The notes below the pieces were generated by a model. It ran no database searches and was not told where the DNA came from. It worked only from the letters and a program-made list of their open reading frames with translations. A program made the position numbers and the translations under genes. From an uncultured Eubacteriales bacterium (GTDB taxonomy: Bacteria; Bacillota; Clostridia; Oscillospirales; CAG-272): DNA of 64,000 nt. The DNA is taken from the NCBI GenBank assembly GCA_949299535.1, contig CASGAQ010000005.1:20424-84423 (forward strand), read 5' to 3'. Each line of letters starts with the position of its first letter. Position 1 is the stretch's first letter. Positions 1-64,000 of the stretch are shown one piece after another.

Positions 1-617
1 ACGGTAATCAATATGGATTTTTTGTCAAATTTATAATTTTCCGAATTTGATGTTATAAATCGTGCTTTTCTCAAAACTTCCTTTATCGGCTTATAAAGCA
101 CCATTACTAACGAAGCGTTGAGCAATGATTTGAGGAAATTAAACGGCATGAGGACCGGCACTACCATCTGAGCGACAACTACCCTCTCTGTATTTAAGTA
201 GATCGGTGTTATCACAAGATTCAAAATAATCATTGTTAAGGTCGTAGCCAAAACAGAAGCCAAGAGTCCTACGATAGCGCCTTTCATCGTTTTTTTGATT
301 TTCGGAATGTACATATAGACACAGCTTGCGACAAAAGCAAATACAGCAGTGGAAACAAAATTCATAAGGAAGCCCCAAGGTCCCGTTCCGCTGACCGTCA
401 CCATTTCTATAAGAGCAACTATAAGCGCTATCGTCACACCTGAAACAGGTCCGAATATCATCGCGGCAAGACAAACTATGGTATCTTTTATATCAAAAGT
501 AAGAAATCCGCCTATACCGGATATACGGAAAGCATAAAGACTGAGATACGCAAAAGCCGAAAAAACAGCAAGAGCCGAAATTTTTTTAATTGCCGAAGAA
601 CGTTTTGAAGTATTCAT
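1..617 (-). CDS. ECF transporter S component, RibU/FmnP-like (riboflavin); 3' end runs off the window
   Basis: Not in ORF track; translated by hand from ATG at 617: MNTSKRSSAIKKISALAVFSAFAY...FLTFDIKD...IFGP...TGPWG..MNF...PFNFLK; hydrophobic, open to window edge; preceded by FMN riboswitch. Confidence 0.85.
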   Translation of the reverse strand, partial: MNTSKRSSAIKKISALAVFSAFAYLSLYAFRISGIGGFLTFDIKDTIVCLAAMIFGPVSGVTIALIVALIEMVTVSGTGPWGFLMNFVSTAVFAFVASCVYMYIPKIKKTMKGAIVGLLASVLATTLTMIILNLVITPIYLNTERVVVAQMVVPVLMPFNFLKSLLNASLVMVLYKPIKEVLRKARFITSNSENYKFDKKSILIT

Positions 618-628
618 AATAGTAACCA

Positions 629-660
629 AATAAAAAGCCCCCGATAACGGCAGGGGACTT
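629..660 (-). terminator. Intrinsic terminator, expression platform of FMN riboswitch
   Basis: Minus strand AAGTCCCC...GGGGGCTT followed by T-run, between aptamer and start codon. Confidence 0.75.
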
Positions 661-685
661 AATACCTCTCATAGTGAGAGATCCT

Positions 686-800
686 TTCTTTTTTCATCCG
701 GACTGTAACCGTCGGCACAGGATTTTCACCTGTTCGGGCAACCTTTCGCTGCTTCGCGGGCTATACCGCCGATATGGAATTTCACCATTCCCCAAAGAAG
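686..800 (-). ncRNA. FMN (RFN) riboswitch
   Basis: Minus strand GGGGAATGGTGAAATTCC..CGGCGGTATAGCCCGCGA..GGTGAAAATCC..GCCGACGGTTACAGTCCGGATG matches RFN consensus blocks. Confidence 0.93.
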
Positions 801-907
801 CCGCCAGATAAGCGGCAAATCAGCTTATGTATGCATGATACATACAAAAACTTTAAATATAAAATTCAAAAATCAGGCATATAGACAAAAGCAAGCCTGA
901 ATATGAC

Positions 908-943
908 TTTGTCAGAGAACAGTAAAACTGCTCTCTGACAAAA
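908..943 (-). terminator. Hairpin terminator downstream of tuf
   Basis: Inverted repeat TTTGTCAGAGA/TCTCTGACAAA about 36 nt after tuf stop. Confidence 0.65.
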
Positions 944-979
944 TTTAAACGTATTGGTAATCTGAAATCTTATTCGAAA

Positions 980-2185
980 TTACTCGATGATTTCGGAAAC
1001 GACACCGGAACCAACTGTTCTGCCGCCTTCACGGATAGCGAAACGGAGGTTCTGATCGATAGCGATAGGAGTGATAAGTTCAACTGTGATATCAACGTTA
1101 TCGCCGGGACGAGCCATTTCTACGTCAGCGGGAAGAGAGATTGTACCTGTAACGTCTGTTGTTCTGAAGTAGAACTGAGGACGGTAGCCGGCGAAGAAGG
1201 GTTTCTTACGTCCGCCTTCTTTTTCTGTAAGAACGTATACATGGCCTTTGAATTTGGTGTGAGGATGGATAGAGCCGGGTTTGCAGAGAACCTGACCTCT
1301 TTCGATTTCTTTCTTATCGATACCACGGAGGAGAAGACCTACGTTGTCGCCTGCTTCAGCCTGGTCAAGAAGTTTGTGGAACATTTCAACACCGGTAACC
1401 GTTGTGGATTTCTTTTCGTCTGTAAGACCAACAAGCTCAACAACGTCGCCGACTTTAACTGTACCGCTTTCTACTCTACCTGTAGCAACTGTACCACGAC
1501 CGGAGATAGAGAATACGTCTTCGACAGGCATAAGGAAAGGAAGATCGGATTTTCTGTCGGGAGTGGGGATATAGGAGTCAACAGCATCCATAAGCTCTTT
1601 GATGCAAGCATATTCAGGAGCGTTGGGATCTGTGCTTGTGCTTTCGAGAGCTACACGAGCGGAGCCGCGGATGATAGGAGTATCGTCTCCAGGGAAATCG
1701 TACTGGTTGAGAAGGTCGCGAACGTCCATATCAACAAGTTCGAGAAGTTCTTCATCGTCAACGATATCGCATTTGTTAAGGAAAACAACGATAGCGGGAA
1801 CGCCTACCTGGTGAGCAAGAAGAACGTGCTCACGAGTCTGCTGAAGGGGACCGTCAGAAGCAGCAACAACGAGGATAGCGCCGTCCATCTGAGCAGCACC
1901 TGTAATCATGTTTTTAACGTAGTCAGCGTGTCCGGGGCAGTCAACGTGTGCGTAGTGACGAGCGTCTGTTTCGTATTCTACGTGTCTTGTGTTGATTGTG
2001 ATACCACGAGCTTTTTCTTCGGGAGCGTTATCGATCTGATCGTAAGCAAGGAATTCGTTCTTGCCGTTAGCGATAGAAAGATATTTTGTGATAGCAGCAG
2101 TAAGAGTTGTTTTACCGTGGTCAACGTGACCGATAGTACCAATGTTTACATGGGGTTTTGTTCTTTCAAATTTAGCCTTTGCCAT
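980..2185 (-). CDS. tuf: Elongation factor Tu
   Basis: [27 protein letters not shown] motifs. Confidence 0.99.
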
Positions 2186-2267
2186 TGGAAAAATCCTCCT
2201 TATATTTTCACGAAAATACCATTTTTCGTGATTGATTATATTTTTTTATTTTTAAAGCAAACAATAA

Positions 2268-4346
2268 TTATTTGCTTGCTCTGCCGGCAATGATCTCGTC
2301 GGCAATGCTCTTGGGAACCTGTTCAAAGTGGCTGGGTTCCATAGAGTACTGACCGCGTCCCTGTGTTCTGGAACGAAGTTCCGTAGCATAACCGAACATG
2401 TTAGCAAGAGGAACGATAGCGGTGATCTGCTGAGCGCCTGCAACAGGTTCCATAGACTGGATCTGACCGCGGCGGGAGTTGATATCACCCATAACGTCGC
2501 CCATGTAATCGTCGGGAGTAATAACTACAACCTTCATTACAGGTTCAAGGATAACGGGGTTGGCTCTTTTCATAGCGTTCTTAAAAGCCATTGAACCGGC
2601 GATCTTAAACGCCATTTCAGAAGAGTCGACTTCATGATAAGAACCGTCGTTAAGAGTAACCTTAACGTCTACAACATTATAACCTGCAAGAACACCTGTC
2701 TGCATAGCGCCCTGAATACCTGCGTCAACAGCGGGGATATATTCCTTGGGAATGTTACCGCCGGTAACTTTGTTGATAAATTCATAGCCTTTGCCGACTT
2801 CGTTGGGTTCAATGGTGATCTTAACGTGACCGTACTGACCTTTACCACCGGACTGACGTGCATATTTGCAGTCTTCATCAATAGATTTAGTGATTGTTTC
2901 TTTGTAAGAAACCTGAGGTTTACCTACGTTTGCTTCAACTTTGAACTCACGCATAAGTCTGTCTACGATGATCTCAAGGTGAAGCTCGCCCATACCGGCG
3001 ATAATTGTCTGACCTGTTTCTTCGTCTGTGTATGTCTTGAACGTGGGGTCTTCTTCAGCAAGCTTGGAAAGAGCGATGCCCATTTTTTCCTGGCTGGCTT
3101 TAGACTTGGGTTCAATGGCAACTTTGATAACAGGTTCCGGGAATTCCATGGATTCGAGAATGATCGGGTGGTTTTCGTCGCAGAGAGTATCACCTGTCGT
3201 TGTGTTCTTTGTACCAACGATAGCGGCTATATCACCGGAATAAACAACGTCTATATCCTGTCTTGCATTCGCATGCATCTGAAGGATACGGCCGAAACGC
3301 TCGCGGATACCCTTTTCAGGGTTGTAAGCAGTCTCGCCTGCATGGATAACACCGGAATATACACGGAAGAAGCAAAGTTTTCCTACGAACGGGTCTGTCG
3401 CAATCTTAAAAGCAAGAGCTGCGAAAGGTTCGCTGTCGGAAGTAACTCTTTCTTCTTCTTCGCCCGTGTCGGGATTGATACCCTTGATATTTGGGATATC
3501 AACAGGAGCGGGCATGTAATCGATTATAGCGTCGAGAAGTTTCTGAACGCCTTTGTTTTTATAGGAAGTACCACAGCAAACGGGAACAAGTTTGTTCGCA
3601 ATGGTTGCAGAGCGGATAGCTTTTTTAAGTTCGTCAACAGTGATTTCTTCACCGTCACAGTATTTGAGGAAGAGCTCTTCATCTGTTTCAGCAACAGACT
3701 CAACAAGTTCCTGACGATATTTGTTTGCTTCTTCAAGCATATCCTCGGGAATAGGCTCCGTTCTCATGTCTTTGCCCAAATCGTCGTAGTATATATCGGC
3801 TTCCATGTTTACAAGGTCGATAATTCCGCGGAACGTATCTTCCTTACCGATAGGAAGCTGGATTACCAGAGGATTTGTTTTGAGTCTGTCTTTCATCATC
3901 TGAACAACACGATAGAAATTTGCGCCCGTGATGTCCATTTTATTGACATAAGCCATTCTCGGAACGCCGTATTTATCTGCCTGACGCCATACAGTTTCAG
4001 ACTGAGGTTCAACACCGCCTTTAGCGCAGAAAACTGTTACAGAACCGTCAAGAACACGAAGGGAACGTTCAACTTCAACTGTGAAGTCAACGTGTCCGGG
4101 AGTGTCGATGATATTTATACGGTTGCCTTTCCAGAAGCATGTGGTAGCAGCAGAGGTAATAGTGATACCTCTTTCCTGCTCTTGTTCCATCCAGTCCATG
4201 GTAGCGGAACCGTCATGTGTTTCACCGATCTTGTGTGTTTTACCGGTATAGAACAGAATTCTCTCTGTTGTCGTTGTTTTACCTGCATCTATATGAGCCA
4301 TAATACCGATATTACGCGTTAATTCGAGCGGGTATTCTCTAGCCAT
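2268..4346 (-). CDS. fusA: Elongation factor G
   Basis: [27 protein letters not shown]; 692 aa. Confidence 0.99.
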
Positions 4347-4417
4347 AATTGTAGCTCCTTATAATATGCATTAAAAATTCAAAAAGATTGAAAGCGGAGA
4401 TGAATATCCGCTTAAAA

Positions 4418-4888
4418 TCAATATCTGTAATGAGCGAAAGCTTTGTTAGCTTCAGCCATTTTGTGTGTTTCTTCTTTTTTCTTAACTGCGCCGCCTACAT
4501 TAGCAAGTGCGTCTGTAATTTCAGCTGCGAGCTTATCTGCCATTGTTCTTTCGCCACGTTTGCGAGCAAACATAACGAGCCAACGCAGACCGAGAGTCTG
4601 TTTTCTTTCGGGGCGAACCTCCATAGGAACCTGGTAAGTAGCACCGCCTACACGGCGACCTTTAACTTCCAGAACGGGCATTATATTCTCGAAAGCTTCC
4701 TGGAATACTTCAAGCGCGTTCTTTCCTGTTTTAGTTTCAACTGTTGCGAAAGCGTCGTAAACGATCTTCTGTGCAACACCCTTCTTACCGTCTTCCATAA
4801 CTGTGTTGATAAGCTTTGTTACGAGCTTGGAATTATACACGGGATCCGGCAATACATCTCTTTTGGAAATTTGACCTCTTCTTGGCAT
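4418..4888 (-). CDS. rpsG: 30S ribosomal protein S7
   Basis: MPRRG...[11 protein letters not shown]...ANKAFAHYR; start moved to ATG at 4888 after AAGGAGG RBS. Confidence 0.98.
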
Positions 4889-5074
4889 TTGTCTTCCCTC
4901 CTTCACATAATAATGAATCTCATAGGTACTCGAAAGTTTTCTTCCGTCATGCTGTTTTGTGATTTTGAAAGAGGTGTTTGTCCACGCACAGAGCGGGTAT
5001 AAACATTTTATCTGTCAAAATGCAAAAGCACGCGATTAGACATCTTTTAAGTTTTACCTTTGTTTAGCTAAGTT

Positions 5075-5497
5075 TTATTTTGCTGCTTTTTTACCGCGTT
5101 TAGCACCGTACAAAGAACGGCTCTGCTTACGGTCGGAAACGCCCTGAGTATCGAGCGTACCGCGAATGATGTGATAACGCACACCGGGAAGGTCACGTAC
5201 TCTTCCGCCTCTGATAAGAACTACAGAGTGCTCCTGAAGGTTGTGTCCAATACCGGGGATATAGCATGTAGCTTCAAGTCCGTTTGTAAGTCTTACTCTG
5301 GCAATTTTACGAAGAGCGGAGTTAGGCTTCTTCGGTGTTGTCGTAGTAACCTTTGTGCAAACGCCGCGTCTCTGGGGAGCGGCAAGTTCCGTATACTTCT
5401 TTGTAAGAGTGTTGAAGTTCTTCTGAAGTACGGGAGATTTAGACTTGTACACGCGTTTTTCACGTCCCGAGCGAACAAGCTGGTTAAAGGTTGGCAT
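5075..5497 (-). CDS. rpsL: 30S ribosomal protein S12
   Basis: [23 protein letters not shown]. Confidence 0.99.
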
Positions 5498-5593
5498 ATC
5501 GCACCTCCTCTTTATTTTGATAGATATAAATGTTTATATAATCCGCAAATTTTGAAACGCACTTCAAAAAAAGGGAAAATATCATAAATTAAA

Positions 5594-5836
5594 TTATTTC
5601 AATGTGACGCAAACGGCGCAGTCAACGTCGATCTCGCACATTGTTCCGAGTTCTTTTTTTGTCTTTGTATCGTCAAACGGAACATCGTTTGCGCGGCAAA
5701 GTTCAGCCATTTGATGAATTATCTTGGCGTCGGCATCTTTTGCAATAAAAGCCGATGAAGCCGTTCCTCCTTTGATGAGCTTTTTGGACTGTGCAAGTCC
5801 TGCCACTAACATAGGCAAAGGGCCGTCGGTTGACAT
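5594..5836 (-). CDS. L7Ae/L30e family RNA-binding protein (YbxF-like)
   Basis: GLAQSKK..FIAKDAD..KKELGTMCEIDV pattern; canonical position upstream of rpsL; start may be 5857. Confidence 0.85.
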   Translation of the reverse strand: MSTDGPLPMLVAGLAQSKKLIKGGTASSAFIAKDADAKIIHQMAELCRANDVPFDDTKTKKELGTMCEIDVDCAVCVTLK

Positions 5837-5910
5837 ATTACATTCGATTCCTTTCATTTTTATAGTGACTGATAAAAAGACATATTATCACACATAGTCA
5901 CATATGTCAT

Positions 5911-5939
5911 ATTGTATCACCATTTTAGGTATTTGTCAA
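5911..5939 (-). promoter_or_regulatory. SigA promoter for str operon
   Basis: TTGACA-17-TACAAT with TG extension. Confidence 0.75.
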
Positions 5940-6057
5940 CCGGATTTTTATGATTTTACGTCATACTCGTCAAAAAATTTGATTTTCAAATAGAAAATCG
6001 CTTAGTTAAAGAGCGTTTCAACGTCCGGAAGACATTCAGAAATTTCTTTCTTGAAGA

Positions 6058-6086
6058 ATTATATCATATCGGGAGAAAAAAATCAA
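6058..6086 (-). promoter_or_regulatory. Second SigA promoter for str operon
   Basis: TTGATT-17-TATAAT with TG extension. Confidence 0.65.
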
Positions 6087-6116
6087 TATTCTTATGTTTT
6101 GATGTTTTAACAAGGC

Positions 6117-6149
6117 AAAAAGCCGCAGACTTTCATCTGCGGCTTTTTT
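6117..6149 (-). terminator. rpoC terminator
   Basis: AAAAAGCCGCAGA/TCTGCGGCTTTTT inverted repeat. Confidence 0.85.
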
Positions 6150-6184
6150 ATATTCAGAATCGAATAAATCAGACGTTCAAAAGA

Positions 6185-9100
6185 TCATACAGAAGCTTCG
6201 TCCGAATATTCTTCGTCGGAAGGTTCGACTTTTTTGATCTCTATATCGCGGTATTTCTTAAGACCCGTACCTGCGGGGATAAGTTTACCGATAAGAACGT
6301 TTTCTTTAAGTCCGATAAGATGGTCGACCTTGCCCTTGATAGCGGCTTCGGTAAGAACCTTTGTAGTTTCCTGGAAGGAAGCTGCTGACAGGAAGGATTC
6401 CGTCTGAATAGCAGTCTTGGTTATACCAAGGAGCATAGGTGTCGCAGCAGCAAGACGGAGCGTGCGTTCGCCTGCGTCTATGCGAGCCTGTACTCTCTTG
6501 TTTTCGTCGTTAAATTCGTCGATATCGACAACAGAACCAAAGAGAAGTTCTGTGTCGCCGCTATCTTCAACGCGAACCTTGCGCGTCATCTGACGTGCTA
6601 TAACTTCGATATGCTTGTCGTTTATCTTGATATCCTGGCTCTTATACACGCGCTGTACTTCGCGGGTAATATAGTCGTAAGCGGCTTCAAGGCCCTGAAC
6701 TCTCGCAATATCAGCCGGAGCAAGGTTGCCTTCGGTAATAAGCTCGCCGCGCATGATGTAAGAGCCTTCAGAAGGAAGTATCTTTGTTCCGTAAGGAACG
6801 GGATATACATGTTCTTCGCCGTTTTCGCTTGTGATGATAACGTTTCTGGCGCGTTTAGCATCCTGAATGCGGACGATACCGGAGTATTCTGCAAGAGTTG
6901 CGGTCTTTTTGGGTTTGCGCGCTTCGAAGATCTCCTCAACTCTGGGAAGACCCTGAGTGATATCCGCACCGGCGATACCGCCAAGGTGGAACGTTCTCAT
7001 CGTAAGCTGTGTACCGGGTTCACCGATAGACTGTGCGGCGATGATACCGACAGCTTCGCCTGCGGCAACGAGCTTGCCTGTCGCAAGGTCGGTTCCGTAG
7101 CATTTAGCGCAAATGCCGTGGCGGCATTTACATTTGAGTATGGAGCGAACGTGAACCTTTTCCACGCCTGCGGCAACTATCTTGGACGCCTGAGCAGCAG
7201 TCAAAAGCTCGCCTGCGCTTGCAATAACTTCGCCGTTTGCAGGATCGACGACATCCTCGACAAGAGTTCTGCCGGGAAGTCTTTCTTCGAGTTTTTCAAT
7301 TGTTTCATCTCCGTCGACAAGGTCGTATACCCAAATGCCTTCAGTAGTACCGCAGTCTTTTTCACGAACGATAACTTCCTGGGAAACGTCGACAAGTCGG
7401 CGTGTAAGGTAACCGGAGTCGGCTGTTTTAAGAGCCGTATCGGAAAGCGTCTTACGGGAACCACGGGCGCCGATGAAGTATTCAAGCACGTTAAGACCTT
7501 CACGGAAGTTACTCTTGATAGGCAACTCCATAGTCTTACCGGATGTAGACACCATAAGTCCGCGCATACCTGCAAGCTGTTTCATCTGAGAGATAGAACC
7601 ACGGGCACCGGAGTCACTCATCATCTTGATAGGATTGTATCTGTCAAGGCCCTTCTGGAGCGCTTCCGTAACATCTTTTGTAGCCTTATCCCAAACCGAG
7701 ATAACGCCCCTGTAACGTTCGTCATCGGACAGAAGTCCGCGGCGGAAATCTTTTGCTATCTTTTCCACTTTCTTTTCCGCATCATGTACGATTTCCTGTT
7801 TTTGAGGAGGAACGACCATGTCAAGAACGGAAATGGATATGGAAGCTTTTGTGGAATATTTAAAACCATTTGATTTGATAGCATCAAGAACCTCAGCCAT
7901 TACCGTAGGTCCATGAAGCTTTATAGTACGGTCAACTATTTTTCCAAGCTCGCTTTTAGCGGTTGTAAAGTCAACTTCAAGGTCAAGCATTTTTTCCGGG
8001 TCGCTTCTGTCGACAAATCCAAGATCCTGAGGAATGGGTTTGTTGAAAATAAGGCGTCCGAGAGTGGCATTTATAAGTTTCGTATAGACCACGCCGTTAA
8101 TCTCTTTGGAAGCACGTACCTTGATCGGGGCATGTATACCGAGCTGACCGTTTTCGTAGGCCATCATCGCCTCGTCAAAATCACGGAACACTTTCCCCTC
8201 GCCGGGTTCCCCTGCTTTGTCTATGGTAAGATAATAAGAACCAAGCACCATATCCTGAGAAGGAACGGTAACGGCTTTACCGTCGGCGGGTTTCAGGAAG
8301 TTGTTGGCGGAAAGCATAAGGAATCTTGCCTCTGCCTGAGCTTCGCTGGAAAGAGGAATATGAACAGGCATCTGGTCGCCGTCGAAGTCGGCGTTAAACG
8401 CCGCACATACGAGCGGGTGGAGCTTTATGGCTCTGCCCTCTACAAGCACGGGTTCGAAAGCCTGAATGGAAAGACGGTGAAGCGTAGGTGCACGGTTCAA
8501 AAGAACAGGGTGGTCTTTGATAACGTTTTCAAGAGCGTCCCAAACCTCGTTGGAAGCCTTGTCGACTTTCTTCTTAGCGTCTTTTATATTGGAAGCATTC
8601 TGAGTTTCAACAAGACGTTTCATAACGAACGGCTTGAAAAGCTCAAGCGCCATTTCTTTGGGAAGACCGCACTGGTATATCTTCAGAGTCGGACCTACGA
8701 CGATAACAGAACGTCCGGAATAGTCTACTCGTTTACCGAGCAAGTTCTGACGGAAACGTCCCTGTTTACCGCGAAGCATTTCCGAAAGAGATTTGAGCGG
8801 TCTGTTAGATGAACCGCCTATTACGGATTTGCCGCGTCTGCCGTTGTCGATAAGCGCGTCAACAGCTTCCTGAAGCATACGTTTTTCGTTGCGGATAATG
8901 ATTTCGGGAGCGGAAAGCTCCATAAGCTTAGCAAGCCGGTTGTTTCTGTTAATTACTCGTCTGTAAAGGTCGTTGAGGTCGGATGTGGCAAAACGTCCGC
9001 CGTCAAGCTGTACCATGGGTCGGATATCCGGAGGAATAACGGGAACAACGTCGAGTATCATCCATTCCGGTCTGTTTCCGGATTTACGGAAAGCTTCAAC

Positions 9101-9733
9101 AACTTCAAGGCGTTTGATTATGCGAAGCTTTTTCTGACCGGAAGCTTTGTCAAGCTCTTCACGAAGCTCTTTTGCAAGTGCCTCAAGGTCGAGTTCGGAA
9201 AGAAGTTCCTTGATGGCCTCCGCGCCCATGCCGACGCGGAAGTCATCTTCGTATTTTTCATAAAGATCGCGGTATTCGCGTTCCGAGAGAAGCTGTTTCT
9301 TCTCAACGGGAGCTCTGCCCGGATCAAGAACTATATACTGTGCGAAGTAAAGAACTTTTTCAAGGAGTCTGGGGGAAATATCGAGAAGAAGTCCCATTCT
9401 CGAAGGGATAGCGCGGAAATACCAGATATGGGAAACAGGAGCGGCAAGCTCAATATGTCCCATTCTTTCGCGGCGGACTTTCTTCGTAGTAACTTCTACG
9501 CCGCATTTTTCGCAGACTTTGCCTTTGTAACGAACGCGTTTGTATTTACCGCAAAGACATTCCCAGTCTTTTGTCGGTCCAAATATTTTTTCGCAGAACA
9601 AGCCGTCGCGTTCGGGTCTGAGAGTTCTGTAATTGATCGTTTCGGGCTTTGTTACCTCGCCGAAAGACCAAGATCTTATCATATCGGGAGATGCAAGACC
9701 TATTCTAATAGAATCAAAAGTGTTCTTAGCCAT
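6185..9733 (-). CDS. rpoC: RNA polymerase beta' subunit
   Basis: NADFDGD catalytic motif, Zn-finger cysteines, [13 protein letters not shown]. Confidence 0.99.
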
Positions 9734-9751
9734 TATTATTCGCTCCCTTAA

Positions 9752-12700
9752 TTATTCGTCGTAATTTTCGGTGTCGCCGTATTCTTCGTATTGTCCGTCT
9801 TCATCGAATTCGTCGTAATATTCGCCATCGTTTTCGTCGGGAACATTTTCCTCGTCATCAAGACTTGCCTGTTCGCTAAGATCGTCAACGATGGTAATAT
9901 CGTCCGCGTCACTGTCCGTTTCCACAGTTCTGCCTACATCGTCGGCAGTAATCTTGGAATCGCCGTTCATTTCGTCGTCCTCCTCGCACAGCTGAGAAAT
10001 TTCTATTTCGTTTCCGTCCTCGTCAAGAACGCGAACATCAAGCGCCAAAGACTGAAGTTCTTTGACAAGTACACGGAATGCTTCGGGAACGCCGGGGGTG
10101 GGGATATTCTTTCCTTTGACAATGGCTTCATAAGCTTTAACGCGTCCGGTGACATCGTCGGATTTGACAGTGAGAATCTCTTGAAGAGTATAAGCTGCAC
10201 CGTAAGCTTCAAGCGCCCAAACTTCCATTTCGCCGAAACGCTGACCGCCGAACTGAGCTTTACCGCCGAGAGGCTGCTGCGTAACAAGCGAGTAAGGACC
10301 TGTGCTTCTCGCGTGTATCTTATCGTCTACCAGATGATGCAGTTTAAGATAATACATTATACCGACTGTTACGGGGTTGTCGAAAGGTTCGCCCGTGCGG
10401 CCATCATAGAGAATACGTTTTCCGTCAACGGTTTTGAGTTTTTTCTCCGCAATCTTTTCTCTTACCCACTCTTTGTCTGCAAGAAGATCCGCGGGAACTG
10501 TGTTGTAAACTTTGTTGCCTTCTTCGTCGATGGTTTCTTCGTAAACGGATTTGCCGAAGAAATTCTCGCCCGGAAGTATTTCACGGTAAAGACCTGCTTC
10601 CGTGAGAGCTTCCGTTATGTCTTTTTCCTTTGCGCCGTCGAACGCAGGAGTCATTACTTTGACGCCGAGTTCCCTTGCCGCAATACCGAGGTGAACTTCA
10701 AGAACCTGACCTATGTTCATTCGGGAAGGAACGCCCAGAGGATTAAGCACAATATCAAGAGGCGTGCCGTCTGCAAGATAAGGCATATCTTCGGGAGGAA
10801 GTATACGCGAAACGACACCTTTGTTTCCGTGACGTCCCGCCATCTTGTCACCGACGGAAATCTTTCTCTTCTGAGCAATATATACTTTAACCGCTTTGTT
10901 TACACCGGGAGCAAGGTCGTCGCCGTTTTCGCGGGAGAATACTCTTATATCGGAAACGACGCCGCTGGTACCGTGAGGAAGTTTGAGAGATGTGTCACGC
11001 ACTTCTCTTGCCTTCTCGCCGAAGATGGCGCGGAGCAGTCTTTCTTCAGCGGTGAGTTCCGTTTCGCCCTTAGGCGTAACTTTACCGACGAGGATATCGC
11101 CTGCATGAACTTCCGTACCTATGCGAACGATACCGTCGGGATCAAGATCTTTGAGCGCTTCGTCGCCGCAGTTGGGGATCTCGCGCGTTATCTCTTCCGG
11201 TCCGAGTTTCGTATCTCTGGACTCCATGAGATATTCTTCGATATGGATAGACGTGTAAACGTCATCTCTTACAAGGCGCTCGTTAAGGAGAACGGCGTCC
11301 TCGTAGTTGTAACCTTCCCAAGTCATAAATCCGATAAGAGCATTCTTACCGAGTGCAATCTCGCCCTTGTCCGTTGCAGGACCGTCGGCAAGCACGTCGC
11401 CTGCATTGACGACATCTCCGACATTGACGATAGGTCTTTGATTTACGCAGTTGCCTTGGTTGGAACGTTTGAATTTGAGAAGCGTATAGTTGTCTTTTGC
11501 ACCGTTGGGGCGAGCGACGACTATTTTATCGGAAGAAACGTATTCAACAACGCCGTCGTTTCTTGCTATGATACATACGCCGGAATCAATACCTGCCTTA
11601 TATTCCATACCCGTACCTACAATAGGAGAATCAGTCGTAAGGAGAGGCACAGCCTGCTTCTGCATGTTAGAACCCATGAGCGCGCGGGCGTTGTCATCGT
11701 TTTCAAGGAACGGGATATGGCTCGTTGCTACCGAAATAGCCATTCTGGGAGAAACGTCGATGTAATCGGGAACGCTTGAATCGACTTCTATGATCTCAGC
11801 GCGGTCACGGACAGTAACGCGTTTATTGATAAATCTTCCCTCTTCGTCAAGAGGTTCGTTAGCCTGCGCGATAATGTAATTATCTTCTACATCGGCGGTC
11901 ATATATTCAACGATATCGGTAATTTTTCCGGTAGCCTTGTCTATCTTGCGATAAGGAGCTTCGATAAAGCCGTAATCGTTTATTTTAGCATAGGTAGCAA
12001 GATAAGAAATAAGACCGATGTTAGGACCTTCAGGCGTTTCGATAGGACAGATACGTCCGAAGTGAGTGTAGTGTACGTCGCGGACGTCAAAGGAGGCACG
12101 GTCACGGGAAAGACCACCGGGACCGAGAGCCGAAAGACGGCGCTTATGCGTAAGTTCTGCCAGAGGGTTGTTCTGGTCCATAAACTGAGAAAGGGGCGAA
12201 GAGCCGAAGAACTCGCGTATAGCGGCAACGACAGGTCTGATATTGATAAGTGCCTGAGGCGTAAGTGACTCAGCGTCCTGTGTCGTCATGCGCTCTTTGA
12301 TTATCTTATCCATTCTGGAGAAACCTATTCTGAGCTGGTTCTGAATAAGTTCGCCTACCGCGCGTATACGGCGGTTGCCGAGATGGTCGATATCATCGGG
12401 CGTGCCTATACCGTGGGAGAGGCAGATAAGGTAGTTGATAGACGCAAAAATATCGTCTTTTGTTATATGTTTTGGGGAAAGTTCAGCGGCACGGTCGCGA
12501 GCCTGTTTTTTAAGTTCGTCAAAATCGCCGCCGACTTCTTCGAGCATCTGAAGCAGGAGAGAGAGTTTTACTTTTTCGTTTATGCCGACTTCACGGAGGT
12601 CACAGCCTACAACTTTTGCAGGATCTACCATACCGTTGCCGAACACTTTTATCTCTCTGCCGTCTTCTATCTCAACGTAAGCTTCATTGACGCCGGCATT

Positions 12701-13690
12701 TTCGACAGCAAAAGCTTCATCTACCGTAAGTTCCTTGCCCGCGTCAAAGAGTATCTCGCCCGTGATGGGGTTGATAACCGGGCGCGTGAGTTTTCTTCCG
12801 GCAAGACGTTTGCCGAGGGCAACCTTCTTGTCGAATTTATATCTTCCGACGCTGCCGAGGTCGTATCTCTTGGGATCGAAAAAGAGATTATTGAGAAGCA
12901 GCTGAGCGCTTTCCACAAGAGGAGGTTCTCCGGGACGCATTTTCTTGTATATCTCTTTGAGAGCTTCTTCGTAAGGCGTAGTACCGTTCTTTTCGGCTTC
13001 AGCCTGCATACCGTCCTTTTCAAGAGTGGCAAGAATCTTTTTATCTTCTCCGAAATATGTTTTGATATCCGTAGACGTCGAAACACTCTCGTCAAGAGCG
13101 CGGATGAGCGTCGTAACCGGCATTTTGCGGTTCTTGTCTATCTTGACATAGAAAACGTCGTTCATGTCCGTTTCATATTCAAGCCAAGCGCCGCGGTAAG
13201 GAATAACCGTGCCGGCATAATTGTTTTTACCCAGTTTATCTGTCTGTATTTCATAGTACATACCGGGGGAACGAACAAGCTGCGAAACAACTACGCGTTC
13301 CGCGCCATTGATAACGAACGTACCCGTTTCCGTCATGAGCGGGAAATCGCCCATGAAGATATCCTGCTGTTTAACTTCGCCCGTAGATTTGTTCGTAAGT
13401 CTTACGGTAACACGAAGAGGAGCCGCATAGTTTACGTCACGCTCCTTGCTCTCTTCAACGGAACATTTGGGCGTTTCGCTGAGGTTGTAGTCTACAAATT
13501 CGATAACAAGATTACCGGCATAATCGACGATAGGGGAAACTTCTTCAAGAACTTCCGCAATACCCTTTTCCAAAAGCCATGTATATGACTTTTTCTGGAT
13601 ATCGAGGAAATCGGGCATTTCCAGGATCTCGTCTACCTTGGCAAAAGACATTCTCGTTACTTTACCAAGTTTTCTCGGTTTTGTTCTCAA
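9752..13690 (-). CDS. rpoB: RNA polymerase beta subunit
   Basis: [31 protein letters not shown]; probable TTG start at 13690 after GGAG. Confidence 0.99.
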
Positions 13691-13846
13691 TACAATCACT
13701 CCATTCAAAAATTTATGTGAGTTGCGCCGTCCGCCGCGCCGCCGGCGGAATAAATTGTATTAAAAGCCTGAAATGCGCTTCTTTTCATGTATTTTCGATA
13801 AGCTGAAAAAAGGCCGACATTACAAGCAATTATAATGCAGTATGAA

Positions 13847-13875
13847 ATTATATCACAAGTTTTTATATATGTCAA
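13847..13875 (-). promoter_or_regulatory. SigA promoter of rpoBC
   Basis: TTGACA-17-TATAAT perfect consensus with TG. Confidence 0.85.
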
Positions 13876-13905
13876 GTATAATATTTAACTTTTATTCAAA
13901 TAATA

Positions 13906-13934
13906 TTGACATTTTATTTGTATAACAATATAAT
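13906..13934 (+). promoter_or_regulatory. SigA promoter of alaS (divergent from rpoB)
   Basis: TTGACA-17-TATAAT perfect consensus. Confidence 0.85.
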
Positions 13935-14027
13935 AAATAATTATAACAAGAAAAACAGACAGCCGTATCCTACGCGGTTCGGCAAAAGACAAAACAAAAA
14001 AAATTAAAAGATCAAGAGGACACTCAC

Positions 14028-16661
14028 ATGAAATGGACATCTCTTAACGACCTGCGCGAAAAATACCTTTCATTTTTCGAATCAAAAGGTCATTTGAGCC
14101 GCGGCAGTTATTCTCTCGTTCCCGAAAACGACAAATCCCTGCTGTTGATAGTCGCAGGCATGGCTCCGCTCAAAAAATATTTCACGGGCGAAGCAGAACC
14201 GCCCCGCCGCCGCATGGCCACCTGCCAGAAGTGCATACGCACAAACGATATAGAACACGTCGGATACACAGCCCGTCACGGTACATTCTTCGAAATGCTC
14301 GGAAACTTCTCTTTCGGAGATTATTTCAAAGAAGAAGCGCTCACATGGGCATGGGAATTTCTTACGAAAGTGCTTGAAATACCCGAAGACCTTCTCTGGC
14401 CCTCCGTATATGAAAAGGACGAAGAAGCGTATTCCATCTGGAAAGACAAGATAGGCGTTCGTGAAGACCATATCGTTCGTCTGGGCAAAGAGGACAACTT
14501 CTGGGAACACGGCTCCGGTCCCTGCGGTCCCTGCTCCGAGATATATTTCGACCGCGGCGAAAAATACGGCTGCGACAGACCCGATTGCCGTCCGGGCTGC
14601 AACTGCGACAGATACATGGAGATATGGAACAACGTATTCTCTCAGTTCAATAACGACGGCAACGGAAATTATACGGAACTCGCTCATAAAAACATCGACA
14701 CAGGTATGGGACTTGAACGCTTGGCGTGCGTAATGCAGGGCGTAGACAACATGTTCGAAGTCGATACGATACAGAACATAATCTCTGCGGCAAGCCAAAA
14801 GGCAGGCGTTCGCTATAAAGAAGACGAAAAAGCCGACGTTTCCCTGCGTATAATAGCAGACCATTCCAGAGCCTCCGCATTTCTTATCGCAGACGGCGTA
14901 ATGCCCTCCAACGAAGGACGAGGATATGTTCTCCGCAGACTTCTCAGACGCGCCTGCCGTCACGGCAGAATACTCGGCATCAAGGGAGCATTCCTCTGCG
15001 ATGTTATGGCAGTCGTTGCGCGCGAGAACAGGACTGCATATCCCGAACTCACCGAAAAGCTTGATTATATAAGCAAGATAGTACGCATGGAGGAAGACCG
15101 CTTCAATGCGACGGTCGAATCCGGTATGAATCTTCTCGACAGACTCATTTCCGAGGCAAAAGCCACAGGAAACTCTGCACTTGACGGCGCCGACGTATTC
15201 AAACTATCCGACACATACGGCTTCCCTCTCGACCTCACACGCGAAATAGCCGCAGAACAAGGTATCAGCATCGACGAAAAAGGATTTGAGGAGAACCTCG
15301 CCGCGCAGAAGCAACGCGCACGTGCCGCACGCGGAAATATCAGCGGTTGGGACGACAACATGAAGTCGCTCATCGACACTTCCGTAAAGACGGAATTTCT
15401 CGGATATGAAAAAGATGAAACAGAGGGTAAGATAATCTCAATCATCGACGGCGAAACGGATGAGCTTTGCGACATCGCAAGCGATTCCGCCGTGATCATC
15501 ACGGACAAAACCGTATTCTACGGCGAAGGCGGCGGTCAGATAGGCGACACCGGCGTCATTATTGGTGCAAACGGCAAGGCAGTCGTTACGGATACAAAGA
15601 AGAACGACGGCGTCTATATGCACATCTGCAAAATAGAAACAGGTTCACTTTCCGTCGGAGATACAGTTACGCTTCGCGTAGACTCCGAAAGACGCGCTGC
15701 AATATCCCGCAACCATTCCGCAGTACATCTTCTCGACGCGGCTCTTCGCAGCGTGCTCGGAACACACATCCAACAGGCAGGTTCTTATGTAAGCGACAAG
15801 CTCGCGCGTTTTGACTTTACTCATTTTGCCGCAGTAAGCGCAGATGAACTCAAGAAAGTAGAAAAACTCGTAAACGAAAAGATTCTTGAAGCACTCGAAG
15901 TTACAACCGAGGAAACGGATATAGAAAGCGCAAAGAAATCCGGTGCGATCGCTCTGTTCGGTGAAAAATACGGCTCCACTGTCCGCGTTGTACGCATAAG
16001 CGATTTCTCCGCAGAGCTTTGCGGCGGCGTACACGTTTCCAATACAGGCAAGATAGGACTCTTCAAGATACTTTCAGAAAGCTCCGTTGCCGCAGGTACA
16101 AGAAGAATAGAAGCCGTTACGGGACTTGAAGCATACGACTATGTAAACGGCAAAATAAGCACCGTATCGGAAGTAATGTCGGCTCTCAAAGTAAACGACG
16201 AAAAAGATATAACCGCAAAGATATCGGCTCTTGAGTCAAGCCTCAAGGACGCAAAACGCGCTCTTGAAGAAGAAAAGCTCAAATCCGCAAAGGCAAGCGC
16301 CTCCGAAACGCTTTCCGGCGCGACTGTTCTCTCCTCTGGTATAAAAGTTGCTTCCATGAAGACGGATATGCCTATAAACACAGTTCGTTCTCTCGGCGAC
16401 GATATCAAAGCAAGTGACGAAAACATTGTTGCAGTAATATCTTCGCTTGTCGACGGCAAGCTCACCATATCCTGCGTATGCGGTAAAAATGCCGTCAAAG
16501 CAGGAATTACGGCTCCCGCGGTACTCATAGGAGTATCGGCGTATGTCGGCGGCGGCGGCGGCGGAAGACCTGACAGCGCAACAGCGGGTGTAAAAGACCC
16601 TTCCCGACTCGACGAAGCAATGTCCGCTCTTCCCGAAATAGTAAACGCTCTTATAAAATAA
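14028..16661 (+). CDS. alaS: Alanyl-tRNA synthetase
   Basis: RHGTFFEMLGNFSFGDYFK, IDTGMGLER, HSAVH/ELCGGVH editing motifs, GGGGGRP. Confidence 0.99.
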   Translation: MKWTSLNDLREKYLSFFESKGHLSRGSYSLVPENDKSLLLIVAGMAPLKKYFTGEAEPPRRRMATCQKCIRTNDIEHVGYTARHGTFFEMLGNFSFGDYFKEEALTWAWEFLTKVLEIPEDLLWPSVYEKDEEAYSIWKDKIGVREDHIVRLGKEDNFWEHGSGPCGPCSEIYFDRGEKYGCDRPDCRPGCNCDRYMEIWNNVFSQFNNDGNGNYTELAHKNIDTGMGLERLACVMQGVDNMFEVDTIQNIISAASQKAGVRYKEDEKADVSLRIIADHSRASAFLIADGVMPSNEGRGYVLRRLLRRACRHGRILGIKGAFLCDVMAVVARENRTAYPELTEKLDYISKIVRMEEDRFNATVESGMNLLDRLISEAKATGNSALDGADVFKLSDTYGFPLDLTREIAAEQGISIDEKGFEENLAAQKQRARAARGNISGWDDNMKSLIDTSVKTEFLGYEKDETEGKIISIIDGETDELCDIASDSAVIITDKTVFYGEGGGQIGDTGVIIGANGKAVVTDTKKNDGVYMHICKIETGSLSVGDTVTLRVDSERRAAISRNHSAVHLLDAALRSVLGTHIQQAGSYVSDKLARFDFTHFAAVSADELKKVEKLVNEKILEALEVTTEETDIESAKKSGAIALFGEKYGSTVRVVRISDFSAELCGGVHVSNTGKIGLFKILSESSVAAGTRRIEAVTGLEAYDYVNGKISTVSEVMSALKVNDEKDITAKISALESSLKDAKRALEEEKLKSAKASASETLSGATVLSSGIKVASMKTDMPINTVRSLGDDIKASDENIVAVISSLVDGKLTISCVCGKNAVKAGITAPAVLIGVSAYVGGGGGGRPDSATAGVKDPSRLDEAMSALPEIVNALIK

Positions 16662-16700
16662 ATCAGGAAATAAATCAAGAAAAGGAGTATATATAATATT

Positions 16701-17045
16701 ATGGTAGAAAATTGTCTTTTCTGCAAAATAATAAACGGAGATATCCCCTCAAAAAAAGCGTACGAAGACGATAAGATACTCGCATTCTATGATATAGCGC
16801 CTCAGGCTCCCGTACACATTCTCGTCATTCCGAAAACGCACATCTCATGTGCAGACGAGATAAACAGCAGCAATTCCTCCATTGTAGCTTATATATTTGA
16901 AAAGATCCCCTTTATCGCCAAAGAAGCGGGTATCGAAAACGGATACCGCATAATATCAAACTGCGGCCCCGACGCCTGCCAATCCGTACACCATATCCAC
17001 TTCCATATTCTCGGCGGCGCACAGCTTTCCGAAAAAATGGCGTGA
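16701..17045 (+). CDS. HIT family (histidine triad) nucleotide-binding protein
   Basis: CLFCKI, DIAPQAPVHILVIPK, HIHFHILGG. Confidence 0.95.
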   Translation: MVENCLFCKIINGDIPSKKAYEDDKILAFYDIAPQAPVHILVIPKTHISCADEINSSNSSIVAYIFEKIPFIAKEAGIENGYRIISNCGPDACQSVHHIHFHILGGAQLSEKMA

Positions 17046-17190
17046 CATCTGTTTGACATAAAATCATAAACATAAAATATAATAAAAGGCTCAAAAACGT
17101 TCCCCCGCTCCCGTTCTCAAAAAACGGAATCGGGGGAGCATGAGCCGTATATGTGATGAAAAAATATTTTCAGGAAAATTCGCAAAACTA

Positions 17191-17220
17191 TTGACAAATC
17201 ATATAAAAGTATGATAAAAT
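17191..17220 (+). promoter_or_regulatory. Promoter of tRNA-Ser(GCT)
   Basis: TTGACA-18-TAAAAT with TG. Confidence 0.6.
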
Positions 17221-17264
17221 AATCAAGTCTTGTGAATGAGGTCTTATTTAATATATTTTTATTC

Positions 17265-17359
17265 GGAGAAGTACTCAAGTTGGCCGAAGAGGCGCCCCTG
17301 CTAAGGGTGTAGGTCGGGCTATTTCCGGCGCGAGAGTTCAAATCTCTCCTTCTCCGCCA
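17265..17359 (+). tRNA. tRNA-Ser(GCT)
   Basis: GGAGAAG/CTTCTCC acceptor stem, CT-GCT-AA loop, long variable arm, GTTCAAAT, G-CCA end. Confidence 0.96.
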
Positions 17360-17430
17360 AAATTGAATAATCCGAACACCATAGTTTTCGTGAAAGCGGA
17401 ATACTGGGGAGTTTGGGTTACCAACAGAAT

Positions 17431-17467
17431 AAGGTAGGAACAAAGCGTTCCTACCTTTTCTTTTTTT
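17431..17467 (+). terminator. Terminator after tRNA-Ser(GCT)
   Basis: AAGGTAGGAAC/GTTCCTACCTT plus T-run. Confidence 0.8.
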
Positions 17468-18266
17468 ATGTCGCCACCTTCTGTATAGGCACATATTCGG
17501 GGACGGGGTCTGCCGCCTGTTCAGGTGCTTCCTCTTCCTCGTCTTCCTCCTCTTCAGGTTCAGGATGCGCGTCGAAGTACTGCATCGCCTGATTCATGAG
17601 GTCGGTCTGGTCGTCCATATAGTTTACGGTGTCAAAGACGATATTCTCGTAGCCGAACTTGTAGCCCGTAAAGCCGTTCATTACAACGGCGAGGAGCTTG
17701 AGCATACAGGATGCAAAAATCACCCATGTAGGCTCTACGACCATGTCCAGAACGATAATACTCATGACGAGCGATATCAGGAAGGTCGAGACGAACTTCA
17801 CGCCAAAGTTAATGCTCTTTTTGGTCTCAGGCTTCGTTCCGAGCGGAGCGCGGCGGCTTGAGCCTCTGCCGCGCTTCATAATCATCTCAGGAGTGAGCTT
17901 TACGGGCTTTATGGCGTTTGCTTTTATGAGTGCCGCCTTCTGAACCTTGGAGAGCTTCGGGTCTTTCTCGATGGTCTCCTCATCCAGTCCGAGCCACTTT
18001 TTGCGATATTCCTTATATCCAAAGCCTACGACTGCCAGAACCGACATTCTTGCGTTCTTCAGCTCGTCGTCGATATAGTACCTGCAGAACTCGTGGAGTC
18101 TGGTCTGACGCTGAGCGTCGATGATATCTTTGTATGCAATGGTCGTTTCACCAGTTTGTATATTGAGAGCGTGCGACTTGAAGATCATGGCGTTTTCTTC
18201 AAAATGCAGACGCCCTCCTACGGCTTCACTTCCTCTGAACAAATTAGCGGCTATGATTTTTTTCAT
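17466..18266 (-). CDS. Probable chimeric hypothetical membrane protein (GRAM-like N-terminal fragment fused to a two-TM protein with acidic tail)
   Basis: ATG at 18266 after GGAAGG; first ~48 aa resemble bacterial GRAM-like domains; remainder has GC-richer codons, two hydrophobic segments, Glu-rich tail. Confidence 0.55.
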   Translation of the reverse strand: MKKIIAANLFRGSEAVGGRLHFEENAMIFKSHALNIQTGETTIAYKDIIDAQRQTRLHEFCRYYIDDELKNARMSVLAVVGFGYKEYRKKWLGLDEETIEKDPKLSKVQKAALIKANAIKPVKLTPEMIMKRGRGSSRRAPLGTKPETKKSINFGVKFVSTFLISLVMSIIVLDMVVEPTWVIFASCMLKLLAVVMNGFTGYKFGYENIVFDTVNYMDDQTDLMNQAMQYFDAHPEPEEEEDEEEEAPEQAADPVPEYVPIQKVAT

Positions 18267-18338
18267 ATGATCTTTCCTTCCAAAAAAAAATGAAGCCGCA
18301 AGGTTGCCTTGCGACATTTGCGGTTTCAGCCGCAACTT

Positions 18339-18391
18339 TGGCGGAGAGGAAGGGATTCGAACCCTTGTGGGGTTGCCCCCAAACGGTTTTC
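18339..18391 (-). pseudogene. Orphan 3' half of tRNA-Ser (att-site remnant)
   Basis: Minus strand GAAAACCGTTTGGGGGCAACCCCACAAGGGTTCGAATCCCTTCCTCTCCGCCA: anticodon 3' strand, variable arm, T arm, acceptor and CCA, no 5' half. Confidence 0.9.
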
Positions 18392-18610
18392 GAACGAAAC
18401 GGGCTGAAAAAGATCCGCTTCCACGATCTAAGGCACTCCTGCGCCTCGCTGATGCTGGCAAACGATATTTCCATGAAAGAGATTCAGGAATGGCTTGGCC
18501 ATAGCAATATCAGTACCACGGCAAATATTTATGCGCACGTGGACAGCGAAAGCAAGCGAGAGAGTGCCAAAATCATCGACAAGGTTCTGTCATCAGAAGA
18601 AGCCGTATAA
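18392..18610 (+). pseudogene. C-terminal remnant of tyrosine integrase
   Basis: IRFHDLRH, WLGHS, TTANIYAH catalytic boxes; N-terminal part missing, fused to tRNA fragment. Confidence 0.92.
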
Positions 18611-18612
18611 GC

Positions 18613-18645
18613 AAAAAATAGGGTCAGGACTGCCATCCTGACCCC
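18613..18645 (-). terminator. Terminator after tRNA-Ser(TGA)
   Basis: GGGTCAGGA/TCCTGACCC followed by TATTTTTT on minus strand. Confidence 0.8.
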
Positions 18646-18649
18646 AAAG

Positions 18650-18738
18650 TGGCGGAGAGTGTGAGATTCGAACTCACGCGCCGTTGCCGGCAAACGGTTT
18701 TCAAGACCGCCTCGTTATGACCGCTTCGATAACTCTCC
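18650..18738 (-). tRNA. tRNA-Ser(TGA), intact copy
   Basis: GGAGAGT/ACTCTCC acceptor, CT-TGA-AA loop, variable arm, GTTCGAAT, G-CCA. Confidence 0.96.
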
Positions 18739-18898
18739 GTGTATCAAACTGACCGTAAGGTCAGCAAATACCAAAGTATGAAATTGAGAAAATTGCGAGA
18801 AAACTGCGAGATGCCCATCTCGCAAAGTGCAAGAAAAAGTGCGAAAAGCCCAATAAAATCAAGGGTTTTGGGGAGTTTGCTGTGATCAGAACGATAGT

Positions 18899-18939
18899 TT
18901 TTCAAGACCGCCTCGTTATGACCGCTTCGATACCTCTCC
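18899..18939 (-). repeat. tRNA-Ser(TGA) 5'-half copy (G7 variant)
   Basis: GGAGAGGTATCGAAGCGGTCATAACGAGGCGGTCTTGAAAA then unrelated sequence. Confidence 0.95.
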
Positions 18940-19090
18940 ATTTATGAAACTGTCTTTTGACAGAAATCATCTGATATTCAATTGTTTTAGAAATTCTTTT
19001 AGAAATGCGCTTTTATGCTGCTTTCGGAGTACCGAAAAAGTCAGGTGTTGCAAGGCTTTTCCCGATTTTTGCGTCTGCATCGCTCGCAAA

Positions 19091-19131
19091 TTTTCAAGAC
19101 CGCCTCGTTATGACCGCTTCGATAACTCTCC
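19091..19131 (-). repeat. tRNA-Ser(TGA) 5'-half copy (T7 variant)
   Basis: GGAGAGTTATCGAAGCGGTCATAACGAGGCGGTCTTGAAAA, identical to 5' half of intact tRNA. Confidence 0.95.
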
Positions 19132-19280
19132 GTGTATCAAACTGACCGCAAGGTCAGCAAATACCAAAGTATGAAATTTAGAAAACTGCGAGATGCCCAT
19201 CTCGCAAAGTACAAGAAAAAGTGCGAAAAAACCAATAAAATCAAGGGTTTTGGGGAGTTTGCTGTGATCAGAACGATAGT

Positions 19281-19321
19281 TTTTCAAGACCGCCTCGTTA
19301 TGACCGCTTCGATACCTCTCC
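19281..19321 (-). repeat. tRNA-Ser(TGA) 5'-half copy (G7 variant), promoter-proximal
   Basis: Same 41-mer directly downstream of the promoter. Confidence 0.95.
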
Positions 19322-19341
19322 GTATTTAACATAGCTTTGAT

Positions 19342-19370
19342 ATTATACCACGCAAACTCACTTTTGTCAA
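19342..19370 (-). promoter_or_regulatory. SigA promoter of tRNA-Ser(TGA) array
   Basis: TTGACA-17-TATAAT with TG extension. Confidence 0.88.
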
Positions 19371-19456
19371 TAATTTATACAAAAATAATTTTCGCCGCAC
19401 AGAATGTTCAAAAGCGGCTTGCTTTCGAAATCAAAATGTTCCATGCGGCAAAGATA

Positions 19457-20194
19457 TCAGATAACAAATCCTCCGTTCACCGAAACAACCTCGCCCGTGA
19501 TAAAATCGGCAGCGTTCGAAGCCAAGAAATAAACGGCACCCGCCACATCTGACGGAGAACCTATGCGTTCAAGAGGTGTGCGTACGCGAAGCTCCTCCAT
19601 CGTGTCCTTATCATAGCAAGTGTTCATCTCCGTATCTATAACGCCCGGAGCCACGCAATTTACAGTTATATTGGAAGGCGCCAATTCTTTCGACATAGCT
19701 TTTGTAAGTCCGATAACGGCGGCTTTTGTCGCAGAATACAGCGTCTCACAGGAAGCGCCGACTTGTCCCCACATAGAGGAAATATTTATTATCTTCCCTC
19801 CACCGGCGCCTATCATCTCCGGAATAACTGCCTGAGAAGTGAAAAAAACGCCGCCGACATTTGTAAAGAACATATCGGAAAAATCTTGTTCCGTAACGTC
19901 GGTCATCAGCGCAGCGCGGGCAATTCCGGCATTATTGACAAGCACATCTACTTTTCCGAATTCATATAAAGCCTTGGAAATCAAACGGCGCGCTTCATCT
20001 TTTTTTGAAATATCCGCGCAGAAAGCAGCGCACTTTACCCCGTATCCTGAAGCAGCGGCAAGAGTTTCCTCTGCCGCCGTTTTGTTACGATTGTATCCCA
20101 CAAGCACGTCATATCCATGCTGTGCGAAAATCAGCGCGCACGCGCGACCTATACCGCGCGAACCGCCGGTTATTACAACGCTTTTATTCGCCAT
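19457..20194 (-). CDS. SDR oxidoreductase, FabG/YmfI-like
   Basis: TGGSRGIG, NNAG, YSATK; SSMWGQVGASCE resembles YmfI subfamily. Confidence 0.9.
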   Translation of the reverse strand: MANKSVVITGGSRGIGRACALIFAQHGYDVLVGYNRNKTAAEETLAAASGYGVKCAAFCADISKKDEARRLISKALYEFGKVDVLVNNAGIARAALMTDVTEQDFSDMFFTNVGGVFFTSQAVIPEMIGAGGGKIINISSMWGQVGASCETLYSATKAAVIGLTKAMSKELAPSNITVNCVAPGVIDTEMNTCYDKDTMEELRVRTPLERIGSPSDVAGAVYFLASNAADFITGEVVSVNGGFVI

Positions 20195-20201
20195 TGTAAT
20201 A

Positions 20202-21479
20202 TCAGAATACCTGAATGTATTCGTCGCGTTCAGCGCCGATGGAAATGTAACGTATCTTACATTCAGTAACTTCTTCTATATATTTAATATACTTCTTTGC
20301 ATTTTCGGGAAGGTCGTCCCATGTACGGCAGCCTGCAATATCACAGTTCCAACCGTCCATGTATTCAACTATGGGTTGAGCACGGTTGAGTCTGTCACCT
20401 GTGGGGAAAGAGGATATTCTTTCACCGTCCACTTCATAAGCTACGCAAACGGGGATTTTCTCAAAATAATTGAGTATATCGAGTTTTGTAAGCGCGACAG
20501 CGTCAGCTCCCTGGCAGCGTATACCGTATCTTGAAGCGACAACGTCAAAAGGACCTACGCGGCGTGGTCTGCCGGTAGCGGCGCCGTATTCGTTGCCTGC
20601 TGCGCGAAGCTTCTCTGCTTCTTCTCCGAACATTTCACAAGTGAAAGGACCTTCGCCTACGCATGAAGAATAAGCTTTCATTATACCGAGAGTATAATCG
20701 AGTTTTTTGCTGGGAATACCTGCACCGATAGGCGCATAAGCCGCGATGGTGGAAGAAGATGAAGTGTAGGGATAGATACCGAAATCGATATCTCTGAGAG
20801 CGCCGAGTTGCGCTTCGAACATGATGTTCTTTCCTTCTTTTACTGCGTTTTCGAGGTATTCTCCGACGTCACAGATGTAGGGTTTGATGATCTCGCCGTA
20901 TTCTTCAAGCCAAGCCATGATCCCTTCAATGGTGTTGGGCTGAGCTTCATAAACCTTGGAGATGATAAGGTTCTTGAAATCGAGAATATCTTTTACATGA
21001 GAAGTAAGCACTTCTTTGGACTCGAAAAGATCTCCCATACGAAGACCTTTCTTCATATATTTGTCCCCGTAAACAGGCGAAATACCGCGGCGTGTAGAGC
21101 CGTATTTCTTGTCTGCGAGGCGCTCTTCTTCCAAGATATCCTGGCGAACGTGGTAAGGCATACAGATGATAGCCTTGTCGCTGATCTTGAGGTTGTCCGG
21201 TGTTATCTCGATTCCGGCGTTGCGAAGGTTTGAAATCTCCCCTGCGAGATGTTTGAGGTCGATAACCATACCGTTACCCATAACATTTACAACTTCAGGA
21301 CTCAAAATTCCGGAAGGCAGAAGGTTGAGAATAAATTTTCCGCGAGGATTGATTACCGTGTGTCCCGCGTTGTTACCACCCTGATAACGAACGACGATAT
21401 CATTTTTTTCGGCAAGAAGGTCGACCATACGTCCCTTTCCTTCATCGCCCCAGTTGATTCCGACAACAGCTGTAAGCAT
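20202..21479 (-). CDS. purA: Adenylosuccinate synthetase
   Basis: WGDEGKG, GGNNAGHT, ATGRPRRVG; start at MLTAVVG. Confidence 0.97.
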   Translation of the reverse strand: MLTAVVGINWGDEGKGRMVDLLAEKNDIVVRYQGGNNAGHTVINPRGKFILNLLPSGILSPEVVNVMGNGMVIDLKHLAGEISNLRNAGIEITPDNLKISDKAIICMPYHVRQDILEEERLADKKYGSTRRGISPVYGDKYMKKGLRMGDLFESKEVLTSHVKDILDFKNLIISKVYEAQPNTIEGIMAWLEEYGEIIKPYICDVGEYLENAVKEGKNIMFEAQLGALRDIDFGIYPYTSSSSTIAAYAPIGAGIPSKKLDYTLGIMKAYSSCVGEGPFTCEMFGEEAEKLRAAGNEYGAATGRPRRVGPFDVVASRYGIRCQGADAVALTKLDILNYFEKIPVCVAYEVDGERISSFPTGDRLNRAQPIVEYMDGWNCDIAGCRTWDDLPENAKKYIKYIEEVTECKIRYISIGAERDEYIQVF

Positions 21480-21753
21480 AAAATCTCTCCTATTCATTAT
21501 ATAAAGCATGAGCTTTTTATATGTTTTTTGCAGTCCGAAAAAGCGAAAGTGCCCAACGGACATGTCATTACCAATATATTATAACACACAAAATCCCATT
21601 TGTACAGTAAAATCCATAATTTTTTATATTTTTATCTTTGATTGCGGATTTTTCTTTAATAATACATACCGATTTCGTCAAAAAATCAAGTGGATATAAC
21701 GGGGATATTTTTGAGTATTAATAAAAGCAAGGAAAAAAAACGCAATCAAACCC

Positions 21754-21782
21754 TTGACATATTGAATTTTTTATGGTATGCT
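21754..21782 (+). promoter_or_regulatory. SigA promoter of rpmG-secE-nusG operon
   Basis: TTGACA-17-TATGCT with TG. Confidence 0.7.
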
Positions 21783-22030
21783 GATAATACCTCTGCGGAT
21801 ACCCTTTTTCGGGGCCTTTTTATTATCCGTGCTGAGGGAGGTACAAAAACAGGGCCGCTATCGCTTTTATCTAAAAGAATATCCGAATATGAACGTGCAA
21901 TATTAAATAAAGCGCGTTTTATCGTTTCGTCAATAAAAGAGTACCCAGCTTCTGTTTTTATTTTCAAACAGAAGTTTTTTATGTATGTGGTACATAAAAA
22001 CTTCAAATCAAATTAGGAGGTGCCGAAAAC

Positions 22031-22192
22031 ATGGCTAGTGATGTAAGAATCAAGGTTACTCTCGCCTGCACCGAATGCAAGCAGAGAAACTATGACACAA
22101 CAAAAAACAAAAGAAACGATCCTGACAGACTTGAACTCAACAAGTACTGCAAATTCTGCCGCAAGCACACACTGCACAAAGAAACAAAATGA
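22031..22192 (+). CDS. rpmG: 50S ribosomal protein L33 (Zn-binding type)
   Basis: Below ORF-track cutoff; [21 protein letters not shown]...[25 protein letters not shown]. Confidence 0.97.
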
Positions 22193-22234
22193 TCGTTAAA
22201 ACGAACCGCCCCGCGGTTCGGCAAGGAGGAACTA

Positions 22235-22552
22235 ATGGCTAACGAAAAGGACGAAAAACTCGAAAAGACCGCCAAGTCTGAAAAAGGCGAAAAAGCGGCG
22301 AAAGAGCCGAAAAAAGACAAGCCCGCCAAAAAGGAAAAAGTCGGTTTCTTCAAAAAAATTGCAAAATTCTTCCGCGACTACAGAAGTGAGTTCAAAAAAC
22401 TCGTTTGGCCTACCCGCCAGCAGCTTTTCAAAAACTGCGCTGTCGTATTCACGGCAATAATCGTGTGCGGCGGTGCGCTCGCTTTACTCGACTTCGGCCT
22501 TTCCAAGGGTGTTCAAGGACTTTGGAACCTTGTATGGTATTTCATCGGTTGA
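22235..22552 (+). CDS. secE: Preprotein translocase SecE
   Basis: EFKKLVWPT motif plus TM; between rpmG and nusG. Confidence 0.93.
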   Translation: MANEKDEKLEKTAKSEKGEKAAKEPKKDKPAKKEKVGFFKKIAKFFRDYRSEFKKLVWPTRQQLFKNCAVVFTAIIVCGGALALLDFGLSKGVQGLWNLVWYFIG

Positions 22553-22571
22553 TTAAGCAAGGAGGAAGACG

Positions 22572-23111
22572 ATGAGCATAAGCAGCAGCAACGAAGCAAA
22601 ATGGTATGTAGTTCACACTTACTCCGGTTATGAAAACAAGGTAAAAACAAACCTTGAAAAGATAATCGAAAACCGCGGTATATCTCATCTCATCTCTGAG
22701 GTAAGAGTGCCTGTCGAAAAGGTTATCGAAACAAACGCGGACGGCGTTCAGAAGGAAGTCGAAGTTAAGATATTCCCCAGTTACGTTCTCGTAAAAATGA
22801 TCATGACCGACGAAACATGGCACGTTGTAAGAAACATCACCGGTTCCACCGGATTTGTTGGCCCAGGCTCGCGTCCCGTTCCGCTTACGGACAGTGAGGT
22901 TGAAGCTCTCGGCGTTGAAACACACATTGAATCCTGCGGATTCTCCAAGGGAGACGAAGTAAAGATAACGGTAGGACCCATGTCCGGATTTACCGGAAAA
23001 GTCGATTCTGTTTCGGAAAACGGAAAAAAAATTACGGTACTCGCTTCCGTATTCGGCCGCGAGACGCCCGTTGAGCTCGATTCATCGAACATCGAGATCA
23101 TCAAAGAATAA
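22572..23111 (+). CDS. nusG: Transcription factor NusG
   Basis: WYVVHTYSGYENKVK, KOW domain, FGRETPVEL. Confidence 0.98.
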   Translation: MSISSSNEAKWYVVHTYSGYENKVKTNLEKIIENRGISHLISEVRVPVEKVIETNADGVQKEVEVKIFPSYVLVKMIMTDETWHVVRNITGSTGFVGPGSRPVPLTDSEVEALGVETHIESCGFSKGDEVKITVGPMSGFTGKVDSVSENGKKITVLASVFGRETPVELDSSNIEIIKE

Positions 23112-23149
23112 CAACATTCGCATTACCTGCAATTTGCCGCAGGAAATGT

Positions 23150-23195
23150 ACGTGGGAGGAAGAAAAATTTTTAATTCTTCCGCAGATTACCACAT
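23150..23195 (+). promoter_or_regulatory. Putative L1-binding autoregulatory leader of rplK
   Basis: GTGGGAGG...ACCAC helix with GGAAGAA/TTCTTCC inner stem just before RBS, as in firmicute rplK leaders. Confidence 0.65.
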
Positions 23196-23210
23196 TTGGA
23201 GGTGTAATTT

Positions 23211-23636
23211 ATGGCAAAGAAAATAGTAGCTTTCATCAAGTTGCAGATCCCCGCTGGAAAAGCAACTCCCCAGCCGCCTATCGGTCCGGCTCTCGGTCAG
23301 CACGGTGTTAATATCGCCGCTTTCACAAAAGAATTCAACGAACGCACAAAGAACGACATGGGGCTTATAATCCCTGTTGTTATTACTGTTTACGCAGACC
23401 GTTCCTTCTCTTTCATCACAAAGACTCCCCCCGCTGCGGTTCTTATCAAGAAAGCCTGCGGAATCGAAACAGCTTCTGCAACTCCTAACAAGACAAAAGT
23501 TGCAAGTCTCACAAAAGCACAGGTTGAAGAAATCGCAAAAACAAAACTTCCCGACCTCAACGCTACGTCCCTCGAATCTGCCATGAGCATGATCGCAGGT
23601 ACAGCACGCAGCATGGGTATCACGGTAGTTGACTGA
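23211..23636 (+). CDS. rplK: 50S ribosomal protein L11
   Basis: [19 protein letters not shown]. Confidence 0.99.
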
Positions 23637-23653
23637 AAGGAGGAGAAATAACA

Positions 23654-24349
23654 ATGTTTAAAGGCAAAAAATATCAGGACAGCGCAAAACTCGTTGACAC
23701 ATCTAAACTTTACGACGCAAGCGAAGCTCTCGCTCTCGTTTGCCAGACTTCCAAAGCAAAATTCGATGAAACGATCGAACTTCATATTCGTCTTGGCGTA
23801 GACAGCCGTTATGCAGACCAGCAGGTCCGCGGCGCCGTTGTACTTCCAAACGGTACGGGTAAGAAAGTAAAAACCCTCGTATTCGCAAAAGGCGACAAAG
23901 CAGAAGCAGCTAAAGCAGCAGGCGCAGATTATGTAGGCGCAGAAGACATGGTTGCTAAGATCACAGGTGAGAACTGGTTCGATTTCGACGTAGTTATCGC
24001 TTCTCCCGACATGATGGGTGTAATCGGTCGTCTCGGTAAAGTTCTCGGTCCTAAAGGTCTTATGCCTAACCCCAAAGCAGGTACTGTAACTCCCGACGTT
24101 GCTCGTGCAGTAACAGAAGCTAAAGCAGGTAAAGTTGAATATCGTCTTGACAAGACAAACATCATTCACTGCCCTATCGGTAAAGCCTCTTTCGGTGCTG
24201 AAAAACTTCAGGCAAACTTCGACGCTCTCATGGGTGCGGTTATTAAAGCAAGACCCGCTGCATGCAAAGGTCAGTACGTTAAGAGCTGCGTTGTAGCTTC
24301 TACAATGGGCCCCGGCGTTAAAGTAAATGCCGCTAAATTCGGCGCTTAA
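23654..24349 (+). CDS. rplA: 50S ribosomal protein L1
   Basis: [24 protein letters not shown]. Confidence 0.99.
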
Positions 24350-24367
24350 TTTTGAATATAAAAACAG

Positions 24368-24402
24368 AAAATGCCACGCGAATTTTTGCATGGCATTTTT
24401 TA
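24368..24402. terminator. Terminator between rplA and the convergent hydrogenase operon
   Basis: AAATGCCA/TGGCATTT plus T-run. Confidence 0.7.
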
Positions 24403-24411
24403 TTTGTTGTT

Positions 24412-25260
24412 TCAGCAACACTGTAAGATAAGATGTACCCTGTCAAATCTCTTGTTCTTTAAATCTTTTTCACGAATATAATAGTAAATACAGCCGCAGT
24501 CCCCAAACATAATCTCATCAGAAATAGTTCCGAACTGTGCAAGCAATATCCAATCACGGCTCTTTTCCGCGATCTCTTTCTCTTTGTCCTGCGGCAGTTT
24601 TACGGGACTGCCGCAGTAGATTCCGGAAGTCACCTTTTCACATTCGATGAGCATAGAGCCTTGTATCGTATCCGCATATCCGAGTAATTTGAATATCTTT
24701 TCGGGATCGCGCTCGGTGTCGACTCCAAGCTCTGCAAGTATATCGTCATATTCTTCCCAATCGATGTCTTTTTCAAATATATCACAAAATTCCTCATTAA
24801 CAGGATAGCTTTCCGCGTTCCCGAAAGAAAGTTTCATTTCGGGGACACGGAGATTTTCATCTAAGTCATCAGGAAGCTCGTATTCGCAAAGCTTATCAGC
24901 TTCAACATCGAAATAATAAACTTTGGCGCACCCGATGTCGTCCGGAGAAAAACCCCAGCACATCGTGTTCAATTCATAAAAGAAATACATAAAACCTGTA
25001 TGCGGCAACATATTATCTGTATCAAATATGGCGATCTCCGACATATCGAACTGAGCGATAAACGAAAGAGGTCGATTTTTCACCTCGCCGTCGAAAATAC
25101 TTTCGCCGCGGTAATATGGCCATTTAAAATTTTCAGGCAAAACAGGACGTCCTCCGATCTTCGAAAGACCGCCGAGCGAATCTTCCCCGCCGCTCGCGCT
25201 GAATGTTACCGAGTTGCGTCTTGTTTTTTTAATAAGCTGCAAAATATCGGAAACCATCAA
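24412..25260 (-). CDS. YwqG/DUF1963 family protein
   Basis: SKIGGRP, PLSFIAQ, LLGYADTIQ, MFGDCG, F..V..ILQC. Confidence 0.88.
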   Translation of the reverse strand: MMVSDILQLIKKTRRNSVTFSASGGEDSLGGLSKIGGRPVLPENFKWPYYRGESIFDGEVKNRPLSFIAQFDMSEIAIFDTDNMLPHTGFMYFFYELNTMCWGFSPDDIGCAKVYYFDVEADKLCEYELPDDLDENLRVPEMKLSFGNAESYPVNEEFCDIFEKDIDWEEYDDILAELGVDTERDPEKIFKLLGYADTIQGSMLIECEKVTSGIYCGSPVKLPQDKEKEIAEKSRDWILLAQFGTISDEIMFGDCGCIYYYIREKDLKNKRFDRVHLILQCC

Positions 25261-26999
25261 AGACCTCGTTTTATATAGAAAGTATGGAGTATCTCATGCG
25301 CTTTGTGACTGCCGGGACTGCCGAGATAATCATCATATATCTTCTGTACTGCGGGGTTGTCATGGGAACATCTTATCTTATTGCCGGCGTCAGACTTGTA
25401 AAGTACCTGAGCGCGTTTGGCTTTAAGGTCTACGGACGCCCTTACAGCCGCGCTTTGAACGGGCTGTCCGCCGCCGTTTACGCAGCCTCCGGGACAAGCC
25501 ATGACTTCGATGAAATCAACTTTAACCTCACCTGCTTTTACCTTGTCGAGCAGTTCGCGCGCATTCTTTGCACCTGACGTTACAGCAACATTTACCGTAA
25601 CATCTCCCAATTTATACTGCGCGTATTTGATCGGAGCAGTTCCGCGCACATCGGGCAGATCGACTTCTTCAAGGTTAGTTCCGAGTATTGTTTTTGCCGC
25701 GGTACGGAGAGCCGCCTCCATAACGCCGCCCGTTGCGCCGAATATTTCTCCGGCACCGGAACGGATACCGAAAGGAGCGTCAAATTCTTCATCTTCAAGT
25801 TCGCGGAAGTTGATTCCCGCGCGCTCTATCATTCTTGCAAGCTCGCGCGTCGTGATAGCATAGTCGACATCAAAAATGCCTTCTCCCGCGGCGCTTTGTC
25901 CGGGACGTCTTACCTCAAACTTTTTCGCCGTACAAGGAATAGCCGAAACAAAAACTATATCCGCAGGGTCAAGTCCGCGTTTCTGAGCATAGTATGTTTT
26001 GTACATTGCGCCGAACATCTGCTGGGGAGATTTGCACGTTGAAAGATTATCGGTCAATTCGGGATAATAATGCTCGCAGAATTTTATCCAGCCGGGAGAG
26101 CAAGAGGTTATAAGCGGCAACTTTTCACCTTTTGTGAATCTTTCGATAAATTCGTGAGCTTCTTCCATTATGGTAAGATCCGCCGTAAGGTTCATATCGT
26201 ATACGCCGTCAAAACCAAGACGCTTGATGGCCGCTACCATCTTACCTTCCACGTCTGTTCCCGGCTCATAACCGAAGCATTCGCCTATCGTAGCGCGGAC
26301 AGAAGGAGCCGTGCATATGGCAACGTGTTTTGAAGGATCGTTAAGCGCCTGCCAAACGGCTTTTGTGTCGTCCTTTTCATAGAGCGCGCCTACCGGACAG
26401 GCAACAACACACTGACCGCAACCTATACAAGAAGTCGCGCCGAGCGGCATTTCAAAAGCGGAACCGATATGAGTATCAAAACCGCGATCAAGAGCGGCTA
26501 TCGCGCCTATTCCCTGCATTTTGCAGGCACCGACACATCTGCGGCAGAGTATGCATTTATCGTTATCGCGCACAAGGAAAGCCGTGCTTTCGTCTTTAGG
26601 TGTGCGAAGCATTTTTCCTTTGAAATGCTCCTCGTCGTCAACGCCGTAGTCGCGGCAGAGTTTCTGAAGTTCACAGCTCTGGCTTCTTATACATGAGAGA
26701 CACTTCTTTTCGTGAGTGGAGAGAACAAGTTCAAGGTTAGTTTTTCTCATCTTCTGAACTTTTTCGGTGTTTGTAAGAATCTCCATTCCCTCATTAACGG
26801 GAGTTACGCAAGCTGCCATCATGCCGCGCGCTCCTTTTACTTCAACAAGGCAAAGACGGCAGGCGCCTATCTCGTTTATATCCTTGAGGTAGCAGAGAGT
26901 GGGAATGTCCACTTTTGCGATTCTCGCCGCGTCGAGGATCGTAGAACCCGCGGGAACGGAATAATCGCGTCCGTTTATTTTTATATTTACGTTGTCCAT
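25257..26999 (-). CDS. hydA: [FeFe]-hydrogenase catalytic subunit (HydA/HndD type)
   Basis: H-cluster motifs TSCSPGW, PCTAKKFE, EVMACPGGCVNGGGQP; N-terminal 2Fe-2S and 4Fe-4S cysteines. Confidence 0.97.
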   Translation of the reverse strand: MDNVNIKINGRDYSVPAGSTILDAARIAKVDIPTLCYLKDINEIGACRLCLVEVKGARGMMAACVTPVNEGMEILTNTEKVQKMRKTNLELVLSTHEKKCLSCIRSQSCELQKLCRDYGVDDEEHFKGKMLRTPKDESTAFLVRDNDKCILCRRCVGACKMQGIGAIAALDRGFDTHIGSAFEMPLGATSCIGCGQCVVACPVGALYEKDDTKAVWQALNDPSKHVAICTAPSVRATIGECFGYEPGTDVEGKMVAAIKRLGFDGVYDMNLTADLTIMEEAHEFIERFTKGEKLPLITSCSPGWIKFCEHYYPELTDNLSTCKSPQQMFGAMYKTYYAQKRGLDPADIVFVSAIPCTAKKFEVRRPGQSAAGEGIFDVDYAITTRELARMIERAGINFRELEDEEFDAPFGIRSGAGEIFGATGGVMEAALRTAAKTILGTNLEEVDLPDVRGTAPIKYAQYKLGDVTVNVAVTSGAKNARELLDKVKAGEVKVDFIEVMACPGGCVNGGGQPVQSAAVRASVDLKAKRAQVLYKSDAGNKIRCSHDNPAVQKIYDDYLGSPGSHKAHEILHTFYIKRGL

Positions 27000-27015
27000 A
27001 TATTTATGATCCTCC

Positions 27016-28803
27016 TCAACCTTTATGGATAGCGCCGAATTTACATGTTGACATGCAGGCGCCGCATTTTATACACTTCGAAGCGTCTATCACATGAATT
27101 TCTTTTACCTTGCCGGATATCGCACCGACGGGACATTTTCTCGCACAAGCCGTACAGCCCTTGCATTTATCCGGATCGATACTGAAACTGAGCAGTTTCT
27201 TGCATACGCCGGCAGGACATTTCTTGTCTTTAACGTGAGCGATATATTCGCCGCGGAAATAACGCAGTGTGGAGAGAACGGGATTAGGCGCCGTCTGCCC
27301 CAGACCGCAGAGAGAAGCGCTCTTGATATAGTTGCAGAGTTCCTCCAAGCGCGCGATATCCTCCATTTCTCCGTTGCCTGAGGTGATTTTTTCGAGTATC
27401 TCAAGAAGTCTCATCGTACCCGTGCGGCAAGGAGTACATTTGCCGCATGATTCATCGACCGTAAATTCAAGGAAGAATTTGGCGATATCGACCATACAGT
27501 CGCTCTCGTCCATTACGATAAGGCCGCCTGAACCCATCATGGAACCTATTGCGATAAGGTTGTCATAATCGATAGGCGTATCTACGAGAGACGCCGGTAT
27601 ACAACCGCCGGAAGGGCCGCCGGTCTGAGCAGCTTTGAATTTTTTGCCGTTCGGAATACCTCCGCCTATCTCCTCTATTATCTCGCGCAAAGTCGTACCC
27701 ATCGGAACTTCTACAAGACCGGTGTGAGTTATCTTGCCGCCGAGAGCAAATACTTTAGTTCCCTTGGATTTCTCCGTTCCCATAGAGGAAAACCAACCCG
27801 CGCCTTTGAGGATTATCTGCGGAACGTTCGCATATGTTTCAACATTGTTGATTATCGTAGGCTGACCGAAAAGACCTTTCACAGCCGGGAAAGGAGGTCT
27901 GGGCCTCGGTTCGCCGCGCTTGCCTTCGATAGAGGTGAGAAGCGCAGTCTCCTCACCGCAGACGAACGCGCCTGCGCCGAGTCTTATATGCACGTCAAAA
28001 TCAAATCCTGTTTCGAATATATTTTTGCCGAGTAATCCGTACTCACGAGCCTGCTCTATAGCTTTTTTGAGTCGTCTTACAGCTATGGGATACTCTGCGC
28101 GAACATAGACATAACCCTCGTCCGCGCCTATAGCATAACCTGCAATAGCCATAGCCTCTATTACCGCGTGCGGATCTCCTTCGAGAATTGAACGGTCCAT
28201 AAACGCACCGGGGTCGCCTTCGTCCGCGTTGCAGACAACGTACTTTTTATCAGAAACGCTGTTTGCGGCAAATTGCCATTTGTTGCCTGTCGGGAAACCG
28301 CCGCCGCCGCGTCCGCGCAGTCCGGAGGATTTGATCTCATCTATAACGCCCTGCGGAGTCATTTCCGTAAGGACTTTTCCAAGCGCGGCATAGCCGTCTT
28401 TTGCTATATATTCCTCAATATTTTCAGGATCTATAACGCCGCAGTTGCGGAGAGCAACACGGTGCTGTTTTTTATAGAAAGTAGTTTCCTGAAGTGATTT
28501 TGCGTGCTGTCCCGTCACGCTGTCTTTGTAAACGAGCCTTTCGACTATATTTCCTTTGAGAAGATGTTCGGAAACAATCTCGGGAACATCTTCTTCTTTC
28601 ACCGCCGAATAGAAAATGCCTTCAGGATAAACTATCATTATAGGACCCAGCGCGCAAAGACCGAAGCAACCGGTCTGAACTACCTTTACTTCATCGGAAA
28701 GACCTGCTTTTTCAAGCTCTTTCTCCATTAAATCGTGTATTGTCACGCTTCCGCTTGATGTACAGCCGGTACCGCCGCATATAAGAACGTGTGAACGAAT
28801 CAT
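27016..28803 (-). CDS. hydB: NADH-binding NuoF-like hydrogenase subunit (HydB/HndC)
   Basis: GLRGRGGGGFP, NADEGDPGAFMDR, GAGAFVCGEETAL, C-terminal 2x4Fe-4S. Confidence 0.96.
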   Translation of the reverse strand: MIRSHVLICGGTGCTSSGSVTIHDLMEKELEKAGLSDEVKVVQTGCFGLCALGPIMIVYPEGIFYSAVKEEDVPEIVSEHLLKGNIVERLVYKDSVTGQHAKSLQETTFYKKQHRVALRNCGVIDPENIEEYIAKDGYAALGKVLTEMTPQGVIDEIKSSGLRGRGGGGFPTGNKWQFAANSVSDKKYVVCNADEGDPGAFMDRSILEGDPHAVIEAMAIAGYAIGADEGYVYVRAEYPIAVRRLKKAIEQAREYGLLGKNIFETGFDFDVHIRLGAGAFVCGEETALLTSIEGKRGEPRPRPPFPAVKGLFGQPTIINNVETYANVPQIILKGAGWFSSMGTEKSKGTKVFALGGKITHTGLVEVPMGTTLREIIEEIGGGIPNGKKFKAAQTGGPSGGCIPASLVDTPIDYDNLIAIGSMMGSGGLIVMDESDCMVDIAKFFLEFTVDESCGKCTPCRTGTMRLLEILEKITSGNGEMEDIARLEELCNYIKSASLCGLGQTAPNPVLSTLRYFRGEYIAHVKDKKCPAGVCKKLLSFSIDPDKCKGCTACARKCPVGAISGKVKEIHVIDASKCIKCGACMSTCKFGAIHKG

Positions 28804-29168
28804 CGAGCTGCTCCCTCCTTTGTATATTCAGCGACGACCGTACCGCCTTTGATGTGTTTTTCAACGACTTCAAGCGCGCGTTCGGGCGTCATTTTTATAT
28901 ATGTGGTTCTATTTCCGTCTTCCGTAAAGACCTCGACTATCGGTTCGAACTCGCAAAGACCGATACAGCCTGTTTGAGTGACTGTAAACGTATCGGCAAG
29001 ACCCGCGCCGTATACGGAATCCACAAATGTATTCAAAACTGCTCTTGCGCCGGCGGAGATACCGCAGTCTCCCATACATACGACGATACGGTTTGCTTTT
29101 TCTCCGTCGCGCAGAGCGACTTTATCTTTCATTCTTTCTTTTATAGAAGCAAGTTCCGATAATTTCAT
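28800..29168 (-). CDS. Thioredoxin-like 2Fe-2S ferredoxin subunit (HndB/HydD-like)
   Basis: MGDCGISAGA, TGCIGLCEFEP; overlaps hydB start. Confidence 0.9.
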   Translation of the reverse strand: MKLSELASIKERMKDKVALRDGEKANRIVVCMGDCGISAGARAVLNTFVDSVYGAGLADTFTVTQTGCIGLCEFEPIVEVFTEDGNRTTYIKMTPERALEVVEKHIKGGTVVAEYTKEGAAR

Positions 29169-29242
29169 GCTTTAACTTTCCCTTCTGAAATTTTTATCTG
29201 TAAAAATCGTAAGTTTTAAGATGCTATATGCTATATGCCATA

Positions 29243-29734
29243 TCAGTATTTTTCAAGAATATCCTTTACGTCTTCGGGCTTGAGTTTACCGTAAACGTCC
29301 TCGTTCACGGTAATGACGGGAGCCAGTCCGCAGGCGCCCAGACATCTTGTTGCGTCAAGGCTGAATTTTCCGTCAGAGCTCGTCTCACCCGGTTGTATAC
29401 CCAAAATCTCAGAGATTTTCTCTATGACCTTTCCCGCGCCTTTTACATAGCAGGCGGTGCCAAGGCAGACCGAAATAGAAACCTTGCCTTTTGGGTTCAG
29501 CGAGAACTGAGAGTAAAAAGTCGCAACGCCATATATCTCCGCCAGAGGAACGCCGGTTTTTATCGAGATAGCCTGCTGCACCTCTATTGGCAGATAGCCG
29601 TAAACCTCCTGAGCGTCTTGAAGTATACGCATAACGGCGCCTTCGCCCTTGCCGTATTTTTCTATTATAGCGTCAAGTTTTTTCTCCTGTTCCGGAGTAC
29701 CGGCGAATTTAACTGAAGTCATTTTCTTTTTCAT
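29243..29734 (-). CDS. hydC: NuoE-like 2Fe-2S subunit (HydC/HndA)
   Basis: CLGTACYVKG, CLGACGLAP. Confidence 0.95.
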   Translation of the reverse strand: MKKKMTSVKFAGTPEQEKKLDAIIEKYGKGEGAVMRILQDAQEVYGYLPIEVQQAISIKTGVPLAEIYGVATFYSQFSLNPKGKVSISVCLGTACYVKGAGKVIEKISEILGIQPGETSSDGKFSLDATRCLGACGLAPVITVNEDVYGKLKPEDVKDILEKY

Positions 29735-29955
29735 GATCTAAAAAAACTCCCTCCTTTGGAAGATGTATGATTTTTGTATAAAACATATCTGCTTTTTTAA
29801 ACATTCGAATCCATATATTATAAGTATAGCAAATATTTTTTTAAAAATCTATATATTTTACTTAAAAAAACAAGTTGCATTCGACATTTTTTGTTGATTT
29901 TTTTTGGTGAAAAGCAACAATTATAAAATAAATGAAAGTAAATATTAAAAAAATA

Positions 29956-30014
29956 TTGATTTTCCGAAAAACGAGAGTTATAATCTAAATAAAAAAAGTG
30001 TCCCATTTGGTACA
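29956..30014 (+). promoter_or_regulatory. Promoter plus Crp-type palindromic operator
   Basis: TTGATT-17-TATAAT (29956-29984); TGTCCCATTTGGTACA (29999-30014). Confidence 0.6.
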
Positions 30015-30024
30015 GGTTAAGAAA

Positions 30025-30687
30025 ATGATAACGAATAACATAACACCGGAAATGAAAGAGAAATTTCACTCATCTTTCCTTTTTCGCGGTATCTCATCTA
30101 TTTCTGAAGAGATAGAGAGCCAACTGCTCTCTACCGCCGAATTTTTCTCGCGCGGAGAATGTGTTTACGAAAGCACCAACTTCCGTAAAGCTCTTGGAAT
30201 AATAATCTTTGGCAAGGTGCGCGTCACCACGTCAGATGAAAAAAGTAAAGTCATACTGCGCGACATGGACGCAGGCGAAACATTCGGAGCAGCCGCGCTT
30301 TTCGGCGCAGGAGAGCTTTACGTCAGCACGATACGCGCCAAAACGAGATGTGCGGTAGTGTTCATAGACGAAAGCACGCTTACCGAGCTTTTTGCGCTCC
30401 GCCCTGAGATATCGGTAAATTATATATCTTTTCTTTCCTCAAAGATACGTTATCTCAACGGAAAAATAGCGGAGCTTTCCACACGCGGAGCGGAGGAAAA
30501 GCTTTTGGACTATATGCAAAAATGCACCGAGTCTGGTAAGAAAGTAAAGGTCGGAGGTATGTCCGCCCTTGCCAAAACGCTTAACATCGGACGTTCCAGC
30601 CTTTACCGCGCGCTTTCTTCTCTTGAGGATAGAGGTATTATTTTCAAAAACGGAGACGAATGGGAAACAGTTAAGGAGAAAAACTGA
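30025..30687 (+). CDS. Crp/Fnr family transcriptional regulator
   Basis: cNMP-binding-like domain (GETFG), C-terminal HTH LAKTLNIGRSSLYRAL. Confidence 0.9.
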   Translation: MITNNITPEMKEKFHSSFLFRGISSISEEIESQLLSTAEFFSRGECVYESTNFRKALGIIIFGKVRVTTSDEKSKVILRDMDAGETFGAAALFGAGELYVSTIRAKTRCAVVFIDESTLTELFALRPEISVNYISFLSSKIRYLNGKIAELSTRGAEEKLLDYMQKCTESGKKVKVGGMSALAKTLNIGRSSLYRALSSLEDRGIIFKNGDEWETVKEKN

Positions 30688-30688
30688 T

Positions 30689-31675
30689 ATGAAAGCAAAA
30701 AGAATAATATCCGCATTGCTCGCGGCAGTCGTTGTATGCTTTGCGCTCGTTTCCTGCGGAGGCAAAGAAGACATTGATACAGTCTCCGTCGGAGTAATAA
30801 GCGGGCCGACGGGCGTGGGCGCAGTCAGTCTTATGGAAAGCTCGGCAAACGGCGAAACCGAGGGCAAATACGATTTTACGCTTGCGGCAAATCAGGAGGA
30901 CGCAAAAGCAAAATTTCTAAACGGAGAACTCGATATAGTAGCCATGCCGACAAATCTTGCCGCCTCCCTTTATGCAAAGGGCGAGGATATAGTAGTCCTC
31001 ACCGTAAATACATACGGCGTTCTCTATATCCTTGACGCCACAGGCGAAATAAAAGATATCTCCGACCTTTCCGGAAAGACGGTATATTCCACGGGACAAG
31101 GCTCCAACCCCGAATACATACTCAAATATGTGCTGAGTCAAAACAATGTTGAAAACGTGACCATAGAGTTTATGGACGACGCTTCCGCCATATCCGCTTC
31201 AATGGTAAGCGGCAGTATTAAGATAGCCATGCTTCCTCAGCCTGTGGCAACATCGACGGTCATTCAGGCAAAGCAGGCAGGTCTGACGATAAACACGGCA
31301 CTTGATATGACTCAAGAATGGAATAAAATATCATCTGACAGCGCTCTTATGATGGGCTGCATGGTGACATCAAAAGAATTTATAAAATCCCATAAAGAAG
31401 AAGTCGAACTTTTTCTGAAGGAATACGGCGCTTCCATAAACGCGGTCATTTCCGATACCGAAACAGCAGCTTCTCTCTGCGAAAAGCACGGAATAATCCC
31501 GAAAGCCGCTGTTGCCAAGCAGGCGATACCAAAATGCAACGTATGCTCTGTTACCGGCGAAGAAATGAAGACAAAACTTTCAGGTTATCTTTCCGTACTC
31601 TATGAGGCGAACGCAAAATCTATAGGCGGAGCGATGCCGTCCGACGATTTTTACTACACAGATTATGAAGGATAA
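30689..31675 (+). CDS. ABC transporter substrate-binding lipoprotein (NitT/TauT type)
   Basis: Lipobox LVSC; GPTG, PTNLAASLY, LPQP motifs; ATG after AAGGAG. Confidence 0.88.
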   Translation: MKAKRIISALLAAVVVCFALVSCGGKEDIDTVSVGVISGPTGVGAVSLMESSANGETEGKYDFTLAANQEDAKAKFLNGELDIVAMPTNLAASLYAKGEDIVVLTVNTYGVLYILDATGEIKDISDLSGKTVYSTGQGSNPEYILKYVLSQNNVENVTIEFMDDASAISASMVSGSIKIAMLPQPVATSTVIQAKQAGLTINTALDMTQEWNKISSDSALMMGCMVTSKEFIKSHKEEVELFLKEYGASINAVISDTETAASLCEKHGIIPKAAVAKQAIPKCNVCSVTGEEMKTKLSGYLSVLYEANAKSIGGAMPSDDFYYTDYEG

Positions 31676-32417
31676 GCTCATAAAAATATCAAAGTACATT
31701 CTACTTGCCGTCTTTTGGTTGTCGGTGTGGCATATAATAAGCAGTGTCGTGGCGCGAGAGATACTTGTTCCCTCACCCTCTCGCACAGCGGAAGCGCTTT
31801 TATCGCTTGCCGAAACAAGTAAGTTTTGGAAAGCCGTCGGAGCTTCGCTTCTTAGGATATGCGCGGGATTTTTGATGGCAATAGCGGCAGGAAGCGCAGG
31901 CGCCGTTCTTTCGTACAGATTCAAATTTTTTCAGTTTGTTACATCACCTGTACTGACTCTGGTAAGAACGATACCGGTAGCTTCTTTTATAATCCTTGCG
32001 CTTGTATGGATACAAACGAATTTTCTGCCTGTTTTCATCTCATTTTTCACCGTCACGCCTATAATATGGGACACGTTGCTCTCCGGAATGAAAAATACGG
32101 ACCCATATGCTCTGGAAGCCTCGTCTGTTGACGGAGCCGGCAAATGGTCGCAGATATTTTTTATCATAATACCGGGACTTTACCGTTCCTTCCTTTCGGC
32201 TTTTGTGACGGGACTTGGTTTCGCTTGGAAATCAGGCATTGCCGCGGAGATAATCTGCCGCCCGAAGACTTCTCTCGGCACAATGATCCAGGATGCAAAA
32301 ACATATCTTGAATCCCCGGAGCTTTTCGCGCTCACAGGCACTGTCATACTGTTAAGTCTTGTAATAGAACGCCTAATCAAATATGTATGTATGCGACTTG
32401 CCGCCAAAGACGCTTAA
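31665..32417 (+). CDS. ABC transporter permease (NitT/TauT type)
   Basis: PSP, PVASFI, EAA-like loop, WKSGIAAE. Confidence 0.9.
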   Translation: MKDKLIKISKYILLAVFWLSVWHIISSVVAREILVPSPSRTAEALLSLAETSKFWKAVGASLLRICAGFLMAIAAGSAGAVLSYRFKFFQFVTSPVLTLVRTIPVASFIILALVWIQTNFLPVFISFFTVTPIIWDTLLSGMKNTDPYALEASSVDGAGKWSQIFFIIIPGLYRSFLSAFVTGLGFAWKSGIAAEIICRPKTSLGTMIQDAKTYLESPELFALTGTVILLSLVIERLIKYVCMRLAAKDA

Positions 32418-32455
32418 AGTTTCTTTAAAGAATAAAAAAACATCTCATAACAGCA

Positions 32456-32492
32456 AAAGAACTCCGTATTATTTGTTCATACGGAGTTCTTT
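32456..32492. terminator. Bidirectional terminator
   Basis: AAAAGAACTCCGTAT/ATACGGAGTTCTTTT. Confidence 0.8.
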
Positions 32493-32512
32493 TGAATTAT
32501 TTGCAAGAATGA

Positions 32513-33331
32513 TCAAAGTTCGACCGTCTGCGAAGCGCCGATCTTTATATTCTCGTCGCCGCAAGAAACCCAAACATCGGTATCGGTCGGATTATAGAGG
32601 ATCTTACCGTTTGCAGACATACGAACGGACTTCATCGCATTGACATAGTCGTATATTTCCCCGTTCGTTGCAAACCAAACATCATGCTCAAGAGCCGAGA
32701 GCGTCTTGAGCGTTTCCTCAAATTCCTCCCATTTTACGGGCATATTGGCATTGTCAAATTCATAGCTGTGGCCCCAGATATAAAGAAGTGCGCCGGCACG
32801 CCACGGAGCCTTCTCAACATTGTACACAAAACGTCTTACAACCTCTGCCGATTCGTTGTGATGAGTCGTGGGATTCCATCTTGTAAAATCAGTCGGAAGC
32901 GCAAAGCCGTTTATCTGTGAAGCCGTCGTTCTGCCGTATACAAGTCCCGCAGTCTTCATAGCGGTAAGTGTATCATCGGAAAAAGTGCCGAACGGATATG
33001 CGAATCCCCGAATTATCTGTCCCCATGCAGGTTCCATTATCTCTCTGTCCTTTATCATCTCATCATACTGCTCTTTTATAGCCATTTTTTCAAGATGAGG
33101 GTGAGAAAATGTATGCGCCGCTATCTCATGTCCCGCATATACTTCTTTTAGATTGCCGAGGTTTATGGGACTGTTCGGGTCGCTCAAGACCTTTGACATA
33201 AGGTTGAATGTGCATTTCATACCGTATTTGCGGAATAGTTCCGCCAGACGTATATCCTGTGCACCGCCGTCGTCATAACTGAAAGTGCAGGCATATCTTT
33301 TGCCGTTCTGAAATCGGTCGAACAATATCAT
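32513..33331 (-). CDS. Polysaccharide deacetylase (CE4/NodB) family protein
   Basis: TFSYDDG, HEIAAHTFSHP, AYPFG, WGHSYE. Confidence 0.92.
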   Translation of the reverse strand: MILFDRFQNGKRYACTFSYDDGGAQDIRLAELFRKYGMKCTFNLMSKVLSDPNSPINLGNLKEVYAGHEIAAHTFSHPHLEKMAIKEQYDEMIKDREIMEPAWGQIIRGFAYPFGTFSDDTLTAMKTAGLVYGRTTASQINGFALPTDFTRWNPTTHHNESAEVVRRFVYNVEKAPWRAGALLYIWGHSYEFDNANMPVKWEEFEETLKTLSALEHDVWFATNGEIYDYVNAMKSVRMSANGKILYNPTDTDVWVSCGDENIKIGASQTVEL

Positions 33332-33531
33332 AGATAAAATCTCCTTTGTTGTTTTTTTGATTACAAATACATTCTAACACAAATGCGGCGATTTGCAATA
33401 AAAACTTGAAAAAATCGCTTTACAAATAATGATTTTTATATTATTATATTTTTATATTCCAGTTAAAATAAACGGTCAGGCAACGTTCCAAAAAGCGTAG
33501 ACCAAAATTCATATTTTCGGAGGTCAATGAC

Positions 33532-34548
33532 ATGAAAATATTACTCACAGGCGGCGCGGGATACATCGGCTCACACACGGCGGTAGAGCTTATAAACGCC
33601 GGATTCGATATCGTGATATGCGATAACTTTTCAAACAGCAAACCCGAAGCCATCAAAAGAATAAAGAAGATAACGGGAAAGGAATTCCCCTTCTACGAAA
33701 TAGACGTGGCAGACAAAGAAAAACTCGAAAAAGTATTCGCAGAAGAGGAAATCAGCACCGTCATCCATTTTGCCGGATATAAGGCAGTAGGCGAATCCGT
33801 AGAAAAACCCGTCGAATATTACAGAAACAATATCGACTCGACTCTCTCGCTTCTCGAAACGATGAAAAAATACGGCGTCAAGAATTTCATATTCAGTTCC
33901 TCTGCAACGGTCTACGGCGCACCGGACGAAGTTCCGATAAAAGAAACAGCCGCAGTGGGCAGATGTACTAACCCTTACGGCTGGACAAAATACATGATAG
34001 AGCGAATACTTGAAAGTGTTTGCATATCAGACAAAACGTTTTCCGTGGTTCTTCTCCGCTACTTTAACCCCGTCGGCGCTCATGAATCCGGACTTATCGG
34101 CGAGGATCCCAAGGGTATCCCCAACAACCTCATGCCCTATATCTCTCAGGTCGCTGTCGGCAAACTCAAGGAAGTCGGCGTATTCGGCAACGACTATCCC
34201 ACGAAAGACGGCACGGGCGTGCGCGACTATATCCATGTAGTTGATCTTGCAAAAGGTCATGTAGCCGCTGTTAAATACATCGAAAAGAACGACGGTCTTG
34301 AAGTATTCAATCTCGGCACAAGCGTAGGATACAGCGTTCTCGATATGATCCACGCTTTCGAAGAAGCAAACTCCATAAAGATCCCATTCCGCATAAAAGA
34401 ACGCCGTCCCGGCGATATCGCAGAATGCTTCGCAGACGCCTCAAAAGCAAAGGAAAAACTCGGTTGGCAGGCTGAACTCGGCGTTGTGGATATGTGCCGT
34501 GACACATGGAAATGGCAGAAAAACAATCCGAACGGTTACTCCGACTGA
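33532..34548 (+). CDS. galE: UDP-glucose 4-epimerase
   Basis: GGAGYIGSH, YGWTK, LRYFNPVGAH, RDYIHV. Confidence 0.97.
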   Translation: MKILLTGGAGYIGSHTAVELINAGFDIVICDNFSNSKPEAIKRIKKITGKEFPFYEIDVADKEKLEKVFAEEEISTVIHFAGYKAVGESVEKPVEYYRNNIDSTLSLLETMKKYGVKNFIFSSSATVYGAPDEVPIKETAAVGRCTNPYGWTKYMIERILESVCISDKTFSVVLLRYFNPVGAHESGLIGEDPKGIPNNLMPYISQVAVGKLKEVGVFGNDYPTKDGTGVRDYIHVVDLAKGHVAAVKYIEKNDGLEVFNLGTSVGYSVLDMIHAFEEANSIKIPFRIKERRPGDIAECFADASKAKEKLGWQAELGVVDMCRDTWKWQKNNPNGYSD

Positions 34549-34559
34549 AAATAAAGCGC

Positions 34560-34592
34560 AAAAAAACAGGCATTTACAATGCCTGTTTTTTT
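34560..34592. terminator. Bidirectional terminator
   Basis: AAAAAACAGGCATT/AATGCCTGTTTTTT. Confidence 0.85.
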
Positions 34593-34624
34593 GTTTTATA
34601 AGCAGAGCGATATGATTTCATTTC

Positions 34625-35563
34625 TCAGTTGAGCGCCGCTTTGAGAACTTCAACATTTTTCTTCATAAGATCGATATACCCCACTCCTGCTTCAAAATCG
34701 TCTTTGGAAACGTTATGGCAGGCATGAAAACACATCTTTTTCGCGCCGGTAGCCTCGCAAATAGTATCGGCTATCTTGCCATCGGAAAGTTCAAGATAAA
34801 ATACGACGGGAATCTTATCTTCTTTGACCTTGTTGATAAGGCTTGCAACCGTCGCACCGCTTGGCTCAGTTTCGCTTGAGCAGCCCGGGAACGCGGAATG
34901 ATATTCAAGTCCATATGCTTTGGCAAAATATATCAGCGGGAAACGATCGCCGAACACTATCTCATTCCGCTTTCCGTTCGCAACTGTCTGTTTGAAAGCT
35001 TCGTCAAGCGAACTGAGTTCCGCATTATATGAAGCGAGATTGGCTTTGTATGTTTCTTCATTTTCGCTGTCTACCTTGCAGAGCGCGTCGGCTATCTTTT
35101 CGCATATCAGCATTGCATTTCGCGGATTTGTCCATACATGTTCATCGTATTCTCCGGCGTGCTCATGGTCATGGTCGTGACCTTCTTCCATATAAAGCTC
35201 CTCGGTACAATCGATAAGCTTTATGACTATCATATCGGGATTGTCCGCGGAATCGAGTATCTCCTCCGCCCATACGTCGGATTCTCCGCCTACATATATG
35301 AAAATATCGCATTTGTTCACCGCGAGCATATCTTTCGGCGTCGGGTCATATGAATGGCTGTCCGCTCCGGGAGAAATCAGCATATCCACGTCGGCGTTGT
35401 CTGCCGCGATGTTCCGCGCAAAATCGTACGAGGGAAATATGGTGGATACTATTTTTATATCCTTTTCCCCGCTGTCTCCGCCGCAGGAACATAGCGGCAC
35501 GGCGCACAGCAATATCATTGCCGCGGATAATATCTTTGCAATAATTCCGGTATTTTTTTTCAT
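34625..35563 (-). CDS. Zn/Mn ABC transporter substrate-binding lipoprotein (ZnuA/AdcA type)
   Basis: Lipobox LCSC; DSHSYDP, His-rich loop, DEHVW. Confidence 0.92.
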   Translation of the reverse strand: MKKNTGIIAKILSAAMILLCAVPLCSCGGDSGEKDIKIVSTIFPSYDFARNIAADNADVDMLISPGADSHSYDPTPKDMLAVNKCDIFIYVGGESDVWAEEILDSADNPDMIVIKLIDCTEELYMEEGHDHDHEHAGEYDEHVWTNPRNAMLICEKIADALCKVDSENEETYKANLASYNAELSSLDEAFKQTVANGKRNEIVFGDRFPLIYFAKAYGLEYHSAFPGCSSETEPSGATVASLINKVKEDKIPVVFYLELSDGKIADTICEATGAKKMCFHACHNVSKDDFEAGVGYIDLMKKNVEVLKAALN

Positions 35564-35788
35564 AGTAATACATATCACTTTCGTTTTTTATTTGTCACTT
35601 TTAATATAATAACATATTTTGCGGCTTTTTCAATAAAGATAATAAAAATAAAATTTCCAAGCGCGCATTTTATCGAAAAAAAGCGGTTTACTTTTTTGCT
35701 TCTATGTGATATACTGATTTTGATATTGAATACAATAAATATTGAACAAAAACATTAAATCAACTATTAACGCGGAGGTTCTAAAAAT

Positions 35789-36058
35789 ATGAAAGCAGTT
35801 ATTTCCGTAACAGGCAAAGACGGTGTCGGCATCGTTGCAAAAGTAAGCGCAAAATGCGCGCAGTACGGAGCAAATATCGTTGATATTTCCCAGACTGTTC
35901 TCGACGGATATTTTGTAATGATAATGATAACCGATGTGAGCGCACTCAGCGTTCAGTTCGGCGACTTTGTAGACGCAATGGCAAACTTCGGCAAAGAAAG
36001 CGGACTTCAGGTAAGCACGATGCACGAAGATATCTTCAACTCCATGCATAAAATCTGA
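35789..36058 (+). CDS. ACT domain protein (UPF0237)
   Basis: VTGKDGVGI, NIVDISQT, HEDIFNSMHKI. Confidence 0.92.
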   Translation: MKAVISVTGKDGVGIVAKVSAKCAQYGANIVDISQTVLDGYFVMIMITDVSALSVQFGDFVDAMANFGKESGLQVSTMHEDIFNSMHKI

Positions 36059-36076
36059 TTGAACCGAGGTAACATA

Positions 36077-37441
36077 ATGTCTATTTTAACCACAAACGAT
36101 ATACGCGAAACGATCAACATGATCCAAAACGAAAATCTTGACGTTCGTACCATAACGATGGGCATCTCGCTCTACGACTGCGTTTCCGACGATATCGACA
36201 GACTTTGCGACAACATCTACGACAAGATAACTCACAAAGCTGAAAATCTCGTCAAAACAGGCGAAAGCATAAGCAAAAAATACGGTATCCCGATAGTAAA
36301 CAAGCGCGTTTCCGTAACGCCTATCGCTCTTATAGGCGGCAAAGCCGACAGCGACGGCTATGTAAAGATAGCAAAAACTCTTGACAGAGCCGCAAAAACA
36401 CTCGGCATAAACTTTATAGGCGGTTTTTCCGCACTCGTCCAGAAAGGTATGTCCAACGGCAGCGAACAGCTTATAAAAGCTATCCCCCAGGCTCTCACAG
36501 AAACAGATTTTCTCTGCTCATCTCTCAATGTAGCTTCCACAAAAGCAGGTATCAACATGGACGCTATATATATGGCAGGTAAAGCCATTAAGGAGATGGC
36601 TTACCTGACCAAGGACAAAAACTCCATCGGCTGTGCGAAATTTGTCGTATTTGCAAACGCGCCAGAAGATAACCCGTTCATGGCAGGCGCGTTCCACGGC
36701 ATAGGCGAACCCGAATGTGTCATCAACGTCGGCGTTTCCGGTCCCGGAGTCGTTGCCGCCGCCATCAAGCGCGCAGGAAACTGCGATTTCGGTACACTTG
36801 CCGACATCATCAAGAAAACAGCATATAAGATAACAAGCGTAGGTCAGCTCGTAGCAACAGACGCGGCTAAAGCGCTCAACACGCCTTTCGGTATCGTCGA
36901 CCTCTCTCTTGCTCCCACTCCCGCCATCGGCGACTCTGTTGCACGCATACTTGAGAATATGGGGCTTGAGCGCTGCGGCACTCACGGCACGACAGCAGCT
37001 TTGGCAATGCTCAACGACGCTGTCAAAAAAGGCGGCGTAATGGCAAGCTCCTCCGTCGGCGGACTTTCCGGTGCTTTCATACCGGTATCCGAAGACGAAG
37101 GTATGATCGAAGCTGCCGAATGCGGCGCTCTCACGCTCACCAAACTCGAAGCTATGACAGCTGTATGCTCGGTAGGACTTGATATGATAGCGATTCCCGG
37201 CGATACGCCGACAGAAACGATATGCGGTATCATCGCAGACGAAATAGCAATAGGCGTTGTAAACACAAAAACAACTGCGGCTCGTCTTATACCCGCATAC
37301 GGCAAAAAGGTCGGAGACAGCATAGACTTCGGCGGACTTCTCGGCACGGCTCCCATCATGGACATAAGCAAATACTCATGCAAAGATTTCATTCTTCGCG
37401 GCGGTCATATTCCCGCGCCCATGCACAGTCTTAAAAACTAA
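36077..37441 (+). CDS. UPF0210/DUF711 PFL-like family protein
   Basis: [31 protein letters not shown]; typical ACT-UPF0210 pair. Confidence 0.94.
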
Positions 37442-37462
37442 CATACAAAATCAAGAGGAAAA

Positions 37463-38503
37463 ATGAGCAACAATAACAAAGACAATCTTGGCAAAGACGT
37501 CGAAGACAGATTCGCCACTCTCGACATCGACGGCATAAACGATATTTATTATCAGCAAAATGAACCGTCGAAAAAGAAGCCTGAAAAGAAGCCTGAAAAG
37601 AAGCCTAAAAAGTTCCCCGGCAGCAATCCTGATTTTATAAAGATCTTGGTACTCGTCCTTACGGTGATCGTCGTCATAATGGCTATATATACCGCAATTG
37701 TCGGCATTTTAGGTTCCGGTTTCGAACGGCAGACGACCGGTTCTTCCTCTGTCTTGACCGGAGTTACGGTAACGAGCACAACCATAACAGCTGAGTCGAT
37801 AGTTAATGTTAGCTCACAAACAACGAAATTGCCGGAGATAACGACAGATAGAACGACAGAGATAACAACACAAGCCACAACAAGAGATCCAATCTACAAT
37901 CCTGAGTATGAAAACGCAGTCATATTCATCGATGCGGGACACGGCGGATCGGATCCCGGTTCGCTTGACTCCAGCAAAAAATATTACGAATCACATATAA
38001 ACCTCGATGTTGCGCTTTTGGTTCAGAAAGAGCTTGAAAAACGAGGTCTCACCGTCATCATGTCGCGTACCTCAGACGTAAGCGTGGAACTTGAAAGTCG
38101 CGCCGCACAGGCAAAAAAAGCAGGAGCCGATATGCTGGTATCGATCCACTGCAACTCTGCAGTGCCGGCGGCATACGGAACCAGAATATACTATACTGCC
38201 CGGAGCGTTACATATAACAAAACAAAGTTTGCCGCATATTTTGAGAAATCATTTGAAAAGATGGCAAAATCGTTCTCGGATATGAGGAAAGATGTTTTCG
38301 TACGTTCAGACGTAGAAGAGACAGGCGGAAAACTTGCCGTTCTCTGCAATACGAATATGCCGTCCGTTCTTATAGAGCTGGGCTTTATAACAAATGAAAA
38401 CGATCTTAAATTGCTGTTGAACGATAATTGGCAGCAAAGCGCTGCGAAATCTATCGCCGACGCCATAGAAAATGCTTACAACGCAGGTTTCTATGTAAAA
38501 TGA
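37463..38503 (+). CDS. Membrane-anchored N-acetylmuramoyl-L-alanine amidase (Amidase_3)
   Basis: TM, Thr-rich linker, IDAGHGG, SIHCNS, LIELGF. Confidence 0.92.
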   Translation: MSNNNKDNLGKDVEDRFATLDIDGINDIYYQQNEPSKKKPEKKPEKKPKKFPGSNPDFIKILVLVLTVIVVIMAIYTAIVGILGSGFERQTTGSSSVLTGVTVTSTTITAESIVNVSSQTTKLPEITTDRTTEITTQATTRDPIYNPEYENAVIFIDAGHGGSDPGSLDSSKKYYESHINLDVALLVQKELEKRGLTVIMSRTSDVSVELESRAAQAKKAGADMLVSIHCNSAVPAAYGTRIYYTARSVTYNKTKFAAYFEKSFEKMAKSFSDMRKDVFVRSDVEETGGKLAVLCNTNMPSVLIELGFITNENDLKLLLNDNWQQSAAKSIADAIENAYNAGFYVK

Positions 38504-38547
38504 TCCGACACTGAGCTTCGGCGTTCCATCATATACGACGTTATGAA

Positions 38548-38590
38548 AAAAGCGTATACCGCAGAGCAGAAACTGCGGTATACGCTTTAT
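38548..38590. terminator. Bidirectional terminator
   Basis: AAAGCGTATACCGCAG/CTGCGGTATACGCTTT. Confidence 0.85.
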
Positions 38591-38609
38591 TTTAAATCTA
38601 AAAGAAAAA

Positions 38610-39056
38610 TCATTTTTTTCCGGTAGAGCCGAAGCCTCCCTCTCCGCGGGCAGTATCGGAAAGAGATTGGCTTTCGGCAAAATCCGCAGTGAAATACGGT
38701 GCGAAAACCATCTGTGCGACTCTCTCTCCGTTTTCTATAACGACGTCGTCGCAGCCGTGATTGTGAAGACATACGATTATTTCTCCGCGGTAATCGGAAT
38801 CTATAACCCCTACTTTGTTCGCAGGCGCGACGCCTCTCTTGCAAGCCATACCGCTTCGTGCATAGATAAGACCGACAACGCCCTCAGGTATCTCAAGAGA
38901 CAGTCCGGTGTGAACAAACGCGCTTTCGCCGGCGGGAATCGTCATTTTCTCGCTGCAGAGCGCATAAATGTCTGCTCCTGCGGAATACTTGGAACCGTAT
39001 GTCGGCACTTTGGCATTTTCATCAAGCTTTTTAAATAAAACATTTATCTTTTTCAT
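38610..39056 (-). CDS. dut: dUTP diphosphatase
   Basis: AGADI, RSG, GVIDSDYRGEI, RGEGGFGSTG. Confidence 0.97.
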   Translation of the reverse strand: MKKINVLFKKLDENAKVPTYGSKYSAGADIYALCSEKMTIPAGESAFVHTGLSLEIPEGVVGLIYARSGMACKRGVAPANKVGVIDSDYRGEIIVCLHNHGCDDVVIENGERVAQMVFAPYFTADFAESQSLSDTARGEGGFGSTGKK

Positions 39057-39160
39057 AACTAAAACTCCGAAAAAACTTACATAATAATAAGATAATATAT
39101 TTTTAATCTTACCATGCAGACGTAAAAAAATCAACCCCGTACAACAAAAGGAGAGCCGTT

Positions 39161-40288
39161 TTGAAAAAAATCATATCTGCTATTATCTTAGCATTATTTT
39201 CGATATCATTACCCTCATTTCCGAGTGTTCATGCTTCGCAAAGCAATGAAAAATTGTATATCGCCTTCGGAGATTCCATATCGGCAGGCTACGGCATAGA
39301 GAGCAAAGAGCTGACATATCCGGCAATTATTGCAGAAAAATATGCCCTGTCGCTCAATAATCTCGCCGAAAACGGAGCCACGAGCGCCGATATGCTGATA
39401 ACCATTGCAAATACGCCGGAAATAAAAAATGCAGAACTTATAACAATATCAGTCGGTGGAAACGACCTTATCGAAAACAGAAATATTTTCCTCGCTTATT
39501 CGCTTCGTGAAAATCTATGTCAAGCAGGATTTACGCAAAAAAAAGCAGAAAGTCTTATAAAAAGCGTCGAGCTTCCGGGACTTTTCAACGGTACGAGCAT
39601 AAATTTCGACACGATAGAAGCGGACATGGAGAGAGTATTCACGAATTTGAATGAAAATCTGTCAAATTCTATAAAGCTTATAAGAAGCCTGTCCGAGAAT
39701 AGTGTAATAATACTGCAAACGCTTTACAATCCGTATCTTAACAATCCCGAATATAATATTTTCGGCTTTGACGTTGGCGTGCTCATAGATGATTATATAG
39801 ACAGCATAAACTCCGTATATTATGCTTTGCAGGCTGACGCGGACATGAATATTCTTATTGCAGACGTGGCAAGCGGCATGAACGGTAACAGCGAGTATTT
39901 CTACACCTCTTGGGATTTCCACCCGACGAAAGCAGGTCATGCTTATATCGCAAAAATAGTAGGCGACGTTTACGGACAAGCCGCTCAAACCTCCGCTTCG
40001 CCGCAGACGGAGCAGACGACCGATACTGTGCAAATTCAGACAACGGAACTGACCGGTCAAACAGAACAAACGAACAGTACAGAGCATAAGACGTCTTCGC
40101 CGCAAACCGTCATAAACTCATCAGAGGTCACACAGTATAAAGATACAACCATGACGAGCGGGCAAACGGAAGAAGAAACTCCGAATACCGAACCACGGCT
40201 TTCGCTCCCCGTAATTCTAACTTTCTCTGCGGTATCGGCTGTAATATTGTCCGTCTGCATTTTAATAGCGATAAAACGAAAAAAATAA
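39161..40288 (+). CDS. Secreted SGNH/GDSL hydrolase with C-terminal membrane anchor
   Basis: Signal peptide, GDSIS, GGND, DFHP, Thr-rich linker, C-terminal TM plus KRKK. Confidence 0.9.
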   Translation: MKKIISAIILALFSISLPSFPSVHASQSNEKLYIAFGDSISAGYGIESKELTYPAIIAEKYALSLNNLAENGATSADMLITIANTPEIKNAELITISVGGNDLIENRNIFLAYSLRENLCQAGFTQKKAESLIKSVELPGLFNGTSINFDTIEADMERVFTNLNENLSNSIKLIRSLSENSVIILQTLYNPYLNNPEYNIFGFDVGVLIDDYIDSINSVYYALQADADMNILIADVASGMNGNSEYFYTSWDFHPTKAGHAYIAKIVGDVYGQAAQTSASPQTEQTTDTVQIQTTELTGQTEQTNSTEHKTSSPQTVINSSEVTQYKDTTMTSGQTEEETPNTEPRLSLPVILTFSAVSAVILSVCILIAIKRKK

Positions 40289-40383
40289 AAGAAGAGCGCA
40301 CGCTCTGCTATGCATCTTTAGCGGAGAAAACACGAACACCACCAAGGATTTTTCTTTGGTGGTGTTTTCTATCGGTGGGAATA

Positions 40384-40528
40384 TGCGAAAGGCTCCCTCC
40401 GGGAGGGAGCTGTCGCCGCAGGCGACTGAGGGAGAGCGCGTGACAATAAAATTCGCGTAAGCTGAAAGTCACGCGGGCTCCTTCCACCACTTCGTGGTCC
40501 CCCTTCCTCCCGGAGGAAGGCTTTTGCG
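40384..40528. repeat. REP/REPIN-like inverted doublet
   Basis: GGCTCCCTCCGGGAGGGAGC..GACTGAGGGAG and inverted CTCCTTCCACC..CCTTCCTCCCGGAGGAAGGC around inner CGCGTGAC/GTCACGCG stem. Confidence 0.7.
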
Positions 40529-40846
40529 AGTCATTTCTCTGCGTATAGTGGGTTCGGGCTTCTGCCCGATATTGTCCCAGCGTGAGCGCAGGGACGGTGC
40601 GAGACGGGCGCCGCCAAATGGCGGTGGACATCCACGCGCTATGCTTGCCCCAGACGCGAGCGTCGGGAAAGCAGAAAATCTATTTATATATAGAGAGGTG
40701 AAACGATATTCTCGTTCCGCATATCCTCTTTCCAACCAAAGAGTGATTTTGGTTGGAATTGTATTTGCAAAGTCGCTGACGAGTCGCTTTACCTTTTGTC
40801 ACAAATATGCTATAATATAATCATCCAAGAGAAGGAGGACGATTGT

Positions 40847-41713
40847 ATGTCAATGGGAAAGAATATTGCTTATTTCAGAAAGAGCAAAAGATATACACAA
40901 GAAGAGTTAGGGCAGAAGATCGGAGTGACCAATCAAGCAGTATCAAAATGGGAGTTAGAAACCTCTATGCCTGATATCATGATTCTTCCTCAAATTGCAA
41001 ATGCACTTGATGTCACCTTGGATGATTTATTTGCAGAACGGATAGTTCAAACCTCAACACCACAATCCCATGTTTTCAATGAAAACGCTGTTCACAACTT
41101 TCCGAAAGCAGCACAAGCCATGATCATTGATTCCTTGTGTCATCAAACAAATTTAGTGAATTGCAATTCTTGGGACTTTTTGAAAGCAGAACAGAATCCC
41201 TCCACGAAAAAGTACGATCAAATACGGCAGTTTTACACGATGTGTTGTTTATCTGACACCGCAGGAGCTGCATTCGTGTCTAATACTCTCACGATGATCG
41301 ACTCCGGTATTAAGCCAACAGATATCGGTTCAATGTTTGATAAGCCTGAAGTAGCCTCTGGCATTAAAAAGCTATCGGATCCAAATGTGAGACAGGTGCT
41401 TTCTCATATTTGTAATGATTATTTTCAGAGCACAACACCGTTTGACCATAAGAATCCCGATTATTTTACGATAGAAATCCGACCGAATGAACTTTCTCGT
41501 CATCTTGGAATCTCCAGTGACAATATACTGGAAGCTTTGGAAAAACTGATATCCCTGCACATCGTAGAATTAGAAACAAATAACGGTACGCGCTATCTGC
41601 TTCACAAAATCAAAGCAATCGAGGCTGCAGTAACTTTCCGATTGATTGAAAGACTCATTCATAATGAAGCTGGCTTTGGTTGTGGTGAGTTTTTTGCACT
41701 GACACAATATTAA
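40847..41713 (+). CDS. XRE family HTH transcriptional regulator with C-terminal winged-helix-like domain
   Basis: TQEELG..IGVTNQAVSKWE..PDI; AAGGAGG RBS. Confidence 0.9.
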   Translation: MSMGKNIAYFRKSKRYTQEELGQKIGVTNQAVSKWELETSMPDIMILPQIANALDVTLDDLFAERIVQTSTPQSHVFNENAVHNFPKAAQAMIIDSLCHQTNLVNCNSWDFLKAEQNPSTKKYDQIRQFYTMCCLSDTAGAAFVSNTLTMIDSGIKPTDIGSMFDKPEVASGIKKLSDPNVRQVLSHICNDYFQSTTPFDHKNPDYFTIEIRPNELSRHLGISSDNILEALEKLISLHIVELETNNGTRYLLHKIKAIEAAVTFRLIERLIHNEAGFGCGEFFALTQY

Positions 41714-41879
41714 ATGGTTTTCTACAATCCTCGCCCCGCCACGCGCGGGGCTTTTCTTTGCTTTCAGCATATAAAAAAGCCACCACGAAAATCATAGTGA
41801 CTGATTTCATTTTACCGCTAACTGTGCACGCCGTCTTCTTTTGTTTTTTGTTTCTTATCATTACTATAACCGTACGATA

Positions 41880-42887
41880 TCAAAGAAGCACTATATTATT
41901 TTCCGTGCAGATACGCTTCGTTTCTTTGTCCCAAATGGAAACCTGAACCTCGCCTATATGAGCTTTCTGGAGCAAGAGCATAGAAAGTCTGGACTGACCT
42001 ATGCCTCCGCCCATCGTAAGAGGAAGTTCTCCGCCAAGAAGCGCTTTGTGGAAAGGCATATTCTTTCTGTCCTCGCATCCGGATTCCTTCAGCTGACGTT
42101 CAAGAGATTCTTTATCGACACGGATACCCATAGAAGAAATCTCAAAAGCGCATCCGAGAGTATCGTTCCAAAACATAATGTCGCCGTTGAGCGCCCAATC
42201 GTCGTAGTCGGGCGCACGTCCGTCATGGCGCTGTCCGGATCTAAGTTTGCCGCCTATCTGCATGATAAAAGCCGTTTTGTGCTCGCACAGGAAAATATTT
42301 TCGCGTTCCTTCGGAGTTCTATCGGGATACATATCTTCAAGTTCCTGCGTTGTAACGAACGTCACTTTTCGCTCAAGTTCGAGAGTGAGCTCGGGAAAAT
42401 GCGTTTTTATTGCGTCAAGCGTATCGCAAATGGCGTCGACCTCGCGCTGTACTGTGTCTTTGAGATATTCGATGTTTCTGTCATCTTTTGTTATTATCTT
42501 TTCCCAGTCCCACTGGTCAGTGTAGACAGAGTGGAGATTATCCATCTCCTCGTCGCGGCGAATGGCGTTCATATCCGTGTAAAGCCCCTCGCCCGCGGAA
42601 AATTTATATGTGTGAAGCGCCATACGCTTCCATTTTGCAAGAGAATGTACGACAACGGCGTCTTTGCCCGTTTCCTTTATATCGAATCTTACAGGGCGTT
42701 CGACACCGTTAAGATCGTCGTTAAGACCTGTGTCGGGATCTACGAACAAAGGAGCCGAAACACGTTTGAGATTGAGCGAGCTGCAAAGTTTATTTTCAAA
42801 AATTTTTTTAATCATGCCTATGGCAGTCTGGGTTTCATACATGCCGAGAAGCGACTTGTATCCCGCGGGAATGATTACCTTACTCAT
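41880..42887 (-). CDS. asnA: Aspartate-ammonia ligase
   Basis: HSLAKWKR, DQWDWE, RAPDYDDW, GGGIGQSR. Confidence 0.97.
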   Translation of the reverse strand: MSKVIIPAGYKSLLGMYETQTAIGMIKKIFENKLCSSLNLKRVSAPLFVDPDTGLNDDLNGVERPVRFDIKETGKDAVVVHSLAKWKRMALHTYKFSAGEGLYTDMNAIRRDEEMDNLHSVYTDQWDWEKIITKDDRNIEYLKDTVQREVDAICDTLDAIKTHFPELTLELERKVTFVTTQELEDMYPDRTPKERENIFLCEHKTAFIMQIGGKLRSGQRHDGRAPDYDDWALNGDIMFWNDTLGCAFEISSMGIRVDKESLERQLKESGCEDRKNMPFHKALLGGELPLTMGGGIGQSRLSMLLLQKAHIGEVQVSIWDKETKRICTENNIVLL

Positions 42888-43160
42888 GTTGACCTCTTTC
42901 ATAATTCAAATTCACATTATTTTTCATTTTATCATCTGACGGCGTAAATGTCAACCTAAAAGAAAGAAAAGAAGAATACTATCAGATATAAAGGTAAAAG
43001 CCGACGCAGAGCGAAGATATGACGTATAAAAGCATAAAAATAAAAATAAGTTTATAGCCTGTTCACAAAATATGCTTAAATTAAGTTTAAATTAAGTTTA
43101 TAATTAAAATATATCAATACAAAACAAATTAAAGATAACCGTAAGAACAGGAGTAGAAAA

Positions 43161-46115
43161 ATGCTTCAGCTAAAAAACATCATAAAGAAGTATCATACGG
43201 GCGATGAAACGGTCGAAGCGCTGCGCGGCATAAGTATGGATTTCCGCGAAAGCGAGTTCGTTTCAATACTCGGTCCCTCAGGTTGCGGAAAAACGACTCT
43301 CCTCAATATAATAGGCGGACTTGACCAATATACGGAAGGCGACCTGATAATCGATGGTAAATCGACAAAAGAATTTAACGACAGAGATTGGGATACATAC
43401 CGAAACCATAAAATAGGTTTTGTTTTCCAAAGCTACAATCTCATCGGTCATCAAACCGTTCTCTCAAACGTAGAACTTGCCCTTACTCTTTCAGGCGTTT
43501 CAAAATCAGAACGCCGAAAAAGAGCCGTGGAAGCTCTTGAAAAGGTCGGACTCAAAGATCAGATACATAAAAAGCCGAATCAGATGTCCGGCGGTCAAAT
43601 GCAGAGGTTAGCCATTGCCCGCGCGCTCGTAAACAATCCGAAGATATTGCTTGCAGACGAGCCTACGGGAGCTTTGGACTCAGCCACAAGTATACAGATA
43701 ATGGAGCTGCTCAAAGAAATATCTCAGGACAGACTCGTTATCATGGTAACGCACAATCCGGAACTTGCAGAGCGTTATTCCACAAGAATAATCCGTCTGC
43801 TCGACGGCAAAATGACGGATGATACCGACCCCTACAAATGGGAAGCCCCGAAAATTAAAAAGTCAGATCCGCCCGCGATAACGCGCACGCAGAAAAAAGC
43901 CGAGAAAAAAGCGAGCAAAAAAACTTCCATGTCGTTTTTTACGGCACTTTCGCTCTCGCTCAACAACCTTATGACAAAGAAAGCGAGAACGATACTGACA
44001 AGCTTTGCCGGTTCCATAGGAATCATAGGTATCGCGCTCATTCTTTCCATCTCCAACGGCTTGCAGCTTTACATCAATCATGTTCAAGAGGATACTCTCT
44101 CCTCTTATCCCATAACGATACAGGCAGAGTCCGCAGATTTGTCCTCTCTCGTATCCACGCTTATATCTACTGTAGAAGGAGAAAACTCGCATGAGCTTGA
44201 CAAAGTGTATTCAAGCGTCATTCTGTACGACTTGATGAATTCGCTTACAAACACCGAAGCGACTAAAAATAACCTTTATGATTTCAAGAAGTTCCTCGAC
44301 GAAAATATTGATAACGAATCTATAACCTCGGTCATATACGGCTATGATATGGAACTTCATATATATTCCTCGGATACGGAAAATATAAGACAACTGAACC
44401 CTTCATCTTTGATAGATAACATTTACGGAAACTCATCTACATTATCTTCAGTACTGCCAACGAACAGCTATAACATCTGGAGCGAGCTTATGCCCGGCAA
44501 AGACGGCGAATATGTAAATGAACTTATAAAAGAGCAGTACGAACTTATAGAAGGCGAATGGCCTGACAGTTATAACGAAGTGGTCCTCGTAGTCGACAAA
44601 AACAACGAGGTAAGCGACCTTGTTCTCGGTATGCTCGGCTTTAAGAGCGAAGAAGAGATGAACGAGATAATCAACGCAGCGCTCGAAGGCAGAGAGATAC
44701 CTTCCTCTCAGGAATCATGGGAGTATTCAGAAATACTTTCCACAACATTTAAACTCGTTCTCCCGACGGATTACTATCAGTATAACGACAAAACAGGCGA
44801 GTGGCTCGATATGAGCGAAAACGACAAGTATATGTCATACGTTCTTTCCAATGCGGAAGATATAAAGATAGTCGGTATCATACGTCCCGATGAAGAAGCG
44901 ATAGCTTCCTCCGTCACAGGCTCAGTAGGCTATACATACGCGCTTACCCAGCATGTAGCCGAAAAAATAAACGCAAGTGATATTGTAAAAGCACAGAAAG
45001 AGAACCCCGAAACGGATGTATTTACAGGTCTGCCGTTTAAAACGAACGATCATAAAGAACCCTCCGCGGAAGAAAAAGCACAGTCGGTAAAAGAATATGT
45101 CGCCTCTCTGGAGGAAACCAAAAAAGCGGAACTTTACACCGCGATAGCCTCACAAATGCCGGAAGACGAGCTTGAGGCGGCCGTGACGGAAAGCATGGCA
45201 AACTTCCCGACAAGAGAATCCATGGAAGCTGTCATAGCGCAGGCTTATGCCGCCGAAATGGGACTTTCGGAGGAAACAGTCCGCACATATCTTGCTGACA
45301 TGACAGATGAACAGATAACAGCGGCCATTAAGGAAATGCTGTCTATCCAGATAAAGGAACAATATTACTCCACAGTTTCCGAACAGCTTTCCGCAATGAG
45401 CATAGCACAGCTTTCCGCAATGCTCGACAATTACATTTCTTCTGCAACAAATGAGGAGCTTGCGCTCGTTTACGACACTCATATGCCCGCAACGGTCTCC
45501 GAAAGCACATATGACGACAACATAACAAAACTCGGCGTTTTCGATATTGACGATCCCTCGATGATAATCATATACGCCTCCAGCTTTGAAGCAAAAGACA
45601 ATATCTCTGCGCTCATAGATGAATATAACGCAGGAAAAGATGAAGAGGATATGATAACATATACAGACTATGTCAAACTCATCATGTCTTCCGTTACAAC
45701 GATAATCAACGCCATAAGCTACATACTTATAGCATTCGTTTCGATATCACTTATAGTTTCATCTATAATGATAGGTATCATCACATATATCTCTGTCCTC
45801 GAAAGAACAAAAGAGATCGGTGTTCTCCGCGCAATCGGCGCCTCCAAAAAGGATGTCGGCAGAGTATTCAATGCTGAAACACTTATAGTAGGCTTCGCTT
45901 CGGGAATGTTCGGCATAATAATAACCATTATTCTCAATATACCAATAAATATTGTGATACAATCAATAACTGGTATCGGAAACATCGCTTCGCTCCCCAT
46001 AGTCGGCGCAATAATACTTGTGCTGATAAGTATGTGTCTTACGCTTATAGCAGGTCTTATACCCTCCAAACTCGCGGCAAAGAAAGATCCCGTGGAAGCG
46101 CTTCGTTCCGAATAA
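43161..46115 (+). CDS. Fused ABC ATPase/permease (MacB/FtsX type) with large extracytoplasmic domain
   Basis: GPSGCGKT, MSGGQ, LLADEPT; ERTKEIGVLRAIGA FtsX motif. Confidence 0.95.
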   Translation: MLQLKNIIKKYHTGDETVEALRGISMDFRESEFVSILGPSGCGKTTLLNIIGGLDQYTEGDLIIDGKSTKEFNDRDWDTYRNHKIGFVFQSYNLIGHQTVLSNVELALTLSGVSKSERRKRAVEALEKVGLKDQIHKKPNQMSGGQMQRLAIARALVNNPKILLADEPTGALDSATSIQIMELLKEISQDRLVIMVTHNPELAERYSTRIIRLLDGKMTDDTDPYKWEAPKIKKSDPPAITRTQKKAEKKASKKTSMSFFTALSLSLNNLMTKKARTILTSFAGSIGIIGIALILSISNGLQLYINHVQEDTLSSYPITIQAESADLSSLVSTLISTVEGENSHELDKVYSSVILYDLMNSLTNTEATKNNLYDFKKFLDENIDNESITSVIYGYDMELHIYSSDTENIRQLNPSSLIDNIYGNSSTLSSVLPTNSYNIWSELMPGKDGEYVNELIKEQYELIEGEWPDSYNEVVLVVDKNNEVSDLVLGMLGFKSEEEMNEIINAALEGREIPSSQESWEYSEILSTTFKLVLPTDYYQYNDKTGEWLDMSENDKYMSYVLSNAEDIKIVGIIRPDEEAIASSVTGSVGYTYALTQHVAEKINASDIVKAQKENPETDVFTGLPFKTNDHKEPSAEEKAQSVKEYVASLEETKKAELYTAIASQMPEDELEAAVTESMANFPTRESMEAVIAQAYAAEMGLSEETVRTYLADMTDEQITAAIKEMLSIQIKEQYYSTVSEQLSAMSIAQLSAMLDNYISSATNEELALVYDTHMPATVSESTYDDNITKLGVFDIDDPSMIIIYASSFEAKDNISALIDEYNAGKDEEDMITYTDYVKLIMSSVTTIINAISYILIAFVSISLIVSSIMIGIITYISVLERTKEIGVLRAIGASKKDVGRVFNAETLIVGFASGMFGIIITIILNIPINIVIQSITGIGNIASLPIVGAIILVLISMCLTLIAGLIPSKLAAKKDPVEALRSE

Positions 46116-46196
46116 ATGATATGATCGAAAACAGGTACACAAATCCGTTTGCCGCACCGATATCATAAAAAATCAAATGCAATTAAAAGGATCACA

Positions 46197-46943
46197 ATGG
46201 AAAACGACAAAATACTGCAAGATCACCTTACAGACCTTTCCGCCAGAGCGAAAGAAGGCTCATATTACACATATTCAGGCTTTCTCTCTTTGGCGGAGCA
46301 GGATCTGCTCCTTAAAACGAAAACGGATATAAAATACAAACTCATCGGCGGGTACGAAAATGCAGAACGCAAACTTGCCGCTTTCGGAAGCAAAGAGGAC
46401 TTCGGATATGAGGAGGAAACTCCGATAGTATGCATAAAAATAGAACCTCTTATGCAAAAGTATGCCGACGCACTTTCACACCGGGATTTTCTCGGCTCGG
46501 TAATAGGCTTGGGACTTGAACGTGCTGTGACGGGCGATATAATAGTGCATGAAAATATCGGTTATATGTTTTGCCTTGAATCCATCGCGCCGTTTATCAC
46601 CGAAAATCTCAAAAAAGTAAGAAGAACAGATGTGAAATGCTCCGTTGTTTCGTCGCTTCCGACAGAAACGGTAAAAATACCTGAAGAAAGTACATTTTTC
46701 GTCGCTTCGGAAAGGCTTGACGCCGTTATTGCCGCAGTATTCAATATTTCAAGAAGCGAAAGCCAAAAGCTTTTTGATAAAGAACTTGTTTTTTGCAACA
46801 GCAACCTTTGCGAAAACGCAGACCGCCAAATTCAGGACGGCGGAGTGGTTTCCGTGAGAGGTTATGGAAGATTCATATACTGCGGAATAGAAAAAACAAC
46901 AAAAAAAGGCAGACTCTGTATAAAGGCAAGAGTATACAAATAA
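46197..46943 (+). CDS. YlmH/Sll1252 family S4-domain RNA-binding protein
   Basis: GGYENAER, HRDFLGS, RLDAV, RGYGRF, TKKGR. Confidence 0.92.
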   Translation: MENDKILQDHLTDLSARAKEGSYYTYSGFLSLAEQDLLLKTKTDIKYKLIGGYENAERKLAAFGSKEDFGYEEETPIVCIKIEPLMQKYADALSHRDFLGSVIGLGLERAVTGDIIVHENIGYMFCLESIAPFITENLKKVRRTDVKCSVVSSLPTETVKIPEESTFFVASERLDAVIAAVFNISRSESQKLFDKELVFCNSNLCENADRQIQDGGVVSVRGYGRFIYCGIEKTTKKGRLCIKARVYK

Positions 46944-46948
46944 TTATA

Positions 46949-46991
46949 AAATCTCCCCACATGTCTTAAAGACAATATGGGGAGATTTTTT
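46949..46991. terminator. Bidirectional terminator
   Basis: AAAATCTCCCCA/TGGGGAGATTTT. Confidence 0.8.
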
Positions 46992-47011
46992 ATATCAAAA
47001 ATGTTTTATAC

Positions 47012-48325
47012 TCAGATCCAATTTGCATCTTCAAAATCTTTGTAAAGAGCCTGTATAGCTTTCTTGTAATTGCTGTTGTCTACGCCGACAATGATATTCG
47101 TTTCGTCCGGCGGCTGAGCTATCATCTTTATATTTATGCCGACTGCGGAAAGAGAAGCAAAGATTCTGGCGCATATACCGCTCTTGCCCGCCATATTTCT
47201 TCCGACGATAGCAATAAGTGCAAGTTCTTTCTTTACGTTTACTTTTGCTCCGAGTTCGTTCTCAATCTTGGAAACTATATCATACATACAGCCCGAAACG
47301 GAAGAACCGGAAACTATGACGCTTACGGAATCTATGCCGGTGGGAAGATGTTCGACATTTATTTTATAATCTTCGAATATCTCAAGTACGCGGCGTGTAA
47401 ATCCTATCTCCGTTGACATATGATCCTTGAGAATATCGAAAGAAACAAAATCTTTCTTTCCTGCAATACCTGTGATGACGTAGCGTTCGTCATTGCAGTC
47501 GCGTTTGATTATAGTGCCGGGGCAGGAAGGCTCGTTCGTATTTCTGATATTTATGGAAATATTCTTCTCCTGCAAGGGAAAAATGCTGTCCTCGTGAAGA
47601 ACGTTTGCACCCATATAGGAAAGCTCGCGCAGTTCAGTATATGTTATCTGAGATATAGTTTTGGGATTCTCGACTATTCTGGGGTCTGCCGTAAGAGTAC
47701 CGGGAACGTCCGTCCAGTTCTCGTATATCTTGGCGTTCAAGAATCTTGCAAGGTAAGCACCGGTGATATCGGAGCCGCCGCGCGAGAAAAGACAAATTTC
47801 TCCGTTGGGATATGAGCCGTAAAATCCCGGAACAACGATCTTGCCGTGGCTTGAAAAGAATTTTTTCGCGTTCTGTTCGCTTCTTTCAAAATCCACTGTC
47901 CCGCTGTATGTGAATCTGATAATGTCTTTTGAATCAACAAAATCAAATCCCAGATATGCGCTCATAAGCTTTGCGGAAAGGTATTCGCCGCGGCTGATAA
48001 GATAATTTTGATCTATATCCTTTTTAAGTTTTGATTTTATGATGTCAAGGTCTGCGGAGATGTTGCTGGAAAGACCGAGATCTCTTTGTATCTCCAGATA
48101 TCTGCCGGCTATCATATTCCATATATCGGTGTAAGGCACGCCGTACTGAAGATGTGTATGGAGCGTGTAGAGCAAGTCTGTTATCTTGATATCATCGCTC
48201 GATTTTTTACCGGCGGCAGAAACAACAACTATCTGACGCTCATTGTTTGCGTCGATTATGCTTTTGACTTTCTTGAATTGCTCGGCGCTTGCCATTGAGG
48301 TGCCGCCGAATTTTGTAACTATCAT
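47012..48325 (-). CDS. lysC: Aspartate kinase
   Basis: KFGGTS, RGGSDITG, TDVPG..ADPR, ACT domains. Confidence 0.95.
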   Translation of the reverse strand: MIVTKFGGTSMASAEQFKKVKSIIDANNERQIVVVSAAGKKSSDDIKITDLLYTLHTHLQYGVPYTDIWNMIAGRYLEIQRDLGLSSNISADLDIIKSKLKKDIDQNYLISRGEYLSAKLMSAYLGFDFVDSKDIIRFTYSGTVDFERSEQNAKKFFSSHGKIVVPGFYGSYPNGEICLFSRGGSDITGAYLARFLNAKIYENWTDVPGTLTADPRIVENPKTISQITYTELRELSYMGANVLHEDSIFPLQEKNISINIRNTNEPSCPGTIIKRDCNDERYVITGIAGKKDFVSFDILKDHMSTEIGFTRRVLEIFEDYKINVEHLPTGIDSVSVIVSGSSVSGCMYDIVSKIENELGAKVNVKKELALIAIVGRNMAGKSGICARIFASLSAVGINIKMIAQPPDETNIIVGVDNSNYKKAIQALYKDFEDANWI

Positions 48326-48361
48326 GTTTTTTCTCCGTTCTGTAAAGTTTTCGTTTGCGCG

Positions 48362-49657
48362 TCAATTATCGCAAAGACAAAGATCCTCAAAAGTCTCTCG
48401 CTTTACGGCGATGCGTTCGCCGTTCTTTCCTACAAGAAGTATCGCGGGACGAGGTATCCTATTATAATTGGAAGCCATGGAGTAGTTATACGCGCCCGTT
48501 ACAAGCACGGCGAGAATATCTCCGCGCACAGGTCTGGGGAGCATTACATTCTCCTGGATAAGATCGCCGCTTTCGCAGCATCTGCCGGCGATGGAGCATT
48601 TGAAATCCGCAGTTTCGTTTGCTCTGTTTGCCAGCATTACAGTATATGCGGAACCATAGAGCGCGTATCTTGGATTATCGGGCATACCGCCGTCGATGGA
48701 AACATAATTTTTGAGATCGGCTATCTCTTTTACTGAACCGACGGTGTAAAGCGTTATACCGGTATCAGCAACGATACTTCTTCCCGGCTCCATAAGAATC
48801 TTAGGCATATCGACGCCAAATTCGGCACAGCGTTTTTTCACATGAGAAGCAACATCTGCAATATTCGCGTCTATGTCGATATGTGGATCAGCTTCAGTAT
48901 AGCGGACGCCGAAGCCGCCGCCGAGGTTGAGTATATTCGCTCTGTAAGAATACTTGGACTTAACGTCCGCAATAAATTTCAGCATAATATCGGCGGCGTC
49001 GCAGAAAGGCTCGCACTCGAATATCTGGGAACCTATATGGCAGTGGAAACCTTCAAGTATTATATGATTTTTGGAAAGAGCCGCTTCGACCATCTCATAA
49101 GCTCTGCCCGTTTCAATGGCGGAACCGAATTTTGAATCCACACTGCCGGTAACTACCGCTTTATGAGTGTGCGGGTCTATTCCGGGAGTAATACGGAGAA
49201 GTATCTTCTGTGAAATTCCGTGAGCGCCTGCGATCTCATTTATCGCCCCAAGCTCTTCCTCATTGTCGACGATAAAATAACCAAGACCGTTTTCAATAGC
49301 ATATTCTATATCCGCGTCGGTCTTATTATTTCCGTGGAAGAAAGCTTTTTCAAGAGGGAAACCGGCTTTTATAGCGGTATATAGCTCGCCGGAGGAAACG
49401 ATATCCGTTCCCATTCCGCACTCTGCGACTATTCTGTAAATGCCCGTAAAGCAGAGCGCTTTAGAAGCATAAAGAGGCATGGAATCTTCACCGAAATGCT
49501 TCTTCATGGAATTTACATAAAGACGGCAGTTTTGGCGAAGTCTGTCCTCATCAATGACATAGAGAGCAGTGCCGTATTTTTTGGCAAGGTCAACAGTATC
49601 AAATCCCGCTATGGCAAGATGTCCGTTTTCGTTTATTGTAAGGTTGGGGTAAAGCAT
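48362..49657 (-). CDS. lysA: Diaminopimelate decarboxylase
   Basis: YASKA, HCHIGSQ, EPGRS, CCESGD, GAY. Confidence 0.97.
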   Translation of the reverse strand: MLYPNLTINENGHLAIAGFDTVDLAKKYGTALYVIDEDRLRQNCRLYVNSMKKHFGEDSMPLYASKALCFTGIYRIVAECGMGTDIVSSGELYTAIKAGFPLEKAFFHGNNKTDADIEYAIENGLGYFIVDNEEELGAINEIAGAHGISQKILLRITPGIDPHTHKAVVTGSVDSKFGSAIETGRAYEMVEAALSKNHIILEGFHCHIGSQIFECEPFCDAADIMLKFIADVKSKYSYRANILNLGGGFGVRYTEADPHIDIDANIADVASHVKKRCAEFGVDMPKILMEPGRSIVADTGITLYTVGSVKEIADLKNYVSIDGGMPDNPRYALYGSAYTVMLANRANETADFKCSIAGRCCESGDLIQENVMLPRPVRGDILAVLVTGAYNYSMASNYNRIPRPAILLVGKNGERIAVKRETFEDLCLCDN

Positions 49658-49720
49658 AAATATCCTTCTTTCTTAAAGGGAAAGTAAAAAATCAGATTTA
49701 TATTTTTGGCAAAAAGCCGA

Positions 49721-50458
49721 TTATTTTCTTACCATGTCTTTTATTGTGTAAAGACCGGATTTCTTACCGCAGAGGAATTTACCCGCGGATACCGCGCCTT
49801 CGGCGAAAAGCGCGCGGTTGTGCGCTTCATGTTTGAGCGTAATCGTCTGAGAATCCGTGGAAATAACGACTTCGTGTATACCGACCACACTGCCGCAGCG
49901 AACGGAATTTATACCGATATCGTTCTTTTCGCGTTTCTTCATACCGTTTCTGCCGATAACGAATTTTGCGTCGGGACGGCTTGTCTTTATTTCATTCGCA
50001 ATGAGAAGAGCCGTGCCGCTGGGCGCGTCCAATTTATTTCTGTGATGAGTTTCCACTATTTCGATATCGGCGTCTTTCATAATTCGCGCCGCCTCGGCGG
50101 CAAAAGCCGCAAGTACAGCTATGCCTATCGACATATTGCCGGAATAAAATACCGGGAGAGTTTCAGCCGTTTCGTTGATATACGAAACTTCTTCTTCAGT
50201 GCAGCCGGTCGTGCCGATAACTGCCGGGACATTGTGCGCCTTAGCCCAGTCGAGAACGCCTCTTACCACGCTGTGGTGTGAAAAATCAATTACAACATCT
50301 GCCTCTGCCTTGACTTCTGAAAGAGAGGTAAGAACATTTTCACCGTCGCCGTTTACATCTACAAGAGCGGCGACCTCAAGCATATTGTCTTCGAGAACGA
50401 GCTTGGTTATCTCCTTGCCCATTCTTCCCAAAGCACCGTGAACAATAACTTTTATCAT
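49721..50458 (-). CDS. dapB: 4-hydroxy-tetrahydrodipicolinate reductase
   Basis: GALGRMG, ETHHRNKLDAPSGTA. Confidence 0.97.
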   Translation of the reverse strand: MIKVIVHGALGRMGKEITKLVLEDNMLEVAALVDVNGDGENVLTSLSEVKAEADVVIDFSHHSVVRGVLDWAKAHNVPAVIGTTGCTEEEVSYINETAETLPVFYSGNMSIGIAVLAAFAAEAARIMKDADIEIVETHHRNKLDAPSGTALLIANEIKTSRPDAKFVIGRNGMKKREKNDIGINSVRCGSVVGIHEVVISTDSQTITLKHEAHNRALFAEGAVSAGKFLCGKKSGLYTIKDMVRK

Positions 50459-50476
50459 GATAAAGCCTCCGAAAAA

Positions 50477-51367
50477 TTATACGTTGAGTCCGTATTCTCT
50501 CATAACGGAGAGCATCTTTTCATAAGGCTCGCCTTCCATGGGAACGAGCGGACCGCGGACAAAGTTTTTGCAGTAACCAAGAGCTGCCATAGCAGCCTTT
50601 ACGGGAATGGGGTTTACGTCGGAGAACATTGCTTTTGTTATCTTGTGCAGATAAAACTGCATCTGAGCCGCGCCTTTAATATCTCCCGCGAAGAATTTAT
50701 CGCACATCTCCACCATTTTTTCGGGCAGAACGTTGGAAACGACGGATATTACTCCGAGACCGCCGAGCGACATGAGCGGAACGACCTGATCATCGTTGCC
50801 GGAGTAGAGTGCAAGACTGCCGTTTGTAAGGGACATTGTTTCGACTATCTTTTCTATATTTCCGTTCGCCTCTTTGACAGCGACGATATTCTCGTGTTCA
50901 GCAAGAGCAGCATAAGTTGCGGGTTCTATGTTGACGCCGGTGCGGGAAGGAACATTATAAAGAATGATAGGCTTGTCGCTTGCATCCGCAACGTCGTTGT
51001 AAAGTTTTATAAGACCTTTCTGTGAAGTCTTATTGTAATAAGGAGTTACAACAAGAAGGGCGTCCGCGCCTGCTTTGCAGGATTCGCGTGCCAGAGCGAG
51101 TCCGTGTTCGGAATCGTTGCTTCCGGTACCTGCTATAACGGGTACTCTGCCGTTTACTTTCTCAACAGCATAAGAGATAGCGCCGATATGGTCTTTGTCG
51201 TTAAGCGTAGATGCTTCGCCGGTCGTACCGCAAATAACAAGGGCGTTTATGCCTCTTTTGACCTGATCCTCTATAAGAGCGCCGAACTGAGGGTAATTGA
51301 TACCGTTTTCGTCAAGCGGTGTGATAAGAGCGGTTGCAGTGCCTTTAAAAACGAGTTTCTTTTTCAT
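50477..51367 (-). CDS. dapA: 4-hydroxy-tetrahydrodipicolinate synthase
   Basis: GTTGE, PYY, YNVPSRTG, VKEA, NPIPVK. Confidence 0.97.
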   Translation of the reverse strand: MKKKLVFKGTATALITPLDENGINYPQFGALIEDQVKRGINALVICGTTGEASTLNDKDHIGAISYAVEKVNGRVPVIAGTGSNDSEHGLALARESCKAGADALLVVTPYYNKTSQKGLIKLYNDVADASDKPIILYNVPSRTGVNIEPATYAALAEHENIVAVKEANGNIEKIVETMSLTNGSLALYSGNDDQVVPLMSLGGLGVISVVSNVLPEKMVEMCDKFFAGDIKGAAQMQFYLHKITKAMFSDVNPIPVKAAMAALGYCKNFVRGPLVPMEGEPYEKMLSVMREYGLNV

Positions 51368-51458
51368 AGCTTTTACTTCTTTCTTAAAAAATATAATTTT
51401 TATAAATTCTCGATTCAACTGTATATACGGCTTTTGCGAAAGCTCAGGAACAGAGCAT

Positions 51459-51486
51459 AAAAAAACAGCTGACTTGCGTCAGCTAT
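51459..51486 (-). terminator. Riboswitch-associated terminator
   Basis: TAGCTGAC-GCAA-GTCAGCTG plus T7 on minus strand in the dapA leader. Confidence 0.85.
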
Positions 51487-51542
51487 CAAAAATCAAACAA
51501 TACGGGAAAAGAAAAAGATATTCCCTTCCGTGTTTTCATAAT

Positions 51543-51709
51543 CAATAGCTCTCCGCAATAAGCGACAATCCGTAAGATATTATTCCGCCGGACCAGGGAA
51601 ACGGTATACCGCATACTCCGCCCTTCGGCACCGATCCCTTTTGCTCGGCAGGTATTGCGGATACCTTTTTACAAGCTTTGCTACTGATGATCAAGTGCGC
51701 CTCTATAAT
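51543..51709 (-). ncRNA. Lysine riboswitch (L-box)
   Basis: Minus strand AGAGGCGC..AGTA..AAAGGG..GCCGAA..TGGTCC..GAATA..GGATTGTC..GGAGAGCTA upstream of lysine operon. Confidence 0.9.
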
Positions 51710-51720
51710 TAAACAATAGT

Positions 51721-51750
51721 ATTATATCATAAACTATATATATATGTCAA
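51721..51750 (-). promoter_or_regulatory. Promoter of dap/lys operon
   Basis: TTGACA-18-TATAAT with TG. Confidence 0.75.
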
Positions 51751-51850
51751 TATTTTTCAGCGCAAAAAAAGCTTTAACTGCTTTTTTGGACTTTATTCTT
51801 CACGATTCACGAAAAATGCGCAGAAAATACGAAATTTTCCGCAGATTCTG

Positions 51851-52273
51851 CTAAGAGCCGCTTATTTTTGAGGAAAGAAGAACTACCGTCTGCGCGCATT
51901 TTTTCACAAGTTCGGAAAGCGGAACGTCCTCTGTTCCGACTACGACAGTTCCGCACTTGTTAAATGGTATCAGTACTTTTTTCGCCTTGCTTTTAGCTAC
52001 GGCAAAAGATATCCTCGCGCTTATCTCGCCCATAAGAGAATCGGCTATAACTATCCCGATAGGACCTGCTATTATGTCCGCGTCCGACGCCTGAACACAT
52101 ACCGCGTTTTCGCCGGTCGCGCCTGACTGAGCACCGCCTTTGAGCATATTTGAGGTTGCCGCACTGTTAGTACCGACGCATACGATCTCAGCACTCGGCT
52201 CAAGTTTAAGTATCTCCTCTATAACGGAGCGGCCAAGCTTTCCGCCCTGCCCGTCTATCACAAGTATTTTCAT
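51851..52273 (-). CDS. DUF3842 family protein
   Basis: VIDGQGGKLG, GTNSAAT..MLK.GA..GATGENA. Confidence 0.88.
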   Translation of the reverse strand: MKILVIDGQGGKLGRSVIEEILKLEPSAEIVCVGTNSAATSNMLKGGAQSGATGENAVCVQASDADIIAGPIGIVIADSLMGEISARISFAVAKSKAKKVLIPFNKCGTVVVGTEDVPLSELVKKCAQTVVLLSSKISGS

Positions 52274-52441
52274 AAACCCACCTTTTTAAACTTCTGTCTG
52301 AAGACAATATTACCATGATTTAAAAGTTTTTTCAACACCTATCTTAAAATGATACCTCCGAAATGTTGACAAGCCGAAGTTTTTACAATACAATAATATC
52401 TAAACAATATCAGAAAAAATAATCGTGCGGAGAAAAGACAA

Positions 52442-53668
52442 ATGAGCGCAGAAAGAAAATTTCCTAAAATAACCGTCACAAAAAAAGCGGAATATTCGAT
52501 AAAAAAGGGGCACCCGTGGATATATGACGCGGAAGTGACTGCCTCTCAGCATATTGAAAACGGCTCGCTCTGCGATGTTTACTCATCAAAGGATTCATAT
52601 CTCGGCACAGGCTTCTGGAGCGAAAAAAGCAAGATAAGAGTCCGCCTGCTCTCTTCAAACGCCAATGAAAAATTCGAGCGGTCTTTCTTCGAACGCAGAA
52701 TAAAATACGCTTTGAACTACCGCCGTGCGGTAATGGGCGGTGACTTGTCTTCATGCCGAATAGTATTCGGAGAAGCGGACGGGCTTCCGGGACTCACCGT
52801 GGACAAGTTTTCGGATATTCTTGTCGTCCAGGTCCTCTCCTATGGTATGGATAAGATAAAATCGACGATATTCGACATTCTTTTCGAAGCGTTCGACGCG
52901 ATAGGTGAAAAAATATCCGGCATATACGAGCGTGAAGACGTCGCAATACGCGAACTTGAAGGACTTCCGCTTTTCAAGGGCTGGTACGAAAAAGAAGGCC
53001 GACCACATCCCGAAAGCACCGTAACACAGATATGCGAAAACGGAGTAAAGTACACCGTTGACGTTGAAAACGGACAAAAAACCGGATTTTTCCTTGACCA
53101 GAAATTCAATCGTCTTGCCGTTTCAAAGCTTGCAAAAGACAGATGTGTTCTTGACTGCTTTACTCATACAGGCTCTTTTGCCATGAATGCGGTAATGGGC
53201 GGCGCAAAACGCGTAACAGCAGTCGATGTTTCGCAGTCCGCCGTAGATATGGCGCGCGCTAACGCAAGACTCAACGGTATAGAGGATAAAATGGACTTTA
53301 TCTGCACTGATGTTTTCGACCTGCTCCCCTCTTTGGAAAAAGAAAAAAACTCGCCGTATGATTTTATAATACTCGATCCTCCCGCATTTACAAAGAGCCG
53401 CAAAACAGCAAACTCTGCATACCGCGGATATAAAGAGATAAACTACCGCGCGATGAAACTTCTTCCACGAGGCGGATTTTTGGCTACATGCTCTTGCTCT
53501 CACTTTATGCCGAGCGAAGATTTTGTAAAAATGCTCAAGGAAGCCGCGCTCGACGCAAAAGTCGAACTGAAGCAGATAGAGGCAAGAACGCAGGGCCCCG
53601 ACCATCCCATTCTTTTGCATGTACCCGAAACGGATTATCTCAAATTCTATCTTTTCCAAGTCGTATAA
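52442..53668 (+). CDS. RlmI/YwbD-like class I SAM-dependent rRNA methyltransferase
   Basis: GHPWIY PUA domain, GQKTGFFLDQ, LDPPAF, CSCS, YLK. Confidence 0.93.
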   Translation: MSAERKFPKITVTKKAEYSIKKGHPWIYDAEVTASQHIENGSLCDVYSSKDSYLGTGFWSEKSKIRVRLLSSNANEKFERSFFERRIKYALNYRRAVMGGDLSSCRIVFGEADGLPGLTVDKFSDILVVQVLSYGMDKIKSTIFDILFEAFDAIGEKISGIYEREDVAIRELEGLPLFKGWYEKEGRPHPESTVTQICENGVKYTVDVENGQKTGFFLDQKFNRLAVSKLAKDRCVLDCFTHTGSFAMNAVMGGAKRVTAVDVSQSAVDMARANARLNGIEDKMDFICTDVFDLLPSLEKEKNSPYDFIILDPPAFTKSRKTANSAYRGYKEINYRAMKLLPRGGFLATCSCSHFMPSEDFVKMLKEAALDAKVELKQIEARTQGPDHPILLHVPETDYLKFYLFQVV

Positions 53669-53681
53669 ATTATTGCACATG

Positions 53682-53722
53682 AAAAAACGGACTTCTTAAA
53701 TTTAATAAGAGTCCGTTTTTTT
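53682..53722. terminator. Bidirectional terminator
   Basis: AAAAAACGGACT/AGTCCGTTTTTT. Confidence 0.8.
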
Positions 53723-53740
53723 GCGCCGATTTTATGATAT

Positions 53741-54847
53741 TCAAATTTCCGTGTATCCTTTTTCTATTATATCGGCAATACGAATACACGCTTTTCCGTC
53801 ACCGTAAGGATTTGCAGCGTGCGCCATGGCGGAGTATACACTTCCGTTGTCTAAAATATTTGAAAGTCCTCGGCGAACACTTTCAAAAGTATTTCCAACA
53901 AGAGTAGCCGTACCTGAGTTCACCGCTTCGGGCCGCTCGGTAGTGTTCCGCATTACAAGCACGGGAACGCCGAATGCAGGAGCCTCCTCTTGTATGCCGC
54001 CGCTGTCGGTAAGCGCGATATAAGAACGAGCCAGAATATTGTGAAATTCAAAAACATCGAGCGGTTCTGAAAGTTTCACCTGCTCAAAGCCTCCGAAAAC
54101 CTCATGGGCGGCTTTTTTTACAGCCGGATTCGGGTGAACGGGATAAATCGCGCAAATATCGGGATGCGAAGAAAGAACCTCTTTTATCGCTGCAAACATT
54201 TCGCGCATCGGCGCGCCGAGATTTTCTCTGCGGTGCGCCGTTAAAAGTATCATCTTTCTGCCGCCTGCAAAATCGAGTGCAGGGTGAGAAAAACTCTCTT
54301 TAACAGTAGTCTTGAGCGCGTCTATCACTGTGTTGCCGGTGATGAAAACTCCCGCTTCCTGTCTTCCCTCAGAAACGAGGCGGCGCGCGGAAAGCTCGGT
54401 CGGAGCAAAATGATATAAGGAAAGCGAATCCACGGCTGTTCTGTTGAACTCCTCGGGATAAGGCGAGGATATATCATATGTGCGAAGCCCTGCCTCAACA
54501 TGACCGACAGGCACTCCCATATAAAACGCTGAAAGAGCCGCCGCAAACGCCGTCGTTGTATCTCCGTGAACGAGAACAAGGTCATATTTCTCTTTTTCAA
54601 GAATCGAACGCATACCGCGCATTACTTTTTCCGTGATATCAAACAGCGTCTGACCTTCCGTCATAACGGAAAGGTCAGCGTCAGGCTCGATACCGAAAAA
54701 AGAAAGTACGGGAGAGAGCATCTCTCTGTGCTGTCCCGTAACACAAACTTTCACGCGAACGGAAGGACGCTTCATAAGCTCCAACGCAAGCGGACACATT
54801 TTAACGGCTTCCGGGCGCGTGCCGAAAACAAGCATTATATTCTTCAA
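53741..54847 (-). CDS. wecB: UDP-N-acetylglucosamine 2-epimerase (non-hydrolysing)
   Basis: FGTRPEA, GQHREM, HVEAGLRT, DSGGIQEEAP; probable TTG start. Confidence 0.96.
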   Translation of the reverse strand: MKNIMLVFGTRPEAVKMCPLALELMKRPSVRVKVCVTGQHREMLSPVLSFFGIEPDADLSVMTEGQTLFDITEKVMRGMRSILEKEKYDLVLVHGDTTTAFAAALSAFYMGVPVGHVEAGLRTYDISSPYPEEFNRTAVDSLSLYHFAPTELSARRLVSEGRQEAGVFITGNTVIDALKTTVKESFSHPALDFAGGRKMILLTAHRRENLGAPMREMFAAIKEVLSSHPDICAIYPVHPNPAVKKAAHEVFGGFEQVKLSEPLDVFEFHNILARSYIALTDSGGIQEEAPAFGVPVLVMRNTTERPEAVNSGTATLVGNTFESVRRGLSNILDNGSVYSAMAHAANPYGDGKACIRIADIIEKGYTEI

Positions 54848-55090
54848 TTCACAAATCCTTTCCGCATTATTTTTTCGTGTTCTCCAATAAATCAAACCTA
54901 CTTTAGTATTATATTCCTTCTGCAAAGATAAAGCAACAAATACTTTATTTTTGCAAGATATTTCAGAGCCGGTTTTATTTATTTTTTTTGTTTTGTATTA
55001 TTTTATTCTGAAAACTGCAAATAATCTTAAATATATTCATGCTGCAAACATTGAACGAGCTGCACCGAATGTTTGATATATGTTTGGGTA

Positions 55091-55119
55091 TTGACACTTT
55101 TTCGCAAAAAATATATAAT
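55091..55119 (+). promoter_or_regulatory. SigA promoter of rnf operon
   Basis: TTGACA-17-TATAAT. Confidence 0.85.
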
Positions 55120-55227
55120 ATTCAAATATAGTGTAAATAAATATAGTGTAAAAAATCGCTATCACCGACACTTTTTATGCATTCACACATAAACAACAAA
55201 TAAGGCAACGAATCAAGAGGTGAAAAT

Positions 55228-56553
55228 ATGTCTTTTTATCTTAGCGGAGTTCATATTCCGCACAAAAAGAATACTGCCGAAATGGCGCCCGTAAGAATGA
55301 ACATACCGAAAACAGTAGTTCTTCTTACATCAATGCATATCGGCAAACCGGCTTTACCCGTTGTAAAAGCCGGAGATCACGTCGATGTCGGCACGCTTGT
55401 AGCGGAACAGAACGGAGTCGTATCTTCTCCCGTATATTCCGGCGTTTCCGGAACCGTAAAAAAAATCGAGGACGCACTGTTGGCAGGCGGAACATTCGCT
55501 CCCGCCGTCGTCATAGAGACAGACGGACTTCAGACAAAAGACCTGAATATCTTGCCGCCTCAGATAAACGGATATGAAGATTTTATCACGGCAGTCAAAA
55601 AAAGCGGTATCGTCGGACTCGGCGGAGCGGGTTTCCCCACTTATGTAAAACTCGACGTAAAGGACACTTCCAAAATACAGGAGCTTATCATCAACTGCGC
55701 GGAATGTGAGCCTTATATAACGAGCGACACACGCACCATGCTCGACAAAACGGAAGAAATCGAATACGCGATATCGCTTTTCGAGAAATATCTGGGAATA
55801 AAAAAGACTGTTATCGGAGTGGAGTCGCATAACAAGAAGGCTATTGAAAAAATGAAACAAATAGCCGCAAAAAATCCCAACGCAGAAGTAAAGATACTCC
55901 CTTCAGTATATCCTCAGGGCGGAGAAAAAGTTCTTATATACCATACAGTAAAAAAGGTAGTTCCCGCAGGAAAGCTTCCCATAGACGTAGGCTGTATCGT
56001 ATGCAACTGTACTACCATGGCGGCTATCGCGGAATTTATAAGGACAGGTATGCCGCTCGTTGAAAAATGTATAACAGTAGACGGAAGCGCCGTAAAAGAG
56101 CCTAAAAATGTCATCGTTCCGATAGGCGCAAAACTTGCCGACGTCTTTGAGTTTTGCGGCGGCTTCAAATCAGAACCGAAAAAAGTTCTGTACGGCGGAC
56201 CCATGATGGGAATATCAGTACCCGGACTTGAAGTTCCCGTACTCAAAAATACGAACGCGCTCATAGCGCTTAACGAAAAAGACGCAAAACGCCCGCACTC
56301 AACGCAGTGTATCCATTGCGGAATGTGCGTTTCGCACTGTCCCGTAAAACTCTCTCCCATGGGTATTGCAAAAGCTTATAAAAACGGCAACGCCGAAGCT
56401 TTGCAAAAGCTACGTGTCGATATTTGCATGGAGTGCGGCTGCTGTTCGTATATCTGCCCTGCAAAACGCCCCCTTGTGGAAACAAATAAAATGGCAAAAA
56501 CTATGTTGCGCGAATATCAGAACGCGCAAAAAGAAAAGGATGGCAAAAAATGA
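55228..56553 (+). CDS. rnfC: Rnf complex subunit C
   Basis: GIVGLGGAGFPT, AECEPY, YPQGGEK, GGPMMG, two 4Fe-4S motifs. Confidence 0.97.
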   Translation: MSFYLSGVHIPHKKNTAEMAPVRMNIPKTVVLLTSMHIGKPALPVVKAGDHVDVGTLVAEQNGVVSSPVYSGVSGTVKKIEDALLAGGTFAPAVVIETDGLQTKDLNILPPQINGYEDFITAVKKSGIVGLGGAGFPTYVKLDVKDTSKIQELIINCAECEPYITSDTRTMLDKTEEIEYAISLFEKYLGIKKTVIGVESHNKKAIEKMKQIAAKNPNAEVKILPSVYPQGGEKVLIYHTVKKVVPAGKLPIDVGCIVCNCTTMAAIAEFIRTGMPLVEKCITVDGSAVKEPKNVIVPIGAKLADVFEFCGGFKSEPKKVLYGGPMMGISVPGLEVPVLKNTNALIALNEKDAKRPHSTQCIHCGMCVSHCPVKLSPMGIAKAYKNGNAEALQKLRVDICMECGCCSYICPAKRPLVETNKMAKTMLREYQNAQKEKDGKK

Positions 56554-57473
56554 ACGGCTTGAATATATCTGTTTCGCCTCATATCCACAGTCCGCGCACG
56601 ACAACAAAAATAATGCTCGACGTAATAATAGCGCTTCTGCCTGCGACAGTCGCCGGAGTGATAATATTCGGTCTGCGTGCGCTTGCAGTCATAGCGGTAT
56701 GCATAGCTTCTGCGGTTATAGCTGAATTTCTGTTTAATAAGATCTGCAAAAAAGAGCTTACCGTAACGGATCTGAGCGCAGTTGTAACGGGACTTTTGCT
56801 TGCGCTTAATCTTCCGGCAAACATTCCTCTCTGGCAGGCGGCGATAGGTTCTGTTTTCTCCATAATCGTCGTGAAATGTCTTTTCGGAGGAATCGGACAA
56901 AACTTTGCAAACCCTGCTATCACAGGCAGAATATTCATGCTTGTTACTTTCGGCTCAATGACAAGCGCGGCGTTCCCGACAATAGTTGACACCGTTTCGG
57001 GCGCTACACCTCTTTCCGTTCTCGGTGAAGGCGGCAAAGCCGATACTCTGGACCTTCTGCTCGGTCTGCGCGGCGGAGCTATCGGAGAAACCTGCACGAT
57101 AGCACTCATCATCGGCGGTATATACCTTGTCGCGCGCAGAGTTATCGTTCCTCACACGCCGATAGCGTTTATCGCAACGGTATTCGTTCTTTCACTCGCC
57201 GTCACACACGACGCAAAGCTGGCGCTTCAGTATACGCTTTCCGGCGGACTTTTCCTCGGTGCAATATTCATGGCGACAGACTATGCCACGACTCCCGTCA
57301 CAAAATGGGGCAAGGTCATATTCGGCGTCGGCGCGGGACTTATCACGATCCTTATAAGATTCTGGGGAGCTTATCCCGAAGGAGTTTCGTTTGCAATACT
57401 CCTTATGAACATTCTCACGCCGTATATTGACAAGCTCACCGCGGCCAAGCCATTCGGAGGTGCAAAAGCATGA
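56550..57473 (+). CDS. rnfD: Rnf complex subunit D
   Basis: SPH, FGGIGQNFANPA, SGATPL, FMATD, YPEG. Confidence 0.97.
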   Translation: MNGLNISVSPHIHSPRTTTKIMLDVIIALLPATVAGVIIFGLRALAVIAVCIASAVIAEFLFNKICKKELTVTDLSAVVTGLLLALNLPANIPLWQAAIGSVFSIIVVKCLFGGIGQNFANPAITGRIFMLVTFGSMTSAAFPTIVDTVSGATPLSVLGEGGKADTLDLLLGLRGGAIGETCTIALIIGGIYLVARRVIVPHTPIAFIATVFVLSLAVTHDAKLALQYTLSGGLFLGAIFMATDYATTPVTKWGKVIFGVGAGLITILIRFWGAYPEGVSFAILLMNILTPYIDKLTAAKPFGGAKA

Positions 57474-58633
57474 AAAAATCAATTCAAAGCATTGCAGTCC
57501 TTACGGTAATCTGCGTTGTAACAGCCGTGCTCCTTGCTCTGGTAAACGGTATTACTGCCCCTATCATAGCAAAAGCAGAAGCCGAAAAAGCAAACGAAGC
57601 TCTTCTTGTCGTCATGCCTGACGGAGAAGGATTCGAAGAAATATCCGCAGACGAATATGAGCTTCCCTCAAGCATAACGAACATATACCGCGAGAAAAAC
57701 GGCGGCTATGTATTCAAGATGGCTACTACCGGTTATTCTTCCGGTCTTGCGATAATGTGCGGCATTGACAAGGACGGCAAGATAACAGGCGCCGTATGTC
57801 TTTCAAGCGGAGAAACACTCGGATACGAAAAAACGTACGGCGACAGTTTCATAGGTCTTGATTCCGAATCTGCGGACAGCGTAGATATCATATCGGGAGC
57901 GACCAAAACTACCGCCGCATATAAGAATGCGGTAAAAGATGCGCTTGCCTCGTTTATAATCGTAAACGGAGGAAGCGTCGATATAAGAACGAAAGAAGAG
58001 ATACTTCAGGACAACCTTTCCGCCGTTCTTCCCGCCGGCAAAGAATTTACAAAAGAATTTATCACGGAATCTCTCGGCGATGTAACAGCCATATATATGT
58101 CAGGCAACGGCGAAGGCTATGTTGTCGCCATAGGCGAGCTGTTTATCGGAATAGACAAAAACGGCAACGCCGTAAGCGAAGCCGACGAAAGCGCAAAAGA
58201 AAAAGCGATTGCCGCTTATAACATTCACGTAAATTCCACGCTTGAGGAGATAGAACTTTCAGGATACGAAGGTATCTCGTCAAAAATACTGAAAGCATAC
58301 AAGACTTCGGGCGGAAATTTTGTTTTCGATATAAAAGCGTCCGGATACGGTATGAGCGGCGAGTGGGCAGCTTCCGGCAAACCTATCAAAATAAAAGTCA
58401 GCGCCTCTGACGAAGGCAAGATAATCTCTTGCATAACCGTATCTCAAAGTGAGACCGAAGGTATAGGTTCCGTTTGTGCAGAGCCTTCATACTATGAGCA
58501 GTACAACGGAAAGACAGAAGCCTCCTTGGGCGAGGTCGACGCCATAAGCGGCGCCACATACACGCACAAAGGTTACAGTTCCGCCGTTTCCGAAGTATTC
58601 AAAACAATAAATATTCTGAAAGGAGCCGAATAA
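57470..58633 (+). CDS. rnfG: Rnf subunit G-like, two tandem FMN-binding domains
   Basis: N-terminal TM; two ET.G motifs and two D.ISGAT flavinylation motifs; 387 aa. Confidence 0.9.
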   Translation: MKKSIQSIAVLTVICVVTAVLLALVNGITAPIIAKAEAEKANEALLVVMPDGEGFEEISADEYELPSSITNIYREKNGGYVFKMATTGYSSGLAIMCGIDKDGKITGAVCLSSGETLGYEKTYGDSFIGLDSESADSVDIISGATKTTAAYKNAVKDALASFIIVNGGSVDIRTKEEILQDNLSAVLPAGKEFTKEFITESLGDVTAIYMSGNGEGYVVAIGELFIGIDKNGNAVSEADESAKEKAIAAYNIHVNSTLEEIELSGYEGISSKILKAYKTSGGNFVFDIKASGYGMSGEWAASGKPIKIKVSASDEGKIISCITVSQSETEGIGSVCAEPSYYEQYNGKTEASLGEVDAISGATYTHKGYSSAVSEVFKTINILKGAE

Positions 58634-58635
58634 AA

Positions 58636-59370
58636 ATGAGCAAAAACAGCAAACTTTCGATCCTTTTAAAAGGTCTGCTCCTTGAAAATCCCGTTTTCGT
58701 GCTTGTACTCGGCACTTGTCCGACACTTGCCACGACGACAAGCGTAATAGGCGCACTCAGCATGGGACTTGCCGCAACGGCGGTACTCATCGCCTCAAAC
58801 GCCGCCATATCTCTTTTGAGAAAAGTTATTCCGGATAAAGTAAGGATACCTTGCTATATAGTAATAATCGCAGGTTTCGTGACTCTGGTGCAAATGCTTA
58901 TGCACGCATATCTGCCCGAACTTTACGAACTGCTTGGTATTTACCTTGCGCTCATCACCGTAAACTGCATAATTCTCGGCAGAGCGGAAATGTTCGCAAG
59001 CAAGAACCGCATAGGTGAATCCGTTCTCGACGGAATCGGAATGGGACTCGGCTTTACTCTTGCACTCGTACTCATGGCGACGATACGCGAAGTTTTCGGA
59101 AGCGGTTCTTTTGCCGGAATCGAAATTCCGTTCCTTCAAAATTATAAAGTTGAATTTCTCGTAAAATCTCCGGGCGGTTTCCTCGTATTCGGTATTCTCA
59201 TAGCCGTTGTCAACGCGATAACAAAAGGCAAAGTGATAAAGAAAAAAGATTTCGGCTGCGAAGGCTGTCCTTCAGCAGGAGTATGCCACTCCAAAGAATG
59301 CGGTGCCGCAGACGAAAATCTCACGACAAAAGTCGGAAATACGGAAAACGCCGTAAAGGAGGAAAAGTGA
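58636..59370 (+). CDS. rnfE: Rnf complex subunit E
   Basis: NPVF..LGTCPTLA, LITVNCIILGRAE. Confidence 0.96.
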   Translation: MSKNSKLSILLKGLLLENPVFVLVLGTCPTLATTTSVIGALSMGLAATAVLIASNAAISLLRKVIPDKVRIPCYIVIIAGFVTLVQMLMHAYLPELYELLGIYLALITVNCIILGRAEMFASKNRIGESVLDGIGMGLGFTLALVLMATIREVFGSGSFAGIEIPFLQNYKVEFLVKSPGGFLVFGILIAVVNAITKGKVIKKKDFGCEGCPSAGVCHSKECGAADENLTTKVGNTENAVKEEK

Positions 59371-59371
59371 T

Positions 59372-59971
59372 ATGGATACTTTCAGAAATTTAATAATCAT
59401 TCTCATGTCCTCCGTTTTGGTAAACAACTATGTTCTCAGCCGTTTCTTGGGCATTTGTCCTTTTTTGGGAGTTTCCAAAAAGCTCGACCAAGCCGCAGGC
59501 ATGGGCCTATCGGTAATATTCGTCATGCTCGTGGCAACGGCGGCGACATGGCCCATACAACATTTCATACTTGACAGATTCGGACTTGGATATATGCAGA
59601 CGATAGTATTTATCCTTGTTATCGCAGCGCTGGTCCAGTTTATAGAGATAGTACTGAAAAAATATATTCCGGCGCTCCATAAAAGCCTTGGCGTATATCT
59701 GCCGCTTATCACGACGAACTGCGCCGTCCTCGGCGTCACGATAAACAATATAACGGACGGTTACGGTTTTCTTGAATCAATGGTAAGCTCTCTGGGCTGT
59801 GGACTCGGTTTTCTGCTTGCTATGGTCCTCTTTTCCGGCGTTCGTTCCAGAATAGAGAGCTGTGACGCGCCCGAATGTTTCAAGGGACTGCCCGTAACGC
59901 TCATCGCCGCCTCCATCGTTTCCCTTGCCTTCTTCGGATTTGCGGGTATCGTGGACAATCTCTTTGCGTAA
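59372..59971 (+). CDS. rnfA: Rnf complex subunit A
   Basis: NNYVL..FLGICPFLGVS, LPLITTNCAVLG. Confidence 0.97.
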   Translation: MDTFRNLIIILMSSVLVNNYVLSRFLGICPFLGVSKKLDQAAGMGLSVIFVMLVATAATWPIQHFILDRFGLGYMQTIVFILVIAALVQFIEIVLKKYIPALHKSLGVYLPLITTNCAVLGVTINNITDGYGFLESMVSSLGCGLGFLLAMVLFSGVRSRIESCDAPECFKGLPVTLIAASIVSLAFFGFAGIVDNLFA

Positions 59972-59986
59972 CAGGAGGAATGTGAT

Positions 59987-60787
59987 ATGTTGACAGATAT
60001 TCTAATAGCCGTGGCGATAGTCGCCGCGGTAGGACTTATATGCGGCATAGTGCTGTCGCTTGCCTCGCACTTCATGAGCGTTAAAACCGACGAAAGGATA
60101 TCCGATATACGCGAATGTCTTCCCGGCGCCAACTGCGGCGCTTGCGGATATACGGGCTGCGACGGATATGCAAAAGCTCTCGTCGAAGAGGGAGCCAAAA
60201 CAAATCTCTGCGTTCCCGGCGCCGCGGCGGTAGCCGAAAAAGTTTCCGCCATACTCGGCGTAGAAGCAGAAGCCTGCGAAAGCCGTATAGCGTTTATTCA
60301 CTGTAACGGCATTCCCGATGCAGCAAAGGATAAAGCCGTTTACGAAGGCATAAAGAGCTGTAAAGCTCAGTGTCTTATCTACGGCGGAGCTAAAGCTTGT
60401 TCATACGGCTGCGTAGGATGCGGCGACTGTGCTTCCGTTTGTCCCAAAGGCGCTATATGCGTGGAATACGGAGTTGCCAGAGTAAACAAAAATCTTTGTA
60501 TCGGCTGCGGTCTTTGCGTAAAGACGTGTCCCAAAGGTATAATCTCGCTTATTCCCTTTAAAGCTAAAGTAGCCGTAATGTGCAGCAGCAAAGAAAAAGG
60601 TGCGGAAGTCCGCAAAAAATGTACGAACGGCTGTATCGGTTGTAAAAAATGCGAATCCGTCTGCCCTAAAGACGCCATACACGTCAAAGACAATCTGGCG
60701 GAAATAGATTATGAAAAATGCGTCGGCTGCGGTCTTTGCGCTAAAAACTGCCCCGTTCAGTGCATAATCAAATTTCCAAAATCATAA
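59987..60787 (+). CDS. rnfB: Rnf complex subunit B
   Basis: LPGANCGACGY.GC, multiple 4Fe-4S ferredoxin motifs. Confidence 0.96.
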   Translation: MLTDILIAVAIVAAVGLICGIVLSLASHFMSVKTDERISDIRECLPGANCGACGYTGCDGYAKALVEEGAKTNLCVPGAAAVAEKVSAILGVEAEACESRIAFIHCNGIPDAAKDKAVYEGIKSCKAQCLIYGGAKACSYGCVGCGDCASVCPKGAICVEYGVARVNKNLCIGCGLCVKTCPKGIISLIPFKAKVAVMCSSKEKGAEVRKKCTNGCIGCKKCESVCPKDAIHVKDNLAEIDYEKCVGCGLCAKNCPVQCIIKFPKS

Positions 60788-60867
60788 GCAAAACAAATTA
60801 AGGATATAAAAACGGCATAAAACCATAATAAGGCGGCTTCGGTCGCCTTATTCGTTAAAGGAGAAAT

Positions 60868-61242
60868 ATGCAAAAGAAAAAGATTCGAAACGATATAATA
60901 CTTGCCGCGGTACTGTTGTGCGCCGCGGCGGTGATTCTTGCGATTTTCTTCTTCACACGTTCGGAGGGCGGTTACGCGGTCGTGTTGATAGACGGGGAGG
61001 AAACGGCAAGATATCCGCTGTCAAAAGATATAGAAGTGACTATCTCTGCAGGCGAGCAAAACTATAACATTCTCAAAATAGAAAAAGGCTGTGCGGATAT
61101 CATAGAGGCTTCATGCCCGGACGGAGTCTGCGTAGAACATAGGGCTATAAAATATGAAGGCGAAACGATAGTTTGTCTGCCGAACAAGGTAGTGATAAGA
61201 ATAGACGGCGAGTGCCGGAACGGAGGTCACGTCATATCGTGA
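60868..61242 (+). CDS. NusG domain II-containing (DUF1312, EetA-like) membrane-anchored protein
   Basis: TM; ASCPDGVC and IVCLPNKV motifs. Confidence 0.88.
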   Translation: MQKKKIRNDIILAAVLLCAAAVILAIFFFTRSEGGYAVVLIDGEETARYPLSKDIEVTISAGEQNYNILKIEKGCADIIEASCPDGVCVEHRAIKYEGETIVCLPNKVVIRIDGECRNGGHVIS

Positions 61243-61247
61243 ACCAT

Positions 61248-61739
61248 ATGAAAACAAAAAAGCTGACTTTTCTTGCGCTGTGTTCATGTCTGGCGCTCAT
61301 ATTCTCTTATGTCGAGACGATGATACCCCCGATATACCCCGCCGTTCCCGGAATAAAAATGGGACTTGCGAATATCATGACGGTTTTCGTTCTTTTCAAA
61401 TACGGCGCTTCATGCGCTTGTATCGTATCGTTTGTGCGGATAACGCTTGCCGCTATGCTTTTCGGCAATCCGTGGTCGCTCGCTTATAGCGCCGCAGGAG
61501 CTGTGCTAAGTCTTGCGGTAATGATATTGCTGAAAAAGACAAATAAGTTCTCCTCTGTCGGAATAAGCATAGCAGGCGGCGTTTTTCACAACGCAGGACA
61601 GATACTTTTGGCAATGCTCGTGCTTGAGACGAAAGAGATAGGATTCTACATGGCGATACTCGCCGTGACAGGAATGGTATCAGGCGTGCTCATAGGACTT
61701 GCCGCCGCTTTTATGCTGAAGTTCCTAAAAAGAGTATAA
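61248..61739 (+). CDS. Gx transporter / heptaprenyl diphosphate synthase component I family (EetB-like)
   Basis: PGIKMGLAN, SIAGGVFHNAGQ; start may be GTG at 61239. Confidence 0.9.
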   Translation: MKTKKLTFLALCSCLALIFSYVETMIPPIYPAVPGIKMGLANIMTVFVLFKYGASCACIVSFVRITLAAMLFGNPWSLAYSAAGAVLSLAVMILLKKTNKFSSVGISIAGGVFHNAGQILLAMLVLETKEIGFYMAILAVTGMVSGVLIGLAAAFMLKFLKRV

Positions 61740-61767
61740 AAATCGCACGGTCAAAAACCGTGCGATT

Positions 61768-62006
61768 CAGGCTACTGACAAACCCGGTTAAAAACCTGTC
61801 TCAGCAAATTTTACAAATCCGACACTCGCTTTTTCTTTGATCATGCAGGCGCAAAGAAAAAGCTTGGCAAAAAGAAATCACCGGAAGGGAATTTCGCCGA
61901 CTGCGGTCGGCGACGAGGGTTACGCCCCCTCGACCGCGCCGCCTTTTGAAAAAGGCGGACGAAAACTTCCCGTCATTTTACCCCCACTACCTTTGTCGGC
62001 AAACTG
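61768..62006. mobile_element. 239-bp non-autonomous element (MITE) flanked by 27-bp palindromic direct repeats
   Basis: AATCGCACGGTCAAAAACCGTGCGATT at 61741-61767 and 62007-62033; imperfect terminal IR CAGGCTACTGACAAA / TTTGTCGGCAAACTG. Confidence 0.85.
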
Positions 62007-62060
62007 AATCGCACGGTCAAAAACCGTGCGATTTTTTCATGTCTATTCTTTTAATTGATA

Positions 62061-63089
62061 TCATTTCCAGCCGTTTGAATACAGTTTTTCTCCGTCGGGC
62101 AACACCCACATCGCCTCTGCTCCGTCGATACTTTCGAGAAGTTTTTTGCCTTCTTCAAAGTTCATGCAGAAAAGTGCGGTTGAAAGAGCGTCGCCAAGTC
62201 CGGAATCAAGGCATCTTACGGATACGGACAAAAACTCATTTTCGGGCATAAGCGTGTCTTTGTCGATTATATGATGATATCTCACACCGTCGACAAAATA
62301 AAAGCGCTGATAAGCTCCGCTCGTCACAAGCGAGCCTTCGCTCATGTAAAGATATTCGATAAATGCGTTTTCTTCGTCAGATGTGTCGGGATTTTCAATG
62401 CCGACCGTCCATGGAGAACCGTCAGCACGCGCTCCGATAACTCTTACATTGCCTCCCACATTCAGAACATATCCCTCTATATCGTTAGCATGCAGATATT
62501 CCGCCACGCGCTCAACGGCATATCCTTTTGCCACAGCGCCCACGTCAAGGCTCATTTTATCGTCCAAAAGCTCCACCGTTCCCGCTTCGCGGTCTACAAC
62601 AATATCGTTTATATCGATATGCTCAGCCGCTTCAGAGAGAAGTTTGATATCCGGCAGCTCTGCTGACGACGGATCGTCCGAACCGTTTTCTCTGTATTCA
62701 TGCCAGATCGACAGCACGCTTCCCATTGCAACGTTCGTATACCCGTCTGTCAGCGAATATATCTCCTTGCAGTATTCGATAAGATCGAGTATCTTATCGT
62801 CAACTTGTACCGCAGCCTTTTGAGAGTTTATCGTGCGGATATTGTTTATGCCCAGATAAGTATGATATATATCGTAAAGTTTGTGATATTCCTCAAGCAG
62901 AGAAAATATCTGCTCACATACAGCGTCAAAATCTTCCTTATTTTTTTCATATCCGACGATAGTCGTTACCGTATCAAAATAATCGAAGCTGTACGCAGTA
63001 TATTTGTTTTTTTCATTGCCGCAGGAGCAAAAAACAAATATCAAGCTTAATACCAGTCCTGCGGCGACAAGTCTTTTTAAAACTTTCAT
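62061..63089 (-). CDS. apbE: FAD:protein FMN transferase (ApbE/FmnB) lipoprotein
   Basis: Lipobox FCSC; LDVGAVAKGY, VTSGAYQR, YHHIID, DALSTALF. Confidence 0.96.
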   Translation of the reverse strand: MKVLKRLVAAGLVLSLIFVFCSCGNEKNKYTAYSFDYFDTVTTIVGYEKNKEDFDAVCEQIFSLLEEYHKLYDIYHTYLGINNIRTINSQKAAVQVDDKILDLIEYCKEIYSLTDGYTNVAMGSVLSIWHEYRENGSDDPSSAELPDIKLLSEAAEHIDINDIVVDREAGTVELLDDKMSLDVGAVAKGYAVERVAEYLHANDIEGYVLNVGGNVRVIGARADGSPWTVGIENPDTSDEENAFIEYLYMSEGSLVTSGAYQRFYFVDGVRYHHIIDKDTLMPENEFLSVSVRCLDSGLGDALSTALFCMNFEEGKKLLESIDGAEAMWVLPDGEKLYSNGWK

Positions 63090-63188
63090 TTCCCACCGTT
63101 CCCGCCGTTTTGTAAAATAGAATTTTTCGTTTGAAAAATGCATAAAATTATGAGGAGATTCTTCTCCTCATATTTTATTATTCATAAT

Positions 63189-64000
63189 TCAGTCTGCCGC
63201 TTTTACCATAGCTTTTACCATATCGGAAACATATATCGTACAGCCTACGCTCTGAACATCGCTGCTGCCGTAACCTTCATCGGAAACAAGCGACATTATC
63301 TCGGAAGCAGTTTTGCCTACGCAGATGTCTTCAAGAGCTTTTGCCTGCTCATACCATTCTTTGACAACGCCGTCGCCGTTGCGGTCGGAGCCGTATTTTG
63401 CCATACCGTAGCTGTCGCCTTTTTCCTTCTTGGAAAGAATATTTGCAGATACGTCGAGAGTGGAAGCGCCTTTTACATCAAAAGTAAATTTTGCTTCGGA
63501 ATAGTCGATGGACATTGCGATGACCTTGTCGTCTTCACCGAGAAGAGTGCCTGCAAAAACAGTATCTATCTGATTTACGCCGTCGGCGTCTGATGTCGCG
63601 TTCTTGCTGCTCTTACCGAAAGAAACTATACCTAGTTCCACATCGGCTTCTCTGTCAGCCTTGCAGGAAACAGCGTTTGTAAATGCTTTCTCAATGGCTT
63701 TTATAAAATCGGAGACTGCAATAGTACAGCCTGCATTTATGACTTCGTCAATGCCGTAGCCGTCTTCTGCCGCAAGAGCTTTTACCTCTTCAAGAGTTTT
63801 GCCTTCTGCAGCCTCTTCAAAAGCGTCTGCCTGCTCGTTCCATTCTTTAACAACGCCGTCGCCGTTGCGGTCGGAACCGTACTGCGACATACCGTAGCCT
63901 GCGCCGGCTTCGTCTTTGGTCTTAAAATCGCCGACAGCTACATATTCACCGCCGATTGTATACTCGCCTTTGTTGTCGGCAGAGTCTATTTCAATGTCAA
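63189..64000 (-). CDS. Repeat-domain PplA/FMN-binding-like extracellular protein; 5' end outside window
   Basis: Two ~162-aa repeats with K..YGM...EW.EQA..E...GKT and GCTI motifs; adjacent to apbE. Confidence 0.72.
   Translation of the reverse strand, partial: DIEIDSADNKGEYTIGGEYVAVGDFKTKDEAGAGYGMSQYGSDRNGDGVVKEWNEQADAFEEAAEGKTLEEVKALAAEDGYGIDEVINAGCTIAVSDFIKAIEKAFTNAVSCKADREADVELGIVSFGKSSKNATSDADGVNQIDTVFAGTLLGEDDKVIAMSIDYSEAKFTFDVKGASTLDVSANILSKKEKGDSYGMAKYGSDRNGDGVVKEWYEQAKALEDICVGKTASEIMSLVSDEGYGSSDVQSVGCTIYVSDMVKAMVKAAD

What the first reader, a model, noticed from the sequence alone, without database searches (positions are those of the whole stretch)
18650..19370. Promoter-driven array of tRNA-Ser 5' halves separated by ~150-bp modules: candidate miniature integrative elements that supply the tRNA 5' half
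Seen (minus strand): consensus promoter, then 41-nt 5' half (19281-19321), module X (149 bp), 5' half (19091-19131), module Y (151 bp), 5' half (18899-18939), module X' (160 bp), and the only intact tRNA-Ser(TGA). All three halves stop at the same point (CTTGAAAA), just past the anticodon. Established: tyrosine integrases often cross over in tRNA anticodon loops, but they usually supply the 3' half and leave a 3' fragment. Inference: each ~190-200 bp unit (module + 5' half) is an attP-only, cargo-free element of the opposite polarity, serially integrated in trans. At least two types (X, Y) are present, stacked like an integration record. Because the array lies between promoter and tRNA, tRNA-half RNAs would be co-transcribed (possible decoys, or extra att targets). 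A simple tandem duplication could explain X/X' but not Y.
Basis: partly seen in the sequence, partly recalled or inferred. Interest (0 to 1): 0.85.

Follow-up and report, generated by a model that had tools for sequence, protein, structure and literature searches.

The report
Scars of serial tRNA-Ser island insertions
The repeated tRNA-Ser front halves are real, and they look like leftovers of integrase-carrying mobile islands that cut the tRNA gene in its anticodon loop and bring their own complete replacement tRNA, one island after another.

Summary
On the minus strand a consensus promoter is followed by three 41-nt tRNA-Ser 5' halves, each ending in the anticodon loop. They are separated by modules X (149 bp), Y (151 bp) and X' (160 bp), and then comes the only intact tRNA-Ser(TGA).

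The units are probably not cargo-free elements that supply a 5' half. Just downstream lie a tyrosine-integrase C-terminal remnant and an orphan tRNA-Ser 3' half. That orphan pairs with half1/half3, not with the intact tRNA.

Relatives hold whole elements of the form: host 5' half | module | own complete tRNA-Ser | integrase | cargo | P arm | host 3' half. The module's direct repeats recur in the P arm, so the module reads as the P' arm of attP.

Each later element inserts into the previous element's tRNA. Once the older body is lost, a "5' half + module" scar remains.

The architecture is common: 64 of 401 genomes of the order, and 42 of 45 examinable integrase-linked tRNA-Ser loci. Relatives do the same at tRNA-Leu.

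The principle matches "tRNA-dependent lysogeny" of actinobacteriophages (2024). Here it appears on islands of Clostridia and Bacilli, and the scar arrays are a consequence I did not find described. I rate it a new variant of a known kind.

The parts
19342..19370 (-). Consensus sigma-70-type promoter (TTGACA-17-TATAAT with TG) upstream of half1. Probably the resident tRNA-Ser promoter.
   Evidence: 12 of 12 matches. 19371-19281 is 78% identical to the promoter plus first half of G005 and G006.
19281..19321 (-). 5' half 1 (GGAGAGG type), ending in the anticodon loop CTTGAAAA. The displaced 5' half of the tRNA that was hit first.
19132..19280 (-). Module X (149 bp): the P'-arm-like left end of an X-type element. 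It holds the AAAACCCTTG motif (19251-19242) and an inverted pair of the TCTCGCA repeat (19206-19187). It lacks one repeat copy present in X'.
   Evidence: X-like modules occur in 20 other genomes of 400 searched.
19091..19131 (-). 5' half 2 (GGAGAGT type), 41 of 41 identical to the 5' half of the intact X'-linked tRNA. The 5' half of an X-borne tRNA that was split by a Y-type element.
18940..19090 (-). Module Y (151 bp): the P'-arm-like left end of a Y-type element, with direct repeats ATTTCTAAAA at 19006-18997 and 18994-18985.
   Evidence: 95%, 91%, 87%, 82%, 78% and 71% identity in G001, G044, G052, G005, G006 and G035.. The same repeat stands in P arms beside orphan 3' halves in G005.
18899..18939 (-). 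5' half 3 (GGAGAGG type), 41 of 41 identical to the 5' half of the Y-linked tRNA of G001, G044 and G052. The 5' half of the Y-borne tRNA, split by an X-type element.
18739..18898 (-). Module X' (160 bp): AAAACCCTTG at 18869-18860, inverted TGCGAGA at 18824-18818, and direct TCTCGCA / TTTCTC repeats across 18811-18786.
   Evidence: The same repeat motif is seen in a P arm in G189 and about 92 nt before the orphan 3' half in run X3.
18650..18738 (-). Intact tRNA-Ser(TGA) with acceptor stem GGAGAGT/ACTCTCC. Read as element-borne and now the only tRNA-Ser(TGA) found in the assembly.
18619..18646 (-). Terminator-like hairpin plus T run after the tRNA.
18390..18610 (+). C-terminal remnant (about 73 aa) of a tyrosine integrase. 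It keeps HDLRH, LGHS and the Tyr region, and its 3' end faces the tRNA. The N-terminal ~320 aa are missing.
   Evidence: Pfam PF00589, E 5e-15. Aligned with full-length relatives. In runs X3 and X8 the gene runs on upstream of 18390.
18339..18391 (-). Orphan tRNA-Ser 3' half (..CCTCTCCGCCA) that starts in the anticodon loop (GAAAAC). It is the partner of half3/half1. It is 53 of 53 identical to the 3' half of the Y-linked tRNA of G044 and G052.
18294..18338 (-). Sequence downstream of the orphan 3' half, including a terminator-like hairpin at 18315-18295. It is homologous to the stretch after the Y-linked tRNA in G001.
   Evidence: 18391-18294 is 88% identical over 102 nt..

Best explanation
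The array is a stack of scars left by tyrosine-integrase elements (genomic islands or integrative mobilizable elements). These elements integrate into the anticodon loop of tRNA-Ser through a core of only 7-10 bp, so the host tRNA is split and not rebuilt. Each element carries, about 150 bp from its attP core and in the same orientation as the target, a complete tRNA-Ser gene that replaces the broken one. The ~150-bp module between core and tRNA is the P' arm of attP and bears arm-type integrase-binding repeats. The integrase gene follows the tRNA on the other strand. The element-borne tRNA is itself a fresh attB. A later element inserts into it, pushing 'module + 5' half' of the earlier element upstream and its '3' half + integrase + cargo' downstream. 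When the downstream remainder is lost, only the 190-bp scar stays. Read from the promoter, the history in the window is as follows. A resident tRNA (half1) was hit by an X-type element. That element's tRNA (half2) was hit by a Y-type element. The Y-borne tRNA (half3 plus the orphan 3' half) was hit again by an X-type element, whose tRNA is the functional gene today and whose integrase is reduced to ~73 codons. Shown: the anatomy, the pairing logic of the halves, whole elements and arm repeats in relatives, and the prevalence. Inferred: the order of events, how the bodies were lost, that the repeats bind the integrase, and how the replacement tRNA is transcribed (probably by read-through from the resident promoter).
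For: (1) Pairing logic in the window. The intact tRNA is GGAGAGT/ACTCTCC, while the orphan 3' half ends CCTCTCC and pairs with GGAGAGG of half1/half3. The orphan begins at the same loop position where the halves end. (2) Y travels with a whole tRNA. In four genomes of four genera (G001, G044, G052, G035) the half before Y varies (GGAGGGT three times, GGAGGAT once), but the tRNA after Y is GGAGAGG...CCTCTCC in all four. Its 5' half equals half3 (41 of 41 in G001, G044 and G052). Its 3' half equals the window's orphan (53 of 53 in G044 and G052; about 96% in G035). G001 has HTH_17, integrase, relaxase and an AAA_25 protein downstream. (3) A whole element in G096 (L045). From left to right: 5' half GCAGAGG..GCTGA at 581-622, a 145-bp module, a complete self-consistent tRNA-Ser(CGA) at 768-858, integrase at 951-2240, about 15 kb of cargo, then the orphan 3' half ..TCAGT..CCTCTGC at 17740-17797. 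The two orphan halves pair with each other in both stems. (4) Arm repeats. In G096 the exact 9-mer GTTCTCTCC occurs 6 times in 20 kb: twice in the module, three times 160-195 nt before the right-hand core, and once at the integrase start. In Merdimmobilis hominis An559, AGTTCTAAT occurs 3 times in 20 kb: once in the module and twice in the P arm. The Y repeat stands in P arms next to orphan 3' halves in G005. The X repeat stands in the P arm of G189 and of run X3. (5) The integrase model has an N-terminal three-strand-plus-helix domain (residues 3-54, pLDDT 85-91). The whole model aligns with full-length lambda Int and with Tn1549 Int. (6) Stacking caught in the act. M. hominis An559 has promoter-half-module-half-module-tRNA-int-cargo-P arm-core|orphan 3' half, followed by a second integrase. 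(7) A more intact X-type element exists in other samples. In runs X3 and X8 the integrase reading frame continues upstream of 18390. By my own translation of the 30-letter loose end, it reads ..YVTEHFKVI.., which matches ..YVTDHFKVV.. of L070. (8) Prevalence. 64 of 401 genomes of the order (46 of 177 genera) have two tRNA-Ser D-arm motifs at unit spacing, against 0 with the reversed control. Of 80 integrase loci, 47 have a full tRNA-Ser next to the integrase. Of the 45 with enough flank, 39 have an upstream 5' half plus module, 3 have a P-arm-core-module junction, and 3 have a promoter directly upstream. (9) The principle has been shown experimentally in phages (PMC10865867; I read the abstract and sections 5 and 11).
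Against: No whole element or P arm survives in the window itself, so its history is inferred from relatives. The G005 array does not fit simply. Its first half and the final tRNA's 5' half are identical and both pair with the final 3' half, while two orphan 3' halves elsewhere in that genome have another anticodon-stem strand. In M. hominis the orphan 3' half mismatches every upstream half at one or two acceptor positions. 3 of 45 integrase loci show promoter-tRNA-integrase with no module, so classical members of the family may exist. No convincing promoter for the replacement tRNA was found in the modules. X and X' even carry a terminator-like inverted repeat, so expression is unexplained. 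X and X' (97-98% identical) could come from one unequal exchange of a 382-bp unit rather than from two integrations. No excision, circle or RNA evidence exists. The order of units is not confirmed by long reads.
Confidence: 0.8

Rival explanations
1. Each ~190-bp unit (module + 5' half) is an independent, cargo-free miniature integrative element of reversed polarity. It is moved in trans by an integrase and supplies the tRNA 5' half. The downstream integrase remnant and orphan 3' half belong to an unrelated classical element.
For: Units have a tight size range (median 190 nt, range 171-236, 74 distinct units). Many arrays have no integrase nearby: for G098, the tRNA-Ser HMM scan of 20 kb downstream found no orphan 3' half, and I did not run an integrase search there; in G189 no integrase within 20 kb either side of the X copy. 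In G005 the first half, the last 5' half and the last 3' half fit together as if the units had been inserted between them. Every unit holds a core plus arm repeats, so core-by-core recombination could in principle excise or insert it.
Against: It needs two co-adapted elements wherever one suffices. In G096 and in the window, the 5' and 3' halves of the functional tRNA match each other and differ from the host's halves. The 3' half linked to Y is constant across four genera while the host half varies. In G096, arm repeats lie in the module but not between the element tRNA and the integrase, so the outer junction is the real attL. Neither X nor Y has a second copy elsewhere in the window's own genome.
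Confidence: 0.08
2. No mobile element is needed for the array itself. It arose by local tandem duplication or unequal crossing-over of the tRNA upstream region, followed by decay of the extra 3' halves.
For: half1-X-half2 and half3-X'-5' half of the tRNA are 97-98% identical and stand 382 bp apart. That is what one unequal exchange would give.
Against: It does not explain Y. It does not explain the identical cut point in the anticodon loop in dozens of genomes, nor modules shared between families of the order next to integrases. It does not explain orphan 3' halves kilobases away that pair with the upstream halves. At most it explains the X/X' step.
Confidence: 0.04
3. The array is kept because it works as RNA or as a DNA decoy. 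Co-transcribed 5' tRNA halves or the arm-site clusters would regulate tRNA-Ser, titrate incoming integrases, or distract anticodon nucleases. The mobile-element origin would then be secondary.
For: A perfect promoter reads into the array. Contigs of an RNA library (X15) cover the integrase remnant, tRNA, X', half3 and Y. The tool warns that DNA can be present in such a library.
Against: Module sequences turn over quickly and differ between close relatives. There is no Rfam family. The one conserved hairpin-like motif has no covariation support. Contigs cannot show transcript ends.
Confidence: 0.05

Closest known systems
tRNA-dependent lysogeny of actinobacteriophages (Fionnbharth and other cluster K4 and L phages; Guerrero-Bustamante & Hatfull, mBio 2024, PMC10865867; I read the abstract and sections 5 and 11)
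   Same: [quoted passage not shown] Putative arm-type sites flank the attP core.
   Different: Here the carriers are islands or mobilizable elements, not phages. G096 carries ParB_N, AAA_25, restriction-modification methylase and specificity subunits, and HTH_17. G001 carries a relaxase. The hosts are Clostridia and Bacilli. The targets are the anticodon loops of tRNA-Ser, and of tRNA-Leu in relatives. The replacement tRNA lies directly between P' arm and integrase, co-oriented with the target, so it lands behind the host's tRNA promoter. It serves as the next attB, which produces arrays of 5'-half scars. Dependence of the host on the element tRNA is not tested here.
Classical tRNA/tmRNA-gene islands as defined for Islander (PMC4383910; passages read)
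   Same: Tyrosine integrase. Crossover at the anticodon-loop subsite, which is very common (2083 of 3919 islands). Displaced tDNA fragments mark island ends. Tandem arrays are known (125 with two or more islands, 4 with three or more). A minority of islands have a 5' fragment (159 of 3919).
   Different: Classical islands restore the gene by fusing their own tDNA part to the host's remaining part, leaving one displaced fragment per island. Here both host halves become orphans and the working gene lies wholly inside the element. The 5' fragment and the full tRNA are only ~150 bp apart, and the integrase lies on the far side of the tRNA. A search that requires the integrase between fragment and tDNA would miss this layout.
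Element with reversed target-gene orientation
   Same: A displaced 5' fragment upstream, and promoter-side sequence supplied by the element.
   Different: As I recall it, that element supplies only the 5' part. Here the right-hand junction has no 5' half next to the orphan 3' half, and the element holds a complete tRNA.
Prophage Lj965 of Lactobacillus johnsonii (known to me only as cited in the Discussion of PMC10865867)
   Same: A Firmicute case in which integration fails to rebuild the tRNA and the prophage encodes a cognate tRNA.
   Different: It is a prophage. Scar arrays and attP-adjacent placement of the tRNA are not mentioned in the passage I read.

Membership tests
Integration with element-borne replacement tRNA ('tRNA-dependent' integration) | A tyrosine integrase is encoded by the element. 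| tested here: met
   PF00589 hits for the window remnant and for full-length relatives next to the tRNA. The window copy is only a ~73-aa remnant.
Integration with element-borne replacement tRNA ('tRNA-dependent' integration) | [quoted passage not shown] | tested here: met
   G096: the left junction is GACTCGAAAT|module and the right junction is ..AAAGACTCGAAAT|3' half. The shared core is about 10 nt, and neither junction is a tRNA. Window: the halves end at CTTGAAAA and the orphan starts at GAAAAC.
Integration with element-borne replacement tRNA ('tRNA-dependent' integration) | The element carries a complete tRNA of the same isotype. | tested here: met
   G096 tRNA-Ser(CGA) at 768-858 lies inside the insertion and is self-consistent. 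Window tRNA-Ser(TGA) lies between half3 and the orphan 3' half.
Integration with element-borne replacement tRNA ('tRNA-dependent' integration) | The element tRNA is required for survival of integrants. | not testable with these tools
   Only indirect: ARAGORN finds a single tRNA-Ser(TGA) in the 98%-complete assembly.
Integration with element-borne replacement tRNA ('tRNA-dependent' integration) | The carrier is a temperate phage, as in the published definition. | tested here: not met
   10 proteins of the G096 region were scanned against Pfam (one of them the L034 integrase) and no phage structural family appeared. G001 has a relaxase. Not every ORF was scanned.
Classical tDNA island (Islander definition) | The island restores the split gene by fusion, leaving one displaced fragment. 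| tested here: not met
   Both host halves are orphans in G096 and in the window. The working tRNA's two halves match each other, not the orphans.
   The right junctions are P arm-core|3' half in G096, G005 and M. hominis, and integrase remnant|3' half in the window. No 5' half stands there.
Heterobivalent (lambda / Tn916-type) tyrosine integrase with arm-type sites | An N-terminal arm-binding domain is present. | tested here: inconclusive
   The model has three strands plus a helix at residues 3-54 with pLDDT 85-91, and the whole model aligns over 381 columns with full-length lambda Int 1z1b. Pfam Arm-DNA-bind_4 reaches only E 0.017, below its cut-off. The N-domain was not searched on its own.
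Heterobivalent (lambda / Tn916-type) tyrosine integrase with arm-type sites | Repeated arm-type sites stand on both sides of the attP core. | tested here: met
   The same 9-mers occur in module and P arm in G096 and M. hominis, and likewise for the Y and X repeat types. Binding itself is not tested.

The most novel reading that the evidence does not exclude
The 190-bp units are not dead scars. Each keeps a core plus arm-type sites, so a resident or incoming integrase can cut units out as mini-circles and put them back at any core, shuffling arrays as the G005 arrangement hints. The stacked arm sites and spare cores could act as landing pads or as sponges that steer or block related elements. 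The promoter-driven 5' halves could also be made as RNA. In that reading the array is a working part of the contest between islands for one tRNA gene.
Probability: 0.12. Interest if true: 0.8.

Novelty: new variant of a known kind. Interest (0 to 1): 0.55.

Why it matters
The finding extends a principle shown only recently in mycobacteriophages: split the tRNA and bring your own. Here it applies to non-phage islands across gut Clostridia and to Bacilli, at tRNA-Ser and tRNA-Leu.

A plausible reason follows from the anatomy. A crossover in the anticodon loop would otherwise join 5' and 3' halves whose acceptor stems differ between hosts (GGAGAGG, GGAGGGT, GGAGGCA and GCAGAGG are all seen). Carrying a whole tRNA removes that host-range limit and also recreates the attachment site for the next element.

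There are practical consequences. Island finders that expect one displaced 3' fragment, with the integrase between fragment and gene, will miss these elements. Contigs often break at these arrays. The functional tRNA-Ser of many gut MAGs may be of foreign origin. The scar arrays give an ordered record of past island turnover at one site.

Tried and rejected
Rfam gave nothing but tRNA for the array. It also gave nothing for the odd inserts in related halves.

A conserved AAAnCCTTG..GGGTTTTCG motif 35-65 nt after the core looked like a hairpin or terminator. RNAalifold predicted no consensus pairs on 41 modules. My hand-drawn 4-bp helix paired 58.5% of cells against 60.1% in shuffles. I do not call it a structure. 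The same motif also occurs away from tRNA genes (L076, L079, L084).

I looked for a promoter inside the modules. The scan found none on the tRNA strand apart from 19370. The consensus of the last 60 nt of 74 units shows only ..AAttATATAC directly before the tRNA, which native genes share. No promoter is claimed.

The X copy in G189 was followed up as a possible free attP. No integrase lies within 20 kb on either side, and the adjoining tRNA has non-complementary acceptor strands. I read it as a relic.

Reading the integrase remnant as an SSV-type split integrase was rejected, because the ~500-bp insert cannot hold the missing part.

The junction of the integrase remnant with the orphan half shares only 2-4 nt with the core (my reading). 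Whether that deletion was integrase-mediated or microhomology-mediated stays open.

Laying Logan contigs could not confirm the order of units. The probable source run X1 had no cover over X or most of X'. One short X1 contig joins 18386 to 18899, that is, an uninterrupted Y-type tRNA. Because that tRNA is shared by several genera, it may come from another organism.

RNA-library contigs over the array (X15) show presence only, not transcription.

Pfam found nothing for the 331-aa ORF at 17466-18461 that runs through the orphan half.

I could not resolve the histories of the G005 and M. hominis arrays in full.

Literature. Searches found the 2024 phage paper and papers citing it (listings and abstracts only for the rest). 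They found no description of 5'-half scar arrays or of this layout in Clostridia.
Full report
**1. What is in the window**

All features are read on the minus strand.
- A perfect sigma-70-type promoter at 19370-19342 (TTGACA, 17 nt, TATAAT with an upstream TG).
- A 41-nt tRNA-Ser 5' half at 19321-19281.
- Module X, 149 bp.
- A second half at 19131-19091.
- Module Y, 151 bp.
- A third half at 18939-18899.
- Module X', 160 bp.
- The intact tRNA-Ser(TGA) at 18738-18650.
- A terminator-like hairpin at 18646-18619.

All halves end at CTTGAAAA in the anticodon loop. half1-X-half2 and half3-X'-tRNA 5' half are 97-98% identical.

Two further facts change its meaning.
- Halves 1 and 3 begin GGAGAGG, whereas half 2 and the intact tRNA begin GGAGAGT.
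- Immediately downstream there are two more pieces. One is the last ~73 codons of a tyrosine integrase on the plus strand (18390-18610; PF00589, E 5e-15). Fused to it is an orphan tRNA-Ser 3' half (18391-18339) that starts at the same loop position and ends CCTCTCCGCCA.

That orphan pairs with GGAGAGG (half1/half3). The intact tRNA has its own matched stem, GGAGAGT/ACTCTCC. The DNA between half3 and the orphan half therefore reads as an insertion. It holds X', a whole tRNA, a terminator and an integrase remnant.

**2. What relatives show for Y**

Among 100 relatives, half-Y-half is conserved in G001 (95%), G044 (91%), G052 (87%), G005 (82%), G006 (78%) and G035 (71%).

In G001, G044, G052 and G035, which belong to four genera, the half before Y varies: GGAGGGT three times and GGAGGAT once. 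The tRNA after Y is always GGAGAGG...CCTCTCC.
- Its 5' half equals the window's half3.
- Its 3' half equals the window's orphan half (53 of 53 in G044 and G052).
- The ~50 nt after the orphan half, aligned together with it (18391-18294), are 88% like those of G001.

So Y travels with a complete tRNA, not only with a 5' half. In G001 that tRNA is followed by an HTH_17 protein, an integrase, a MobA/VirD2-type relaxase and an AAA_25 protein. That gene set is typical of an integrative mobilizable element.

**3. A whole element**

G096 (locus L045) has the following layout.

| Feature | Position in L045 |
|---|---|
| 5' half GCAGAGG..GCTGACTCGAAAT | 581-622 |
| Module, 145 bp | between half and tRNA |
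| Complete, self-consistent tRNA-Ser(CGA), GGAGAGT/ACTCTCC | 768-858 |
| Integrase on the other strand | 951-2240 |
| About 15 kb of cargo | between integrase and right end |
| ..AAAGACTCGAAAT followed by orphan 3' half CAGTT...CCTCTGCGCCA | 17740-17797 |

The two orphan halves pair with each other in the acceptor stem and the anticodon stem. The identity shared by the two junctions is about 10 nt.

The element therefore splits the host tRNA, does not rebuild it, and brings a replacement. Its cargo includes a ParB_N protein, an AAA_25 protein, a restriction-modification methylase and specificity subunit, a cyclase-domain protein and, at the right end, an HTH_17 protein. No phage structural family appeared among the proteins scanned.

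**4. What the module is**

In G096 the exact 9-mer GTTCTCTCC occurs six times in 20 kb:
- twice in the module, 82 and 95 nt after the left core;
- three times 160-195 nt before the right core;
- once at the integrase start.

In Merdimmobilis hominis An559, AGTTCTAAT occurs three times in 20 kb: once in the module next to the tRNA and twice in the arm before the right core.

The Y repeat ATTTCTAAAA (window 19006-18985) stands in several copies about 170 nt from a core|orphan-3'-half junction in G005.

The X repeat (TCTCGCA / TTTCTC; window 18824-18786 and 19206-19187) has two parallels outside the window.
- It recurs about 100 nt before a core that is followed by X in G189.
- It recurs 92 nt before the orphan 3' half on a 14-kb contig of run X3.

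Repeats on both sides of the core in the circular form are the layout of arm-type sites. On that basis the module is the P' arm of attP.

The integrase family fits this reading.
- Its model has an N-terminal three-strand-plus-helix domain (residues 3-54, pLDDT 85-91).
- The whole model aligns with full-length lambda Int and with Tn1549 Int.
- Pfam's arm-domain model reaches only E 0.017, so I rate the domain assignment as likely, not shown.

**5. How arrays form**

The element-borne tRNA has a perfect anticodon stem-loop, so it is a fresh attB. The window shows the chain.
- half2 equals the 5' half of the X'-linked tRNA and is followed by Y.
- half3 equals the 5' half of the Y-linked tRNA and is followed by X'.

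M. hominis An559 shows an intermediate state. Its layout is promoter, half, module, half, module, tRNA-Ser(CGA), integrase, ~15 kb of cargo, P arm, core|orphan 3' half, and directly behind that a second, older integrase. Four of the 80 integrase loci have just such an 'orphan 3' half + integrase'.

The older bodies can be lost in several ways. Candidates are recombination between cores, recombination between the two direct 3' halves, or other deletions. That step is inferred.

In the window the last element has itself decayed. In runs X3 and X8 the integrase frame continues upstream of 18390. My own translation of the loose end gives ..YVTEHFKVI.., compared with ..YVTDHFKVV.. in L070. In the window the frame is joined to the orphan half with only 2-4 shared bases.

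X and X' may stem from two integrations of X-type elements or from one unequal exchange of the 382-bp unit. I cannot tell which.

**6. How common it is**

- A pattern of two tRNA-Ser D-arm motifs 155-185 nt apart matched in 64 of 401 genomes of the order, counting the window's own. That is 55 of 325 high-quality genomes and 46 of 177 genera. The reversed control matched none.
- X-like modules were found in 20 other genomes of 400. Of the 19 loci fetched, 13 had a full tRNA-Ser hit and 6 an integrase within the short flanks. Six loci matched only the short AAACCCTTG motif and are not modules.
- An integrase alignment found 80 loci in named genomes. These include Oscillospiraceae, Ruminococcaceae, Acutalibacteraceae, Faecalibacterium, Merdimmobilis, Lachnoanaerobaculum, Anaerotignum, Paenibacillus, Cohnella and Syntrophomonas.

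Of those 80 loci:

| Class | Loci |
|---|---|
| Full tRNA-Ser right after the integrase | 47 |
| Only an orphan 3' half after the integrase | 4 |
| tRNA-Leu after the integrase | 16 |
| tRNA-Tyr | 2 |
| tRNA-Gln | 1 |
| Nothing, or too little flank | 10 |

Of the 47 with a full tRNA-Ser, 31 had an HMM-detected upstream 5' half. I inspected 14 of the other 16; two (L112, L122) had too little flank. The 14 divide as follows:
- 8 had a 5' half of another tRNA-Ser type, or a decayed one, plus a module;
- 3 had P arm-core-module with no half, which looks like attP;
- 3 had a promoter directly before the tRNA.

Of the 16 tRNA-Leu loci, 12 gave a fuzzy 5'-half hit upstream; one of these, L180, lay at an odd distance. 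All six that I read by eye show the same half-module-tRNA-integrase layout: Paenibacillus twice, Cohnella, Caproicibacter, a Syntrophomonadaceae MAG and an Acutalibacteraceae MAG.

The window's own genome has a second, shortened scar before its tRNA-Ser(CGA) at a contig end.

**7. Comparison with what is known**

The principle is that of tRNA-dependent lysogeny (PMC10865867; I read the abstract and sections 5 and 11). [quoted passage not shown] That paper expects the phenomenon beyond actinobacteriophages and names Lj965.

Islander (PMC4383910; passages read) records 159 of 3919 islands with a 5' fragment and 125 tandem arrays. Its model is restoration by fusion, and it requires the integrase within the candidate island.

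As far as my three literature searches show, the following are new here:
- the carriers are islands and mobilizable elements of Clostridia and Bacilli;
- the targets are tRNA-Ser and tRNA-Leu anticodon loops;
- the replacement tRNA sits inside the attP region;
- 5'-half scar arrays result.

Still, the units keep a core and arm sites, so trans-mobilisation is not excluded. The G005 array hints at shuffling.

**8. What remains open**

- How the replacement tRNA is transcribed. No module promoter was found, and X and X' carry a terminator-like inverted repeat.
- Whether the 5' halves exist as RNA. Contigs of an RNA library cover the region, but this proves nothing.
- The role of the conserved AAAnCCTTG motif, which has no covariation support.
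- The unit order in the window, which is not confirmed by long reads.
- The exact histories of the G005 and M. hominis arrays.

**9. Verdict**

Its mechanism is mostly explained by a known principle in a new setting. I put 0.8 on the scar-array explanation and rate interest at 0.55.

Noticed in passing
Own genome contig C14:34445-34611 (locus L002), outside the window: A second scar in the same genome. After a promoter comes a tRNA-Ser(CGA) 5' half, then only a 37-bp spacer, then a complete tRNA-Ser(CGA) with a different anticodon stem. The contig ends 5 nt after the tRNA.
   Followed up: partly
L069 (G153) about 560-900, L075 (G403) about 1400-1750, L033 (G036) 6613-7000, L040 (G060) 7895-8095; also G281 C2 and G330 C48: A second class of unit. 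In some loci the tRNA-Ser 5' part stops after the D arm (about nt 26-28) and is followed by TGAGCAAA..., a hairpin..GAAGCG..AAGGAGC. In other loci a ~110-nt insert of this kind interrupts the D loop of an otherwise complete 5' half. There is no Rfam match. It may mark another crossover site or an unknown small element or RNA.
   Followed up: partly
L127, L183 (Paenibacillus), L151 (Cohnella, complete genome), L152 (Caproicibacter), L174 (Syntrophomonadaceae), L160: Related integrases sit next to tRNA-Leu with the same layout: promoter, tRNA-Leu 5' half ending in the anticodon loop, a ~130-150-bp module with paired direct repeats (often GTTCTCTCC), a complete tRNA-Leu, then the integrase. Both targets are long-variable-arm tRNAs.
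   Followed up: partly
L045 (G096 C43) 2278-17466: The cargo of the whole 17-kb element includes a ParB_N protein, an AAA_25 protein, an N6_Mtase/Eco57I-type methylase with an HSDR_N_2 domain, a type I specificity subunit, a protein with a weak nucleotide-cyclase domain hit, and an HTH_17 protein by the right arm. It looks like a small defence island.
   Followed up: partly
L076 (G202), L079 (G073), L084 (G108): The ~40-nt motif AAACCCTTGATTTTAYTGGGTTTT..CCCAGTTTTTC, which is shared with module X, also occurs away from any tRNA-Ser piece. Its role is unknown.
   Followed up: no
window 17265-17359 (+) and 17466-18263 (-): A tRNA-Ser(GCT) gene with its own promoter-like site (17191-17220) converges on the array. 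Between it and the orphan half lies an ORF of about 266 aa starting MKKIIAANLF. It has an acidic tail and no Pfam match.
   Followed up: partly
L066 / L085-L086 (G189 C3, about 25.3-25.6 kb): A copy of X (93% identical over 111 nt) is preceded by a P-arm-like stretch and a core instead of a tRNA half. It is followed by a tRNA-Ser-like gene whose acceptor strands do not pair. No integrase lies within 20 kb on either side. It is probably a relic of a tandem or attP-type junction.
   Followed up: partly
L033 10248-10314 (-): An Rfam pemK RNA match (63.6 bits; gathering score 34.8) lies inside the element next to the G036 array.
   Followed up: no
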